From the IMG/VR virus record IMGVR_UViG_3300035188_000399, positions 13,546 through 77,545 of that record: DNA of 64,000 nt, one strand, 5' to 3'. Source of the stretch: a virus. The translations under genes were made by a program, and so were the position numbers. Positions 1 through 64,000 of this stretch are shown piece by piece (within the stretch, counting starts at the first letter, position 1; the number at the start of each line of letters is the position of its first letter). The notes under the pieces were generated by a model that was not told the origin of the DNA, did not search any database, and saw only the letters and a list, made by a program, of their open reading frames with translations.

Positions 1-3000
1 TATTTCTAATTTCATCAAATCTGGCTTTTTCGGATGTATATTTAATTGTTGCTTCTTGCGCAGCTTGTGCAGATGTAGCTTGAAATTTAGATAAACTAAC
101 ATTAGAAACTTTTTGCTCACTTGGTTCAGTAGGCTTACGTCCTTCCATTGCTACAGCTTTGCCAGCTTTGATGCCAGCTCTGCCCTCATAGATTGCCATG
201 AACTCTTCTTGCTTATCGTAACCTCTTCCTAGTTTAGCACCGGTCTGACCAGCAGCATATGCTCTGAATGCATCAGGAATATTCTTAAACATTTGAAGGT
301 TAAGATACAAGTATTTAGCTATGCCTCTTAAAGAGTCTGCTTCATTAGTTTTATCAACACCTAAGAATTTTGCAGTAGCATTATTTATTTGTCCTAATCC
401 AAAAGAAGTATCTATTACGCCTGGCTTGACTTTTGCAGGTATATTGTACCCTTGAGATTCATGTTGTACAACTGTTTTGACCATTTCTGCGGTTACGCCA
501 GGAAATTCCTTAATCGCATCATTAATCAAATCACTCCATTTTTCTACATTAGCTTCAAATACAGGTTTTGCTGCAGGAGATTTAATAGTAGAATGAATCT
601 TATCCATTGCACTATCAAGCCATGAAGAAGTTCTTGGGCCTGTAGAAGGTTTAGCTTCAGGCATATATGGCGATAATACACTTGGTGTTTCTTTAGCAGG
701 CACTTCTAAACTCTTTGTTGCCATAGATCCTGCCAGCTCATCAACTTTAATGCCTAAATTATCTAGGCTAGTTGTTAATGTCTTAGTGGCGTCAATGCTA
801 TTTTCTAAGGGGGTTTGAAGCATTTTGTTTAAATCAGAACCTTTACTTAGAAAATCATCTGTAAGCTTTTTAAGAATTTCAGCAGAGTTTGTTTTATCAA
901 ATCTGTTTAAAATTTCTTTTTGTGCATCAGAAAGTCCTGACATACCAGCAATACGATTTAGCATTGAAAGATTAGAAGCTTCACTTGCTAATCCTTTTCC
1001 TTGATCAGACATTGCAGAGAGTCTATATGCACTAATATTTAATTCTGGCAATCCTGCTTTTATTTTAGCTAATGATGCATCAATACCATCAGTAAATGAC
1101 TCTTCTACGCTATTTGCAAGATCTTTGAAAAATGTAATAAATGTTCCAGCTCTTTCAATTTCTTTTAATTTGCCAAATAGATTTTTAGCCTTGTCACTAA
1201 ATTCATCACCACTCTGGGATAACGCATCTTCTAGTTCAATTTTGAATTTTTGAGCTGCACCAATTAAACCTCTAACAATGCCATTAGGCAATTTAGCTAA
1301 ATCTCTGTCTGTTATATCAGTTTTGAATATATCTCTAACATTGCTTGTTTTAGAAGTAATATCATCAAAAGTAGATTTAAATCTTTCTAAATTCTTTTCA
1401 GCAGAATTTAATTCATTTTTCCATTGTACAAATAATTCAGGATCTTTTGTAGATGAAATCTTTTCTTTCAAAGATTCAATCGCAGCATTCATACCAAATA
1501 AAGTCATTAGACTATCTTGATTAACATACTTACGATTCATTAAGTCTGCAGCTGCTGAAAGCCTTCCACTGGTTAAAGTACCTTTTCTTGCTAAAGAAGA
1601 TTCAACAGCAACTTTGCGGCCTCTATCTTCTTCTGCAACAATTTGTTGATATATCTCACGTTGCTTGTCTGCAGAATTAGGTGTTTTAGCTAAAGCTGTT
1701 AATTGCTCTTTAAGATTTGCAATATGTAAAGCAGATTGTCTTAATATTTCAGCTTGCTCTGGAGAAATTAATTGAATTTCCTTATCAGATATCTCACTAA
1801 TAAATACGCCAAAACTTTCTTTAAGTGGTACTAAATCTACTGATTTTATTGAAGACACTAAATTCTCAGCTCTGCTATTTAGTTCAGCTAATTTCTCACC
1901 ATTATCTTTATAGATTTGTTTTTGAAGATTTATATCAGCTAATTCTATACCAATGCTGTCAATTTTCTCTTTAGTGTATCCTGCGTATTCTGAGGTTACT
2001 CTATTGATAGAATTACTTAAAAGAGCTTCATCTGTCAACAACTTAGCTGTTAATGGATTGGTTTTTGCTTTCTCCATTAACTTTTGCAACTCAGAATATT
2101 TAGTAATTTCTAAATCTAAAGATGTTGTATTTCCCGCCTCTTCAATATCTTTTCTGATTTGAAGAATATTATTATACTCATCCTGTAGTTTCTTATATTG
2201 CGCTGTGCCTTCTAATTGACTCATCAGCCCTGGCTTTTCAGGAATTTCTGGTAATGCAACTTTACCTATTGTAGCTTTAAATTTAGTATCTCTTACGGCA
2301 GCTAAAGGGCCTTCTAAATCAGTTTTAGGTAAATTTTCAAAAGCTTTAGGTAATTGAAAACCTAATTCTTCAGAATATCCTTTAATAGATTCTCTTATTG
2401 ATTTATCAGCACTTGCGTTTTTATCTGCTAATGCTTGACCGTATTGCTTTAAAGATTCTGCTGTAATTTTAAGATTTACTCTTACATCTGTATTATCAGT
2501 TTCTTGAGCTTGTTGATCTAATCTTTTAATAGATGCAGTTAATGAATTAAACTTACCTGCTAATTCATCTGTCATTATAAAAGAATTTGAATCTATTTTA
2601 ATACCTATCGCTTTAGCATCTGAAATAGTCTTATTAAATTTCTGCTGAGATTTAGCAGCGTCTTCCATTTGCCAAATATATTTATTACGAGCTATTACTA
2701 AATTATTCAACTCTGCTATAAGCGGTTTTATAGCTTCTGAATTTTTATAGATATTTTCATCTAAATATTTTTGACTTTTAATCTCAGGATTAGCAAAAGG
2801 TAAAGCTTCTTTTACACTGCTTATTAAAGCTGGTGTTGCTTTATTTAATGTTGTTAATGCATTTCTAATAGATTCGTCAAATGGAGCTGTAATGGCCGAT
2901 GTATTTCTTTCAAAAGATTTATTAATATCATCTAATACCATCGTCAAACTAGTATCATTTAACTTTACATCAATTTGATACAGGTCTGCTTCAGGTAATT

Positions 3001-6000
3001 TATTACTTCCAATTTTAGATGCAATTTCTTGATTAGCAACTTTAGAATTAAACCCATAAACAGCTTTCTGCTCATTAGTTAATTCACCAATTTTCAAACT
3101 TTCTTTAAGTTTAGGAATTCCTTTTTGTATATCAAACTTAGATTCAGCTACAGCTCTTTGCGCCCATATTTCAACAGCTCTATTTCGAGCTTGAAGATCT
3201 TCAATGCTTTTATCTATTTCGTCACGACTACCTTCAATACTTGTTTTACGGAAATCGTCAATACTGTCAGCAAATTTAGATACTGCACCGTCTAAGCCTT
3301 CTCTTACTTTTGGAGTCAATAGCTCACGATTTACTTGAGAAAGATCATAGCTAATAGATACACCTGCAGTTGCAAGTAAGCCTTTTTGTTGCTTAGACAA
3401 CCCTGATGTAATATCCATTGGCTCATATTTGAAACCTAAAATTTCTTTAAGTTTTACAATCACATCACTAAGATTTTCTGACCAGCTTTTAGACGTATTG
3501 ACAAATCCTTCAAATATAGCAAAAGCCAGTGTAATGCCAGCTATTAATAGTCCGATAAATCCTTTCTTTAAAGGACTCATTGCAGATTCAATAATTGCTG
3601 TAGATAATGATTTTCCTAACTTCCAACCTATAATTGCACCAATTAAGTTGCCTATTCCTTCTAATTCTGGACGATGTAACATTACATTGGCGATATACTC
3701 TCCTGCAAAACCACCTGCAAGACTTGCTGCTATACGTGTAATACCGCCCATTGCTGTACCTAGTAGCGATACTGGCAATGTTAAAATTGAAGTAAACTGC
3801 GCATTAATAATAGAACGAAAACTTAATAACATTACACCTAAATACGCCAACAGTTGTGTAGTCTTATTTGATATAGCTTCAATAAATGCATCTACAAAAC
3901 CATATCCAGCTTGTTCTCCGGCTTTTGAATAATAGTTTATAAATGTCTCATAACCTATAAATGCAAATGAAATAACAAAGAACGCTTTTGTACTTGCAAA
4001 TGTTGCAAATAATGTTTTTACAGTATCAACGGTTGCTTTAAGTCTTGCTACGAAAGGTGCAAAATCCATGGTAAAAAGCGCTTTAATTAAATCAAAGAAC
4101 GCGAATGCTGTTGCCTCAACTAGAGTATAAGTTAATTTTACAGTTTCCCATATAACTTTTCTAAATTTTATCGTTACAAATAAAAGAGCTCTTCCAACAG
4201 CAGCTAGTAGATTGTATACAACATCCCATCCGATAGCGGAAAGTAATGAAAATGAAACACCACTTGCAACAACAGCATCTCCAATTTCTTGAGTGTATTG
4301 CTGTAATTTTGCTTGAAGCTGTGTCATACTCGAAGACATGTAATCAGAGAAGTCACTAAAAGCGGCTATAGCTATTCCGATAGCGACTGACCACACAATT
4401 ATAATACCTTCAACACCTACAATTGCCGCTCTAAACAATAATGCATTTTTTATAAAGTTTAAAATTTGAAGATTTATTGCTTCGACTCCCACTGCGGCAG
4501 AAAGTTTGTTTGCAAAATGCACAGCGGCTTTTATCATAAGTAATATAGCTGATAACATTCCTACAAGCATAGCTGTATTACCAAAAGTAGATAATGCTTT
4601 GGCTAATTCAACAAATGGCGCACCAATATCGTGTCTTAACTGTCTAAATCCTTTCCATAACCCTGTAACAGATTCAGTAAATGCATCAAAATATGATATA
4701 TCCCCTTTGACAGCACCACTTAAATTGTCTAATACAATATTTAATGGTATCAATTCTTTGACAATTGATTGTCCTGCATCTGCCATTGCATCTGCTGTAG
4801 GATTAATTGCTTTTTGAGTCTCTAGGTTGTATTTAAATCCGCCTGTACCTGTAAGTTCTTTATTTAAAAAGGTTTGTTCGGGTACAGAAGGTTTATTGAA
4901 ATCACCAGCCTGTACTGCTATTACGAATTTTTCAAATTCAGCTTTACGATCGCCCCAAATTTTTTTCATTGCCTCCATAGTACTGTCAAGGCCTGTTTTA
5001 GGTAACTTAGGCCCCATGAGCATAGAATCTAATTCAGATTGATCAAAGGAACTTGGTGTATTTTTTCTAATTACATTTTCTGTAAAGTTGTCTACACCTT
5101 CACTCCATTTATCTTTTAAAGACTGCCAACCGTCTTTAATCTGATCCCAACGACTTCTAAAATATGTCGCATCAGTCATAGTGGTATCAGCAGATGCTGT
5201 AGCAGTATTAGGATCAAATACAGTTGTAGAAAGATTTTTATTTTCCTGCATATTTGCAACTAATTGCGTATACATATCTTTCTTTGGAAGATCTGCTTGA
5301 GCTACATCAACTTTTGTTTCTGGCAGTTTATTCAATTCTTTTAAATTAGCAATCAGATACCCAAGCGCAGTAGTAACAGCAAGAATTGCGCCTACACGCA
5401 TAAATTTAGCAAAATCAAAAACTTTAATAAATGCAAATGCAATATCTTTAATAAATAATAAAAGAATTCCAAGATTACTCATTAATTCTTCAATAAATAT
5501 TAATGATTTGCTAAACATCTTTTCTAAGAATGGCGCACCAGGATTTAATGGCGGTATTACCAAACTGAAAAGCAGCGTTGCTAATCTTACACTATATGGT
5601 GCAATAGCAATAGCTAATTCATTTATCATCGGAAATAGGACACCTTTCGTTATATAAGAAAATACTTCTTTTCCGTATATAGCAAAACCGCCTGTAATGA
5701 TTTGAAATATAGTATGTGTTAAGGGACTATCTTTAAACACTACATCAAACGCTCCAAGCATATCAAGAGCAAGCGCAGTCATTCCAAGCATCATTGTTTT
5801 ACGACCAGGGCCGAATAATTCTCTAGAGATAAACGCTAAAGGACTTGCTGCCCATGTTGATGCCGAAGACCCTAAATTTCCAGCAAAGAATCTGCCTACA
5901 CCTGCAGTCAGAGCACTTAATGCAGCAATCTTTTCTGTAAATAAGCCAAGCATGCCAAACAGTGAAAGCACTTTACTTCCAAAAAGCCATGTACCTATTA

Positions 6001-8845
6001 GCCCAAAAGCGGTGTTTAAACCCATTCCCTCTAATAGTGTAAATATACCACTTACAAACCCACCTATTGGAAATAAACCTTCTAAAAGACCTTGTCCAAA
6101 TCCGCCTAAGAATCCAAATACTTGTTTCAATATACTAGGTAATTCTGTAATTAAATAACCTATAGCAGTGCCAATAGCTGTTCCTATTACGCGCCCTATC
6201 TTTACACCAATAGACGCACTAGGCAGACTTTCCCACAATGATTCAATACTTGCCCATGCATGTACAGCAGATAATACTAGTGTATTTTTAATGAATGAGC
6301 CGATTGGTCCATCGGGCATGAATTTTTGAGCTAATAAAGCCGCAAATGTTGCTACAAAAGCTTCAGCAAATTGAGGTGCGGTTTTACCTACTGATTTTTC
6401 AATGGTATCTGATAGCACACTACCTAAAGACTTTATTTCAGAAACAACCGTCTTAAACCCTTCGCTTTCAATTACAATATTTATATTAGCTTGCGCTTCA
6501 CTTATCCATTGTTTAACTTCACTAAATGCAGATTTTATTTTAGTCTTAAATTCTTCACTATTTAGATAGTCAGGATCTTTAAGCTTATTCCAAACATCAG
6601 CAATAGTATCTCCAAATGCAATTGCTTTTTCTTTTAATTCAAGTAAAAATTGTTTTATATCTTCAAAAGTACTTTTGTATTTATCAACATCAATAACTAC
6701 TGTTGATGTTTTTAATTCTGATATAAATTGTTTTATAGAACTATATAAACCTTTGAAAGTAGCAATAACATTTTTAGCAAATGATATAATTTTCCCTAGA
6801 GGTCCACTTGATAGTTTTTCTGACGAACTATTAATCTCTGAAATTGTATCTGTCCAATATGAATGACCAACAACTTTATCCCATATCAGCCTGAAGTAGC
6901 CTATTACTGTTTCGGAAAAATTACGTATAGTAGCTGCAGCAGATTTTAATGAAGCAGAAATATTTATTTTAAAACCTAATTTGCCGGAAATATTTTCTAT
7001 CTCTGTATTTAAAGCTTTTAAATCTCTGACAATTTGAGTCTTAAGACCATCGAAAATACTTTTATACCATATGCTTATTCCATCCGTTTTAAAACTTTCT
7101 TTTAATTTTGAAGTTACTTTTTCGCCATATGTTTTAAACAAATCAGTATTTGTTGTAAAATCTTTAATAGTTCTATATAATAATTTTAGTCTAGATGAAA
7201 CAAAATTGTAACTAGCATTAAATAAATTGGCATTTAATGAAATATTAATAACGCTGCCAGTATCACCTATTAACTCTATTAATGCCCATAATCCACGCAA
7301 TGGAGGAAATATAGCTGCAACTATCTTTGCAAGAATAGTATTAAACGTATCAAACTTTTCGGAAACAGCTACTACCATTTCTACTAAGTCTTCTCCTAGT
7401 AGCTTACGTAATGCTGTGCCAAGCAGCGTAAGTGGTTTTGTTATAAAATCAAATTCAGAGAATACTAAATTATTACCTAATGTTTTAAACATCTTTATTA
7501 TAGGTTTTAATGTTCTATCTACAATTAAATCTCTTAAAGATGTAAAACCGGGAATTAATCCACTAAGGTTTAATCCATAGCTAGCGATTGCATTGCCTAG
7601 CATTCCCATTAAGTATTGGCCGCCACTTGCAAATGTCTGCCCCATTACATAAAATTTAGTTTTGGATTTCTTGATAAAAGTATTTCCCCAGTCTTCATAT
7701 TCCGAAATTGTCATATTTAACATACTTCCGAATACTTTAGGTAATAGTTTTAGTGAATCAATAGTTCCTGTAAATAAATTACCCTTGTCAAATGCTTTTA
7801 ATAGTTTACCAGTATTTTCTAAATTAGTAAAAACTCTTCTAATTACATTAACAGCAGCATATTCCATTTCATGCCACATATTAATTAAAAATTTTTCAAT
7901 ACCTGACGCAGCTAAAATAGTCTTTACTAGGGCCATTGCTTTATTAAAAGCAAATATAAATGGATAAAAAGCATTAGATAATCTTGGAGACCATTCTCTC
8001 CAAAATATATTCATATTTAATGACATTAATTTAATATCATCAGCTAAGGCTGATGCGCTTTGACCGGCTTTAAAGAATAGATTTCCCAGTCCTGAAGATA
8101 TACCAAAACTTTTTGAAATTTCATTAAATAATATTGAGAAAGATTCTCTTGCTTTATCAATCCCGCTGCCTAAAGTTGCTCCAGTTAATTTAAATTTTTT
8201 CTCAATTGCTGTAGATTGTGTGAGTAAAGCATTAAACACTACTTCTGAAGTTATGCGGCCTTGGTTAGCCATTTCACGTAATGCGCCTACTGAAATATTT
8301 AAAGAGTCAGCAATCATTTGCGCAACAGGTAAAGCTTGTTCCATTATAGAATTAAATTCTTCACCGCGTAAAACACCTGAACCTAGTGCTTGCCCCAATT
8401 GCATCATTGCAGCTTTAAATCCTTCAGTAGAACCTCCTGCAACCATACCGGCCATTTGCAATGACTTAGCGGCTTTTGAAATTGATTCAGATGAAGCATT
8501 TAATGATGAACTTGCAATACCCAGTTTAGCAAAAATCTGAGCAGTACTTTCAAAAGTAGAACGTGTCTCATTGGCAATTTTCTGTACTTCAATATATGCG
8601 GCACCAAACTCTTTAGTAGCTCCTGTGACTAATCTTATATTATTTTCAATAGATGTAAAAGTAGAATCAATTTGTGTTAATGCAACAATTGTTCCACCTA
8701 CTGATAAAGCACCTGCTAACTTAGAAAATCCTGAAGTTACACTTGATACACTTTTACTAATACTGCTTACAGAATTATTTAAATGCTCTAAATCTCTTTG
8801 GGCCTTGTCGACCCTTGCTTCGACATCAATTACAATGCCTGACAT
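1..8845 (-). CDS. Tape measure protein (>2900 aa, runs off the window edge) with a lytic transglycosylase (SLT) domain
   Basis: Not in the ORF track, presumably because no stop falls inside the window. ATG at 8845 follows the SD TAAGGAG. The N-terminus MSGIVIDVEAR...MMQLGQALGSGVLRGEEFNSIMEQ is a tape-measure domain. The same frame is open at the left edge and reads VQHESQG...FGLGQINNATA...RAYAAG (SLT motifs, ~200-550). It follows the tail chaperones. Confidence 0.92.
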   Translation of the reverse strand, partial: MSGIVIDVEARVDKAQRDLEHLNNSVSSISKSVSSVTSGFSKLAGALSVGGTIVALTQIDSTFTSIENNIRLVTGATKEFGAAYIEVQKIANETRSTFESTAQIFAKLGIASSSLNASSESISKAAKSLQMAGMVAGGSTEGFKAAMMQLGQALGSGVLRGEEFNSIMEQALPVAQMIADSLNISVGALREMANQGRITSEVVFNALLTQSTAIEKKFKLTGATLGSGIDKARESFSILFNEISKSFGISSGLGNLFFKAGQSASALADDIKLMSLNMNIFWREWSPRLSNAFYPFIFAFNKAMALVKTILAASGIEKFLINMWHEMEYAAVNVIRRVFTNLENTGKLLKAFDKGNLFTGTIDSLKLLPKVFGSMLNMTISEYEDWGNTFIKKSKTKFYVMGQTFASGGQYLMGMLGNAIASYGLNLSGLIPGFTSLRDLIVDRTLKPIIKMFKTLGNNLVFSEFDFITKPLTLLGTALRKLLGEDLVEMVVAVSEKFDTFNTILAKIVAAIFPPLRGLWALIELIGDTGSVINISLNANLFNASYNFVSSRLKLLYRTIKDFTTNTDLFKTYGEKVTSKLKESFKTDGISIWYKSIFDGLKTQIVRDLKALNTEIENISGKLGFKINISASLKSAAATIRNFSETVIGYFRLIWDKVVGHSYWTDTISEINSSSEKLSSGPLGKIISFAKNVIATFKGLYSSIKQFISELKTSTVVIDVDKYKSTFEDIKQFLLELKEKAIAFGDTIADVWNKLKDPDYLNSEEFKTKIKSAFSEVKQWISEAQANINIVIESEGFKTVVSEIKSLGSVLSDTIEKSVGKTAPQFAEAFVATFAALLAQKFMPDGPIGSFIKNTLVLSAVHAWASIESLWESLPSASIGVKIGRVIGTAIGTAIGYLITELPSILKQVFGFLGGFGQGLLEGLFPIGGFVSGIFTLLEGMGLNTAFGLIGTWLFGSKVLSLFGMLGLFTEKIAALSALTAGVGRFFAGNLGSSASTWAASPLAFISRELFGPGRKTMMLGMTALALDMLGAFDVVFKDSPLTHTIFQIITGGFAIYGKEVFSYITKGVLFPMINELAIAIAPYSVRLATLLFSLVIPPLNPGAPFLEKMFSKSLIFIEELMSNLGILLLFIKDIAFAFIKVFDFAKFMRVGAILAVTTALGYLIANLKELNKLPETKVDVAQADLPKKDMYTQLVANMQENKNLSTTVFDPNTATASADTTMTDATYFRSRWDQIKDGWQSLKDKWSEGVDNFTENVIRKNTPSSFDQSELDSMLMGPKLPKTGLDSTMEAMKKIWGDRKAEFEKFVIAVQAGDFNKPSVPEQTFLNKELTGTGGFKYNLETQKAINPTADAMADAGQSIVKELIPLNIVLDNLSGAVKGDISYFDAFTESVTGLWKGFRQLRHDIGAPFVELAKALSTFGNTAMLVGMLSAILLMIKAAVHFANKLSAAVGVEAINLQILNFIKNALLFRAAIVGVEGIIIVWSVAIGIAIAAFSDFSDYMSSSMTQLQAKLQQYTQEIGDAVVASGVSFSLLSAIGWDVVYNLLAAVGRALLFVTIKFRKVIWETVKLTYTLVEATAFAFFDLIKALFTMDFAPFVARLKATVDTVKTLFATFASTKAFFVISFAFIGYETFINYYSKAGEQAGYGFVDAFIEAISNKTTQLLAYLGVMLLSFRSIINAQFTSILTLPVSLLGTAMGGITRIAASLAGGFAGEYIANVMLHRPELEGIGNLIGAIIGWKLGKSLSTAIIESAMSPLKKGFIGLLIAGITLAFAIFEGFVNTSKSWSENLSDVIVKLKEILGFKYEPMDITSGLSKQQKGLLATAGVSISYDLSQVNRELLTPKVREGLDGAVSKFADSIDDFRKTSIEGSRDEIDKSIEDLQARNRAVEIWAQRAVAESKFDIQKGIPKLKESLKIGELTNEQKAVYGFNSKVANQEIASKIGSNKLPEADLYQIDVKLNDTSLTMVLDDINKSFERNTSAITAPFDESIRNALTTLNKATPALISSVKEALPFANPEIKSQKYLDENIYKNSEAIKPLIAELNNLVIARNKYIWQMEDAAKSQQKFNKTISDAKAIGIKIDSNSFIMTDELAGKFNSLTASIKRLDQQAQETDNTDVRVNLKITAESLKQYGQALADKNASADKSIRESIKGYSEELGFQLPKAFENLPKTDLEGPLAAVRDTKFKATIGKVALPEIPEKPGLMSQLEGTAQYKKLQDEYNNILQIRKDIEEAGNTTSLDLEITKYSELQKLMEKAKTNPLTAKLLTDEALLSNSINRVTSEYAGYTKEKIDSIGIELADINLQKQIYKDNGEKLAELNSRAENLVSSIKSVDLVPLKESFGVFISEISDKEIQLISPEQAEILRQSALHIANLKEQLTALAKTPNSADKQREIYQQIVAEEDRGRKVAVESSLARKGTLTSGRLSAAADLMNRKYVNQDSLMTLFGMNAAIESLKEKISSTKDPELFVQWKNELNSAEKNLERFKSTFDDITSKTSNVRDIFKTDITDRDLAKLPNGIVRGLIGAAQKFKIELEDALSQSGDEFSDKAKNLFGKLKEIERAGTFITFFKDLANSVEESFTDGIDASLAKIKAGLPELNISAYRLSAMSDQGKGLASEASNLSMLNRIAGMSGLSDAQKEILNRFDKTNSAEILKKLTDDFLSKGSDLNKMLQTPLENSIDATKTLTTSLDNLGIKVDELAGSMATKSLEVPAKETPSVLSPYMPEAKPSTGPRTSSWLDSAMDKIHSTIKSPAAKPVFEANVEKWSDLINDAIKEFPGVTAEMVKTVVQHESQGYNIPAKVKPGVIDTSFGLGQINNATAKFLGVDKTNEADSLRGIAKYLYLNLQMFKNIPDAFRAYAAGQTGAKLGRGYDKQEEFMAIYEGRAGIKAGKAVAMEGRKPTEPSEQKVSNVSLSKFQATSAQAAQEATIKYTSEKARFDEIRN

Positions 8846-8861
8846 CTTTTATACTCCTTAT

Positions 8862-8897
8862 AAAAAACCCCTTAGGAATCATTAGATTCTTCAGGGG
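8862..8897 (-). terminator. Rho-independent terminator-like hairpin
   Basis: Minus strand CCCCTGAAGAATC-TAAT-GATTCCTAAGGGG followed by TTTTTT. Confidence 0.55.
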
Positions 8898-8906
8898 TGT
8901 GTTGTC

Positions 8907-9203
8907 TTAATTAGCTGATGTTACAATGACACCATTTGCGTCTACTTCTGAGAAGGACAACAAAGTTCTCTCAATAAAATGAGATGGCGCTTGTGTGCTA
9001 GAACCTGCATTTAGTTCATCAATATATTCTACATGATTAACTATACGTCCGTCTTCTATCTTCCATCCGTCTCTGGCATTACCTGTATCTACAGGTGTAG
9101 CATCTTTCAAAGCATCAATTAGTTTATGTAACTCCGCTTCTTTGTTGTTTTCGAATTTCTTTACTAACTCTTTTTTGAAATTCATATTTATTTTTACAGA
9201 CAA
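8907..9203 (-). CDS. HK97 gp10-like tail completion/neck protein
   Basis: TPVDTGNARDGW and VEYIDELNAGSSTQAP motifs. Probable TTG start at 9203 after GGAGG. Confidence 0.7.
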   Translation of the reverse strand: MSVKINMNFKKELVKKFENNKEAELHKLIDALKDATPVDTGNARDGWKIEDGRIVNHVEYIDELNAGSSTQAPSHFIERTLLSFSEVDANGVIVTSAN

Positions 9204-9204
9204 A

Positions 9205-9555
9205 TTATCCTCCAAATAAATTTTCGCCACCAGAGGCGCTTGCAAGTTTTTGAAAGAATCCAGAACGTTTAAAGCTATTAGCATCAAAGTCACCGTCTTT
9301 CTTATTAGATTTTGGATTGTAAATAGCATCTAATGAAGTAAAAAGTTGCCAAGGTTTTTCTTTAACACCTTGCACTTGAATTAATTTAGCTGCTCTATCA
9401 TCTGCTCGCCACTCTATTGGTCTTTGTTCTAAATAACTAAACCAACCTAGCATCTCCTCATAAGTCATTTCTTCATAGATTTGATACACTGGCATTTTGA
9501 GATGAAAAGCTAATTCAAATATCGGTAACTCTTCTGCACTTAAGATGACTTTCCC
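9205..9555 (-). CDS. Tail assembly chaperone, frameshifted extension (gpT-like)
   Basis: The -1 frame is open from the slippery GGGAAAG (9549-9555) through VILSAEELPIFELAFHLK into the listed MPVYQ ORF. Confidence 0.8.
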   Translation of the reverse strand, partial: GKVILSAEELPIFELAFHLKMPVYQIYEEMTYEEMLGWFSYLEQRPIEWRADDRAAKLIQVQGVKEKPWQLFTSLDAIYNPKSNKKDGDFDANSFKRSGFFQKLASASGGENLFGG

Positions 9556-9863
9556 GCGTCTTGACCTTGGCCTAGACCTGAATATTTCATAATTTCATTA
9601 GAGAGTTTTGATAATTCATCCATAGGGAAACTATCGAAATCTGAATCATCAAGATCAGCACCACCATCGACAGCTGAACGAACAACTGATTTGAGTAATT
9701 CTAAACCTGCATTTTCATCTTTCTCAGCGTCTTTGGCTTTGTTTTGAATATCTAAAACTTCTGAAACAGATAGTTTAGAAATCTTAACATCACTGCCTAA
9801 GAATTTAACTGTTTTAGTCATACGTTGACCAACAAGTGCTTTAATACCTTTTGCTTCTGACAT
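9540..9863 (-). CDS. Tail assembly chaperone (gpG-like)
   Basis: Lies between the major tail protein and the tape measure. Ends GCG GGA AAG TCA TCT TAA. Confidence 0.8.
   Translation of the reverse strand: MSEAKGIKALVGQRMTKTVKFLGSDVKISKLSVSEVLDIQNKAKDAEKDENAGLELLKSVVRSAVDGGADLDDSDFDSFPMDELSKLSNEIMKYSGLGQGQDAGKSS
9549..9555 (-). promoter_or_regulatory. Programmed -1 ribosomal frameshift site GGGAAAG
   Basis: Identical to the lambda G/GT slippery heptamer. It joins the two chaperone ORFs in frame. Confidence 0.85.
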
Positions 9864-9864
9864 G

Positions 9865-10080
9865 TTACTTACCTTGATTAATTTTGCGTTCATCTAGTTG
9901 TGCTCGCATTTGATGTAAAATTGAGAGTGTTTCGAAAGCTTCAGTTTTCTTATCTGGAGTTAGCGAATCATCTTTCGTTCTTTCGAATGTTTTATTAATA
10001 CTAATATCAATACTTTTAAGCATGTGTTTGACAGTGATGCCAACGACATACTCTAAGCTGAATGGTTTATCTTGAGCCAT
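9865..10080 (-). CDS. Hypothetical protein in tail module
   Basis: 71-aa ORF with SD, packed tightly between neighbours. Confidence 0.6.
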   Translation of the reverse strand: MAQDKPFSLEYVVGITVKHMLKSIDISINKTFERTKDDSLTPDKKTEAFETLSILHQMRAQLDERKINQGK

Positions 10081-10093
10081 ATAGGTTCCTAAT

Positions 10094-10123
10094 AGAAAAG
10101 TGGAGGGTACCGAAATACCCTCC
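10094..10123 (-). terminator. Terminator after major tail protein (UUCG loop)
   Basis: GGAGGGTAT-TTCG-GTACCCTCC then ACTTTTCT. Confidence 0.7.
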
Positions 10124-10134
10124 TTAAATAATGC

Positions 10135-10749
10135 TTAAGGCCCTACGGTCCAAGCACCTTTAATATCTGATTGAACAGTAATTGTTAATTTTGCAGTCAT
10201 TGCATCTGTCAAGCTTGGTGTTACTTCTAATGCTTCAAATTTACCTAAGAAGTAATAAGAAGAGTTTTTAACAGAACCAATACCGTTTGCAACAGCTTTG
10301 TGGTTTGAAGGCTCAGCATCCATTAAAGTGAATCTGAACAATCTTAAAATACCATCACCAATTTTAGGTGCAGTTGCAGTTGGGTTGGTAACACTAGCAG
10401 TACCACCTAAATAGCTGTCTGCCCATAAGTCTGGGATATAGTTAAGTGTGATTTCCATTGTTGGAGAATCAGCTTGACCTTGAATTTGTTTAGATGTTTT
10501 AGAACCGTATTCAGGAACTTTAACAACGTTAGCAGGAAGACCAATTGCAGGGAATTCTTTAATGTGCGTAATACGCATAAATTCGTTAGCATCGCCTGTA
10601 GCTGCAGCATCAAAATAAGATGTTACGGTAGAAGCGCTTGTAAAGGCTGCAAAAGTGTTTTCTACATCAGAAGTTTTAGCGCCAAGTGATGTTAAGCTGA
10701 CAGATAAGTCAGTGAAACGAGCTGCGCCAAGTGTATCAATATGTGCCAT
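10135..10749 (-). CDS. Major tail (tube) protein
   Basis: EFPAIG..ANVVKVPEYG...QIQGQADSPTMEITLNY tail-tube-like sequence, position in the module, and a downstream terminator. Confidence 0.8.
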   Translation of the reverse strand: MAHIDTLGAARFTDLSVSLTSLGAKTSDVENTFAAFTSASTVTSYFDAAATGDANEFMRITHIKEFPAIGLPANVVKVPEYGSKTSKQIQGQADSPTMEITLNYIPDLWADSYLGGTASVTNPTATAPKIGDGILRLFRFTLMDAEPSNHKAVANGIGSVKNSSYYFLGKFEALEVTPSLTDAMTAKLTITVQSDIKGAWTVGP

Positions 10750-10765
10750 TTTAATTCCTTTAAAT

Positions 10766-11179
10766 TTAAGTAGGACTTCCGTAGAAGTTGAAATCAATTG
10801 TATAAGTACTCTTATGTATCACAGGCAATGCTTTGTCAGGCCCATTATGAACCAAACTGCTAATACCGAATTGTGTTACTTTACCTGTACTTGTTGTTTT
10901 AGATTTATCTAGAAGATATTTATCTAAAGTATCTGCGATAATCATAGCACGTCTTGTGCCAGAGCCTGCAGCAGTAAATATATCAATTATTAGAATACCT
11001 GCTAATGAATATCTATCTATAGGTTTTCCACTAGGTATCACTGATACGCGAATAAATTCATCATTAGTAGTATTCATAACTACAAAATTTGTCGGGAATG
11101 TTTTTATGTTTTCAGCTTTCCACTCAGTAGAATTAAAAACTGAATAAACGTCTCTCTCTAATATTTCGTACTTACCCAT
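10766..11179 (-). CDS. Tail terminator-like protein
   Basis: GILIIDIFTAAGSG pattern and position before the tail tube. Confidence 0.65.
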   Translation of the reverse strand: MGKYEILERDVYSVFNSTEWKAENIKTFPTNFVVMNTTNDEFIRVSVIPSGKPIDRYSLAGILIIDIFTAAGSGTRRAMIIADTLDKYLLDKSKTTSTGKVTQFGISSLVHNGPDKALPVIHKSTYTIDFNFYGSPT

Positions 11180-11181
11180 AA

Positions 11182-11526
11182 TTATACCTCATGAAATAAT
11201 TCGACAACAGAAATATGGTTATTAGATGTAATCATATTTCCAAAATGCCACTTATCACCATCTATATAAACATGGTCAGTCATTGAAAACGGTCCGACTT
11301 CTTTTGTTTTAAACATAATAGTCATCGTTTTTGCTTCTGGAGTTTTAGACGTCTTTGTAATAATTATTTTTGTCGTTATCGAAGGTATAGTCGTTTCATT
11401 AACTTCACCAGTACTAAAATCAAACTCTGAATTGGTTGTTTTAGTGAAAGTTGCTTCAATAGCTAGATCTTTAGCTGCATTAAAAGCTTTATTTAGTGCA
11501 TTACCAATTAATGAATTATAAGACAT
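11182..11526 (-). CDS. Head closure/neck protein (putative)
   Basis: Synteny and size, plus FDFSTGEV pattern. Confidence 0.55.
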   Translation of the reverse strand: MSYNSLIGNALNKAFNAAKDLAIEATFTKTTNSEFDFSTGEVNETTIPSITTKIIITKTSKTPEAKTMTIMFKTKEVGPFSMTDHVYIDGDKWHFGNMITSNNHISVVELFHEV

Positions 11527-12008
11527 TAATTAGCCCTCCACCATGTTCTCTTGCCGCTATTCCGGAGTAACGGTTTGATAAGTGTCTTAACAACCATAGG
11601 AATTTTATCCGCAGGTCTAATGACGCTAAGCTTTAAGCCACTAAGTTCTAAGTCTTTGATTAAACCAGTGTTGTCGAGTAATCCATCATTATTTAATAAA
11701 TGATAAGCTAACTCATAAGTAGCTTTAACTACTCTTTGATCAACATCAGTAGAAATTAAAGGAACAAGTATACCTAATTTGGGATCAAAGTATTCACCAT
11801 CTTTACGAGGATGTGCAAGTAACTGATTTGGACTTGTAGCTACTCCAATCCAATCCAATTCATCCAACATAAATGTAGCAGTGCATAATGATTGCTCTTT
11901 CTGTACATCAGGGGCATCAGTCCAAGCTGCTACATCTAATCTATTTTCGAAATAAATATTGGCCTCAGTTACAGTAGCATTTGAAGTAACGCCTTTAACT
12001 AGTGCCAT
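11526..12008 (-). CDS. Head-tail adaptor protein
   Basis: TVTEANIYF...QLLAHPR...VVKATYELA pattern of adaptor proteins, directly after the capsid gene. Confidence 0.7.
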   Translation of the reverse strand: MALVKGVTSNATVTEANIYFENRLDVAAWTDAPDVQKEQSLCTATFMLDELDWIGVATSPNQLLAHPRKDGEYFDPKLGILVPLISTDVDQRVVKATYELAYHLLNNDGLLDNTGLIKDLELSGLKLSVIRPADKIPMVVKTLIKPLLRNSGKRTWWRAN

Positions 12009-12018
12009 AACTTACTCC

Positions 12019-13242
12019 TTAAGAATGGAATACAGGCAAGATACCTAATGATAATGCAGATTGTGTTTTACGTGTCCACACACCTCTTGTGCTGCCAATA
12101 ACAGATGCTGCAGTAAGTGCTTTAGTAACACCGCCTTCAACAACACCCATATAGTCAGCATCAGATGGGAATGCAGTTTTAGCACCATTCCAATCGTAAC
12201 CAGCAGGAGCTAATACATAACCCCAACGATTCCAGATAGAAGTTGTACCGCCACCTTTATATTTGTTAGCATCACGGTATACTTCAACAGAATCAGGTAC
12301 AGTTAAGTTTTCCATAGCGATTGCACCAGGCAATACAATGAAAGAAGTTTTAGTACCTACTACGTCAACACCAGCACCTGTATTGATTTTAGTCAATTCA
12401 GCAGATGATAATGATTGTGAAGCACGTGTAGTAATTAAACGGAATTTACCGTTAAAGATTGTGTTAAAGTTAATGTTACCATCAACAATAGTTGTTTCGT
12501 CAACAAAGTTAGCTGAACGGAATGAAGCCAAAGTTTCAGGAGATACAACTAAGTATGCCCAATCTGGTTCATAGTCTTTGAATGCCATACCAAATGCATT
12601 TAAGAAACCTTCAGCACGTGACGCGCCTTGGTATGCATAGTTAGTAGCGCCTGCAGGTGAAACACCATTAGCAGTAGTAATTTTGTTTGTACCAAGATCA
12701 ACATAGAAACCATAAGATTTATCTGCAGGATCATTGGTGAATGTTTGACCGCCTACACCAGTTACACCTGTACCTGTGGCAGCACCATTCAATAATTCAG
12801 AAACAGCAACACCTTTTAACACAGAAAGAATAGCATTGTGTTCGTCTTGAGCACGGGTTTCACCGAAGTCACGACCAATTTTAGCTAAACCGTCTTGTTG
12901 TGTTACGATTTGTTGCATATTAACTTTTTCAGCACCATGTGTACGCACAGTTTTAATGTATGTGCTGTAGTCAGTGTCATAGTTAGTTTTTGTACCATCT
13001 GTAGAGTCAGTTAATGACGCAACATTGATAGTTGGGTTTAATGGTTTGAACCAACGCATTTGACCGATAAAGGTTTCTGTGCTAGTGTCAATTTGTGGAT
13101 TAGAAGAAGTGATACCTGTACCAGATAATTTCTTTGCAGTGGTGTAAGCTTCATCGCTATAAGCACCAATCGCTTCTTGTAATACATAGTTATTATTTAA
13201 ACCCGAAACCCCTGTAGGGAGGGTTAAAGTTGAAGCACCCAT
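12019..13242 (-). CDS. Major capsid protein
   Basis: 407 aa, follows the scaffold, coat-protein-like composition. Confidence 0.8.
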   Translation of the reverse strand: MGASTLTLPTGVSGLNNNYVLQEAIGAYSDEAYTTAKKLSGTGITSSNPQIDTSTETFIGQMRWFKPLNPTINVASLTDSTDGTKTNYDTDYSTYIKTVRTHGAEKVNMQQIVTQQDGLAKIGRDFGETRAQDEHNAILSVLKGVAVSELLNGAATGTGVTGVGGQTFTNDPADKSYGFYVDLGTNKITTANGVSPAGATNYAYQGASRAEGFLNAFGMAFKDYEPDWAYLVVSPETLASFRSANFVDETTIVDGNINFNTIFNGKFRLITTRASQSLSSAELTKINTGAGVDVVGTKTSFIVLPGAIAMENLTVPDSVEVYRDANKYKGGGTTSIWNRWGYVLAPAGYDWNGAKTAFPSDADYMGVVEGGVTKALTAASVIGSTRGVWTRKTQSALSLGILPVFHS

Positions 13243-13263
13243 CTTTTATTTTCCTTAAAGTAT

Positions 13264-13902
13264 TTATTTCCTGCGAAGTGACCCTTCAGCAGCACGTTTA
13301 AGTACTTCATCTTGTGATAAGTTGAATAAAGATTTATTCGAAGTATCTTGAGAAGTACTGCTAGAACTTGTCTGACCTGCCCCTGTCGAAACTTTTGGTT
13401 TGAATAAGAAAGAATTATTATCGTCTTCAGAAAATTGTTTTATAAAGGTTCTTAGATCAGTTCCTGATTTATGCACCCATACTCCATTTTCATTTTGTAT
13501 AAGTTGCGATGCCACATCCATATATGCCATATCTGCAGCTTTATCACTCCTAAACGTATACCCACTAAGAATAGATTTTACTTCTAAGTCCCTAGCAAGT
13601 TCTATGTTACGTTTTGTTATCGTTTCCAATTTAGCATTGGCTTCCGCTAACTGAAGTTCATAAGCTTCTTTATGTTTTCCTTCTTCTTGAAGTCTTTTTA
13701 ATTCAGCTTCTTTTTCTTTTTGTTCATACTCTGCAGCTTTCTTTAACGCGTCGTCACGTTCCTTATAAGCATTATCAAGTTTGGACTTAATAGGTTTAAG
13801 AGCTTCCTGGATTTTCGAGTCCACATCATCCACAGGAGGATTGGAAGGAGCAGGAGGCGGAGTAGTATTGTTAGTTTCTTCTTGTTCGACATTTTCGGTC
13901 AT
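13264..13902 (-). CDS. Capsid scaffolding protein
   Basis: Charged coiled coil, FLFKPKVSTGAG near the C-terminus, upstream of the capsid gene. Confidence 0.75.
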   Translation of the reverse strand: MTENVEQEETNNTTPPPAPSNPPVDDVDSKIQEALKPIKSKLDNAYKERDDALKKAAEYEQKEKEAELKRLQEEGKHKEAYELQLAEANAKLETITKRNIELARDLEVKSILSGYTFRSDKAADMAYMDVASQLIQNENGVWVHKSGTDLRTFIKQFSEDDNNSFLFKPKVSTGAGQTSSSSTSQDTSNKSLFNLSQDEVLKRAAEGSLRRK

Positions 13903-13978
13903 TGGTAATTTCCTTTGAGTACAACTCAGTTACATAGAACAGATACAATCTGCCCTATAGGATATTTTGTTTTAATGT

Positions 13979-13997
13979 TTAGGGTTAATTTAACGGG
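13979..13997 (-). promoter_or_regulatory. Class A repeated motif (putative phage RNAP promoter)
   Basis: CCCGTTAAATTAACCCTAA upstream of the scaffold/capsid operon. Confidence 0.65.
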
Positions 13998-14092
13998 TTC
14001 TATTAATCCCTAAGATATACATCTATTAGTATATTTATTAAGAATATATGATAGACTGATTAACTAAGGGATTATAATATAGGGGGACCGAC

Positions 14093-14112
14093 TTAGGGTT
14101 AATTTAACGGGG
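14093..14112 (-). promoter_or_regulatory. Class A repeated motif (putative phage RNAP promoter)
   Basis: Exact CCCCGTTAAATTAACCCTAA copy. Confidence 0.65.
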
Positions 14113-14113
14113 T

Positions 14114-14335
14114 CTAACTAACCAAAACCCAATCTTCTGCTAATAAATCAGAGACTGAAGGAACCCATGTATCAAAAGAGTTTCTGACATTTTTAATGAC
14201 AAAGTGAGAATTCAATTCAGAAAACTCAAAGTCATGCGCTTTGACTAATTTGATATACATATCTTTTCCGTTCCAACCGCTACGTGCTAGTTTTTGACCA
14301 GCAATTATCATATCTAATGCGTGACTAAATCTCAT
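14114..14335 (-). CDS. DUF2829 / Tad2-like (Thoeris anti-defence sponge family) protein
   Basis: F..AL....G.KLARSGWNGKDMY...WVPSVSDLLAEDW is the DUF2829 signature. Probable start at 14335. Confidence 0.75.
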   Translation of the reverse strand: MRFSHALDMIIAGQKLARSGWNGKDMYIKLVKAHDFEFSELNSHFVIKNVRNSFDTWVPSVSDLLAEDWVLVS

Positions 14336-14466
14336 TTGTGTTTTGCTCCGCATACAGTACATGTAAAACCTTTCTTTTGATCTGGGTTCATTACACGCAT
14401 TTGTTTACCGTGGAGATTATCTTGATTAGGGTGTTGACATGTACATCTTTTAATTTCTGCTGACAT
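14332..14466 (-). CDS. Small Cys/His-rich (zinc-finger-like) protein, 44 aa
   Basis: MSAEIKRCTCQHPNQDNLHGKQMRVMNPDQKKGFTCTVCGAKHK. ATGA overlap with the next gene. Below the ORF-track cut-off. Confidence 0.6.
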   Translation of the reverse strand: MSAEIKRCTCQHPNQDNLHGKQMRVMNPDQKKGFTCTVCGAKHK

Positions 14467-14470
14467 ATAA

Positions 14471-17400
14471 TTATCCTATTCCATAGAAACCCCAATCATC
14501 ATCAAACTTAGTTGGATCGGGAATTTCACTCATAACATCTTTTTTAGTTAAGATGTCTTTTTCTGTTAATATTTTACCACCGACAACTGATTTGCCTGCT
14601 ACAGGTATTAATCCTTTGTCAATAGCTTCGTTTAAATATTGATCATATAATTCTTTAGGGAAACCTCTTGCTAACATTTCATCTAATGTAACTTTAACAG
14701 GATTTTTATCTAATACATTAGCGTAAAGTTTTCTTATACCCTTCCGGGCCTCCAACATATCGGCTGCATTGGCGAAAAACGCATCGTGAATGGTGCTTGT
14801 GGCAATCTTATTGTCTCGTCCCCATAGGTGGAAATTTTTGACCAATGTTGCGTCATTGGAGTGGTTTCCGTTGACTGCATAAGCTGTGCGTGCTTTTGTG
14901 GCATCTGCGATATCATTTATTTTCCCATCAGCATTTACTACTTGTTCCCACCAAGTAGCTTCGGTCTTTTGTTGTATTTGGACTAAGTTATTAATCCAAT
15001 TACCATCTTTATCTTTATATGCTAATCGTTCTTCAAAAGATTGTGTGAAATTTTGTTCGATAATCTTACCATCAAAATTTACCCATGGGACATTAGTCCA
15101 TGACTTAGGAAGCTTATTAGCATAAAATATTTCAAAACCTTTAGATATATTTAATTTTTCAATAGGTTCTAATCTAAATACCTTAAATCCAGTACGTCTG
15201 TCATTAGGTGCTTTTACACCATATATTAAATCAGCTAATGTTCCATCTGGTTTCCAGCCATCAAATCGTTTTAAAAATTTCTCTGATAGCGCTTCACCAG
15301 CTTTTAGTCCTAGTATTTCACTTATCCTGTCAGGGAGGACATAACCTTTTTTACGAACACCTAAAACTGCGGTAGTTCCTATTGATTTCCAATCTAAAGC
15401 AGCTTGAGAAGGTTTGGCATTAGTCAGGTAATCTTCAGCCAATCTGCCGAAAAATTTTGTAAAGTCTTTTAAAATAGGTACTTGTTCACTAAGATGCTCA
15501 GACATTAATTTAGCAATAGCTTGAAAATCTCTTGGCGTAACAACCATATCATAGGTATGTGTCATCTTTTCCACTAAGTCTTTAGTGGCAGGATCAAGGA
15601 AATATAACTGTTCCATAATCTCGTCACCAGGATCTAGGCCTTTATTAAATATGTCTTTTACATTTTCTCTTAATTGTTTTAGTTGCGCAGTAGTTTCAGG
15701 ATCAAACTTTTCATATCTTGCTGCACGTGCTGATATTTCATTTAATACTTTGTCTCTATCACTAGCTCTAACAACTAAAGTAGGTGCAAATGTTTCAGGC
15801 TTTTTAGCTACATTAACTAATTCTTCTTGTAACGCTGAATTAAGATCTGAAATTGTCTTTTCTGTATCTGTAGTAGCAGGTGTAAATCCTGCATCTTCCA
15901 AAGCCATTTCAGCTGCTTGTTTATTTGTCTTTAGATTATAAACACTAGCTTCATCTTTAATGATAGTATCTTCACCAAATCTATTTGACTTTAAAATACG
16001 TTTTTGAGCTTCTAATAATTTGAAAGCTCTAGAATCAGAAGGGACATTTAAAGATTTTAAATGCTCATCCAAAAACTCACCGAGTTCTTCTACAACTTGC
16101 ATAGCAATATATTTCTTAGTATCGCCTTTTGAGCGCTGTTCAAATTTAGCTTTATTTTCAGCTATTTTCTCTTTAGAAAATTTCTCGCCAGTCTTATGAT
16201 CGAATGTTTTATATGTAGCACGTTCTTTTCGTTCATCTGTTAGTTCAATATCAGCGGTATGTAACCATTTAAATGTATCTTTTAACTCTGCAGGAGATAA
16301 CTTACCTTTCATAGCTTTAGCAATTAAATCACCTTGAGCTTTAATAATTTCGTCTGGTGTACCTACATAATTAGGGTCTGTTTTGTTTTCAACACCTAAT
16401 ACACGTAATAAGCCAGCTGAGTCTTGTCTTTCAGATAACAAACCTTCTGTCACTTTTACTTCAGGCGGTTTTGCAGGTTTCTTTTCCAATACTTTTGCAA
16501 GCTTACCTTCAACATTAAGAATTCCAGTTCTTTCTCCAGCTCCATAAAACGTAACCATATTTTGAGCTTTTGCAGCTTTACGTAAATCCTTTTCATTGAG
16601 ACCTAATCTTTCATTTAATACTTTAAATCGTGGATCATTAAATGTTGCTGCAGCAATTTCATCATATAGACGTCTTTTCTGATTTGTAGGAACAACATTA
16701 GATAGCGATGCAAGCTGTTTATTCTTAGTAGTTAAAGCAATAATCTGTGCACCAGATGACGAAGCATCTTGTTCAAGAGCAAGAGCAGTTTTATAGGAAT
16801 TCATTCTATTAGTTGAAGCTAAATTTTTCAAATCTGACTCAGACAAAGTGTAATGCAAAGGACTACTTCCAACATCTGATTTAGTTTTTATTTCAAATGT
16901 TTTAGATGTTTTAGCTGCATATTTCAATCTATCTACGCCTCTCGAATGCCCAACTACTAATGCTGCTTTTTGATCAGGTTCAGTAAAATCTGCACCAATG
17001 TCAAATTCAACTCGATAACCGTTATTTTCTAACTTAGCTTTTATATCGTTATAAAACTTATCAGCTAACGGATTACCTTTTATAAACTTAGGATTACCTT
17101 TTACGATAACAGCTAGTGGTTTTTCATTTAGATAATTATCTATCTTAGCCGCTTCCATAGCAAACCTAAAGAACTTACCTAACTCTTCGCCTTCAACTAA
17201 TTGCACCATATCAGACTCTAATATAGCGCGAATATCTCCTGGTTTACCACGTAACATTTTATTACCAATATCTACCATCTCTGGCCACAATTTATCAGCA
17301 ATCTTTTGTCTGCCTGTAAATGACAATGAATTATATCTGCCTTCAAATACATCATTCAGACCGCCCATGAACGCGCCTATTTGATCTCTAAAGTTTCTAT

Positions 17401-20107
17401 AACCATCTTCACCAAGAACTTTTTCAACTTCAGTATTTAAGAAAGGTCTGAATGATTCTCCTGATTGCGGACTAATAAGGCCACGATCATAGATCCTAGC
17501 CCGATGGTCAACAAAAGCATGATTACTGAAAGAGTAGCCATTATTTCTAAGCCAATCCATAGACTTGAAACGCTCATATGCATCACCTCTGGAAGAAATA
17601 TAGTGTTTATATTCGTTTAAATCATTATACTTTTTAGCATTACCTTTATCATCTTCAAAGTATAATAACTTTTGTGTAAAGTCATAAAAGTCATTGTCAA
17701 TTTTGTATTTAGATTGAGATGCCCAATTTAATGCATCAGTTAAATTCTTGTCAACAAATTCTTCAGGAAAGTCAGAAAAACTATTAGTAGATGTAATAGG
17801 TATACGTGTATCTTCTAAACCTAGGAGACCTCTGTCAATAAAATAAGTTTTATAGCCCTCGCGAAAAACCAGTTTATTCTTCTTTGTTGTTACGCCAACA
17901 CGTAGGCCGACCTCCACTTTCCGTGTGAGCTGTGAATATTCTTGTATTCGAGGATCTACAACTCTTATGTTGTATGACAGAGTGTCATAATAAGGGCCAA
18001 ATAAAGAACCGCTAAGTCTACTTTTCATTCTTCGTTTTTGAACACCATATGTTTCAACTTCAAAGAATTTATTTACATTTTTAGCTTCTAAAAGCTTCAT
18101 ACCTGTTTCATACCATTTACGTCTTGTACCATTAAGATTCGCAAGATTATATAAATCTCTTCCAAGGGCAATAGCAAATTGGTCTCTGTCTGGCATATCA
18201 GCCATACTTAATCTATGAGCAAATTTAAGATAAAATTGTTGTAATGCAGATTCAGTTAAGCGATCTTTACCTGTAGGTAATTTTCTTAAAGTAATAGGAA
18301 TTTTATAGTCAAATACATTACGCAACTCTCTCGCTATTTTAGGTGCTGTATTGTCTTCCCAATAATTCTTAGCAGTAATATTGTCTATAAAATTATCATG
18401 TAAATCTTGCAATTGAGTAGGGCCTAGCACTGGATCAATATAATTATTCTGTTTTAGTTTCTTCAATACGTTGGTATCACTACGTATCTGAGTCTCAATA
18501 GCATCAGAAACATTCATAACATCAAATTTAATTTGACCTTGTACTACAGCCTTAAAGTTATTCCATTGTTCACCATTATTTCTAAATCTTGTGAACAATA
18601 TACGAAGATTATCTACCACAACAGCTCGTTCATTGACACTCATCTTTTCACTAAGTGTATCATTAAATGACTTAATGAACTCTTTATCTTTTGGCTTTAA
18701 AACATCACTTTGTTCTGCAAGTCTTAAGTTATTGTTGAGTACGGATGGATTAGGTTGATATAATCTTGTATCTTCGTAGCGCCCTGTAACGGGATTAAAG
18801 ACGAGTTGATCCTCCGTTGGAAGACTGTTAAGCACTCTTGTTTTGGCAGCTTTCTTTGTATGTATAAGTGCGCCTCGATAGTTTGTAAGGGACAATGTAC
18901 CATCTAATTCTCCTGATTGTAAGAGATAATAATCTTTTAATGTTTGGATTAATTTAGGATCACCTATAAGATCATCTGGTGTCATAATAGGTAATTGCAT
19001 CGCATCTAATTTAGCTTTAGCATTTGCAAACTTTTGTGTATCATTAGGCAATGTGTAAGTAGGGTCAGTCATGCGTCTCAATTCTTTAATACCAATAGTG
19101 TTACCTTCTGGATTAGTGAATTGATCGACAGTAAGTTGTCCGCTTTGAAACATATTAACTTTTTTATAATCACCTAAATGTCTTAATTGCACATCTTGTG
19201 GTTGTCTTAGCAGCCAGTCATTATAACTTTCTCTCAATGGCGTATTACCATCATAAAAAGCTTTTTGTTTGTCCGTAAGTCCTGCTAAGTTTCGCTTACG
19301 TACTTGTGCTACGCTTTCTAAATCTGCAATGTCTTTCCATGATTTAAACACTGGAACAGTAGTAGACCTGCAATGCCAATGTGCTGGCGGGAGATGTGTT
19401 GTATCATTTATCGGATATATTTCACCATCTCTATGTGCACATAGCGGGGTTGTTCGTGCGTCAAGGACAGCAACGTATTGCCATCCTTGTAACGCTTTTT
19501 CATTTGCCTTATAAATCGCATGATCAGCTTGTGAGGATACGGATGTGATAGCCGTTATTACCAGACCTCTTGACTGCATGCGAGTTATATTATGTACATT
19601 TCCTGTACGTACTTGTAGAGCTATTTCATCTACGCTTTTTCCGTCAGCTATACCTTTACGTATAACTGCTTCTAATCTAATTTTTTCATTCTTAGCAATG
19701 CCTGACCAGCCTTGCTCCATTGTTCCATTTTCACTTAATGGATTTTTCAGAACGATTTCTTCAGCTATTCTATTCTTAGGTCTTTCTGTACGCCATATCT
19801 TACCCATTGCTACTTCAACTTTTTGATAAGCATATGAGAGCTGGTCTGATACAAGAGACGATAAGTCTTTTTGAACCGAATTATTAATAGACTTATATGT
19901 CTTTCTTAATTCTTGGTCAACAGCTTCTCTAAATCTATCAAAGCCTCGTCCTGATAATTCTGCATCTTTAATTAATTTGTCTAGTCTAACAACATGACCA
20001 TCAATAACTAAATCAACTTTACCAGAGACTCTTCTCTCATATAAACGGATCATCGCTGCGCGATCTAGTGTTTTATCGTATATTTGTGTATTACTATTGA
20101 CGATCAT
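14471..20107 (-). CDS. MuF (SPP1 gp7-like) minor head domain fused to a T7-family single-subunit RNA polymerase; putative virion RNAP
   Basis: MuF motifs QYVAVLDARTTPLC and PPAHWHCRST. RNAP motifs DHRARIY..SPQ, EQDASSSGAQ (A), RKAAKAQNMVTFYG (B), NGNHSNDA and TIHDAF (C). Sits directly after the portal. Confidence 0.88.
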   Translation of the reverse strand: MIVNSNTQIYDKTLDRAAMIRLYERRVSGKVDLVIDGHVVRLDKLIKDAELSGRGFDRFREAVDQELRKTYKSINNSVQKDLSSLVSDQLSYAYQKVEVAMGKIWRTERPKNRIAEEIVLKNPLSENGTMEQGWSGIAKNEKIRLEAVIRKGIADGKSVDEIALQVRTGNVHNITRMQSRGLVITAITSVSSQADHAIYKANEKALQGWQYVAVLDARTTPLCAHRDGEIYPINDTTHLPPAHWHCRSTTVPVFKSWKDIADLESVAQVRKRNLAGLTDKQKAFYDGNTPLRESYNDWLLRQPQDVQLRHLGDYKKVNMFQSGQLTVDQFTNPEGNTIGIKELRRMTDPTYTLPNDTQKFANAKAKLDAMQLPIMTPDDLIGDPKLIQTLKDYYLLQSGELDGTLSLTNYRGALIHTKKAAKTRVLNSLPTEDQLVFNPVTGRYEDTRLYQPNPSVLNNNLRLAEQSDVLKPKDKEFIKSFNDTLSEKMSVNERAVVVDNLRILFTRFRNNGEQWNNFKAVVQGQIKFDVMNVSDAIETQIRSDTNVLKKLKQNNYIDPVLGPTQLQDLHDNFIDNITAKNYWEDNTAPKIARELRNVFDYKIPITLRKLPTGKDRLTESALQQFYLKFAHRLSMADMPDRDQFAIALGRDLYNLANLNGTRRKWYETGMKLLEAKNVNKFFEVETYGVQKRRMKSRLSGSLFGPYYDTLSYNIRVVDPRIQEYSQLTRKVEVGLRVGVTTKKNKLVFREGYKTYFIDRGLLGLEDTRIPITSTNSFSDFPEEFVDKNLTDALNWASQSKYKIDNDFYDFTQKLLYFEDDKGNAKKYNDLNEYKHYISSRGDAYERFKSMDWLRNNGYSFSNHAFVDHRARIYDRGLISPQSGESFRPFLNTEVEKVLGEDGYRNFRDQIGAFMGGLNDVFEGRYNSLSFTGRQKIADKLWPEMVDIGNKMLRGKPGDIRAILESDMVQLVEGEELGKFFRFAMEAAKIDNYLNEKPLAVIVKGNPKFIKGNPLADKFYNDIKAKLENNGYRVEFDIGADFTEPDQKAALVVGHSRGVDRLKYAAKTSKTFEIKTKSDVGSSPLHYTLSESDLKNLASTNRMNSYKTALALEQDASSSGAQIIALTTKNKQLASLSNVVPTNQKRRLYDEIAAATFNDPRFKVLNERLGLNEKDLRKAAKAQNMVTFYGAGERTGILNVEGKLAKVLEKKPAKPPEVKVTEGLLSERQDSAGLLRVLGVENKTDPNYVGTPDEIIKAQGDLIAKAMKGKLSPAELKDTFKWLHTADIELTDERKERATYKTFDHKTGEKFSKEKIAENKAKFEQRSKGDTKKYIAMQVVEELGEFLDEHLKSLNVPSDSRAFKLLEAQKRILKSNRFGEDTIIKDEASVYNLKTNKQAAEMALEDAGFTPATTDTEKTISDLNSALQEELVNVAKKPETFAPTLVVRASDRDKVLNEISARAARYEKFDPETTAQLKQLRENVKDIFNKGLDPGDEIMEQLYFLDPATKDLVEKMTHTYDMVVTPRDFQAIAKLMSEHLSEQVPILKDFTKFFGRLAEDYLTNAKPSQAALDWKSIGTTAVLGVRKKGYVLPDRISEILGLKAGEALSEKFLKRFDGWKPDGTLADLIYGVKAPNDRRTGFKVFRLEPIEKLNISKGFEIFYANKLPKSWTNVPWVNFDGKIIEQNFTQSFEERLAYKDKDGNWINNLVQIQQKTEATWWEQVVNADGKINDIADATKARTAYAVNGNHSNDATLVKNFHLWGRDNKIATSTIHDAFFANAADMLEARKGIRKLYANVLDKNPVKVTLDEMLARGFPKELYDQYLNEAIDKGLIPVAGKSVVGGKILTEKDILTKKDVMSEIPDPTKFDDDWGFYGIG

Positions 20108-20116
20108 GTGTCACCA

Positions 20117-21706
20117 TTATTCTTTAATTATTTTCGGTTTTACAGCGGCTTCTGTTTGCATCGCATATTGGTCATTATACTTAGTTGCTGCAGGTATAAT
20201 TTGAGGGTCAGCATTAACTTCTTCTAAACCTGCTTCATCATCATATTCTGAATCAAGAATATCATTTGCTTTAAGCATTTGTAGCCAAACAGTTCTAGGC
20301 AATAAACCGGATTGATACCATTGTGTTACAAGATTTAACCAATCAGCACCTAAAGGAACTGGATCAAAATCTGCAGAAAGATTGAATACAATATCACACG
20401 AATCAATTTGTAATCCATATCTCCAATTTATCATTAGACATATTACTTGTTTTAATGTACTAGAGATTTTAGTACTTAATACACTAAGTTGTGCTGTTTG
20501 AGCAGCATTACGAATTTCTAATGCTACACCTGATTGTTCGTTTTCAGTGGTAAGCATTCTAATGCCAAGCTTAGCCATCTCATCGATAGATGCTTCAATA
20601 GCTTTTTGCATATCTTGTAATGCTTCTGTAGGTGTTTTTAAGACATCTGCTTTATCATCTTGGCGTAATCTTATCCAAGACCCTAATCCAGCGTCTACTA
20701 TTTCGTCAAATTGTTCATCACCCATATCTGACATAATAACTGGCGTATATGTCGCTGCACCATAGAGTAGGTGATTACGTCTACTAATTTTGTTATAGAG
20801 ACTAATCTCCTTATCTACAATAGGCATTAGTAATGGCATGATAGGTTCTATATTACCATTAACAGGCCACGCAGGAATATGCTTTAAAGGCTCACCGTTA
20901 TTAAGAATGTTATCAAATGTTTCAATTAATTCAAAATGACCTGATGGTAATGGTTGTTGTAATTTTTCACCAATACCGCCTACTTTTAATGTTTGATCGC
21001 CATTATCTTTAGTAGTTCCCATGAACTTTCTAATTTGATAATTACCTTGTTCATTTAATTCATGTACCCATACCGTAGGGACACGCGCAGCATGAAATTC
21101 ATTAATAGAATAATCTTCTGAGTAACCTTTAACGATTACATATTTGAGAACTGTTTTACCAAACACATCAACCGCTGTAGCCCAGTTTACAATAGTTTCA
21201 GCTTTTTGAAGAATAGGATATGGTTTAATCATATCTCTAGTTTCTTTATCTAAATTTTCTGCATTGCTAATTGATGGATAGTCTACAAATACCCATGCAC
21301 GTGATGTATTAATTTCTTCCCATAATAGTTCATCTAAGAAAGAAACTAAGGTACAATCATCACGTCCAATATTATTAATGAGCCATTCTTTAGCCTCTTC
21401 AGGTACTCCATCAGGTAATTGCAATATAGGAGCTTTTCTTAATAAGCCACCTACAAGCATCTTAGCAAATTGTGCTGTAATACCTGGCAATTCAGCTTCT
21501 GACTTATAAAAGTCATACTGAGCTTGACTCATTGTTGTTGAAAAAGGAATTAATAAATTACTGAATCTAATAAGATCAATATATTGATCAATTTCTTTTA
21601 CAGTACGTTCCCCATTGCATACAGCACGTGCCTTATTCCACGAAGGTTTAAGATACTCATACGCTTGACAAGGATCCGCAACTGTCTTAGTAGGGCCGTA
21701 GCTCAT
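20117..21706 (-). CDS. Portal protein (DUF4055/SPP1-like)
   Basis: 529 aa; patterns RAWVFVDYP, EQSGVALEIR and LVTQWYQSGLL; precedes MuF. Confidence 0.85.
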   Translation of the reverse strand: MSYGPTKTVADPCQAYEYLKPSWNKARAVCNGERTVKEIDQYIDLIRFSNLLIPFSTTMSQAQYDFYKSEAELPGITAQFAKMLVGGLLRKAPILQLPDGVPEEAKEWLINNIGRDDCTLVSFLDELLWEEINTSRAWVFVDYPSISNAENLDKETRDMIKPYPILQKAETIVNWATAVDVFGKTVLKYVIVKGYSEDYSINEFHAARVPTVWVHELNEQGNYQIRKFMGTTKDNGDQTLKVGGIGEKLQQPLPSGHFELIETFDNILNNGEPLKHIPAWPVNGNIEPIMPLLMPIVDKEISLYNKISRRNHLLYGAATYTPVIMSDMGDEQFDEIVDAGLGSWIRLRQDDKADVLKTPTEALQDMQKAIEASIDEMAKLGIRMLTTENEQSGVALEIRNAAQTAQLSVLSTKISSTLKQVICLMINWRYGLQIDSCDIVFNLSADFDPVPLGADWLNLVTQWYQSGLLPRTVWLQMLKANDILDSEYDDEAGLEEVNADPQIIPAATKYNDQYAMQTEAAVKPKIIKE

Positions 21707-21707
21707 A

Positions 21708-21905
21708 TTAGCCTCTCAAAAGCTTATTGAAGTCTTCAATAGTACCTTCAAATCTTTCTAGTGTTGCATTGCTAACAGCCACAATTTTATCGTCTTCTGT
21801 TTTTGTAATTTCCCAATTAGAAGGTGTTGTATCTTCGAAAGATTTTACAGCTAATGGAGCAGCAGTAACTTTAGGAGCTACTACAGGAGTTTCTTGTTCT
21901 GCCAT
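21708..21905 (-). CDS. Hypothetical protein
   Basis: 65-aa ORF packed between the endolysin and the portal. Confidence 0.6.
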   Translation of the reverse strand: MAEQETPVVAPKVTAAPLAVKSFEDTTPSNWEITKTEDDKIVAVSNATLERFEGTIEDFNKLLRG

Positions 21906-21906
21906 T

Positions 21907-22356
21907 TTATTTTCCTAAAAATTTGTTTGATTCACGTTTACGTCTATTAGTAAGACCTTGTACTACTTTACCTTCGTCTTTATTCCATCTAAGGAATTGA
22001 GCAGCTACCTGATCTCTAGGTGCGCCTGAATTTAACAATCGTAATAATGTAGAACCTTTGAAAGCCGGTACACCTACATTGTATGTAAATTCTACTAATG
22101 CGTCAAATTCGTTTTGTGTCAAAGGTACAGCAACAGATTTGTCTACTGCGCTTACGTATTGTTTAAGTGTAACTTTGAAAAGTTGTAATGCACGTTCCTT
22201 AGTAATGGGAGCGTCCTTTAGTGTAACTTTAGTACCGTTTTCATAAACAGTGCTGCCAAAGCCAATTGTAGGGACGCCCTCACCATCTGGATACGGATGC
22301 GATCTAAACCCTTCAGAGCCTTTTAAGTCCTCTGCGCCTTTATCGCTAAGTTCCAT
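21907..22356 (-). CDS. Endolysin, GH24 phage lysozyme
   Basis: EG-x7-D-x5-T catalytic triad (SEGFRSHPYPDGEGVPTIGFG), plus QNEFDALVEFTYNVG and GLTNRRKRE. Confidence 0.93.
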   Translation of the reverse strand: MELSDKGAEDLKGSEGFRSHPYPDGEGVPTIGFGSTVYENGTKVTLKDAPITKERALQLFKVTLKQYVSAVDKSVAVPLTQNEFDALVEFTYNVGVPAFKGSTLLRLLNSGAPRDQVAAQFLRWNKDEGKVVQGLTNRRKRESNKFLGK

Positions 22357-22358
22357 AA

Positions 22359-22526
22359 TTAAGCCGCTGTGAGAGCTGCGACTGCAACGCCAACTGCAAC
22401 TTCTTTTGCCACGTCTTGCACGTCAGGGTTGGTTACAACCTTTTCTACAGCATCTGTGGCTTGGTGTACAGTGTGGTTAACTGCTTTTCCTACATCTTTA
22501 AATGCTTTATCTAAACTATTTGTCAT
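22359..22526 (-). CDS. Small protein with hydrophobic C-terminus, 55 aa
   Basis: MTNSLDKAFK...EVAVGVAVAALTAA. Read manually; overlaps the upstream stop. Confidence 0.5.
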   Translation of the reverse strand: MTNSLDKAFKDVGKAVNHTVHQATDAVEKVVTNPDVQDVAKEVAVGVAVAALTAA

Positions 22527-22675
22527 GACACAGCCTCTTCAACAACTTCTATAATAATATCGTGTGGTACCGCAGGTAAAAGGGCTTCCACAACATCTTC
22601 TAATACTTCTTCAACAGCAGGTTCTACCGGAGTAGTGTTTTTTAGCATTTCTTCTATTTGTTCCCAACTTGACAT
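22523..22675 (-). CDS. Small acidic protein, 50 aa
   Basis: MSSWEQIEEMLK...EVVEEAVS with SD AGGAG. Confidence 0.5.
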   Translation of the reverse strand: MSSWEQIEEMLKNTTPVEPAVEEVLEDVVEALLPAVPHDIIIEVVEEAVS

Positions 22676-22683
22676 AAAATCTC

Positions 22684-22938
22684 CTACATGGTTGGTTTAT
22701 ACATTTCTGTATCTTTAGTGTTAGCGGTGTTAGCGCCTACGTTATAACCATATTCAAAAGCTTCTGAAACTAACTTATGTAAAGCAGTTTCAAATGCCAT
22801 TTTATATTCAGCTTGTTTAGCAATTTTCTCTTCAGGCACAAATGCAGTACTTTCTTTAATTGCCCCTGATTTCTCAGCAGGCTCGAATACAGAATCGCAT
22901 TCTTCTGCTGATAGTTTAATTGTATGTACTACTTGCAT
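22684..22938 (-). CDS. Hypothetical protein
   Basis: ORF track; operon packing. Confidence 0.6.
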   Translation of the reverse strand: MQVVHTIKLSAEECDSVFEPAEKSGAIKESTAFVPEEKIAKQAEYKMAFETALHKLVSEAFEYGYNVGANTANTKDTEMYKPTM

Positions 22939-23261
22939 TGAAATTCCTTATACGACATCATAAAACGTCTAGTGATTGCTTGGCCCTCTGGTGTATAAAA
23001 GAAATCTACGACTTTATCTTGATTACCAGATTGGGATAGCCATGTTTGTTCTTCTTCCGATAGTGCAGAACCAAGAGCAGCTAGCATGGGATTCACACTA
23101 GCTGCTACAGTTTGGTTAAGACTCGTGTTTAGCTTGGACATCTCTTCCTGAAATACTCTTCGCATCTGATCTTCTACGTTTTCCACTGTCTTTGAGACCG
23201 TAGGTTGGATCTGCGCTTGGAGTAATCGGATTCGTTCCTCTAATGATTGAGTCACGTCCAT
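22929..23261 (-). CDS. Hypothetical protein
   Basis: ORF track; operon packing. Confidence 0.6.
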   Translation of the reverse strand: MDVTQSLEERIRLLQAQIQPTVSKTVENVEDQMRRVFQEEMSKLNTSLNQTVAASVNPMLAALGSALSEEEQTWLSQSGNQDKVVDFFYTPEGQAITRRFMMSYKEFQCK

Positions 23262-23267
23262 TTTCTT

Positions 23268-24143
23268 CTATCCGTTCACACGATTGTTCGTCGCTGTTTG
23301 GGCGTTTCCCGTTAAGGTACTTCCAATAGCAATAGTTTGCTGTGTATTACGTTGTAATTCACCTACTAAACCGTTTAATACACCAAGAATACCTTGCATT
23401 TGTTGTTGTTGTTGGTTTTGTAAGTTATTTTGGTTTACTGTTTGGTTAACTTCAACAGTAGACGCTCTAATAGCACCTTGAGTTGTAGAATTAAACAATT
23501 CACCTTGCAATACACCAACTTGGCGTTGTAATTCTAATTCACGAGAGTTAGGTAATGTGTCTTTAAGATTAGCAATAGACGCCAAAATTTCTTTTGTATT
23601 GCCATCAGCATTAGCAGTAATAATTTGTGTATTACGCAATCCATCAATAACTGCATCTTTAGCCGCTAGCGCTGTAGCCGCAAAGCCTGCTGCAAGTGCT
23701 GCATTAGTAGCTGCTTGCCCCATTTCAATCTGAGCAGTGTGACTATCAATAGAATTGATAATATTAGCCTGTCCTTGCATTGAAGAGATTTGAGATTGCA
23801 ATACTTGATTTTGAATTCCTGCATTACCTGCAGTAACAGCAGCTTGCAAATTACCCTCAGCTTGCCAGATTTCTTTTTCTACCTTACCAATTTCACGTCT
23901 TGCAGAACCGATATCTTGAATAGTGTTAATACCATTAACAATGCCTTGAACTTCATTAGTTGTTGCCGCGTGTGCACCTAAGGCCGCTGCTGCGCCATCG
24001 CCATTATTATTTCCAAACAAACCGCCTCTCCCGCCAAATAATGCTGCACCTAAAATTAATGGTGTAATTCCGCCCATACCAAACATATCATTAGATTGTG
24101 GTTGAGGTGTTACAAATAAATTTGGTGTTGTCATATCAGCCAT
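23268..24143 (-). CDS. Gly-rich hydrophobic N-terminus plus long Gln/Asn-rich coiled-coil protein
   Basis: GITPLILGAALFGGRGGLFG followed by heptad-rich A/Q/N sequence. Strong SD. Confidence 0.7.
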   Translation of the reverse strand: MADMTTPNLFVTPQPQSNDMFGMGGITPLILGAALFGGRGGLFGNNNGDGAAAALGAHAATTNEVQGIVNGINTIQDIGSARREIGKVEKEIWQAEGNLQAAVTAGNAGIQNQVLQSQISSMQGQANIINSIDSHTAQIEMGQAATNAALAAGFAATALAAKDAVIDGLRNTQIITANADGNTKEILASIANLKDTLPNSRELELQRQVGVLQGELFNSTTQGAIRASTVEVNQTVNQNNLQNQQQQQMQGILGVLNGLVGELQRNTQQTIAIGSTLTGNAQTATNNRVNG

Positions 24144-24166
24144 GTAGTACTCCTTTTAAAATTAAA

Positions 24167-24511
24167 CTAAACATTTGGATACCATTTATTAGAAGTACCA
24201 TCATATGTCATAATAATAGCTTTATTAACCACTGCTGTAGATGCTAATGCAATGTTACCAGTCGTAGTCGTCGTAAAAGCTCCTGTAGGTATTAACGTAA
24301 TTTGCCCACCATTTTTAAAAGGTGAAACAATTGTTGATATTGCCGCTGTACCTGAAATAAACACTATAGCTGCAGCAGGAGAGATAGCTGCTGCTGATGC
24401 AATAGTTGGTATACTATACCCTAAATCTTGTAATCCTAAATAATCTAAAAATGCTAGTTTACCTAAATCCGCATTAGTGGGTACTTGATCAGGATCTGTA
24501 CCGATTAGCAT
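24167..24511 (-). CDS. Small virion fibre-associated protein
   Basis: N-terminus shares LIGT.P.Q.PTNADLG with the 707-aa fibre. Confidence 0.6.
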   Translation of the reverse strand: MLIGTDPDQVPTNADLGKLAFLDYLGLQDLGYSIPTIASAAAISPAAAIVFISGTAAISTIVSPFKNGGQITLIPTGAFTTTTTGNIALASTAVVNKAIIMTYDGTSNKWYPNV

Positions 24512-24834
24512 TATTCACCTGCCCATATTCTATAAGGGGTTGTCGGTGCTGTAATTAACGGCAATGCAGCCTCTTGTTCAGCTGTCAAATCAGCTTTAAT
24601 ATTAACATGCCATCCGTCAATGGGTAGCATTTCAGGATATTGCAGGTTATCTTCAGTACGTAATACTTGACCTGTTGGTTTATAAATTAAGCCAATTACA
24701 TCTGTAGTAATTTTTGTAATAAATTGGGTATCACTTTCTGTACCCCAAACTGGTTCAACAGTTGCTAAGCCTAATTCTAAGAACTTAGCTGTGAACTCAG
24801 CTTCATTTGTGAATTTTAAAAAATAGTTTTTCAT
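24511..24834 (-). CDS. Fibre-associated protein/chaperone
   Basis: YFLKF...DVIG.I...GWHVN...P.TPYRIWA pattern, typical of genes following phage fibre genes. Confidence 0.55.
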   Translation of the reverse strand: MKNYFLKFTNEAEFTAKFLELGLATVEPVWGTESDTQFITKITTDVIGLIYKPTGQVLRTEDNLQYPEMLPIDGWHVNIKADLTAEQEAALPLITAPTTPYRIWAGE

Positions 24835-26954
24835 GTTGTTGTGAGTCCTTGAAGTTCAGTGTTGCTTAGACGTTTGGGGTAATAAGCTATTTTGGAAATT
24901 GTTCTAACCCCTACTATATTATTATATGTGCCCATGCCTATTTTTAGATTTGTAAAGGTTGGAATTGTTGCTGAGGTATCTGTATAGATTATATCATTTC
25001 CATTTGAGTAAGCAATATCATTGGCTTTATAACCTATAGCTTGCCTTGTAGTTAAAGACTCTGTATACTGTTTATAAGCATCTGCCTGAACAATGTTAGC
25101 ATTTTCAAAATAAAGACCAGTACTCTTATAAGGATTTACAAAAAGACATAATCTCGTGCCAAAAATGGTATTATCTAATTGCGCCAACTGCCCAAAGCCA
25201 TTAGCGCCTAATGTTACTGGTATTTTTGCAGTAAGTGCTAAAGTACCCTCATCTTGTCTATACCAACTAGAAAAATTAGTCCCAGTAATAACAGCATTAT
25301 CCGCTGGACGAGTTGCTTGAGCTGAACTAGAGATATCTGCAGTACGAATACCTTGGCTAGAAGAAATTGACGGAATATAGCTTGTAGCTGTATTGCCTGC
25401 TTCTAGTTGTGCGCCCCAGATGTAGATGCCGGATGTGCCGTCGCCTGTATAAGATGCCCCATTTTTTGCAGCAATAATCCATATTGTTCCAACCAAAGCA
25501 GCCGAATCAGTAGTAGCAGATATTCTGAACCATCCATTTCCAACCGGTGTAATACTCGTTGCTGTTGTTGAGCCGTTGCCTATTACCGAAGTAGCTGTTG
25601 CCAAATTAAAGTCTGCTAAAATTGGGTTTTTTGGAGTTACTGCTTCATACGAACTTAGTCTTATAGTGGTATGCTCAGCGGCTTTCACATATAGCGACAA
25701 TGTTATTGCGGCAGATGGTGGTGTGTAGATATTATAAATACTGTGAGCTGCTGTAGTAGCTGATTCAACCAATTTGTCAGCAGTTAAAGTCCCATCTGGC
25801 GCAGTTGCTGCATTTGCTGTTATCGTTGCATTACTTTTAACCCAAATCGCATTATCAAACTGTTCGCTATAAGTCAGCAAATTAGTAGCCGCAGGTTCAA
25901 GTAACAACTTAGGTGATAACGCTAAATTCAATGGATTATAGTTATATCTAGCTACATTAGTTGCAGCAGATTGAATTAAACCATTCGAGCCAATGAATGT
26001 ACCAGTTGATGCCCGTGAGGTAAAGCTATCGGCGGAAGGGATATAGCTTGTCGCAAATGCGCCTTGTTCTAGTTGTGCGCCCCACATGTAAAAGCCCGAA
26101 GTGCCATTTCCAATATAATTAGCATTTGTACTAGAGCCAGTGCATGGGAGTACAAGGAATCCTCTAAAGTTATTCCCTGAAGAACCTGTAGTCGGTGTAA
26201 TATAGCATCTATACCACCCATTTCCAACAGGAATTATACCAGAATTATCAGCTGTTGCACTACCATTGCGAAATATAACAGTGCCGTTTGACAAGTCAAC
26301 ATAAAGGCTTGCACCTCCACCATCAAATGAATCTCCTCCTACTGTTAAGCAAACTACTGTAGTTTCACCTGCCTTGAGGTAAACCGACATTGCGTACCTG
26401 GTAGAAAGACTTAAAGCTATTGTCTTACCTGTATAATGGTTTTGCGCTACAGAATCTTTTGATTCAACAATTTTACATGCAGTCAATAATCCATCTGGAG
26501 CAATTGCAGCGTTAGGTAATAATGCTACATTATAGGAAAGCCAGTAATTACTGGCAGCGCCATATGTTTCTGTATATTGTAATAAATTAGTGCGTTGTTC
26601 TTCAATCAGCAACCCTAGCGATTCACCTGTAATTGGATTATGATCAAAACGAGCTTCATTACTTGTGGCACTCTTAACCAACCCATTAGCATCTGTGTAA
26701 GTTCCAATACCTCCACGCGTAAATGTAATACGTGAATCTAAAGTTTTACTCTTAGCGAAATCTAATAACAGACTAGGCCTGATAGTTGCTCTGCCTGATC
26801 TAGCTAATGCTGAATTCTTAATATCACCTATTGTAACAGTACCGAGTGTATCAATTTCTGTATTACCCCTAAAGTAATCAGCGTCTTCATATGCCATTGT
26901 ACCTAAGTCGGCATTCGTGGGGGTTTGGTTTGGTTTTGTTCCTATTAATCCCAT
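24831..26954 (-). CDS. Fibre/spike protein with duplicated carbohydrate-binding-like modules
   Basis: FTR...ARFDHNPITGESLGLLIEEQRTNLL and two GNGWYR/WFR...WGAQLE units. Confidence 0.75.
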   Translation of the reverse strand: MGLIGTKPNQTPTNADLGTMAYEDADYFRGNTEIDTLGTVTIGDIKNSALARSGRATIRPSLLLDFAKSKTLDSRITFTRGGIGTYTDANGLVKSATSNEARFDHNPITGESLGLLIEEQRTNLLQYTETYGAASNYWLSYNVALLPNAAIAPDGLLTACKIVESKDSVAQNHYTGKTIALSLSTRYAMSVYLKAGETTVVCLTVGGDSFDGGGASLYVDLSNGTVIFRNGSATADNSGIIPVGNGWYRCYITPTTGSSGNNFRGFLVLPCTGSSTNANYIGNGTSGFYMWGAQLEQGAFATSYIPSADSFTSRASTGTFIGSNGLIQSAATNVARYNYNPLNLALSPKLLLEPAATNLLTYSEQFDNAIWVKSNATITANAATAPDGTLTADKLVESATTAAHSIYNIYTPPSAAITLSLYVKAAEHTTIRLSSYEAVTPKNPILADFNLATATSVIGNGSTTATSITPVGNGWFRISATTDSAALVGTIWIIAAKNGASYTGDGTSGIYIWGAQLEAGNTATSYIPSISSSQGIRTADISSSAQATRPADNAVITGTNFSSWYRQDEGTLALTAKIPVTLGANGFGQLAQLDNTIFGTRLCLFVNPYKSTGLYFENANIVQADAYKQYTESLTTRQAIGYKANDIAYSNGNDIIYTDTSATIPTFTNLKIGMGTYNNIVGVRTISKIAYYPKRLSNTELQGLTTT

Positions 26955-29054
26955 TTAGCCTCCTGTAAGTGATTGTAGTTCTGCATTTGACAGACGTTTA
27001 GGATAATATGCTAATTTGAGTATGTGTAAGTTTTGAGTAGGCCCAATTAACATTCTACTCATACCTTGTCCAACTGCAGCAGACGTATCAGTTTCAGTTG
27101 TGCTACCAGAAACTGAAAATGCAATGTCATTAGTTGCGTATGCAAGTGCGCATGATATTACAGTTTGTGATGTAACAGCAGTTCCATTGAAATCCCATTG
27201 AGAAACACTGTTATCAAATCCGTACGAATCAATAGTTGCGCTGCCACTACCGCTCACATACCTTAATGAAATAAATGAGCCTGCACCGCCTGCACCCCTA
27301 TCTACCCATGCCATAGTCGGAACCGATACTGCAGTAGTAGTTGACATTAATCTTGAAGTTGCATGCAATGTGCCTTCATCTTGTCTGTACCATTTTAAAT
27401 CTGTCATCACAGCGCCATCAACCGCTCGCGTATATTGACCCGATGAACTTGCATCAGCACTACGAGTAACTTGGCTAGAGGTTGTTGGGATATAGCTTGT
27501 AGCTGTAGTTCCTACTTCTAGTTGTGCGCCCCATGCATAATAATATTCGCCTATTACGCCACTGCCTCGGATGACACCGTTTATTCCCCATCCTCTAAAT
27601 AGTATTGATGTTCGACTATTAGTTGCATCTCGCGTTATTACATAACTTATTCGGTACCAGCCATTACCCACTGGAATAATAGAAGGTTGATTACGCCCAG
27701 TATCACCGCCAATATAAGTACCTGTACTAAGATTAAATACTAGATTATCTTCGGTATTACCTATATAATACATATTAAATACAAATGTAGTAGCCGTGCC
27801 AGCTTTTACAAAAATGGAAGCAGTATAATCTGTTATATTTGAGGCTGGTACTGCAAGTGTGTATTGGAATAACGAAGTCCCACCGCCATCATTAGTTATC
27901 TTATCCGCAGTAGTATTACCATCTGGTGAAGTAGTATTATTTGCAGTAACCGCAATACCAAGATTACCACCTGCATTTTCCCAAACAGCATTATCAAACT
28001 GTTCGCTATAAGTCACTAAATTAGTCGCAGCAGGCTCTAATAACAACTTAGGCGCCAATTTCAAATTCATTGGATTATAGTTATATCGCGCAGTATTAAT
28101 AGCCGAAGTTTTAACTAATCCATCAGATCCAATATATGTAGCCGTAGACGCACGAGATGTGAAGGTATCATTCGAAGGGATATAACTGGTGGCAAATGCG
28201 CCTTCTTCTAGTTGTGCGCCCCAGATATATAAGCCGGATGTGCCGTCACCTGTGTATGAAGCAGTTGTACCGTTATCTAAAAAGTATGTTAAAGCAGTTT
28301 GGACATTTAAATTACCCCTGGTGGTCGTCAGTGTGCATCTAATCCAACCATTACCTATTTCAGTTATAGTTGAGCTAGTATTAGTAAAATTTGCATTATT
28401 TGTTGATACAGCGGTAACTTGTTTCGTATCTAAATTAAAAGTAGATGCTGACACATAAGCAACATTATCTGTAAACTGTATTTTAAACCTTCTTGTACTT
28501 CCAGTTGGAAGTTTTTTAATATATATAGACGTAGTAAATGTTTTGTTAGCTAGGCTTTGCGAGGCATAAAATAAGTATTGTAAAGAACTTGTTGATTCAA
28601 TAAAACTTTCAGCAGTCAAAGTCCCATCTGGTGCGGTAGTTGAATTTGTAGTTACTGTTGCTCCCGATTTAAGCCAAGCCGCATTGTCAAAATTCTCACT
28701 ATAACTCAGCAAATTAGTACGTTGCTCTTCAATCAATAACCCTAACGACTCTTTAGTAACTGGATCATGGTCGAAACGTGGTTTACCCGCTTCAACTTTC
28801 TCAAGCAATCCATCAGCATTATACCTAGTACCGATGGACGCTCGTGTAAATGTAATTCTCTTGTCTAATCGCTTAAGATTAGCAAAATCTAACAGCAGAC
28901 TAGGTCTAATGCTACTTTTAGTATTCTCAATATTAACGTTTACATTATCGACTGCATCTTTGAGGTTAATGAAGTTAGTGTCTAACTCTGTATTTGTTAA
29001 TGTTGAATTCTTAGCATACGACCCTGTCTGACGAGTGACAATAGTAACGGCCAT
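26955..29054 (-). CDS. Fibre/spike protein, paralogue of 24831-26954
   Basis: Same modules. The N-terminal LTNTELDTNFINL is an anchor-like motif. Confidence 0.75.
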   Translation of the reverse strand: MAVTIVTRQTGSYAKNSTLTNTELDTNFINLKDAVDNVNVNIENTKSSIRPSLLLDFANLKRLDKRITFTRASIGTRYNADGLLEKVEAGKPRFDHDPVTKESLGLLIEEQRTNLLSYSENFDNAAWLKSGATVTTNSTTAPDGTLTAESFIESTSSLQYLFYASQSLANKTFTTSIYIKKLPTGSTRRFKIQFTDNVAYVSASTFNLDTKQVTAVSTNNANFTNTSSTITEIGNGWIRCTLTTTRGNLNVQTALTYFLDNGTTASYTGDGTSGLYIWGAQLEEGAFATSYIPSNDTFTSRASTATYIGSDGLVKTSAINTARYNYNPMNLKLAPKLLLEPAATNLVTYSEQFDNAVWENAGGNLGIAVTANNTTSPDGNTTADKITNDGGGTSLFQYTLAVPASNITDYTASIFVKAGTATTFVFNMYYIGNTEDNLVFNLSTGTYIGGDTGRNQPSIIPVGNGWYRISYVITRDATNSRTSILFRGWGINGVIRGSGVIGEYYYAWGAQLEVGTTATSYIPTTSSQVTRSADASSSGQYTRAVDGAVMTDLKWYRQDEGTLHATSRLMSTTTAVSVPTMAWVDRGAGGAGSFISLRYVSGSGSATIDSYGFDNSVSQWDFNGTAVTSQTVISCALAYATNDIAFSVSGSTTETDTSAAVGQGMSRMLIGPTQNLHILKLAYYPKRLSNAELQSLTGG

Positions 29055-29055
29055 A

Positions 29056-29520
29056 TTAGAGTACCTGTAGTTTCCACGTTACGGTTAAGGTATCAGCAGC
29101 ACCTTTGTTAATAACACTAAATACTGTACGCGCAATCATATCATTAGTTGTTGACGTAGCAGCATTAAATAAACCTGCTTCTGTAATAGCGCCTGTACCT
29201 ATACCCGCACCAAATGTAGCAGCAACTGAGATGGTATCATTAGTAAGAGTTGTAGTAGAAGCTGACGGAGCAGATGTTGCAACACGTGACCCTAAGGCTG
29301 CACCTAAAGCACTATCAGTAGCGGCAACAGCAGTTGATGCAGTTCCTACACCAATCCAACCAATAGCAGCAGGAGCGCCAGTGGATAATAATCTTTGAGC
29401 AATATAGCCTTTGCCGACATTTACAATAGTATTGCTAGTACCAGTTTGTTTAAGGTTCCCATTTTCATCTCTAAGCTCGAATTCTACATAGCCTCTAGCT
29501 TGAATTTGTTCTGTAAGCAT
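29056..29520 (-). CDS. Virion structural protein (fibre base-like)
   Basis: IGVGT...GAITEAGLFNA...MIARTVFSVINKGAADTLTVTW pattern. Confidence 0.6.
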   Translation of the reverse strand: MLTEQIQARGYVEFELRDENGNLKQTGTSNTIVNVGKGYIAQRLLSTGAPAAIGWIGVGTASTAVAATDSALGAALGSRVATSAPSASTTTLTNDTISVAATFGAGIGTGAITEAGLFNAATSTTNDMIARTVFSVINKGAADTLTVTWKLQVL

Positions 29521-29531
29521 TTTAATTTCCT

Positions 29532-30845
29532 TTAGTATAAAGTCCCTACATACATAGGTGTAACGTAATCATTAGATACGTAGTTATTAAAGTACATTGA
29601 GATAGAGTCAGATGTTCCAACTGTCTCAATGGTTATTCTGTTTGGATTAAACAATATATAATCCGAATTAGATGATGTATCTAAAAATGCTCGCGATAGA
29701 CCGAATGATATTATGTCAATATTTGATAAAGTGTCTGTAATATTTTTACCAACATTATATAATGCATTATCACTATTGGTTGATGTGTCTAAAATAGTTC
29801 TTGATGCATTATATTGTAATGCTACAATATCACCAGCAGTATTAGTATCTACAATGACTTTGCCTAAATCAAATATATTAGAATCCGCAGTTGATGCTGA
29901 ATCGCTAATTGTTTTACCAATACTAGAATTAACGCTATCTGATAAAGATGTCGTATCTGTGAAGATCTTACCAAGATTTAATAATATAGAATCACTAGAC
30001 GCCAATGTATCAATGACATCTCTAATTAAACTTAATAGTGTAATTATTGTATCGCCAATATTGAAGTTATCTAAAATACCTTTACCAATATCATTATTAA
30101 CGACATCATTACTTGAGATATTATCTTGTAATCCTCTGCCTACACTCTTAGAAATACTATCTGTAGTATTTGCAGAATCGATAATATTTTTACCTGGCCC
30201 ATTTGAAACTAAATCAATAGTTGCAGCCGTATCCGTAAATACTTTACTAATACTATTTGCGATAATATCTGAGATACTAAAGTCATCATTGTCATTTGCA
30301 TAAAATATTTCAGTTAACGCATCACTGACAGTAAAATGCTCTTCTACGATTTTATTAAAAGCCCGTGTTACTATATCAGTAGGTGAGAATGTTTCAACAG
30401 AAAACGTCTTAGTTAATCCAAAACTGATTATATCTACTGTAAGGAAATCAGCTAGATATGCATCTTCAGCATAACCACTAGCATAATAATCTAGATTACC
30501 ATGTTCTTCAAATGTGGTAGAAATATCTTTAGCGATAAATTCACCAAAATTAATACCATCAATGGGTACTTTACCTATATCTCTGAGATTAACGTCAGAG
30601 ACAGATAATGTATCTTTTGTTATTGAGTTTGGATTTAATACTACACTATCAGTAATCGGCAAACTATCAGCAGCTCTGGAGAAATATCCACCATATCTTA
30701 CTGGATCATTAATATCATATGTAATCTTTGCTGCCTCAAAAGCCGGTTGTGTTACAGGCTCAGTGACAATATAATTAGTAACTAATGATTTTTGATTAAC
30801 ACTAGTCTTTAATTTTTGTGTTATTAAATTAGTTTTCAGTTTCAT
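29532..30845 (-). CDS. Asp/Ser/Thr-rich protein with ~18-aa tandem repeats
   Basis: Repeats such as DTLASSDSILLNLGKIFT, DTTSLSDSVNSSIGKTIS and DSASTADSNIFDLGKVIV. Confidence 0.7.
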   Translation of the reverse strand: MKLKTNLITQKLKTSVNQKSLVTNYIVTEPVTQPAFEAAKITYDINDPVRYGGYFSRAADSLPITDSVVLNPNSITKDTLSVSDVNLRDIGKVPIDGINFGEFIAKDISTTFEEHGNLDYYASGYAEDAYLADFLTVDIISFGLTKTFSVETFSPTDIVTRAFNKIVEEHFTVSDALTEIFYANDNDDFSISDIIANSISKVFTDTAATIDLVSNGPGKNIIDSANTTDSISKSVGRGLQDNISSNDVVNNDIGKGILDNFNIGDTIITLLSLIRDVIDTLASSDSILLNLGKIFTDTTSLSDSVNSSIGKTISDSASTADSNIFDLGKVIVDTNTAGDIVALQYNASRTILDTSTNSDNALYNVGKNITDTLSNIDIISFGLSRAFLDTSSNSDYILFNPNRITIETVGTSDSISMYFNNYVSNDYVTPMYVGTLY

Positions 30846-31432
30846 ACGTCAGGTACAAGGTCAGTAAGGCTATATAAAAGCTCTACTGTACCTCTTACTG
30901 GTTTCCATGTTCTAACAAAATTAGATGGATTAGTCGGCTCTGTAACTCTTAATTCAAAGAATCCATATACAGGGCTATCTACTGTTGGACTCTTTTCCCA
31001 TCCTGTAGATATTGTACTAGGAAATCTAATGCTAATATCATTTAAATTAATATTTAACCATTTAGTAGATATTGCACTTGGAGTTTCATTGCCTGAAAGT
31101 AGTAAGAATTTATAATAGAGGCCGTTGTATAAAACTACATCATCGTAATTATATGTATTTGTCGATACCCAATTAGTTGGTGTACGAGGCCTGACAACAG
31201 TTAGTGGTGTTTGAACACCATTTAACTTGATAGTCGATGGTGCTTCTGTTTGTCCATCTACATTTAAGGCTTCTAATAAAACAGCTTCAAATGTATAAGC
31301 AAGAGATGCATCAGTAATAAAATTAAGTGTAATAGGAAATTCGAGTTGTTCACCTTTAATGAATGACCATAAAACACCACCACCATCCGTAATTAGATCA
31401 TCTGTTGCACTATTAAATTTGGATCTAGCCAT
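30842..31432 (-). CDS. Putative structural protein with small carbohydrate-binding-like insert
   Basis: WVSTNTYNYDDVVLYNGLYY resembles a CBM5/12-like motif. Confidence 0.55.
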   Translation of the reverse strand: MARSKFNSATDDLITDGGGVLWSFIKGEQLEFPITLNFITDASLAYTFEAVLLEALNVDGQTEAPSTIKLNGVQTPLTVVRPRTPTNWVSTNTYNYDDVVLYNGLYYKFLLLSGNETPSAISTKWLNINLNDISIRFPSTISTGWEKSPTVDSPVYGFFELRVTEPTNPSNFVRTWKPVRGTVELLYSLTDLVPDV

Positions 31433-31793
31433 TGCCCCTCCATTCCGATTTATCGGCTTTTCTTTCTAGTTTATCGAGTATTTGATCTAATTTCTTCCCC
31501 AGGCTTTCACCTAGGGTTTTAAGATCTTCTTTACGAGCATATTGCGTAGCCATTTGAGTTTCTAAATCTTCTAGCTTATCTAGCTTTTTAGAGATATCTT
31601 GTAGCTGTTGATTAAGTTCGACTTTCTTCACATAATCGTTAGCAATAAGGATTTTAACATCACTAATAGCCTTTGCAACAGAATCGTTATCTGCTTCTAA
31701 CTTATTAAACTTAGACATAAGTAGTCCCAATGCGGCTGTGGCAATCGTGCCTCCAGCACTCAATACGACATTTACCCAATCTTGTGCTTCCAT
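31425..31793 (-). CDS. Membrane-anchored coiled-coil protein (holin/lysis candidate)
   Basis: Start at 31793 after AAGGA. One N-terminal hydrophobic helix, then duplicated Y(V/A)(K/R)K.(E/D)L...KKLD coiled-coil units. Confidence 0.5.
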   Translation of the reverse strand: MEAQDWVNVVLSAGGTIATAALGLLMSKFNKLEADNDSVAKAISDVKILIANDYVKKVELNQQLQDISKKLDKLEDLETQMATQYARKEDLKTLGESLGKKLDQILDKLERKADKSEWRGNG

Positions 31794-31803
31794 TTTATTA
31801 TCC

Positions 31804-32588
31804 TTAAAAGTTGAAACCACGAGAAACCCGTTTCCCGCCCGTTTGTATTGGATAGAGGTATTCTGTGGCATATCTAATACCATCAGAAAAATGCTCTATA
31901 TTCTCCGACTTATCAATAGTCGCTATATCTAAGTTGCGGTCTGTCCATTTTGTTCTTTCAAGAGATAAAATAGTACCGGAACATCTAGGATGTACATACA
32001 GGTCTATTTTACCTGAAGCTGTTAATAGTTTACGATTTACTGCGGCTACACTATCGATAATAGGTGGTGCAGCCCTGTGTGCTCTACATATAATGCCATA
32101 TGTCTCTAGTATACTAAAGTCAGTACGGCCTACTGGAGCAGAAGTCTTTCTAGCACGACCAGAAGGATCTGGATATGCATATATCTTATGGCCTTTATAT
32201 TTTTCTTTAATAGCAATAGCCAGTGATTCTGTATCAGGATGCCCTTGGAACTCATCAATAAATTGCATTTGATGCCCTCTAAGTGTGAAGACACTAGAAC
32301 ACTGACGCATGACGTTAAAGTCAATACATATATGAACATCTTCACCTTCCATAAGGTCTTCTAATGTAGCATCAACATGTTTCTTACGATCAAAACAGTA
32401 GAATACACTATTACCTGATTCAGCAAATTGTGCTAAGTATTCTGATGCCCATGTTACTGGGTCAATCTTATCTTTAATCTTTTCTATTTCTTGTTGATCT
32501 AAGAATGGCGATTGTAAATAATCATATTGATAAAATCCCCAATCAGAGTCTGATTCATGATATGTAGATAGTGTATGAAAGAAATTAT
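31804..32588 (-). CDS. terL: Terminase large subunit, exon 2 (nuclease domain)
   Basis: YNFFHTL...SEYLAQF...CIDFN...YPDPSG...EHFSDGIRY. In frame with exon 1 after splicing (441 aa total). Confidence 0.9.
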
Positions 32589-33570
32589 CTTATTTGTTAA
32601 CTAAAGGTCGTTAAGCTTTAGTAGTGGTTTGGCGAGTATTAGTTAATTAATAATTTTTCCAAGTTTTCCCATTACGTATTGAGTTTATGGTGCCTTTATT
32701 AACACCATAAATTTCTGCTATTTCAGGATCTCTTTTCCCTTCAGCAAACATTTTACGTATACTTGGTATATCTTCCGCTGAAAGTTTAGCCATATGTTTA
32801 GCAATAAATTTGCCATACGCTACAACTACATCAGCTCTGTTTTCAGGTGTCCACCCTGTAATATGTGACCACCGATGGCCTTTGTTTATTTTACTTATAA
32901 GCTGTTGATTAACACCAAAAACTTCTGCAATTTCAGGACCAGAATACTTACCTGTTAATAGTAATTCTTTTATTTCTAAAACATCTTCATTGCACAATCT
33001 TGCATTAAAATGTTCTTCACCCTTTTTACTTACTTGTAATCCTGTTTCAAACGCATGTAATTGGTTTTCAGATTGCGTACACCACTCTAAATTGTTAACA
33101 CAATTATTTTGCTTATTTCCGTCAATATGATTAACTTGCGGTCTGTTATCAGTATTTTCAATAAATACTTCAGCAACAATTCTATGAACAGGCGTTATAA
33201 TACCATTAACCGATACGCGAGAGTATCTTTCAATATTATGTTTAAGAATTAAACCTGTTTTGTCATTTCTGATTTGACCGTCAGTATTTACTGAGTACAT
33301 TGTATCTCTATATTGTTTCCACATTTTACTTCTCCAAAAGTGCTCGCCAAAGCACTATCTATATATTACTATATAGAACAGACTATATCATCAACAATTT
33401 CTTGTTGTTCCGCGCTTCCCAAGGACTTCCTCAGTACGAATTTCATCATCGGTTCTCGACGGTATATTCTAGTCGTTACACTTTCAAAAGCATTCCTGCT
33501 TAAGCTTAGCTCGGTATTGTCCCATAAGGATATCCACCGAATTCACGGAATTTTAAAAGGTCATTTGTTC
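32589..33570 (-). mobile_element. Group I intron in terL carrying an HNH homing endonuclease
   Basis: P1 pairs AAAGGUU with GACCUUU, with U.G at the splice site. Core GUAACGACUA and GAUAUAGUCU elements. Terminal G at 32589. Splicing restores STPKG-Y-NFF. Confidence 0.9.
32647..33324 (-). CDS. Intron-encoded NUMOD4-like/HNH homing endonuclease with C-terminal HTH repeats
   Basis: VHRIVAEVF...VNHIDGNKQNNCVNNLEW..ENQLHA. Confidence 0.9.
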   Translation of the reverse strand: MWKQYRDTMYSVNTDGQIRNDKTGLILKHNIERYSRVSVNGIITPVHRIVAEVFIENTDNRPQVNHIDGNKQNNCVNNLEWCTQSENQLHAFETGLQVSKKGEEHFNARLCNEDVLEIKELLLTGKYSGPEIAEVFGVNQQLISKINKGHRWSHITGWTPENRADVVVAYGKFIAKHMAKLSAEDIPSIRKMFAEGKRDPEIAEIYGVNKGTINSIRNGKTWKNY

Positions 33571-34111
33571 AACCTTTAGGTGTACTAATAACTAATGAAC
33601 GTCCAGGACTTCTAGCACCATAACTTAATGCTCTTTTATTAGACCATCTAGTGGCAATAGTAGGCTGTATTACAGACATCCATGCATCTTCAGCACCAAG
33701 ACCTTTGGTACATGATGATATCTCATCCCATACGACAAAATAAGAACCCTTGCCACGCATACGTTCTACTGATTCATATGATAATAATCTTAATTCAACA
33801 TTATTAGCGAACCAAAATCGTCCTAAGTCACGGGACATTTTGATAGCATAGTCTTCCATTCCCAAGTCGTATGCTATTAAAGGAAAATAAATATCCTTTA
33901 CTTGATCATAAGTAGGAGCAATGATGTACACTGTCTTATTAGGCACCTTAGCTGCTAGCTCGAGTAATTCAAATACAGCTGTAACTGCACACACAGCAGC
34001 CATATATGATTTACCCCAACCCCTAGCGCAACACACTACGGCATATCTTAATTTCTGCTCTACAAATAAATGTTTATATATTTCAGATTGTGCTGGATGA
34101 AGGTTAATCAT
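33571..34111 (-). CDS. terL: Terminase large subunit, exon 1 (ATPase)
   Basis: Walker A ARGWGKS, IIAPTYDQ, Walker B VVWDE, and ISTPKG. Confidence 0.92.
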
Positions 34112-34232
34112 ATAATACTAAGTCAATGAGATCGTTTAAAACGCATATACCTAAATACATCAATACAACAATAACCCATGTTGATGTCTCTAAAAAGGCA
34201 TATGATGCAAACATAATTAAATTAGTAAACAT
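34104..34232 (-). CDS. Small membrane protein, 42 aa
   Basis: MFTNLIMFASYAFLETSTWVIVVLMYLGICVLNDLIDLVLYD, with TAATG coupling. Confidence 0.45.
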   Translation of the reverse strand: MFTNLIMFASYAFLETSTWVIVVLMYLGICVLNDLIDLVLYD

Positions 34233-34387
34233 TATAATGTAATCCAAATCAATAATAATATCGCTACTGCTGTCTGACATAGTAGGGCCTTAATCGCTAG
34301 TTGTTCGTTTTTAGGGATAAAATAAATTGTTAACATCATCAATGCTACTTGTGAGAACACAAATAACAGTTGAGCATTTTCACTCAT
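34232..34387 (-). CDS. Small two-TM membrane protein, 51 aa
   Basis: MSENAQLLFVFSQVALMMLTIYFIPKNEQLAIKALLCQTAVAILLLIWITL; overlaps the TerS stop. Confidence 0.5.
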   Translation of the reverse strand: MSENAQLLFVFSQVALMMLTIYFIPKNEQLAIKALLCQTAVAILLLIWITL

Positions 34388-34814
34388 AATCTTCGTCGTC
34401 ACTATCATTATACTCCCCTATAACATGTGTGTCACCTTCTCTAGTTAAATTAATAACTAATGGGGATCTCATTTTATCTTCTATGATATTAGTCTCTGGA
34501 ACACGTCCATATTTATAACGCAACAGTTTATCTGACACAGCTGTCATCTTATCTATTAAATTCATATGTGTCTGTTCATTATACCATTTAGTCTTACCTG
34601 TAGATGTTAATGGTACTATTTTATTATCACGCCAGTCATTATAATATTGTAATTGTTCTTCTAAGAATCTATACTGGTGTACTAATGCTTCAATAGGATC
34701 AAACCCTAAATCTTTAAGCTTAGCTACACTCAAACGTCCACCAGCAGTTAAATTACTCAGACGTTGTATCTTGACACCATCTTCTCTCTTCAGTGGCTTT
34801 GTCTGTGTGTCCAT
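34380..34814 (-). CDS. Terminase small subunit (putative)
   Basis: LGFDPIEALV...KLLRYKY helical pattern, acidic tail, first gene of the terL operon. Confidence 0.6.
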   Translation of the reverse strand: MDTQTKPLKREDGVKIQRLSNLTAGGRLSVAKLKDLGFDPIEALVHQYRFLEEQLQYYNDWRDNKIVPLTSTGKTKWYNEQTHMNLIDKMTAVSDKLLRYKYGRVPETNIIEDKMRSPLVINLTREGDTHVIGEYNDSDDEDYE

Positions 34815-34900
34815 AGTTTACTCACATTTCAGTTTGCATTCAATGAGTTACGTCTCCGTAGCCCTCTATTTTAAAAATTAACAATTATTTATTATTAATC

Positions 34901-34920
34901 TTAGGGTTAATTTAACGGGG
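34901..34920 (-). promoter_or_regulatory. Class A repeated motif
   Basis: Exact 20-nt copy upstream of the terminase operon. Confidence 0.65.
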
Positions 34921-35056
34921 TTTTATATATGTTTCTGCGCCTGTGCCCCTTGGATAAAGTCAGGAGATCCCTTAAGGTATATATCTATTAGTTAATTATT
35001 AATGATTAATAACTAAGGACTAACAACTAAGGGATAATAAATCAGGGGGAGCGGCT

Positions 35057-35076
35057 TTAGGGTTAATTTAACGGGG
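35057..35076 (-). promoter_or_regulatory. Class A repeated motif
   Basis: Exact 20-nt copy, in tandem with 34901. Confidence 0.65.
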
Positions 35077-35082
35077 TCTGGA

Positions 35083-35286
35083 CTATACGACAATATAGAA
35101 AGTTGATCGAGAAGATCGACAATAAGAACCATCACTCATATACCAATTAAATTCTGTTTCTATGCCCATTGGTGGTAGTATATCTTTATTTTCTCCTGTA
35201 ATAACTACTGTTGGTGATTTATATGCTACCTGTAATGTTCTACCGATAGTGTCTGTTATTGTACTGCCTAATATTATATCGTTCAT
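35083..35286 (-). CDS. Hypothetical protein (possible ~55-aa repeat family member)
   Basis: IILGSTITDTIGRTLQV...WYMSDG. Confidence 0.5.
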   Translation of the reverse strand: MNDIILGSTITDTIGRTLQVAYKSPTVVITGENKDILPPMGIETEFNWYMSDGSYCRSSRSTFYIVV

Positions 35287-35633
35287 TTTTTGAAAAACTC
35301 CCCATAAAGTGATTCTGTTCTTTCTACCCATGCTACATGCGCTTCATATTCTGTATCAAATTGCCCAATATAATATGTTTTATTCTCATATCTAACTTGA
35401 GATATCCATTTATTTCTACGTTTACACCAATAAACACCTTTATACTGGCTTGATGTGTCATCGCCATTAGACTTTTTCCATTTCTTTCTATTACGACAAT
35501 TCTCTGCATGTGTAGCTAATCGTAAATTTGATAAGTCATCATTCATATTATCTTGGTCTATATGGTCAATTTCATAACCTTCTGGAATTGGTCCATATGC
35601 TGCAATCCAAATTTTACGTGTTTTGTTACTCAT
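35283..35633 (-). CDS. Free-standing HNH endonuclease with AP2-like domain
   Basis: GPIPEGYEIDHIDQDNMNDDLSNLRLAT..EN and SQYKGVYW...YIGQFDTEYEA. Confidence 0.85.
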   Translation of the reverse strand: MSNKTRKIWIAAYGPIPEGYEIDHIDQDNMNDDLSNLRLATHAENCRNRKKWKKSNGDDTSSQYKGVYWCKRRNKWISQVRYENKTYYIGQFDTEYEAHVAWVERTESLYGEFFKK

Positions 35634-35648
35634 ATTATTCCTTAAAGC

Positions 35649-35696
35649 AAAAAAAATAAGGGGCCTCCTACCACCCCGAAGGGCAGTAGGAGGGGT
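35649..35696 (-). terminator. Terminator (C-UUCG-G loop)
   Basis: CCTCCTACTGCCC-TTCG-GGGTGGTAGGAGG then a long T tract. Confidence 0.8.
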
Positions 35697-35700
35697 AAAA

Positions 35701-36063
35701 TTAAGAAATCTTTTTAACTAAATCATCTTCACTTTGTTCAGTAGAATGACCATCAAAAGTAAATACACGGGCTGCTGCTATAGAAGTGTTAGCATGAAAT
35801 ACACCCATAATAGGATATTTAACTTTATGGTCGTCACACACGCTTACAATAGTCACTAGTTCCGTGCCATCACGTGTTTCCCACACGTCGCCTACTTTGA
35901 ATTTAGGTTCAAACTCTGATTCTCTAAACCAACTCGTGCTATAGTTATTATTACAATAAGATACACATAAATATGGTGCTGCATCTCCTTTATGCGCTAT
36001 ATACACAATTTCCCAATCACCTGACCATCTAAAAGGTTTTACTTTATCGCCTACTTTAAACAT
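35701..36063 (-). CDS. Repeat-family protein (2 modules)
   Basis: FKVGDKV... and FKVGDVWETRDG...YPIMG...FTFDG...DDLVKKI. Confidence 0.7.
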   Translation of the reverse strand: MFKVGDKVKPFRWSGDWEIVYIAHKGDAAPYLCVSYCNNNYSTSWFRESEFEPKFKVGDVWETRDGTELVTIVSVCDDHKVKYPIMGVFHANTSIAAARVFTFDGHSTEQSEDDLVKKIS

Positions 36064-36422
36064 TAATGTGCCTCCCTAATTAAATCATATGTAGTTTTCT
36101 CGGTCTTATAATAAGAACCATCTGCATAAAACCAGCGACCTGTACAAGGTTCGCCTATTTTAGCCGCCCAGTAGTTACCATGACTATCGTTATAGCGCAC
36201 TTCAAACCTAGAGTCTTCTTGGTCAATATAGGTATGAAACACTTCTAGCTTTATTGGCATGACAATATCGCAGACTTTACCATCCCACGATTTACCATTA
36301 GCATGAAACCAATTAAGATTATCTGTAAAGAGATTAATGACAGCAAACCTATCATCTTTCTCATACATGACATACATACGATGTTGATTGGTATTTCTAT
36401 ACTCTTTACCTACTTCAATCAT
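36063..36422 (-). CDS. Repeat-family protein (2 modules)
   Basis: IEVGKEYRN...WFHANG...DIV and LEVFHTYID...WFYADG...YDLIRE. Confidence 0.7.
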   Translation of the reverse strand: MIEVGKEYRNTNQHRMYVMYEKDDRFAVINLFTDNLNWFHANGKSWDGKVCDIVMPIKLEVFHTYIDQEDSRFEVRYNDSHGNYWAAKIGEPCTGRWFYADGSYYKTEKTTYDLIREAH

Positions 36423-36796
36423 GCTATTTTCTCCTTTAATGGATAGTTGTTACGATTAGATGCTTTACCATCGCGTGAATAGTACACAACCTTTTGCCCA
36501 ATGGTGTTAGGGTATATAACAGCTAGAATTGGGTGCGTAACAAAGTCACTAGGATTTATAGCAGCTATCAACACTCTATTATTAAAGTGATCTAACCAAG
36601 TTTCGCCTGGATGAATGTCTAAACATGTATAATTAAACAGCAAATCTTTACCGCCTGTTTTACACTTACCTGATGCATCATATCCTGCATAAGCGCCTGT
36701 AAAGGGATACCGACCAATGTATTCGTCGCCTGTCCTTGCTACAATGTCAACTTTATTCATATCGCTGTCGCGATATATTTCACCTACTTCAATCAT
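36419..36796 (-). CDS. Repeat-family protein (2 modules)
   Basis: IEVGEIYRD...YDASG...DLL and IHPGETWLD...YSRDG. Confidence 0.7.
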   Translation of the reverse strand: MIEVGEIYRDSDMNKVDIVARTGDEYIGRYPFTGAYAGYDASGKCKTGGKDLLFNYTCLDIHPGETWLDHFNNRVLIAAINPSDFVTHPILAVIYPNTIGQKVVYYSRDGKASNRNNYPLKEKIA

Positions 36797-36951
36797 GGCA
36801 GTTTACCTCATTTTGAGCAATTAAAGAGTCCATAATTTCTGGAATAACTAATGTTGTAGTCATACCAGGAATTGGAGTGTTAGAATACACTGTGTTATCA
36901 AATATAATGTATGGTGTTCCCATTAGGGATATAAATAATAGTGCGCACATG

Positions 36952-37167
36952 TTATTTTCCTGTTAAACAATGATGTAGAATGTTATGAATAATGCGATTC
37001 TCTTCAGCTTCGTCGGCTGCTTTCTGGCTTATTGCCCTTAACGCTTCTAACTTGATCTCTGTGCAGTTGATTGCTGCTTGCAATTCTAATGCTGTTTCTT
37101 TTGACAGTATTGCTTGGTCTACTTGGAACGTGTACTCGAAGTGCGTGTCTGCTTGGAACAGTACCAT
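36952..37167 (-). CDS. Hypothetical protein
   Basis: ORF track; SD GGAG upstream. Confidence 0.5.
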   Translation of the reverse strand: MVLFQADTHFEYTFQVDQAILSKETALELQAAINCTEIKLEALRAISQKAADEAEENRIIHNILHHCLTGK

Positions 37168-37363
37168 GTTTTTTCTCCAATTTAGCTATGAATGTATGAA
37201 TATGATGTCCACCAAATATATCTCCAACCCATGCCTTTACTATAGGTTTCTTAGAGAACATCATATTGTTCTTGTACTCAAACTTATCACCATCAATGTC
37301 AACGCCCGTGAAGGCGTTAACACTATTAGACAGTAATAAGAGTATTACAGCAATTTTGACCAT
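37004..37363 (-). CDS. Hypothetical protein with signal-peptide-like N-terminus
   Basis: MVKIAVILLLLSNSVNA. The 3' half overlaps the next gene. Confidence 0.45.
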   Translation of the reverse strand: MVKIAVILLLLSNSVNAFTGVDIDGDKFEYKNNMMFSKKPIVKAWVGDIFGGHHIHTFIAKLEKKHGTVPSRHALRVHVPSRPSNTVKRNSIRIASSNQLHRDQVRSVKGNKPESSRRS

Positions 37364-37539
37364 TGGAATCGCATCATACGTGCGACTTCATGCCAAGCTT
37401 CGTAATCAATGGTGTATATCTTACCATCAACTTTCATTAATCTATCATTACCTTCTACATATAGATGCAGTTTAACAATGTGATCAAAGTTAAGAGCGAT
37501 GAGCTCTTCTTCTGTACTCTTAATTATAATGATATTCAT
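37345..37539 (-). CDS. Hypothetical protein
   Basis: ORF track. Confidence 0.5.
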   Translation of the reverse strand: MNIIIIKSTEEELIALNFDHIVKLHLYVEGNDRLMKVDGKIYTIDYEAWHEVARMMRFQWSKLL

Positions 37540-38009
37540 TCGTCCATCCCGATAAATTCCATACCTAATTCTTTACGAACTGCCGTTCTACACTCTAAAG
37601 CTTCTGCTAAAGTTCTGAATGTTCTTCCAGTTCTACTGCCCTCAAAGTTAATCGCAAAATCGTAAACGATCCTTTCATTTGAAACTCGGGGTTTAATGTC
37701 TCTGTACACACTTCTAATAGTTGTACCATCTTGTAAATATAAATTTTCAATTTTGGTGTTATTTCTATTATTGTCTACATACCCTAAATAATCTTTGCGG
37801 CCAAGTACAATGCCATGATGGTATGTCCATATAAGGCGTGCAGCTACATACATCTTTCCCTTGTGCTGTACGACACGATCACCTTTTGAACTAAATTTTA
37901 CAGCATTATGACTGTGTTTAAATTTAGCATCTTTCCAATACAAGCAACCTGTAATAGAATCATAGTCGAATAATTTTTTAAGCTCTTGCTGAATCATTTG
38001 TAATACCAT
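37536..38009 (-). CDS. Degenerate HNH-like protein
   Basis: LFDYDSITGCLYW...ARLIWTYHHG...YVDNNRNNTKIENL. The catalytic DH is replaced by GY. Confidence 0.65.
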   Translation of the reverse strand: MVLQMIQQELKKLFDYDSITGCLYWKDAKFKHSHNAVKFSSKGDRVVQHKGKMYVAARLIWTYHHGIVLGRKDYLGYVDNNRNNTKIENLYLQDGTTIRSVYRDIKPRVSNERIVYDFAINFEGSRTGRTFRTLAEALECRTAVRKELGMEFIGMDE

Positions 38010-38322
38010 TTAGTAGTGTTGAAAATTTACCCAAAGTAGGTAATGGATAAGTTGGAATATACATATTGTCAATCTTTATGTTAAATGAGCTTTTATCTCT
38101 AAAGCTTAGCCTTTTAGCAGGCCATTCACCATAATATATGCGCCATGCCAGACGCGCCATTGTTGTTTGTTTTTTATAACACCGTGAATTAACTACATAT
38201 TGTTCACCTTTTTTACCATTTGCAGTAAAGCCTACATATCTGTGATAACGATTCCATATTTTACCTTTGATAGGATCATAATTGTAATAACCATCTTTAA
38301 TCCAAATATCAAATTCTTTCAT
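37978..38322 (-). CDS. Degenerate HNH-like protein
   Basis: YDPIKG...ARLAWRIYYGEWP...SFRDKSSFNIKIDNM. The catalytic His is missing. Confidence 0.6.
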   Translation of the reverse strand: MKEFDIWIKDGYYNYDPIKGKIWNRYHRYVGFTANGKKGEQYVVNSRCYKKQTTMARLAWRIYYGEWPAKRLSFRDKSSFNIKIDNMYIPTYPLPTLGKFSTLLNGITNDSARA

Positions 38323-38324
38323 AA

Positions 38325-38999
38325 CTATTTCTCGTTAATAAAAGTTAATACGTCACGACCTAATATAATTAAGTCATTTTCAATAATACCGTCTGCTAAG
38401 ATTAATATAGAACCCTCTTTAATTTCCACTAAGAATTCATAATCGTCTCTTTTAAACTTAGCGGTTCTGCCATCTACCCCTGTAATACTAAATGCTCCAC
38501 GTGTAACATCAGTTTCTAATTTAATACCTGGTTGTGTTGCAATGATCTCTTTTAAACGCTTAAATGCTTCATCACTTGCTAAAGAGACACTAACTTTCAT
38601 ATCGTCAATTTTACAATTTGGATATAAAAGTTTTAATAAATCCACTTCAGCATTAGAAGAACATTTTAATGTTTTAGACTCAAGTGTAACAATTGCATTC
38701 TTAGGCACTATTTGCAAGGCTCTGTCTAAAGATAATCCCAAGAATTCATTGATTAGCCCTCTCTTTCTATATGCAGCAAATGGAATACTTGCATACATTT
38801 GAGTCTCTTCTGGCAAATCAAATATTACACGCATTTGAGTTTGTCTAGAAGTATTTAAAAGATCTTCTTTAGACACTAAGGGAATCCCTATTAATACTAA
38901 TTCATTACATTTTTCAACTAAAGTTTTACCTTCATTACGGGCCATTACTGCAACCGCATCACGAATTTTGTGTGTTGTATATACTGTAACTGTTTTCAT
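38325..38999 (-). CDS. Hypothetical protein (possible N-terminal ribbon-helix-helix)
   Basis: The N-terminal KTVTVYTTHKIRDAVAVMARNEGKT has an RHH-like pattern. Confidence 0.55.
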   Translation of the reverse strand: MKTVTVYTTHKIRDAVAVMARNEGKTLVEKCNELVLIGIPLVSKEDLLNTSRQTQMRVIFDLPEETQMYASIPFAAYRKRGLINEFLGLSLDRALQIVPKNAIVTLESKTLKCSSNAEVDLLKLLYPNCKIDDMKVSVSLASDEAFKRLKEIIATQPGIKLETDVTRGAFSITGVDGRTAKFKRDDYEFLVEIKEGSILILADGIIENDLIILGRDVLTFINEK

Positions 39000-39026
39000 T
39001 TGATGTTCCTTTAATTAAATTAGATT

Positions 39027-39056
39027 AAAAACCCCTTAACCATTACGGTCAAGGGG
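39027..39056 (-). terminator. Terminator
   Basis: CCCCTTGACC-GTAAT-GGTTAAGGGG then TTTTT. Confidence 0.7.
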
Positions 39057-39069
39057 TGTTTGTTAAAAA

Positions 39070-39684
39070 TTACTTACCAGCTTTTGCTTCACGTTTTAAA
39101 CGATTAGCTTCACGTTTTGCAGCTAATTCAGCTACAGCTTCTGGGCCTTTAGCCTCAGCTTCTGCATCTTCTTCAGCACGTTTCTTAGCTTGGTATTCTG
39201 CTAAACCAGCAGCAGCTTTAGGTGATACTTCGCGTTTCTCAACGCCAGCACTATAAGCTTCCAAAATAGCAGCAGAATTACTAACAACATAATCAGCAAG
39301 TTCAGGATTACCTGATGCTTGTAAGATTTCTGTTTTAGCGGCTTCTACTTTTTCTTCAGCAGTTAAACGTTTAACAGCAGGCCATCTGAACGAATCTAAG
39401 ACAGCTTTTGCATTGTCAAATAAGAAACCTGAAGTGATTTCCGCTAATGCTTTTTCCAATTTGTTATAATCAGATTTAGTCACACGACGAATAGTACCAC
39501 TTTCGAAAGCAGATTCAACTGTGTCTTGGTTATCTACTAACCAATCGGCGACTTCCGTTTGATTGTTTACAGCTGTTAACATAGCTGCTAAAATCAATGG
39601 ACGTCTAACAAAGTTTAATGCTTCTGCTTTAGTTGCAAATGTTTGACCGTTTACTACGAATGCTTGTTGGATTTGAACTGACAT
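39070..39684 (-). CDS. Hypothetical protein, monocistronic and probably highly expressed
   Basis: Has its own class A motif and terminator. Ala/Lys/Glu-rich basic tail. Confidence 0.75.
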   Translation of the reverse strand: MSVQIQQAFVVNGQTFATKAEALNFVRRPLILAAMLTAVNNQTEVADWLVDNQDTVESAFESGTIRRVTKSDYNKLEKALAEITSGFLFDNAKAVLDSFRWPAVKRLTAEEKVEAAKTEILQASGNPELADYVVSNSAAILEAYSAGVEKREVSPKAAAGLAEYQAKKRAEEDAEAEAKGPEAVAELAAKREANRLKREAKAGK

Positions 39685-39818
39685 GATGAATTCCTTAAGA
39701 TAAATTATTAATTAATATTTATCTGTGCGGTCCCACTTAGTGCGCTCTTGCCCAAGGCTTCTTACCAATGCTCTTACAGTTATTAACACGAGATGAGAGT
39801 CTAACTTCTTATTTGAAA

Positions 39819-39838
39819 TTAGGGTTAATTTAACGGGG
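39819..39838 (-). promoter_or_regulatory. Class A repeated motif
   Basis: Exact 20-nt copy. Confidence 0.65.
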
Positions 39839-39885
39839 TTGGCACACTCGCATTACAACCCGAACCCGTTAATGTACTGCTTTTG

Positions 39886-40239
39886 CTACGCGGTGGCCGC
39901 AGGTGGCACGAGAAATCTGTCCCATGCCTGCAGGGATGCCTCGGACGCGGTTGCTCCGTGTGCCCCCGTTTCTGCCCCAAAATTGGGCACCTGCACGCCC
40001 ACTGGCACAACTGGCGGCTCATCGCCAATCTCAATCAAATCCAGCGGCATACCCATATCCGCATCAGCTATATTGAAATAGCCTTTAATAGACCATGTTC
40101 CGCGTTCCCAATCCCCGTCTTCATCCTTGTAAAGACCAATTACACGATAAGGATCTACTGTATATTGTTCATCAATTATTGCTAATAAGAGAACTGGGAA
40201 ACCACATCTAGTTTCATATACTTTATTAATATTAATCAT
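39886..40239 (-). CDS. Repeat-family protein with GC-rich read-through tail
   Basis: ININKVYETRCG...YRVIG...WSIKG...DLIEI. Confidence 0.65.
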   Translation of the reverse strand: MININKVYETRCGFPVLLLAIIDEQYTVDPYRVIGLYKDEDGDWERGTWSIKGYFNIADADMGMPLDLIEIGDEPPVVPVGVQVPNFGAETGAHGATASEASLQAWDRFLVPPAATA

Positions 40240-40487
40240 TTTCTTACTACCCCTTGGCTTGGATCTTGAAGTTCGACAAGCTCATAAACGTGCTTGCCAT
40301 CGATTACAACACCACCAATATTAGTTTGGTGGACTAGCTTATAGCCATCGTATTTTGAACTTACGACAGCTAAACATATTATTACCGCTACCATCATTCC
40401 GATGATAAAGGATATTAAATCAAATTTTTCCTTCATGTTATTAACCTCTTGGTTTGTTAATAAAAGTTTACCTTTAAACTCTTTCAT
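40236..40487 (-). CDS. Small membrane protein
   Basis: Hydrophobic LISFIIGMMVAVIICLAVV. The true start is likely the second Met. Confidence 0.55.
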   Translation of the reverse strand: MKEFKGKLLLTNQEVNNMKEKFDLISFIIGMMVAVIICLAVVSSKYDGYKLVHQTNIGGVVIDGKHVYELVELQDPSQGVVRK

Positions 40488-40509
40488 ATAAGATACCTAA
40501 TTTGCCGCA
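40484..40509 (-). promoter_or_regulatory. Class B repeated motif TGCGG-N7-GGTATCTTATATGA (putative phage RNAP promoter)
   Basis: One of three copies with identical spacing. Confidence 0.6.
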
Positions 40510-40709
40510 ATTAAATCTAAGTCATTATCAAAGACTTCTTCATCACATCTGCCGTCAAGCCTCCATCTTTCATCAATCCACTCTGCATAATCAGTGTCAT
40601 AGTAGCGACCCAACACTGGATACTCAGTTTTAACTGATGTGATAATTTGATGTACTTCAGTTTTAAAGCCACATCGAGTTTTATACTTCTTTTGAATCTC
40701 TATTTTCAT
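40497..40709 (-). CDS. Repeat-family protein
   Basis: IEIQKKYKTRCG...YPVLG...WRLDG...DLI. Confidence 0.7.
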   Translation of the reverse strand: MKIEIQKKYKTRCGFKTEVHQIITSVKTEYPVLGRYYDTDYAEWIDERWRLDGRCDEEVFDNDLDLIAAN

Positions 40710-40896
40710 ATCGGAACCTATAAGAAAAGTTTTTAGTGCTCATTGTGTAGACTTCACCAGTCATTGTATATTGATATACAATAGAGTCTACCCAACGGGT
40801 TTCACGACTACAATGCATCATACCTTCATATAGCACTTTAACTCTCGTGCCGGCTGAATTGCCAATATACTCTTGCCCTACAATTGGAACTATCAT
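40681..40896 (-). CDS. Small SH3-like hypothetical protein
   Basis: IVGQEY...VKVLY...IVYQ..TGEVYT...F..RF. Confidence 0.55.
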   Translation of the reverse strand: MIVPIVGQEYIGNSAGTRVKVLYEGMMHCSRETRWVDSIVYQYTMTGEVYTMSTKNFSYRFRYENRDSKEV

Positions 40897-41126
40897 TCGT
40901 GTACCTCTTCAACTAAGTCTTGGCCAAATCTATTACGACCCCATTCGTCTACAATTAACACAGGATGACGTTGTGAAATCCCTTTTCTAATATTAGCAGT
41001 CCAATTGCCGTCGTCATCTGCGTGAATAACCTTATAAACACGGCCATCTTCTGTGCGATATTGTGTACCTACCTTTAATGATAAGGCTCTTCGTGATTTA
41101 AAACTCATCATTTCACGTATAAACAT
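40893..41126 (-). CDS. Repeat-family protein
   Basis: LKVGTQYRTEDGRVYKV...DEWG...DLVEEV. Confidence 0.65.
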   Translation of the reverse strand: MFIREMMSFKSRRALSLKVGTQYRTEDGRVYKVIHADDDGNWTANIRKGISQRHPVLIVDEWGRNRFGQDLVEEVHE

Positions 41127-41135
41127 ATTATTACC

Positions 41136-41459
41136 TCACCCGTAGAGCGGTACTAGATTTCTAATCGTACTTTCTAACTTTGTTGGATTAAAACCTTTAA
41201 CCGTCCCATCTGGTTTAATTCTTGAAAATTCTTCTTTCCACTCTCCAGTAAACGAACCATCAAAACTTGATCTAACTGCCCCTTCGTATAACCACCCTAC
41301 AGGTTTTTGTTTATTGTCGTGCATTGCCATCATTGCATTAGCAAACCAACCAAACATAGCTTCCCTATCAACATTGCAATTAGGGTAGGTTTTAAAAAAG
41401 AAATCTGTCCACTCTCTTGCATCTGTACTGCTGTGAATGCTCATATCGTAGTCACTCAT
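41136..41459 (-). CDS. Hypothetical protein
   Basis: ORF track. Confidence 0.6.
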   Translation of the reverse strand: MSDYDMSIHSSTDAREWTDFFFKTYPNCNVDREAMFGWFANAMMAMHDNKQKPVGWLYEGAVRSSFDGSFTGEWKEEFSRIKPDGTVKGFNPTKLESTIRNLVPLYG

Positions 41460-41462
41460 AAA

Positions 41463-41618
41463 TTACCCCGGTGGATTGCATGAGTAGCACATGCAGTTTC
41501 TGTGATAGCCGTGTGGGCCAAGAATTCTGTCACCATCTTCCTCCCAATTTTCTTCCTCTGGTTCTGGATCGTAATCCCATTCTTGTGATTCAGTTAGTCT
41601 GCCTCTATAAAATGTCAT
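41463..41618 (-). CDS. Small acidic protein with Cys/His C-terminus, 51 aa
   Basis: MTFYRGR...EPEEENWEEDGD...HGYHRNCMCYSCNPPG, read manually. Confidence 0.5.
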   Translation of the reverse strand: MTFYRGRLTESQEWDYDPEPEEENWEEDGDRILGPHGYHRNCMCYSCNPPG

Positions 41619-41637
41619 ATCTTATCTCTCAGTAAAT

Positions 41638-41928
41638 TTATGTGTTAATAAGATTTGTTAGCTGATCACTTTCTATGGCACCCTGCAGGGTGCCATAAGA
41701 TGGAAAGTAGCCTGTCAGACTACAAGTCCCTCCACCTTCAAAGTAGATGCTTTCATTAGAGAAATTGAAGCCAATTATCGTCTTCGACCCTCTTCTCGCG
41801 GTCCCCCATGTCTGGCCTATTGCGAATTCAGTCCCGTTTACACGAATGCGTTTCTTTGACTTATGAATCTCCAATTCACCACCAAGGCGATGGTAACGTT
41901 GCCACTCTGCGTCCTCATACATGCTCAT
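41638..41928 (-). CDS. Hypothetical protein (possible repeat-family member)
   Basis: FAIGQTWGTARRG. Confidence 0.55.
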   Translation of the reverse strand: MSMYEDAEWQRYHRLGGELEIHKSKKRIRVNGTEFAIGQTWGTARRGSKTIIGFNFSNESIYFEGGGTCSLTGYFPSYGTLQGAIESDQLTNLINT

Positions 41929-42073
41929 GTCTCATCTCTCCAATAAATGTCTTTCAACTTAGCTTCAACCACATGTTCTAATTGTTTAATGTACACGTAT
42001 ACATCGTATGGCACTTTGAAATGCGCAAGTTTACGCGTTTTTAAATCGGGGATTGCTACAAAGTATGAACCTG

Positions 42074-42202
42074 TCACGTATCCTCCTCTTCCCATTCATC
42101 ATCAAGTTCTTCTTCATCATCGTCGATCCAAGACTCGTCCTCATCTTCAGCTGCTACTTTACCCCAATCTACTTCTTCGCCATAATTTTCATATAGATCC
42201 AT
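42074..42202 (-). CDS. Very acidic 42-aa protein
   Basis: MDLYENYGEEVDWGKVAAEDEDESWIDDDEEELDDEWEEEDT with SD GAGG. Confidence 0.55.
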   Translation of the reverse strand: MDLYENYGEEVDWGKVAAEDEDESWIDDDEEELDDEWEEEDT

Positions 42203-42204
42203 TG

Positions 42205-43077
42205 TTAAACCTCTTTAATTAAGTCTTCATCACTGTAAGCGCCACAGTCATAATAATAACCTTTGCGTGTATATATACGTAAGGAATCATCACTCGCGCC
42301 CATTGCAACAACATGTTCATTATCTCTAATATGTATTATCTCATACTTATCACCACGCTCGTTAACATACATACTACCAACTTCTAAGCAGAGTCCATTG
42401 AATTCACTCACAAGACTTATTTCTGCGATAGGAAATTGCTGTCCCTTGAGCAATCCTGTTAATTTAGTTGCAAGTCCTGATTCAACCCTATACACATGAC
42501 CTTTGGCACCGATATAAAGCTTTTTATCATCTGGAGGAAAGACATCAACTATATCATAATCAGACTGTTCATTTTCAAATATTTCACCATATTTACTTAC
42601 ACCAAACTTGCAGCCATTAGTTGTACTATATTCATATCTATAGAACCCTACGTCACTGGTTGTTTTTGCTATACTAGCCATTTGACCGCTACGTGTTACA
42701 TAAATACCACCTACTTTTACTCTAGGCGGTCTTAGCAAATCGCACTCAGATTTTGTATCAAAATACATTTTACCGTCTATTGTGTAGTCATAGCCATTAT
42801 CACCACTAAATACATATCTACCATAATGCTCTATATCTGTTAATGTTACAGGATTTCCCTCTCGTGTAAAATACTGACGACCTGCTTTAAACTTAAAATT
42901 ACGTACACGTTCTACTAAATCCCAATCTGATTCGTCATAATCAAATCTCTTACCATTCTTTGTTACTGTATAATCAGCATTTGTACCAAACGGGTACACA
43001 GGACTCTCTGTCGTCTCAATAACTCTGACAACTTTACCGTGACGTGTTCTATACTTCTTGTTCAGCTTTATTTTCAT
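42205..43077 (-). CDS. Repeat-family protein with 4-5 tandem modules
   Basis: KKYRTRHG, RQYFTREG, GIYVTRSG and SMYVNERG, each closing with a D.DL/DI motif. Confidence 0.8.
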   Translation of the reverse strand: MKIKLNKKYRTRHGKVVRVIETTESPVYPFGTNADYTVTKNGKRFDYDESDWDLVERVRNFKFKAGRQYFTREGNPVTLTDIEHYGRYVFSGDNGYDYTIDGKMYFDTKSECDLLRPPRVKVGGIYVTRSGQMASIAKTTSDVGFYRYEYSTTNGCKFGVSKYGEIFENEQSDYDIVDVFPPDDKKLYIGAKGHVYRVESGLATKLTGLLKGQQFPIAEISLVSEFNGLCLEVGSMYVNERGDKYEIIHIRDNEHVVAMGASDDSLRIYTRKGYYYDCGAYSDEDLIKEV

Positions 43078-43196
43078 TTTCGATTTCCTTCTGGATTTTA
43101 AATAGGTTCTTTAACTGTCTGTTTCTGATCAAAAGCTCTTGTTCTAACAACTGAATAGCATGTTTCTTTTCAATTATTAGAATTTCCACCTGCCTT

Positions 43197-44564
43197 TCAT
43201 AAATGTAAATTGGCGTCATCATATATGCCCTCCTGAATGTTCAACAAATGTTCTAGAGTATCTGCTTCATCTTTATCATAGCGTCTCTCAATGAACTTAG
43301 GCTCAAATAATGAATAGTTACCTTTTTCATCACAAATTACTTCTGAATACGTTACACCTATAATTGCATATAACCAATCCCCTCTGTCATTCCAAATTTC
43401 TTGTGTCAAGGCATCTGTAAGATTACCTACACCTACTGATAATTCACCATCTTCTGTTACACACAATAGTGAGCCAAATGTATCTTTATTGGCACCTGTT
43501 CCTTCCAAGAACTCAATTACTCTTAACTCACACTCAAACTCTTTCTTAAATTTTACACCACTAGTTGTAGTGCCATCTTTCCATATAAGGTTTACAGCTT
43601 TCAGCATAGTACCTTCACAACCTTTCTTTACAAGCTCTATGAAGTGCTCTTCGGCTTCTTCGAGGTTCTGTACAGTACGTGTATCAATGATACGTGTCCA
43701 TTTAAGATTTGTTCCAAGCTGAATATCATCCATGTTTAGCATGTCATGGTGCAAATTACTTAACCGCTCCCAATACGGAATTGTGCCGCCATTACAGAGT
43801 TCTGGCAAACTTACTCTATCCCATACAACAAATACAGGATGTTCTTCAGGCTTAAAGCTGCCGCCTAAATTTACGCGTCTGATAATACCATTGCTAGTCT
43901 TACGCTCTAGAAACTCTCCATTTACTTCTACCAATAACTCACCATGATATTGAAATCCTCCTTTCATGTGAGGGTTTAATTCGTTGATTAAATCACTGTA
44001 AGCTTCAATAGGCATTGGCTGATAGCTACGAGATAGCATTGTTATATCACCAGCGCTCTTAGTGATATTTACAAACAGCCCATCCATCTTTTCCTGTGAA
44101 TACGCAGGGAATTTAAAGTTCTCCATTTTAATATTCTTAGGTAAGCTGAATCTCATATACTTCTTGACAGGAATAAATTCATAGTCTCTAGCCTTATTAA
44201 TAGACTTAGCATCAAAACCTGCTTCAAGGCTTTTATTAAGTATCATCTTAAACAGCAGTTTAGACTTTATAGACAGTGTGCTCATGTGCTCTAATACAGC
44301 ATCTCGCGCAGCATGGCCAGTTAGCCTTCTCTTTGCTAAGTCATCTAATAAGTTAAATGTACTATTATCAAAGAGATAACCATTACTATCTAATGGAAAG
44401 GTAATATTTTTAATGCCATACATTATAAATGGGTTGTATGTGTGCCATACTACGTCTTCAAAGTTTTCGTCTTCAAAACCATACGCCAACATCTTAATCT
44501 TTTCATTCTTAGAAGGCTGTTCTTTAATAGCTTCTATTAAGTCGTAAATTTCATCACTGTTCAT
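43197..44564 (-). CDS. lig: ATP-dependent DNA ligase
   Basis: EKMDG (motif I), YHGEL, FVVWD, EGTMLK, VKFK, and SLFEPKFIERRYDK. Confidence 0.92.
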   Translation of the reverse strand: MNSDEIYDLIEAIKEQPSKNEKIKMLAYGFEDENFEDVVWHTYNPFIMYGIKNITFPLDSNGYLFDNSTFNLLDDLAKRRLTGHAARDAVLEHMSTLSIKSKLLFKMILNKSLEAGFDAKSINKARDYEFIPVKKYMRFSLPKNIKMENFKFPAYSQEKMDGLFVNITKSAGDITMLSRSYQPMPIEAYSDLINELNPHMKGGFQYHGELLVEVNGEFLERKTSNGIIRRVNLGGSFKPEEHPVFVVWDRVSLPELCNGGTIPYWERLSNLHHDMLNMDDIQLGTNLKWTRIIDTRTVQNLEEAEEHFIELVKKGCEGTMLKAVNLIWKDGTTTSGVKFKKEFECELRVIEFLEGTGANKDTFGSLLCVTEDGELSVGVGNLTDALTQEIWNDRGDWLYAIIGVTYSEVICDEKGNYSLFEPKFIERRYDKDEADTLEHLLNIQEGIYDDANLHL

Positions 44565-44576
44565 AAAACCTCCGAT

Positions 44577-44600
44577 AAAAAGGGGAACCGAAGTTCCCCT
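44577..44600 (-). terminator. Terminator (C-UUCG-G loop)
   Basis: AGGGGAAC-TTCG-GTTCCCCT then TTTT. Confidence 0.8.
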
Positions 44601-44746
44601 ATAATTAATTCCACGCTAAATATTCATTCATACGGTAACCACTAAGGCCCCATTTATATGCTTCAACATACTTATATTTACGATACAATGCTCGTAATTG
44701 TTTCCTACGCTGTTGACTGTTACCTGATAATACAAAATGACTTGGG

Positions 44747-46447
44747 CTAAGCGTGACAAGCGATACATTCTCCTGCTGCGTTTGATTTGATTCCATTAGT
44801 AGTCCTAATATAGTAAAGTGACTTAATACCTTCATCTTCAAATGCCATTTGATGAATCTTAGAAATATAAGCTTCACTTTCATCAGCGCTAAAGAAAAGG
44901 TTAATAGATTGAGCCTGATCAATATATCTTTGACGAGCAGATGCCAACCTAATAATTGCTTCAGGTGAAATTTCAAATGCTGTTTTAAACACAGCTTTTT
45001 CTTCATCAGTTAGATAATCTTCATTCTGAACTGAACCATTATCATCTACAATACGCTTCATTGCAGCTGTTACATCTTCACCATGAGACTTGATAATCTC
45101 TCTAAGCTTTGGTGGTGATCTAAACATTTTACCGCCAGCAGTGTTTTGTACAAACGCATTTTTATAGATTGGTTCAATACCTTGTGACATACCACCAGCA
45201 AATAGCGCTGATGACAAGTTAGGTGCAATAGCTATTAAATGTGTGTTACGCATTCCATGACCACGACACCAATCGGGTTCGCCCCATTCGCGTGCCATCC
45301 ATTTAGATGCATCTCTAGCTCTTTCACGCAAATGATAGAACATGGACTGACTAAGATTATGAGCTTCAAATGAATCGAATGGTAACATCTTTTCTTGTAG
45401 ATAACTATGGAAGCCTAACATACCTAAACCTAAGGCTCTCGACTTCTCAGCAAATCTAACAATACGCTCCATTCCTTTCTTTTTCTTACCAATTTCAATT
45501 TGGTCTTGATTGACACAGTCTAAGAATACAGTAGCAATAAAGACAGCATCCGTATCTTTCCATTGGTCATAATACAGTGCGTTCATTGAAGAGAGTACAC
45601 ACGCAAATGTATATTCTTCTTCTTTGTATTCACCACTGAATAATGCAATTTCTGTACACAAGTTAGATGCTTTAACTTCCAATCCCATAGACTGATACAT
45701 GGGAGGATTAGCGCGGTTTACTTTATCAACAAAGAAGAAATATCCTTTCCCTAACAGTCTAAGCTTCATTGCACGTTGGTAGCGTCTAATTGCATCAGAA
45801 TCGCCTGCATTCATGCGTGCTATAAATGCATCACTTACAATCCAACCTACATTAGCATCATCAGGATACTTCATGATGTGTGTCACTAGCTCATCGAAGT
45901 CAGCATGATCAATTTCTAAATAGCCTGCCCATGCACCACGTCTCTGTGAACCTTGAGAAATATCTTGCGCTACTTTTACAAATCCCTTAAAGACTGGTAA
46001 CACGCCACTAGCACTCCCAGCGACACCACTAATTGCACTACCACGAGAACGAATATTCCCCATGTAGTTAGATGTTCCGTAGCCTTGTTGACTAAGCACT
46101 GCGACTTCTTTTTGCTTTTCATAGAAATCATAAACATTATCTTCTACTGCACCGCCTGAACAACTTACAGGGCATCCAAACCCTGTTCCCATATTTGCCA
46201 TTACTGGAGTACTAGGAATCAGCCAGCCCTGCCACATAATATCAAAGAACTTTTTCTCCCAATAAATAGGATCAGGTGTATATGATGCGGCATGCTTAGA
46301 GATCCTTTTGTAAATAGATAAAAGATCTGGATACTCTGGAGAGATGTACTTCTCTTTTAATAATTGCCAACTGTTAGTAATAATCCAATCAGGTAATTTC
46401 CCCTCTGCTTGTAATCGTTTACGCTCTAAACTTAATTCTCTATACAT
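44747..46447 (-). CDS. nrdA: Ribonucleotide reductase class I alpha subunit
   Basis: PSTPV, PVSC, RRGA, SNLCTEI, AIAPN, SQGIEP, DQAQSINL, KSLYY and C-terminal CIAC. Probable start at 46447. Confidence 0.93.
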   Translation of the reverse strand: MYRELSLERKRLQAEGKLPDWIITNSWQLLKEKYISPEYPDLLSIYKRISKHAASYTPDPIYWEKKFFDIMWQGWLIPSTPVMANMGTGFGCPVSCSGGAVEDNVYDFYEKQKEVAVLSQQGYGTSNYMGNIRSRGSAISGVAGSASGVLPVFKGFVKVAQDISQGSQRRGAWAGYLEIDHADFDELVTHIMKYPDDANVGWIVSDAFIARMNAGDSDAIRRYQRAMKLRLLGKGYFFFVDKVNRANPPMYQSMGLEVKASNLCTEIALFSGEYKEEEYTFACVLSSMNALYYDQWKDTDAVFIATVFLDCVNQDQIEIGKKKKGMERIVRFAEKSRALGLGMLGFHSYLQEKMLPFDSFEAHNLSQSMFYHLRERARDASKWMAREWGEPDWCRGHGMRNTHLIAIAPNLSSALFAGGMSQGIEPIYKNAFVQNTAGGKMFRSPPKLREIIKSHGEDVTAAMKRIVDDNGSVQNEDYLTDEEKAVFKTAFEISPEAIIRLASARQRYIDQAQSINLFFSADESEAYISKIHQMAFEDEGIKSLYYIRTTNGIKSNAAGECIACHA

Positions 46448-47438
46448 TCTTCGGTGTCCATGTAAATTTGGCTTCTGCCCAGTCTCTACGGTAATCATTA
46501 CCTTGTGCAATGAATGTGTCATGCAGTGTACTTGATTCAATATCCAAATAGAACCAATCAGCAATTGGATTATATTTAGGTTCAAAGATAGCTGGATAGC
46601 CTAGTCTTTCTAAACATATATCTAATCTAGATTGTACAAAATTCTCTAACATCAAAGCATTAATACCAGGAATATCTCCTTTGTCAAAGATTTTCTTGAT
46701 AATCTGTTTCTCATGTTCAAACAAGATCCATGCAGTAATCTCTAATTCATTAGCTAGCTTCTCATGTGCTAAGTATTCTTCAGCTTCTATTGCTTCATGA
46801 TATAGAGTGTTAAACAAATAAGCACCAGCTTGACTATGAATGTTCTCGTCGATTGCCGAAAAATTAATTCCAGCATTGATGTTTTGAAACTTGTTCTTTC
46901 CATTGTTGTTAAAATGTTTAAGGAAGGCAAAACTAGAGTAAAGAATAGCACCTTCAATCATGCTGAATACGCCTACTGATTTTAATTTATCATAGGTTGT
47001 TTCTGATTGTGTAGCTACCTTTTCTAACCATTCCATTCTATCTTTAAGAATAGGATCATCTAAATACGCTAGATAGAATTCAGGATTATCTAATCCTAAT
47101 AGCTCATTAATCTTGTTGTAGAATGGTGCATGAATGTTTAGTTCAAACATTGCAAATACTGAAGCCATCCTTTGAACGTCTGGGCGTGGAAAATGCTTGC
47201 ATATATAATCACGCCAATAGTTATTTCCAACATTAACTTCGTAATGTACAAACAGTAAGAGTACACTAACAATGCCATGATACTCAGCTTCTGTGCAATT
47301 TGTTCGTAATTCATGTATATCTTTCTCCACCTCTACTTCATCAGCAGTCCATAGAATAGATGTTTGTTCTTCAGCAAAATTAATCAATGCTGGGTAATCA
47401 GTACCGTAACACTCTCTTTCTTCGAGTATCTGTGCCAT
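46440..47438 (-). CDS. nrdB: Ribonucleotide reductase class I beta subunit
   Basis: WTADEV, ELNIHAPFY, IEGAILYSSF and DENIH di-metal motifs. Confidence 0.92.
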   Translation of the reverse strand: MAQILEERECYGTDYPALINFAEEQTSILWTADEVEVEKDIHELRTNCTEAEYHGIVSVLLLFVHYEVNVGNNYWRDYICKHFPRPDVQRMASVFAMFELNIHAPFYNKINELLGLDNPEFYLAYLDDPILKDRMEWLEKVATQSETTYDKLKSVGVFSMIEGAILYSSFAFLKHFNNNGKNKFQNINAGINFSAIDENIHSQAGAYLFNTLYHEAIEAEEYLAHEKLANELEITAWILFEHEKQIIKKIFDKGDIPGINALMLENFVQSRLDICLERLGYPAIFEPKYNPIADWFYLDIESSTLHDTFIAQGNDYRRDWAEAKFTWTPKNV

Positions 47439-49055
47439 TTAAATCTCCACAAAGTCGTCTGGTTGCATAAAGATCGATGCTTCTAATCTACCTGTTGGAT
47501 AGTCATAGTCAACACCTGGCACATTACCAGTTAGACCTGTAAACCTACTTTTTAATACTCTCATCTTAATGTGATTCCTAATTCTATCATCATCGTTTGA
47601 CATATCACGAGCAAATGCTATAATATCATTCGAGATTTGTTTAATCGAGCCTGAGCCTTTAATATCATCTAACGAAGGCAGTTGACCTTCTTCAAATGAC
47701 GTTTTACCTGTAGGTGTCTTTCTTAAATGTGATACTAGCCCAATCCAAACAGGATACCTCTTACATAGTCGTAATAAGTCATTCATTGTTTTGTCAATAG
47801 CTTCGTTACCAGTTAAGCCATCAACACCTTCCGAAACTAAAATAGTAATATGATCAATGAATAAATACTTACACCCAGACAACGCCATATATTCTAGTTT
47901 TTCAAATAATGTAGAATCTTCCATTGAGCCTTGATGATCAAGAACCATGATTCTATCATCACCGAATACAGCTCTAAAGCCTGCTTCCAACTCACTTTCT
48001 GTTAATTCTCGGAAAGATGGATTTACATTTAAAGGAATACCAGCAAGCTTACGTGTTGTTTCTGCAGGTGCCTCTTCAAGCGCTACTATACCTACCATCT
48101 CTTTAGTGGTATCTATAATATGCCATACAATTTCTCTCAATATAGTTGACTTACCTGAGCCGGTGCCTGACGTAAACAATACAATCTCGTTCTCACGCAT
48201 GCCTTTGGTTTTAGTATTTAATGCATCTAAGCATGGAGGATATGGTATAGACTCAATATCATTATATGCTTTTAAGGCTTCCCATAATTCATCACGTCCT
48301 AAGATACCGACAGGCGTATATTTAGATGCTTCCCAAATAGCTACTAATAGCTGTTGTCCGCCTTTCTCAAGTAACATTTGGCTAGGATCTTTTACAGGCA
48401 ATTTAGCTAATCGAACTTTGTCTGCACCTACATACTTAATAGCATCAGCTTTAGCTTTCTCACCTGCTTCATCATTGTCAAGGCATAATACAACTGTATC
48501 AAAGCCTCTGATCCAATCTCTGTGTGTAAGCAAAGTTTTTACATTTGATGCAGAAGGTATTGATACTACAGGATATATCTTTCCGTATTTATCAAGAGAC
48601 GCTTGAGCTACAGCCATTGCATCTAGTTCGCCTTCTGTTACAATCAGTCTTTTACCACCGCTTGTAAATTTATCCATGCCAAACAAAGTTGTAGGCTTGC
48701 CTATACACGAGAATGATTTAGGCAGTTGTCTTACTTTATAGATACCTTCCCCATAAGGATAGTAGTGCGTTGACACTTCACCATCTTCATTGAAAGCAAA
48801 TTTAACCCCAAAGAACTCTGAAACTTCTTTTGAAATCTTTCGTTCTTTAATGCCAGTTGTTCTTAGTTTCTCAATATCTAACGTGTATACTTTTTTCTTT
48901 TCCACTTGATTAAACTCCCGATCTTTGTAGTCAATATTGGATGGAAATCTTGTCTGGCAACTGAAGCAATATGATGTATAATCTTCATATATTTGCATTG
49001 CGTCAGATGACTTACAACTTAAACACGGTTGATTATGAACTATTACTTTACCCAT
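47439..49055 (-). CDS. T7 gp4-like primase-helicase
   Basis: CxxC/CxxC zinc finger, TOPRIM TEGELDA and LDNDEAG, SGTGSGKS, IDH, LVSHLRK and LKSRFTG. Confidence 0.95.
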   Translation of the reverse strand: MGKVIVHNQPCLSCKSSDAMQIYEDYTSYCFSCQTRFPSNIDYKDREFNQVEKKKVYTLDIEKLRTTGIKERKISKEVSEFFGVKFAFNEDGEVSTHYYPYGEGIYKVRQLPKSFSCIGKPTTLFGMDKFTSGGKRLIVTEGELDAMAVAQASLDKYGKIYPVVSIPSASNVKTLLTHRDWIRGFDTVVLCLDNDEAGEKAKADAIKYVGADKVRLAKLPVKDPSQMLLEKGGQQLLVAIWEASKYTPVGILGRDELWEALKAYNDIESIPYPPCLDALNTKTKGMRENEIVLFTSGTGSGKSTILREIVWHIIDTTKEMVGIVALEEAPAETTRKLAGIPLNVNPSFRELTESELEAGFRAVFGDDRIMVLDHQGSMEDSTLFEKLEYMALSGCKYLFIDHITILVSEGVDGLTGNEAIDKTMNDLLRLCKRYPVWIGLVSHLRKTPTGKTSFEEGQLPSLDDIKGSGSIKQISNDIIAFARDMSNDDDRIRNHIKMRVLKSRFTGLTGNVPGVDYDYPTGRLEASIFMQPDDFVEI

Positions 49056-49566
49056 CTTTATACCAATTGGTTAATGAATCTTGATTTGCATGTACGATTG
49101 TGTATAATCGCTCTCTGTGGTCTGCAGAGACATTTTCTTTAACATCCCATGAGACTTTCTCAATTTGTTTGTTATACCATTTTAATGACACTGGAGTTTC
49201 AACATGACATAATGACCATGTTTCTGCCCACGCTAAGCTGCCCTTTGTAGTATATTCTTCAATGACGATAAACTTAAACTCTTTCTTTGGTCTGCTTACG
49301 AAGTGAGACGCAAGACAGTTAGAGCTACTCTTGTATCTACGCCAATCAGATTCCTGCCCATAAGTAGCTTTACCATATGATCTGTAGTTCTTTTTGCCGA
49401 GATAGAATCTATCCAAGATCGTATCATATATAACATAGATGAATCCCACATATTTTTTATTTCCCTCGTTCATTTGTCTATGAAAACACCAATGTCCATT
49501 ATCAAATTTACTAACATCCGTGTTAGTAATTACGTGATCTATTTTACCAGTAAAGGCTGCCATCAT
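49048..49566 (-). CDS. GIY-YIG-like endonuclease
   Basis: GFIYVI...FYLGKK...ESDWRRYKSSS...WYN. Confidence 0.7.
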   Translation of the reverse strand: MMAAFTGKIDHVITNTDVSKFDNGHWCFHRQMNEGNKKYVGFIYVIYDTILDRFYLGKKNYRSYGKATYGQESDWRRYKSSSNCLASHFVSRPKKEFKFIVIEEYTTKGSLAWAETWSLCHVETPVSLKWYNKQIEKVSWDVKENVSADHRERLYTIVHANQDSLTNWYKDG

Positions 49567-50354
49567 CCATCTCTAATCTCCTGCGCTATTGGCCAATTAT
49601 CAAAACAGAAATAGTCATCATAAGTATTCTGTATATTAATTAATTTAGCATTAGCTAATAAATATTCTGCCCATTCATCTCCATTGGCTTTGATATATTC
49701 CTCAACTACTGCTGTTTGAAATTCTTCATCTGTCGTACAATGTGCTAAAGCTTTTTTAGCTTTTACTGGCCCCATTTTCCAGATGCCTGGTATATTATCA
49801 GTAGCATCACCTTTAAGTACTTGCTCATAGAAGTTTCTTTTGGCATCAAGTTCTGATACTTCTATTGTTTCTTTACTTCTAATATTATAATGCTTACCAG
49901 GTATCATCAATAGATCTTTGTCAATAGAACATATAACATAGTCTATATTGTGTGCCTTACATTCATTTGCCCAGATTCGTAGTAGATCATCGGCTTCTCT
50001 TCCATCAGCGGCTATTGCTAATCCTTCATCTACTGCCATTTGTCTAACAAACGGTACAAATAAATTAGGCTGACCGTTTGCACGATGTTTCTTATATTCA
50101 GAGAAAATCTCATCTCTATAATTACCTTCGCCTTTTACAGCCATACAATAATCACTAGCAAAAGTTTCTTCCATAATAACATCTAGCATTCTCTGAAAAT
50201 TCATCCAGATATTTTTACGATATTCAGTGTCTTGTGCTTGAGTAAATTCTTGAGGTATTACATTACCATCATCGTCCATATATGTAACACCATCAGACCG
50301 ATTGTAACAGCAGTTGTGTGCTAAAATATCACCATCAATCAAGGCTATCAGCAT
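49563..50354 (-). CDS. 5'-3' exonuclease (T7 gp6/FEN family)
   Basis: LIDGD, NYR, YK.HR, EADD, SIDKDL and GDATDNIPG. Confidence 0.92.
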   Translation of the reverse strand: MLIALIDGDILAHNCCYNRSDGVTYMDDDGNVIPQEFTQAQDTEYRKNIWMNFQRMLDVIMEETFASDYCMAVKGEGNYRDEIFSEYKKHRANGQPNLFVPFVRQMAVDEGLAIAADGREADDLLRIWANECKAHNIDYVICSIDKDLLMIPGKHYNIRSKETIEVSELDAKRNFYEQVLKGDATDNIPGIWKMGPVKAKKALAHCTTDEEFQTAVVEEYIKANGDEWAEYLLANAKLINIQNTYDDYFCFDNWPIAQEIRDG

Positions 50355-50640
50355 CTAAAACTCCCATCTCTTGAGAAAGTTGCATTCTTAAAAGTGTTCT
50401 ATCTATCTTATCTCTAATGTCAGGCACTCTTTCACAATTCAATCTAATATTACATTCGGATGATAATAGTATTAAAATTGCTTGTACATCAGATAACTCT
50501 GACTTAAGCTTTTCTTTGTTTGTTTTATCATATAATTCATATTTGTGATCAAGAGTAAATCTTAAGCATTTTGAAGCTTCCTGTGCTGCTTCTGAGAGTT
50601 CTTCCATTAAACATATAAGTAAATATTGTTCTTTATTCAT
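50335..50640 (-). CDS. MazG-like nucleotide pyrophosphohydrolase
   Basis: EELSEAAQEASKCLRF...SELSDV (EExxE...ExxD). Confidence 0.7.
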   Translation of the reverse strand: MNKEQYLLICLMEELSEAAQEASKCLRFTLDHKYELYDKTNKEKLKSELSDVQAILILLSSECNIRLNCERVPDIRDKIDRTLLRMQLSQEMGVLDADSLD

Positions 50641-51256
50641 TGCATTCCCTCATAAATTTAACAAGTACGATTCTACCATCTTTTTGATCTTTACCTTGAG
50701 ATACCCACGGCTGTCGCGCATGATACAACTGTGCATCATAAGTAATCATTGAATTACTTTCTGAATAAACCATATCATAAATTTCCCATTGATTATCATC
50801 TTCTGTAAATATATAATGTTCTTCTTTAATAGCCCTTTTGCCATACACAGGGTGTTTGAAGAAAGCTGTACCAGTTGTATTACTAGAGTCTAAATAGAAT
50901 AAACCAGCTACAGTAGGCTTTTGACCAAAGATATCTTGATCAGCGTGTATTCTAAACTCGATATCATGTACGCTTGTATTAAGCCTTACAAATGATATGA
51001 TATCTTTCAAATTCTTACCTGTATTAAATCTAGCTTGTGCTGTCAGTTTTTCATTAATATCTTTAGGAATGTCTTTGTAAAAGATAAATGTTCCATTCCC
51101 TTTTGGCATACGTCTGTACCCAGGTTTTCTACAATATTCTCTTAGAGACGCTAATTCAGCTTCAGAAAGAACATTAATGGATCTCGTACCAATCCCTTCC
51201 AATTTTTCCACTACCATCCATAATCTCCACACCAAATAGTTTAGGGCCATCTGCAA
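50633..51256 (-). CDS. 2OG-Fe(II) dioxygenase-like protein (start uncertain)
   Basis: IHAD (HxD), LFYL...GTAFF, N.MITYDAQLYH and distal R. Confidence 0.7.
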   Translation of the reverse strand: MQMALNYLVWRLWMVVEKLEGIGTRSINVLSEAELASLREYCRKPGYRRMPKGNGTFIFYKDIPKDINEKLTAQARFNTGKNLKDIISFVRLNTSVHDIEFRIHADQDIFGQKPTVAGLFYLDSSNTTGTAFFKHPVYGKRAIKEEHYIFTEDDNQWEIYDMVYSESNSMITYDAQLYHARQPWVSQGKDQKDGRIVLVKFMRECNE

Positions 51257-53042
51257 ATGCTTGTTTGCCTATTTCAGCAGCACGCTCTGCATATTCTTCA
51301 GGTACCATAAAGTCAATCTCATCGTGCATCATAATCAATGGTTGATAGGGGATACCCTCAAGAGCGAGTCGCTCCATTGTAAGCATGCAGGCTGCTCCAC
51401 ATGTGATCTTTTCTGCTGATTGTAGTAAATAGACAAGTAACTTATGAAAGCTATCCACATACACACGAGTGCCAGCCAAGCTAGGGATATAGCCATCTCC
51501 CTTTTTCTTTGTGTTTCCATATATTCTCTCCAATTTCTCACTTAAGTCTTTAAATCCTGGAACAGCTTTAATAAAGCCGCTCTTAAGCTTTTTACCTTTA
51601 GCATCATCTTGTGAGCCGAAGATATATGACCAAAGTTTACCGCCACTGGCACCGAACAAGAACGCATATAGGATTCTTTTAGCATTTGCTCTTGGAACTA
51701 CATGATTCATCTTAAGGTCTTTCTTTAGAATATCTGTTAAGATGTCAGCATTAAATTGATGAATGTCGCCATTGAGTAAAGTATCAATGAATGTTTCATC
51801 ATTTAAATAATGTGCTAATCCACGTGCTTGATTACCTGATGAATCACAGCCGACTAGTTTCCAGCCAGGCTTACATGAGAATAACTCTCTCATTTCTTTG
51901 CCCCATGGAGAATCTCCTGAAGGCACATTAACAATAATTGAATGTCTAGCACGCATACTTGGTGTACCGATTGTCATACAATCACCGTGTAGATTTCCTT
52001 CATCATCAACGTTCTTTAACCATGTCGTTAGAATACCAAACCTAGCTTTAACAGTTAAGAAATCTTTATAAAGCTTACCATCCCCACCTAAGAACTCTAA
52101 ACTGTCTTCAGTAATTTTTGGTGTCGTCTTTTCTTTCTTTCCTGTAATTGGATCAGCTTTAAAGTTCCAATCTGTTGGAACCCAACCGTGTCGGTATAGA
52201 AATACTTTTACATCAGTAACGGAATCCAAACTAAGTGGTTCAATAGTGATACGACAATACTCCCCATCAACCACCCTGTCATCAGGATCAAACCCACTCC
52301 AAGGATCCACATCAAACCATCTTGCGGTGTGTACATCATAACTCCCATCTTTCTTGTATTTAGGCTTCTTGGCTTCAACTATACCAAGCTTCTTATCTAC
52401 AGCTACTACTTTAAGGCCAAGCTTAGAATTTAGCGCATTATATGTTTTATCCATTTCAGCTTGTAATTTATCATATAATATTTGAGCTTTTTCTAAATCA
52501 AAGGGCCAACCTGCTAGATTAGCTTCAGCACACCATTTGCTTACAGCATGCTCAACTCTAATGTAGTCTTTAACTTTAGGAGCTTTTTCAGACAACTCTA
52601 TTAACTCTTTCTTTAGAATCTCTAATACTTTAACGTTTAACGAAACGTCATTGTCACAGTATTCGCCCATTTGCTCAGAGTAGTGAGTCCAGTCTTCAAA
52701 TTCTTGTTTAGGAAATTCAAGGTATTCGCCCCAACGCTTTAAGCCATGCCCATCGCTTCCAAACCTTCTATAGTCTAGCACTTGTGACAATATCAGAGTG
52801 TCTACTACTTTTACTGATTTAGGTAATTCATAATTAAACAGCTTCTTTAATACTGCCAAGTCATATCCAATTATATTATGCCCTATGACTTGTCGGGCGT
52901 TGTTAAATAAATGTATCCAATGCATATCTCCTTGTAAGAATCTCATTCGTTTATTTGCACTTACATCATGTACAACCATGATCCACATTTGTGTAACGTC
53001 TTTTAACAAACCATCTGTTTCAATATCGAATACATAATTCAT
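51174..53042 (-). CDS. polA: Family A DNA polymerase (T7 gp5-like)
   Basis: DIETDG, GHNIIGYD, YCDNDV, GCDSSGNQAR, RANAKRILYAFLFG and HDE. Confidence 0.95.
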   Translation of the reverse strand: MNYVFDIETDGLLKDVTQMWIMVVHDVSANKRMRFLQGDMHWIHLFNNARQVIGHNIIGYDLAVLKKLFNYELPKSVKVVDTLILSQVLDYRRFGSDGHGLKRWGEYLEFPKQEFEDWTHYSEQMGEYCDNDVSLNVKVLEILKKELIELSEKAPKVKDYIRVEHAVSKWCAEANLAGWPFDLEKAQILYDKLQAEMDKTYNALNSKLGLKVVAVDKKLGIVEAKKPKYKKDGSYDVHTARWFDVDPWSGFDPDDRVVDGEYCRITIEPLSLDSVTDVKVFLYRHGWVPTDWNFKADPITGKKEKTTPKITEDSLEFLGGDGKLYKDFLTVKARFGILTTWLKNVDDEGNLHGDCMTIGTPSMRARHSIIVNVPSGDSPWGKEMRELFSCKPGWKLVGCDSSGNQARGLAHYLNDETFIDTLLNGDIHQFNADILTDILKKDLKMNHVVPRANAKRILYAFLFGASGGKLWSYIFGSQDDAKGKKLKSGFIKAVPGFKDLSEKLERIYGNTKKKGDGYIPSLAGTRVYVDSFHKLLVYLLQSAEKITCGAACMLTMERLALEGIPYQPLIMMHDEIDFMVPEEYAERAAEIGKQAFADGPKLFGVEIMDGSGKIGRDWYEIH

Positions 53043-53053
53043 ATATAATTTCC

Positions 53054-53086
53054 AAATAAAAGGCACCCCAGTGTTAGTGAGGTGCC
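53054..53086 (-). terminator. Terminator-like hairpin
   Basis: GGCACCTC...GGGGTGCC then TTTTATTT. Confidence 0.6.
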
Positions 53087-53093
53087 GATTTTG

Positions 53094-53786
53094 TTATAGG
53101 ATGCTGTCCACTTCTCCAACCTTTATCGGTCTGCCGGCCTTTTTATAGGCGATTAGGTACTTTAAGTACCATAAAGCTTTTTGGAGTTCTTGAAGAGACT
53201 CATCCTTCTGACCATTACGGTCAAGGTATTTTCTTATTTGAAGTTCAACAGCTGCTTCAAATTTGATTGGATCTCTAAGAGTAGGTATTCTACTCATAGT
53301 ATCTAACCATTGTAATTCTTCTACATATCCTTTATAATGCGCAGGATCTACAGCTGTATCATCTTTTTGAATATAGTCCATTAGAAACCTATCGAATTGT
53401 TCTTCATTATAGAATGTGTGAATTAGTTTATCATTAACAATAAACTCTGCAATTAAATGATCATTCTCTAAATTATATTCAGTTGTATCTCTTACATTTT
53501 TACTAAGATATTCGTCAATATCAAATTTTCCAATTAGATTACCATCGTAATAAAATTCAATATTACGCTGTTCTTTTTTAATCCAATGGTTTCTTTCTAT
53601 TTGAGCATGCCATGCATCTAAAGCATCAGCATTTCTTATAAAAGAAATATCACCATTAAGCTCATATGCTCTAATGTGATAACCATCTCTAAAATTATAT
53701 CGCATTTCGCCTAATTCTTCTTCTCGAATATTAGCCACAAATTGATTGTCTTTATTGAAGATTCTATATCTATATCTTTGTGTCAT
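53094..53786 (-). CDS. DUF3310 (T7 gp1.7-like nucleotide kinase) domain protein
   Basis: C-terminal VDPAHY...KYLDRNGQKD...LQKALWYL. Confidence 0.7.
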   Translation of the reverse strand: MTQRYRYRIFNKDNQFVANIREEELGEMRYNFRDGYHIRAYELNGDISFIRNADALDAWHAQIERNHWIKKEQRNIEFYYDGNLIGKFDIDEYLSKNVRDTTEYNLENDHLIAEFIVNDKLIHTFYNEEQFDRFLMDYIQKDDTAVDPAHYKGYVEELQWLDTMSRIPTLRDPIKFEAAVELQIRKYLDRNGQKDESLQELQKALWYLKYLIAYKKAGRPIKVGEVDSIL

Positions 53787-53798
53787 ATGAAAGGCCTC

Positions 53799-54293
53799 TT
53801 AAAATACGTCATCGTCTTCGTTAGTATTTTCGCTGAATTCTCTTTCATAACTTGTTTCACCAAAGTCGTCTTCACGTGGTTTTGGTGTATATACGACATG
53901 CTTTGTAATTTGCACTGTCATTAAGGTAAAGCCTTTCTTTGTTGCACCACCTGGATCTTTGTATTCATATTCAAATACACGGATGTTACCAATGGATCCA
54001 TTTCCAATAGTATCAGGGTCAATAGGTCTTAATTTACCATCGATCAATTTAACAGGATCGTTTGGAGTCCCATCAGACTTAATAGACTTCTTTTTGAGGT
54101 TAGCTCTGAAGAATGTATCGCCTTCATCTGGAACTATTGCTTTGACTGTCAAGCCAATAGCTTCCCATTCTTTCTTTTTCTCTTTATCCGTAGTCCGAAT
54201 TTGGATTTCCCATGTTGGGTTGTCACGGTTGAATTTACCGTTTGGTTTGCCCAATTTTGCGAAGTAAATTTCTACATCGTATAACTTTGCCAT
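53799..54293 (-). CDS. Single-stranded DNA-binding protein (T7 gp2.5-like)
   Basis: IGNGS.G, acidic tail ending DDDVF, first gene of the replication operon. Confidence 0.75.
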   Translation of the reverse strand: MAKLYDVEIYFAKLGKPNGKFNRDNPTWEIQIRTTDKEKKKEWEAIGLTVKAIVPDEGDTFFRANLKKKSIKSDGTPNDPVKLIDGKLRPIDPDTIGNGSIGNIRVFEYEYKDPGGATKKGFTLMTVQITKHVVYTPKPREDDFGETSYEREFSENTNEDDDVF

Positions 54294-54319
54294 TGCGATT
54301 TCCTCTTTTGATTTTTGAA

Positions 54320-54339
54320 TTAGGGTTAATTTAACGGGG
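54320..54339 (-). promoter_or_regulatory. Class A repeated motif
   Basis: Exact copy 27 nt upstream of the SSB start. It overlaps the inverted repeat GGGTCTCTA/TAGAGACCC. Confidence 0.7.
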
Positions 54340-54369
54340 TCTCTAAATGATTATAGAGACCCACATTGG

Positions 54370-54780
54370 TTAAGAGAGATCTACTGATTCTTGAACATTC
54401 TCATTTACACGAGCAAGATTCTCAGGAATGAACCACACATGACCACCAGTATCACTAGTAACAATATGAATTTCAAACCAATCCGAATCTGGAATTCTTT
54501 GAGCTATATCAAAAGATCCAGGATCTAGCGCAAGATTAGTTTCTTTGAAGACACCTCTATCATCTAATCCCATGAACTTAATTTGTAAGAAATCACCGAA
54601 GCTTTCTAAGATATGTATGTTGCCGCCAAACTCATGTACATATCCTGCGGCATCATGTGTAGTTTTTACAATAGGCTCAAGCTTGCGCCACAATGGTTTC
54701 CAGTGAGGATGTGTTTTCTTGCCATCAAAGAATTCTCTGACATGTGAATTTTGTTTGAACGTAATCATTGTTTGCTCCAT
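54370..54780 (-). CDS. Hypothetical protein
   Basis: ORF track. Confidence 0.6.
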   Translation of the reverse strand: MEQTMITFKQNSHVREFFDGKKTHPHWKPLWRKLEPIVKTTHDAAGYVHEFGGNIHILESFGDFLQIKFMGLDDRGVFKETNLALDPGSFDIAQRIPDSDWFEIHIVTSDTGGHVWFIPENLARVNENVQESVDLS

Positions 54781-54910
54781 TTAGAAAACATATCTATGTA
54801 TCGGTCAATCGTTTTAGCAGTCTCATCATAACCGTCTTGGCCTGCGCCAATAAATGCTCTTAGCAGTTTCAATAGTGTTAGCAATTCTGCAATCTCTTCT
54901 GTGAGTAATT

Positions 54911-55249
54911 TCATTTTTGTGTCTCAGCCTCTTTCAGTAATGCATCAAGTTTCAAGTCAAGCAGGTGTTTAACCTTGACAGCCATTTCAGACTGTACAGC
55001 TTCTTGGCCGTAGTGAGCTGCAGCTATCGTGTATAGCGTGCGAGAGTTAGGAATAAAACAGTTGAAAAATAACATAGCAAAGCTTGCAAACGCGACATTT
55101 CTAAATACACGTATAGATGTATCACTCTCTTCACTATGGCCAATAATCCATCCTAGCGGTCCCGCCACTATTCCAATACACCCTAATAAAGCAAGGAATG
55201 CACTTAATTTATCGCTTACATTTGCTAGGTATATAAATAACTCAATCAT
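54911..55249 (-). CDS. Two-TM membrane protein
   Basis: Two hydrophobic segments and FIPNSRTLYTIA. Confidence 0.65.
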   Translation of the reverse strand: MIELFIYLANVSDKLSAFLALLGCIGIVAGPLGWIIGHSEESDTSIRVFRNVAFASFAMLFFNCFIPNSRTLYTIAAAHYGQEAVQSEMAVKVKHLLDLKLDALLKEAETQK

Positions 55250-55445
55250 TTCGTATTTCCTGCTTTGCAGTTTTCAATTGTCTTTCCCAATTAGCTAGGT
55301 AAGGCTCAATAGCTTCTTTATCCCATGTGCCATCAGCGGCATGATTAGGAAGCCTTCCTGAATATAAAGCCATACCTAATTGCATTTGATTGATGCCTAA
55401 TCTAATCATTGCATCTCTAGTGCTTACTCTCATTTTTAATCCCAT
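55242..55445 (-). CDS. Small HTH/excisionase-like DNA-binding protein
   Basis: STRDAMIRLGI...SGRLP...W. Confidence 0.5.
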   Translation of the reverse strand: MGLKMRVSTRDAMIRLGINQMQLGMALYSGRLPNHAADGTWDKEAIEPYLANWERQLKTAKQEIRND

Positions 55446-55611
55446 GAATAATTATAATAGTTTCTAACTCTGCAATTCTTTGTTGAAGTACAGCATTTTG
55501 TTCAAATTGATCTTTCGCTACTTTATACCAATGTACATTCTTATACATTACAAAAAATAGCGAAGCCCATAAAGCCATATCACCGTAAGACATCATTAAT
55601 TTTGTCCTCAA
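55417..55611 (-). CDS. Small membrane-anchored protein
   Basis: Hydrophobic N-terminus plus short coiled coil. Confidence 0.45.
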   Translation of the reverse strand: MRTKLMMSYGDMALWASLFFVMYKNVHWYKVAKDQFEQNAVLQQRIAELETIIIIHGIKNESKH

Positions 55612-55728
55612 CTATCTTTATTAAGTCAATACCAATCAATCGAAAAGGTATGTATAAAATGTATATCAATACAAATAAAGGTATTAATACTGTAAGTGAA
55701 AACATTGTCTTCCATATATCTTTTAACA

Positions 55729-55995
55729 TTATTGCTCCATTGTCTTTAATTGATTGTAATTCAAAATAGCCATACCGCCCAGCTCAGCTTTCATATTGAG
55801 TGCTGCGTATTCTTCAGCTGCCTTGTAAGCTGTCTTGTACATATGATCGATATTATCATCAATCAGTGCTCTATCAAGCATATTTTTATTTCGTGGAGTA
55901 AATGAATCATCATTCCACTGGTCGCATACGTAATCCTCAAAATCACATATTTCTAAATTTAAAACATAGTTAATCGTACTCAGAATATTATCCAT
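55729..55995 (-). CDS. Hypothetical protein
   Basis: ORF track; SD AGGAG. Confidence 0.55.
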   Translation of the reverse strand: MDNILSTINYVLNLEICDFEDYVCDQWNDDSFTPRNKNMLDRALIDDNIDHMYKTAYKAAEEYAALNMKAELGGMAILNYNQLKTMEQ

Positions 55996-56004
55996 TATGG
56001 TCTC

Positions 56005-56379
56005 CTAGAAAAATAATAAATCGCCAATTTTTACCATTTTAACTTTTGTTCTAAAGCGCTTGCCTAAAGGCACATTATTAAAATGCTTATAGCCTTCTGT
56101 TAATTTGGTCGTTCTGAGATTTCTGAATAACATTTTTCGCGCCAATTCATATTGCTTATCCAACACGTCTCTGTCGGCTTTACGCTTAGGGTGGGGTGTT
56201 TTCATACCATGTCGTGCCCATGTAAATAGTCCTGGATCTCTTTGAATCACATGACATAAATCTTCACCTGGACGGGCGTGTTCAATTAATACTTGACCTA
56301 CGCCTAGCATAGTATCAACTGGTTGGTTTCTTGCCTCGAAATACATTACAGCTACGAGACAACCTATTGATGTTAACAT
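56005..56379 (-). CDS. SleB/Hydrolase_2-family cell wall hydrolase-like protein
   Basis: CL...MYFEARNQ...VGQV...LC.VI...FTW...KIGDLLFF. Confidence 0.75.
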   Translation of the reverse strand: MLTSIGCLVAVMYFEARNQPVDTMLGVGQVLIEHARPGEDLCHVIQRDPGLFTWARHGMKTPHPKRKADRDVLDKQYELARKMLFRNLRTTKLTEGYKHFNNVPLGKRFRTKVKMVKIGDLLFF

Positions 56380-56434
56380 ACTTTGCTCCTTTTCATTTTG
56401 AGCAGTTTAAAGCTTACTCAGGCTTTACAACTAA

Positions 56435-56911
56435 TTAATCCCAGTATTGAGATACAAAATCAAGATGTGTAGCTGGTGCCAACTTAGCTAATGACCATGA
56501 TGTGTAGTTACCATTAGGAAATGCTACACGAACATTTACATTGATATCATATGGCATGCTATCAATATTTATTACAAACTGTGATGTTTTACATGCACCT
56601 GAAACGCTGTAGCTTAAGCCGAATACTACACCAACATCATTAGAGCTTGTGTTACGCGCAAATGGGCTATGGTCTCCTAATATTTTCCAAATTTCTGCGG
56701 AGATGAATCTGTTGATAACAAATAAATCTTTATCAGAAATAAGGAATTTCTTAGGTCTCCGTGGAGCTTCCAATTCAGCTTTCAAATTATTTAACAGCAT
56801 ACTAATGAGGCCATCGTTAGCCAATGCTGCAGAAGTACGTGAGATACCTGAGTTCCCTTTAGAGATTGAAGTAATTTTGTGAAATGATGGTGCTTTCTTT
56901 TCTATGATCAT
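56435..56911 (-). CDS. Hypothetical protein
   Basis: ORF track. Confidence 0.55.
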   Translation of the reverse strand: MIIEKKAPSFHKITSISKGNSGISRTSAALANDGLISMLLNNLKAELEAPRRPKKFLISDKDLFVINRFISAEIWKILGDHSPFARNTSSNDVGVVFGLSYSVSGACKTSQFVINIDSMPYDINVNVRVAFPNGNYTSWSLAKLAPATHLDFVSQYWD

Positions 56912-56913
56912 AC

Positions 56914-57285
56914 TTATTCTCCTTTGTAGAGTTCAATTTTAAATACAAATATTTCAGGCGGTAAAAGTTCGCCAACAGCGTCAGCGCCAGCAAGCATTTC
57001 AGAATACGACAGAGATTCATCTGTAATCATCTCAAACTCATCTCCGCAATGAACATACACATGATTTACATCAGCATCTAAACACATTGCTTCAGACAGA
57101 TGTCCATCTGAAATAGTAAAGTAAGTATTAACCAGGCTGATGTCATAGTCATTGATTTTTATCCAATCACTATTAAATTCAATATGCTTAAGGGGATGCC
57201 CCATGTAATACTGGGCAGTGAGTAATTTCTTACGGAGTTCAGCTCTATCATCGGTTACAGCTGAAATGTACTCTTTGACTGACAT
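56914..57285 (-). CDS. Hypothetical protein
   Basis: ORF track. Confidence 0.55.
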   Translation of the reverse strand: MSVKEYISAVTDDRAELRKKLLTAQYYMGHPLKHIEFNSDWIKINDYDISLVNTYFTISDGHLSEAMCLDADVNHVYVHCGDEFEMITDESLSYSEMLAGADAVGELLPPEIFVFKIELYKGE

Positions 57286-57287
57286 GA

Positions 57288-57488
57288 TTAATCCTTATAT
57301 AAAATAAATACAGTAGCGGAAGGGTGATAAGAAGGTGTACCAGGAATACATACAACATCGGTTAAAAACCAATTATCATTAAGAAGGTCTTCTAATGCGC
57401 TATAATCTTCTTTACAATTTTCAGCTAATTTCAAAATCTTATTACGAGTCTTTCTCTCAGGCTGTTTAATCATTGTTACATTACTCAT
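57288..57488 (-). CDS. Hypothetical protein
   Basis: ORF track; SD GAGGTG. Confidence 0.55.
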   Translation of the reverse strand: MSNVTMIKQPERKTRNKILKLAENCKEDYSALEDLLNDNWFLTDVVCIPGTPSYHPSATVFILYKD

Positions 57489-57628
57489 ATCTCACCTCTA
57501 GTAATAAATTAAAGTTTTCTCGAAAACCTCTAAAAGACTTTCATTGCTTAGCCTGACTAATGTAAAATTTACTTCACCAGCATCTTCAAGATCTATATAC
57601 CATTTTGAAGATAATATTCTATCAATCA

Positions 57629-64000: not shown

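Follow-up and report, generated by a model that had tools for sequence, protein, structure and literature searches.

A MuF head protein fused to a T7-family RNA polymerase in a lake phage: a candidate capsid-delivered enzyme of early transcription

The genome of a phage from lake water (77.5 kb, rated 100% complete by CheckV) contains a gene in which a MuF head-morphogenesis module is joined to a T7-family single-subunit RNA polymerase (RNAP). The gene lies on the minus strand at 14471–20107 of the window, the 64,000-nt stretch of DNA analysed here, and is a single open frame of 1878 aa (213.5 kDa) with zero internal stops. The open reading frame given in a preliminary description of this DNA is real and uninterrupted, and all of the motif coordinates reported for it were reproduced. 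Virion RNAPs and MuF-cargo fusions are known kinds of protein; new is their combination, of which we found no description. Neither a MuF-RNAP fusion nor an RNAP among the MuF cargos was found in the searchable literature, and as far as that literature goes the earlier suspicion of novelty is borne out. We give slightly better than even chances to a function in which MuF packages an active T7-type RNAP at the portal and the enzyme is ejected to transcribe the early region, followed by a free second RNAP. Packaging, ejection, polymerase activity and early transcription are what we infer for this protein.

The gene sits within the late structural operon of the genome annotation. The portal gene (20117–21706, minus strand; phrog_145, E = 1e-55) lies 9 nt upstream, an order also seen in related loci, and the slot directly after the portal gene is the canonical position of MuF in the head module. 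Downstream are the scaffold gene (13264–13902) and the major head protein gene (12019–13242), both on the minus strand and both syntenic in related loci. The flanks named earlier, portal and scaffold, agree with this, but an 82-aa ORF (14114–14362) that matches PHROGs of unknown function intervenes before the scaffold gene. A prohead protease gene was not recognised in the genome annotation. Scanning of positions 13000–23000 for sigma-70 promoters and terminators gave fewer promoter-like matches than in shuffles and no useful terminator.

The N-terminal module (aa 1–372; 18992–20107, minus strand) is of the MuF/SPP1 gp7 head-morphogenesis type (phrog_241, aa 4–372, E = 2.6e-60). Its Phage_Mu_F core (PF04233; aa 146–250, 19358–19672, minus strand) scores 52.2 bits against a curated cut-off of 29.6 (E = 1.2e-13), in line with the domain previously placed at about 19350–19750, and contains an HWxCRS motif (19364–19381, minus strand) of invariant alignment columns. 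This is the sole MuF match in the whole 77.5-kb genome and, since CheckV rates that genome as complete, the part that MuF plays in assembly must fall to the fusion protein as well. The literature describes MuF as a component of the head with many effectors fused to it, and reads these fusions as packaged and injected (PMC5512222, PMC9503650). A Foldseek search with the N-terminal 760 residues gave zero matches at E ≤ 0.001; in a wide VIA search generic helical bundles over aa 16–193 dominated, so that a solved MuF-like fold could not be named. The module is followed by a conserved middle region (aa 373–545; 18473–18991, minus strand), which is confidently modelled and gave no family or fold match.

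The polymerase core (aa 709–1878; 14474–17983, minus strand) corresponds to residues 244–883 of T7 RNAP, that is to thumb, palm, fingers, specificity-loop region and C terminus. A structural comparison with T7 RNAP and the N4 mini-vRNAP had been proposed, and T7 RNAP is indeed the best match of the predicted structure (VIA, Z = 28.4, 546 aligned residues, rmsd 4.5, T7 residues 244–883; Foldseek, E = 3e-9). T7 and mitochondrial RNAPs (Z 28) are closer than the N4 enzyme (Z about 20). Identity to T7 RNAP in structural alignments is 10–17%, and the module is highly divergent; phmmer with the whole protein against PDB sequences gave nothing relevant, and T7 RNAP was reached by the family profile only (E = 4e-12), with the motifs aligning one by one. 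The RNA_pol profile (PF00940) matches with 39.7 bits against a curated cut-off of 22, and both domains for which profile searches had been suggested thus score above their Pfam cut-offs.

All of the ordered RNAP motifs listed in the preliminary description were confirmed on the minus strand: DHRARIY (aa 867–873; 17489–17509), which aligns with T7 DWRGRVY; motif A, EQDASSSGAQ (16745–16774), with the catalytic D1114 at 16766–16768; motif B, RKAAKAQNMVTFYG (aa 1176–1189; 16541–16582); and, within 14774–14872, NGNHSNDA (aa 1746–1753, with H1749 and D1752) and motif C, TIHDAFF (aa 1772–1778, with H1774 and with D1775 at 14783–14785). Among 33 sequences, down to 22% identity, D1114, K1180, Y1188, G1189 and D1752 never vary, and H1749, H1774 and D1775 hardly do; R870 and R872 of DxxGR are invariant or at least 90% conserved. 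Conservation and structural model together support the assignment of the module to a predicted T7-family fold with intact catalytic motifs.

The polymerase had been called complete. This holds for the part equivalent to T7 residues 244–883, but the promoter-binding N-terminal domain is matched weakly: the region of aa 546–733 (17909–18472, minus strand) bears a weak resemblance to the N-terminal domains of T7 RNAP and POLRMT (aa 578–725 against T7 49–254, Z = 7.0; against POLRMT 416–637, Z = 7.1). According to predicted secondary structure it ends in a long beta-hairpin (aa 682–716), where T7 has its intercalating hairpin, and predicted beta-hairpins occupy the expected places of both the intercalating hairpin and the specificity loop. 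The C terminus reads FYGIG instead of a FAFA-type end, whereas the second RNAP of the phage keeps EYAFA.

The architecture is widespread. A database survey, which had been recommended, found the fusion in at least 592 IMG/VR stretches and at least 352 protein clusters, and the order portal, MuF-RNAP, scaffold, capsid in all those of 79 related loci whose flanks reach far enough. An artefact of assembly or gene calling that joins two genes had been named as a possible undoing of the finding, and this genome does come from a metagenome, as a contig with ends that form an imperfect repeat. That reading is refuted by independently assembled contigs: the single-frame fusion is present in dozens of them, from many samples and from lake metagenomes of at least 13 studies, and the cultured Naomviridae DSS3_VP1 and DSS3_PM1 carry it as well. 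We regard the chance of an artefact as negligible, and the data support a fusion that is genuine, conserved and under selection.

A second T7-like RNAP gene (57931–60901, minus strand) lies 2.5 kb into the early region. Its exons 1 (59362–60901) and 2 (57931–58610) are separated by an intron of 751 nt (58611–59361, minus strand) with an HNH ORF (58672–59127); the spliced product has 739 aa and is a free, non-virion T7-like enzyme of the early region. The intron is spliced out in a public metatranscriptome contig. Rfam at gathering threshold returned zero families in the window, which left the intron without a match to a group I model. RNA libraries with spliced phage RNA also contain 80–85% of the sampled words of the MuF-RNAP gene. 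A common break of RNA contigs at 62181 was rejected as a transcript start because a DNA run shows the same break.

Phage-type promoter-like motifs of two classes occur in the genome, and each class may belong to one of the two polymerases. Class A is present as two tandem copies (sense ACCCCGTTAAATTAACCCTAA; 13980–14112, minus strand) just upstream of the scaffold gene, with further motif matches at 34902, 35058, 39820 and 54321 and a variant at 63457. These 7 matches, against 0.02 expected, each lie between genes or in non-coding sequence and read in the sense direction, and the class A core is kept in 54 of the 79 related loci. Class A and the T3 promoter consensus have the 10-mer AATTAACCCT in common. 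Compared with the early hairpin promoters of N4, class A holds only a weak quasi-palindrome of 4 bp with a 3-nt loop. One class A variant is located right where the gene-sense strand begins, adjoining an unusual GC-rich non-coding stretch. Class B (sense GCGG-N7-GGTATCTTATATGA) is found upstream of the second RNAP gene at 63352–63382 and 62170–62200 (minus strand), with a third motif match at 40483–40513. The motifs ahead of the second RNAP are conserved and not sigma70-like, but they may still be promoters of the host.

From these elements a course of infection can be proposed. The MuF-RNAP would be made late as a single 214-kDa protein, and its N-terminal module would, at the portal, carry it into the procapsid in the manner of SPP1 gp7 and other MuF-cargo fusions, while the C-terminal two thirds would form an active, promoter-specific T7-family single-subunit RNAP. 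A few copies per head would pass out through the tail, either together with the first DNA or before it. Once ejected, the enzyme would transcribe the leading early region including the second RNAP gene, and probably also help to draw the genome in; the second RNAP would go on to transcribe the replication, packaging and capsid operons from their class A promoters. The phage has siphovirus-type tail genes, with a tape-measure protein of 3892 aa, and passage of a 214-kDa protein through such a tail is assumed here by analogy with N4. The weak match of the promoter-binding domain, two insertions adjoining motifs A and B and the FYGIG end speak against this course. Two RNAPs and two motif classes are consistent with a siphovirus version, made of other parts, of the N4-like two-polymerase relay. 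The preliminary description had proposed host-independent early transcription and overlooked the second, early RNAP; with this enzyme a two-polymerase relay is probable, but a T7-style scheme in which host RNAP acts first is possible too, since a free T7-like RNAP in the early region makes it workable without an injected enzyme.

Other functions have to be weighed against this relay. T7 RNAP and mitochondrial RNAP are known for genome entry by transcription and for making primers for DNA replication, and the MuF-RNAP could be packaged and ejected mainly for one of these tasks at the entering end. The grounds for packaging are then the same; the class A variant beside the GC-rich non-coding stretch at the start of the gene-sense strand would fit, and T3 has a left-end phage promoter, phiOL, and a primary origin that adjoins a phage promoter. 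Yet entry and priming need the same polymerase activity as early transcription and are compatible with it, and as the main job we consider them unlikely. An equally unlikely alternative is that the protein acts in the producing cell, either as a late RNAP at the portal or procapsid that couples late transcription or concatemer processing to packaging, or with the RNAP cleaved off before DNA packaging. In favour, the gene belongs to the late structural operon, no ejection signal is identifiable in the protein, and T7 RNAP is documented to take part in the processing of concatemers and in packaging. However, a free RNAP for the late genes is already present, the annotation lacks a recognised prohead protease gene, and the literature reads MuF-cargo fusions as packaged and injected (PMC5512222, PMC9503650).

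The divergence from T7 RNAP, insertions beside the active site and the altered C terminus would also agree with a polymerase module that has lost catalysis or has been put to a new use, as an internal head protein that binds nucleic acid. This is very improbable: throughout the family the catalytic residues vary little or not at all, and relatives without the insertions are the majority. A MuF polymorphic toxin of temperate phages was rejected as well; such proteins end in a small toxin domain and have an immunity gene beside them, whereas here the C-terminal part is a polymerase and the next gene is the 82-aa ORF.

The capsid-delivered relay can be compared with several known systems. N4 gp50 is, like the MuF-RNAP, a single-subunit, T7-related enzyme encoded by a late/virion gene, and the folds are related (Z about 20); in N4 the capsid-carried, ejected RNAP reads the early genes and RNAPII follows, and the present phage likewise has a second RNAP. 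However, gp50 is organised in three parts over about 3500 aa, against 1878 aa here; it lacks MuF and has regions of its own for ejection (N-terminal) and encapsidation (C-terminal), and N4 is a podovirus whereas this phage has the tail genes of a siphovirus. The N4-specific Pfam domains (vRNAP plug, vRNAP_dom_2, N4 helical) gave no match in the MuF-RNAP at E up to 1, and N4-like vRNAP modules are confined to N4-like phages (Iyer et al. 2017). With T7/T3 RNAP the MuF-RNAP shares the fold (T7 residue 244 to the C terminus) and motifs A, B, C, DxxGR and HSxD, but the T7 enzyme is a free, non-virion early product of 883 aa, whereas the MuF-RNAP is divergent, has insertions and the FYGIG end and is fused to a head protein. 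In Thermus phage P23-45, where it is fused to the tape measure, and in crAss-like phages a structural protein carries an RNAP for delivery. Those enzymes are two-barrel (multisubunit-type) RNAPs in a tail-protein fusion or a giant packaged protein, in contrast to the T7-type, MuF-linked polymerase described here. MuF cargo proteins (toxins, ARTs, RNases, Nudix) have, as here, an N-terminal MuF encoded after the portal gene and a C-terminal enzyme; the known cargos are small toxins or modifying enzymes, whereas this one is a template-dependent polymerase of roughly 1300 aa.

The same architecture is found in roseophage DSS3_VP1, a phage of Ruegeria pomeroyi DSS-3, whose gp108 (YP_010105321.1), annotated as 'head morphogenesis' (1463 aa), is 32% identical over aa 105–1878 and has its gene in the same order; a further RNAP of 732 aa, gp080, is encoded separately there. 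The terms RNA polymerase, RNAP and MuF are absent from the description of DSS3_VP1 and from a later paper on its dU-DNA enzymes. DSS3_VP1 is marine and has dU-DNA, whereas the present phage is without Dcd or Dtm homologues. A dU-DNA link, suggested by the Naomviridae, was rejected; the phage is without a dCMP-deaminase-type, YfbR-type or ThyX gene.

N4-like podoviruses, crAss-like phages, phiKZ-like jumbo phages and one Thermus siphovirus are known to deliver RNAPs with their virions, and these enzymes have given lessons on the exit of proteins from the capsid and on escape from the host polymerase. It is tempting to speculate, with somewhat less than even confidence, that MuF-tethered T7-type RNAPs form a second capsid-delivered lineage, of independent origin and very widespread, in long-tailed phages of lakes, sludge and sea, with their own promoter class (class B here) and a handover to a free T7-like RNAP on T3-like class A promoters, so that these phages would need no host RNAP even in the first minute. 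If true, the principle of the virion RNAP would extend to a group of siphoviruses that is large and distributed worldwide, the MuF 'cargo tag' would be able to carry a 150-kDa molecular machine, and phage engineering would gain a compact, naturally capsid-targeted single-subunit RNAP together with two promoter classes to match. Ready test systems exist in culture, namely the roseophages DSS3_VP1 and DSS3_PM1, in whose description the fusion was overlooked.

MuF-RNAPs free of insertions are the majority of relatives, and the present copy is unusual in having two, both in frame. Insertion 1 (aa 994–1099; 16811–17128, minus strand), a small domain that contains GHSRG and directly precedes the motif A strand, is missing from most relatives; insertion 2 (aa 1199–1440; 15788–16513, minus strand), helical and just after motif B, occurs only in a subset of close relatives. 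Neither matched a named family, and an ESM Atlas look-up of insertion 1 returned RNA_pol clusters only, with scores below 0.9 that probably reflect context, and did not identify the insert. An intein reading was set aside from the sequence: insertion 2 is helical and without the terminal residues that inteins need. Homologues of insertion 1 stand alone or lie within large multidomain proteins, and relatives of both insertions co-occur in large proteins with SNF2/KTSC, InPase, PARP-like and GGDEF domains. InPase, SNF2, PARP-like and GGDEF belong to the domain pool of injected polyvalent proteins, in which several effector domains are carried by one virion-delivered polypeptide (Iyer et al. 2017).

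The MuF-RNAP fusion is encoded by a single open reading frame of 1878 aa (14471..20107, minus strand) without internal stop, which lies, as the preliminary description had it, between portal and scaffold. The contig of 77,545 bp (C1) is rated 100% complete by CheckV, the window being its right-hand 64 kb, and all real genes of the genome are on the minus strand. Directly upstream of the fusion is the portal gene (20117-21706); on the other side follow an 82-aa ORF (14114-14362), the scaffold (13264-13902), the major head protein (12019-13242) and the head-tail adaptor (11526-12008). Beyond the adaptor, the tail genes code for a major tail protein, a terminator and a 3892-aa tape-measure protein, and no tail-sheath gene was found among the proteins scanned. 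Judging by this gene content, the phage is long-tailed and of the siphovirus type, as had been proposed.

Both domains of the fusion were recovered above the Pfam cut-offs: Phage_Mu_F at aa 146-250 (E 1.2e-13; 52.2 bits, cut-off 29.6) and RNA_pol in two stretches (E 3.5e-10; 39.7 bits, cut-off 22). PHROGs gave a match to 'head morphogenesis' over aa 4-372 (E 2.6e-60) and to phage RNA polymerase families over aa 1093-1202, and all polymerase motifs listed in the preliminary description were found where it had placed them. An AlphaFold model of aa 700-1878, which rests on 33 family members and has a mean pLDDT of 75, low in the two insertions only, has T7 RNAP as its best structural match (Foldseek E 3e-9). 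T7 residues 244-883 align with the model over 546 residues (VIA Z 28.4, rmsd 4.5), followed by mitochondrial RNAPs (Z 25-28), whereas the N4 polymerases are further away (mini-vRNAP Z about 20, N4 RNAPII Z 13). A polymerase fold is thus present. The family profile reaches T7 RNAP in the PDB at E 4e-12 and aligns with it residue by residue at DxRGRxY, motif A (D537 equivalent), HSxD and motif C (D812 equivalent). In the alignment of the 33 sequences, with identities down to 22%, D1114, K1180, Y1188, G1189 and D1752 are invariant, and conservation reaches at least 90% at H1749, H1774, D1775 and in DxRxRxY. This is the pattern of an enzyme selected for catalysis.

The claim that the polymerase is complete is borne out for the part equivalent to T7 residues 244-883, but the N-terminal, promoter-binding part gives a middling match only. 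A second model (aa 1-760, pLDDT 84) has a helical MuF module, a middle region and then a helical region that closes in a long beta-hairpin (aa 682-716). The middle region (aa 373-545) has a confident fold with no recognisable relative, and Foldseek with this N-terminal half gave no match. Exhaustive VIA comparison aligned aa 578-725 with T7 residues 49-254 (Z 7.0) and aa 547-733 with the N-terminal domain of POLRMT (Z 7.1). Both middling matches run in line with the strong C-terminal one, and the hairpin falls at the site of the T7 intercalating hairpin. Since Z 7 is not proof, we take the polymerase module to be about aa 546-1878, with a promoter-binding domain that is probable.

With 1878 aa this copy is about 330 aa above the norm, because the polymerase module carries two in-frame insertions. 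Insertion 1 (16811-17128, minus strand; aa 994-1099, about 105 aa) lies just before the motif A strand and is found in only four of the related loci. Its homologues are small stand-alone proteins and parts of large proteins, in which the partner is an SNF2 helicase with KTSC, a phage-type InPase domain or a PARP-like match that is weak and below the Pfam cut-off; its relatives are mobile between small and large multidomain proteins. Within its merely 105 or so residues it holds GHSRG, which resembles the nucleophile elbow of serine hydrolases. Insertion 2 (aa 1199-1440), helical and just after motif B, is restricted to a subset of close relatives; its own relatives are contained in giant proteins, one of which has GGDEF. 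No named family was found for either insertion. InPase, ART and GGDEF are among the domain types of 'polyvalent proteins', which are predicted to be packaged and injected (Iyer et al., PMC5512222), and the company kept by the insertion relatives is circumstantial support for a delivered protein.

The architecture is widespread. A word-indexed search limited to proteins of 1032-3287 aa gave 352 clusters, and among those listed nearly all have PF04233 and PF00940, typically in proteins around 1540 aa long whose contigs measure 65-90 kb. An exhaustive HMMER search gave 404 representatives, six of six distant members (25-36% identity) have both domains, and IMG/VR holds at least 592 related stretches. 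The sequence of the present phage itself occurs in lake-water metagenomes of at least 13 studies. Deposited phages with the same architecture are EBPR siphovirus 1 and the cultured roseophages DSS3_VP1 and DSS3_PM1 (Naomviridae), in which the fusion is labelled only 'head morphogenesis' or 'minor head protein-like'. The whole genome of the present phage has no dCMP-deaminase-type, YfbR-type HD hydrolase or ThyX gene and so gives no hint of dU-DNA as in the related Naomviridae; therefore, the fusion is not tied to dU genomes. In the phage collection, the closest unfused MuF is that of the Pelagibacter phages Kolga and Aegir (28% identity, aa 6-350), which have a separate T7-like RNAP and may be the unfused state of a related lineage. 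In nine relatives (L001, L011, L013, L017, L044, L051, L053, L054 and L057, EBPR siphovirus 1 among them) the fusion gene is interrupted inside motif B, between NMV and TFYG, by 0.5-0.95 kb; in EBPR siphovirus 1 this insert contains the HNH gene gp48.

Virion RNAP modules have been described as confined to N4-like phages (Iyer et al., PMC5512222), and 'RNA polymerase', 'RNAP' and 'MuF' are all absent as terms from the paper on DSS3_VP1. In line with the preliminary description, which knew of no characterised example, we found no account of a MuF-RNAP fusion in the searchable full-text literature, an absence of evidence in that many subscription journals lie outside such a search. As far as this literature goes, the combination of two known ideas, the capsid-delivered RNAP and the MuF cargo fusion, is new.

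MuF is encoded exactly once in the genome, RNAP twice. The second RNAP, a free T7-like enzyme of the early region, is encoded on the minus strand by exon 1 (59362-60901) and exon 2 (57931-58610), which are colinear with the intact 732-aa RNAP gp080 of DSS3_VP1; between them is an HNH endonuclease ORF (58672-59127, minus strand). A contig from a publicly available freshwater metatranscriptome (run X16) links 58610 straight to 59362, the 751 nt with the HNH ORF being gone, while a DNA run is continuous across them. The joined frame encodes 739 aa, ends in EYAFA and is 35% identical to gp080 (E 9e-139). In 10 of 14 related contigs the gene is uninterrupted. The insert is thus a mobile, spliced intron, and the second RNAP is a working gene. 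The intron splits the codon of the motif B tyrosine (MTLPY|G), the same site class as in the nine interrupted fusion genes. It is preceded by U and its last base is G; its ends are group I-like, though Rfam gave no class.

Two classes of promoter-like motifs were found. Class A (ACCCCGTTAAATTAACCCTAA in the sense strand) occurs in the window in six copies and one variant, against 0.02 matches expected by chance, always in gene sense and outside real genes. Two copies precede the scaffold and capsid genes, and the motif also stands ahead of the packaging operon and of the replication genes. Among 79 related loci, 54 have the core CCCGTTAAATTAACCC at the same place and in the same orientation, even at a protein identity of only about 63%. 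The class A motif contains AATTAACCCT, which equals positions 1-10 of the 23-nt consensus built from the 14 annotated T3 promoters. Class B (GCGG-N7-GGTATCTTATATGA) has three copies here, two of them between the leading end of the genome and the second RNAP gene, and one to three copies precede that gene in 14 of the 16 related loci with a long enough upstream flank. Judged by eye, both classes differ in spacing from sigma-70 and from Bacteroidota promoters. With two phage-type motif classes beside two phage polymerases, a one-to-one assignment suggests itself: the putative class A promoters would be served by the free T7-like enzyme and those of class B, which precede the second RNAP gene, by the capsid-borne enzyme.

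The most economical reading is a relay. The polymerase, carried by MuF, would enter the procapsid at the portal, leave with the first DNA and transcribe the leading region and with it the second RNAP gene, whose product would then drive the operons that have class A motifs, including the late one in which the fusion itself is encoded. The parts for this are all in place in the genome. From MuF biology (PMC5512222, PMC9503650) and the fact that this is the genome's sole MuF we infer packaging; ejection would follow by analogy to N4 and to SPP1 gp7, and the two polymerases would presumably divide the labour as outlined.

A joining of two genes by assembly is effectively excluded, since the MuF, middle and polymerase parts share one frame wherever present in the 79 fetched loci and the order portal, fusion, scaffold, capsid is kept wherever the flanks reach; a dead polymerase module is equally so in view of its conserved catalytic residues. 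The main rival is an enzyme at work in the cell that makes it, or one removed by cleavage prior to packaging, and a related variant has it delivered mainly for genome entry or priming. What speaks most strongly against the necessity of an injected enzyme is that host RNAP would also serve for a T7-style start; as to the host, a low GC content and a single 'Flavobacterium sp.' label among the fusion clusters listed are only hints.

Some further features of the genome deserve mention. The tape-measure gene (window 2-8845 and beyond; C1:10712-22390, minus strand) would imply an exceptionally long tail, provided that tail length follows the usual rule, and downstream of it a 2153-aa protein is encoded. 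At 24831-29054 (minus strand) two paralogous tail proteins of 707 and 699 aa (phrog_5939) lie side by side, both internally duplicated with repeats of 57-291 nt (identity 73-86%). The large terminase gene (31425-34111, minus strand) appears fragmented: one piece of 180 aa (33569-34111) corresponds to positions 264-404 of the TerL profile, and an HNH endonuclease ORF (32647-33324) comes next. This suggests a second intron or interruption by a homing endonuclease; such a case has been reported for the TerL of DSS3_VP1. The contig ends form an imperfect direct repeat of about 1.9 kb (C1:1-1970 and C1:75660-77545, window 62115-64000; identity 85-100%), most likely because two strain variants of a terminally redundant or circularly permuted genome were assembled together; the true genome would then be nearer 75.6 kb. 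At the leading end, a GC-rich non-coding stretch of about 250 nt (about 63480-63760, minus strand) in a genome of 35% GC adjoins the first class A variant on its upstream side and could be a packaging site, an origin or a structure of the entry end.
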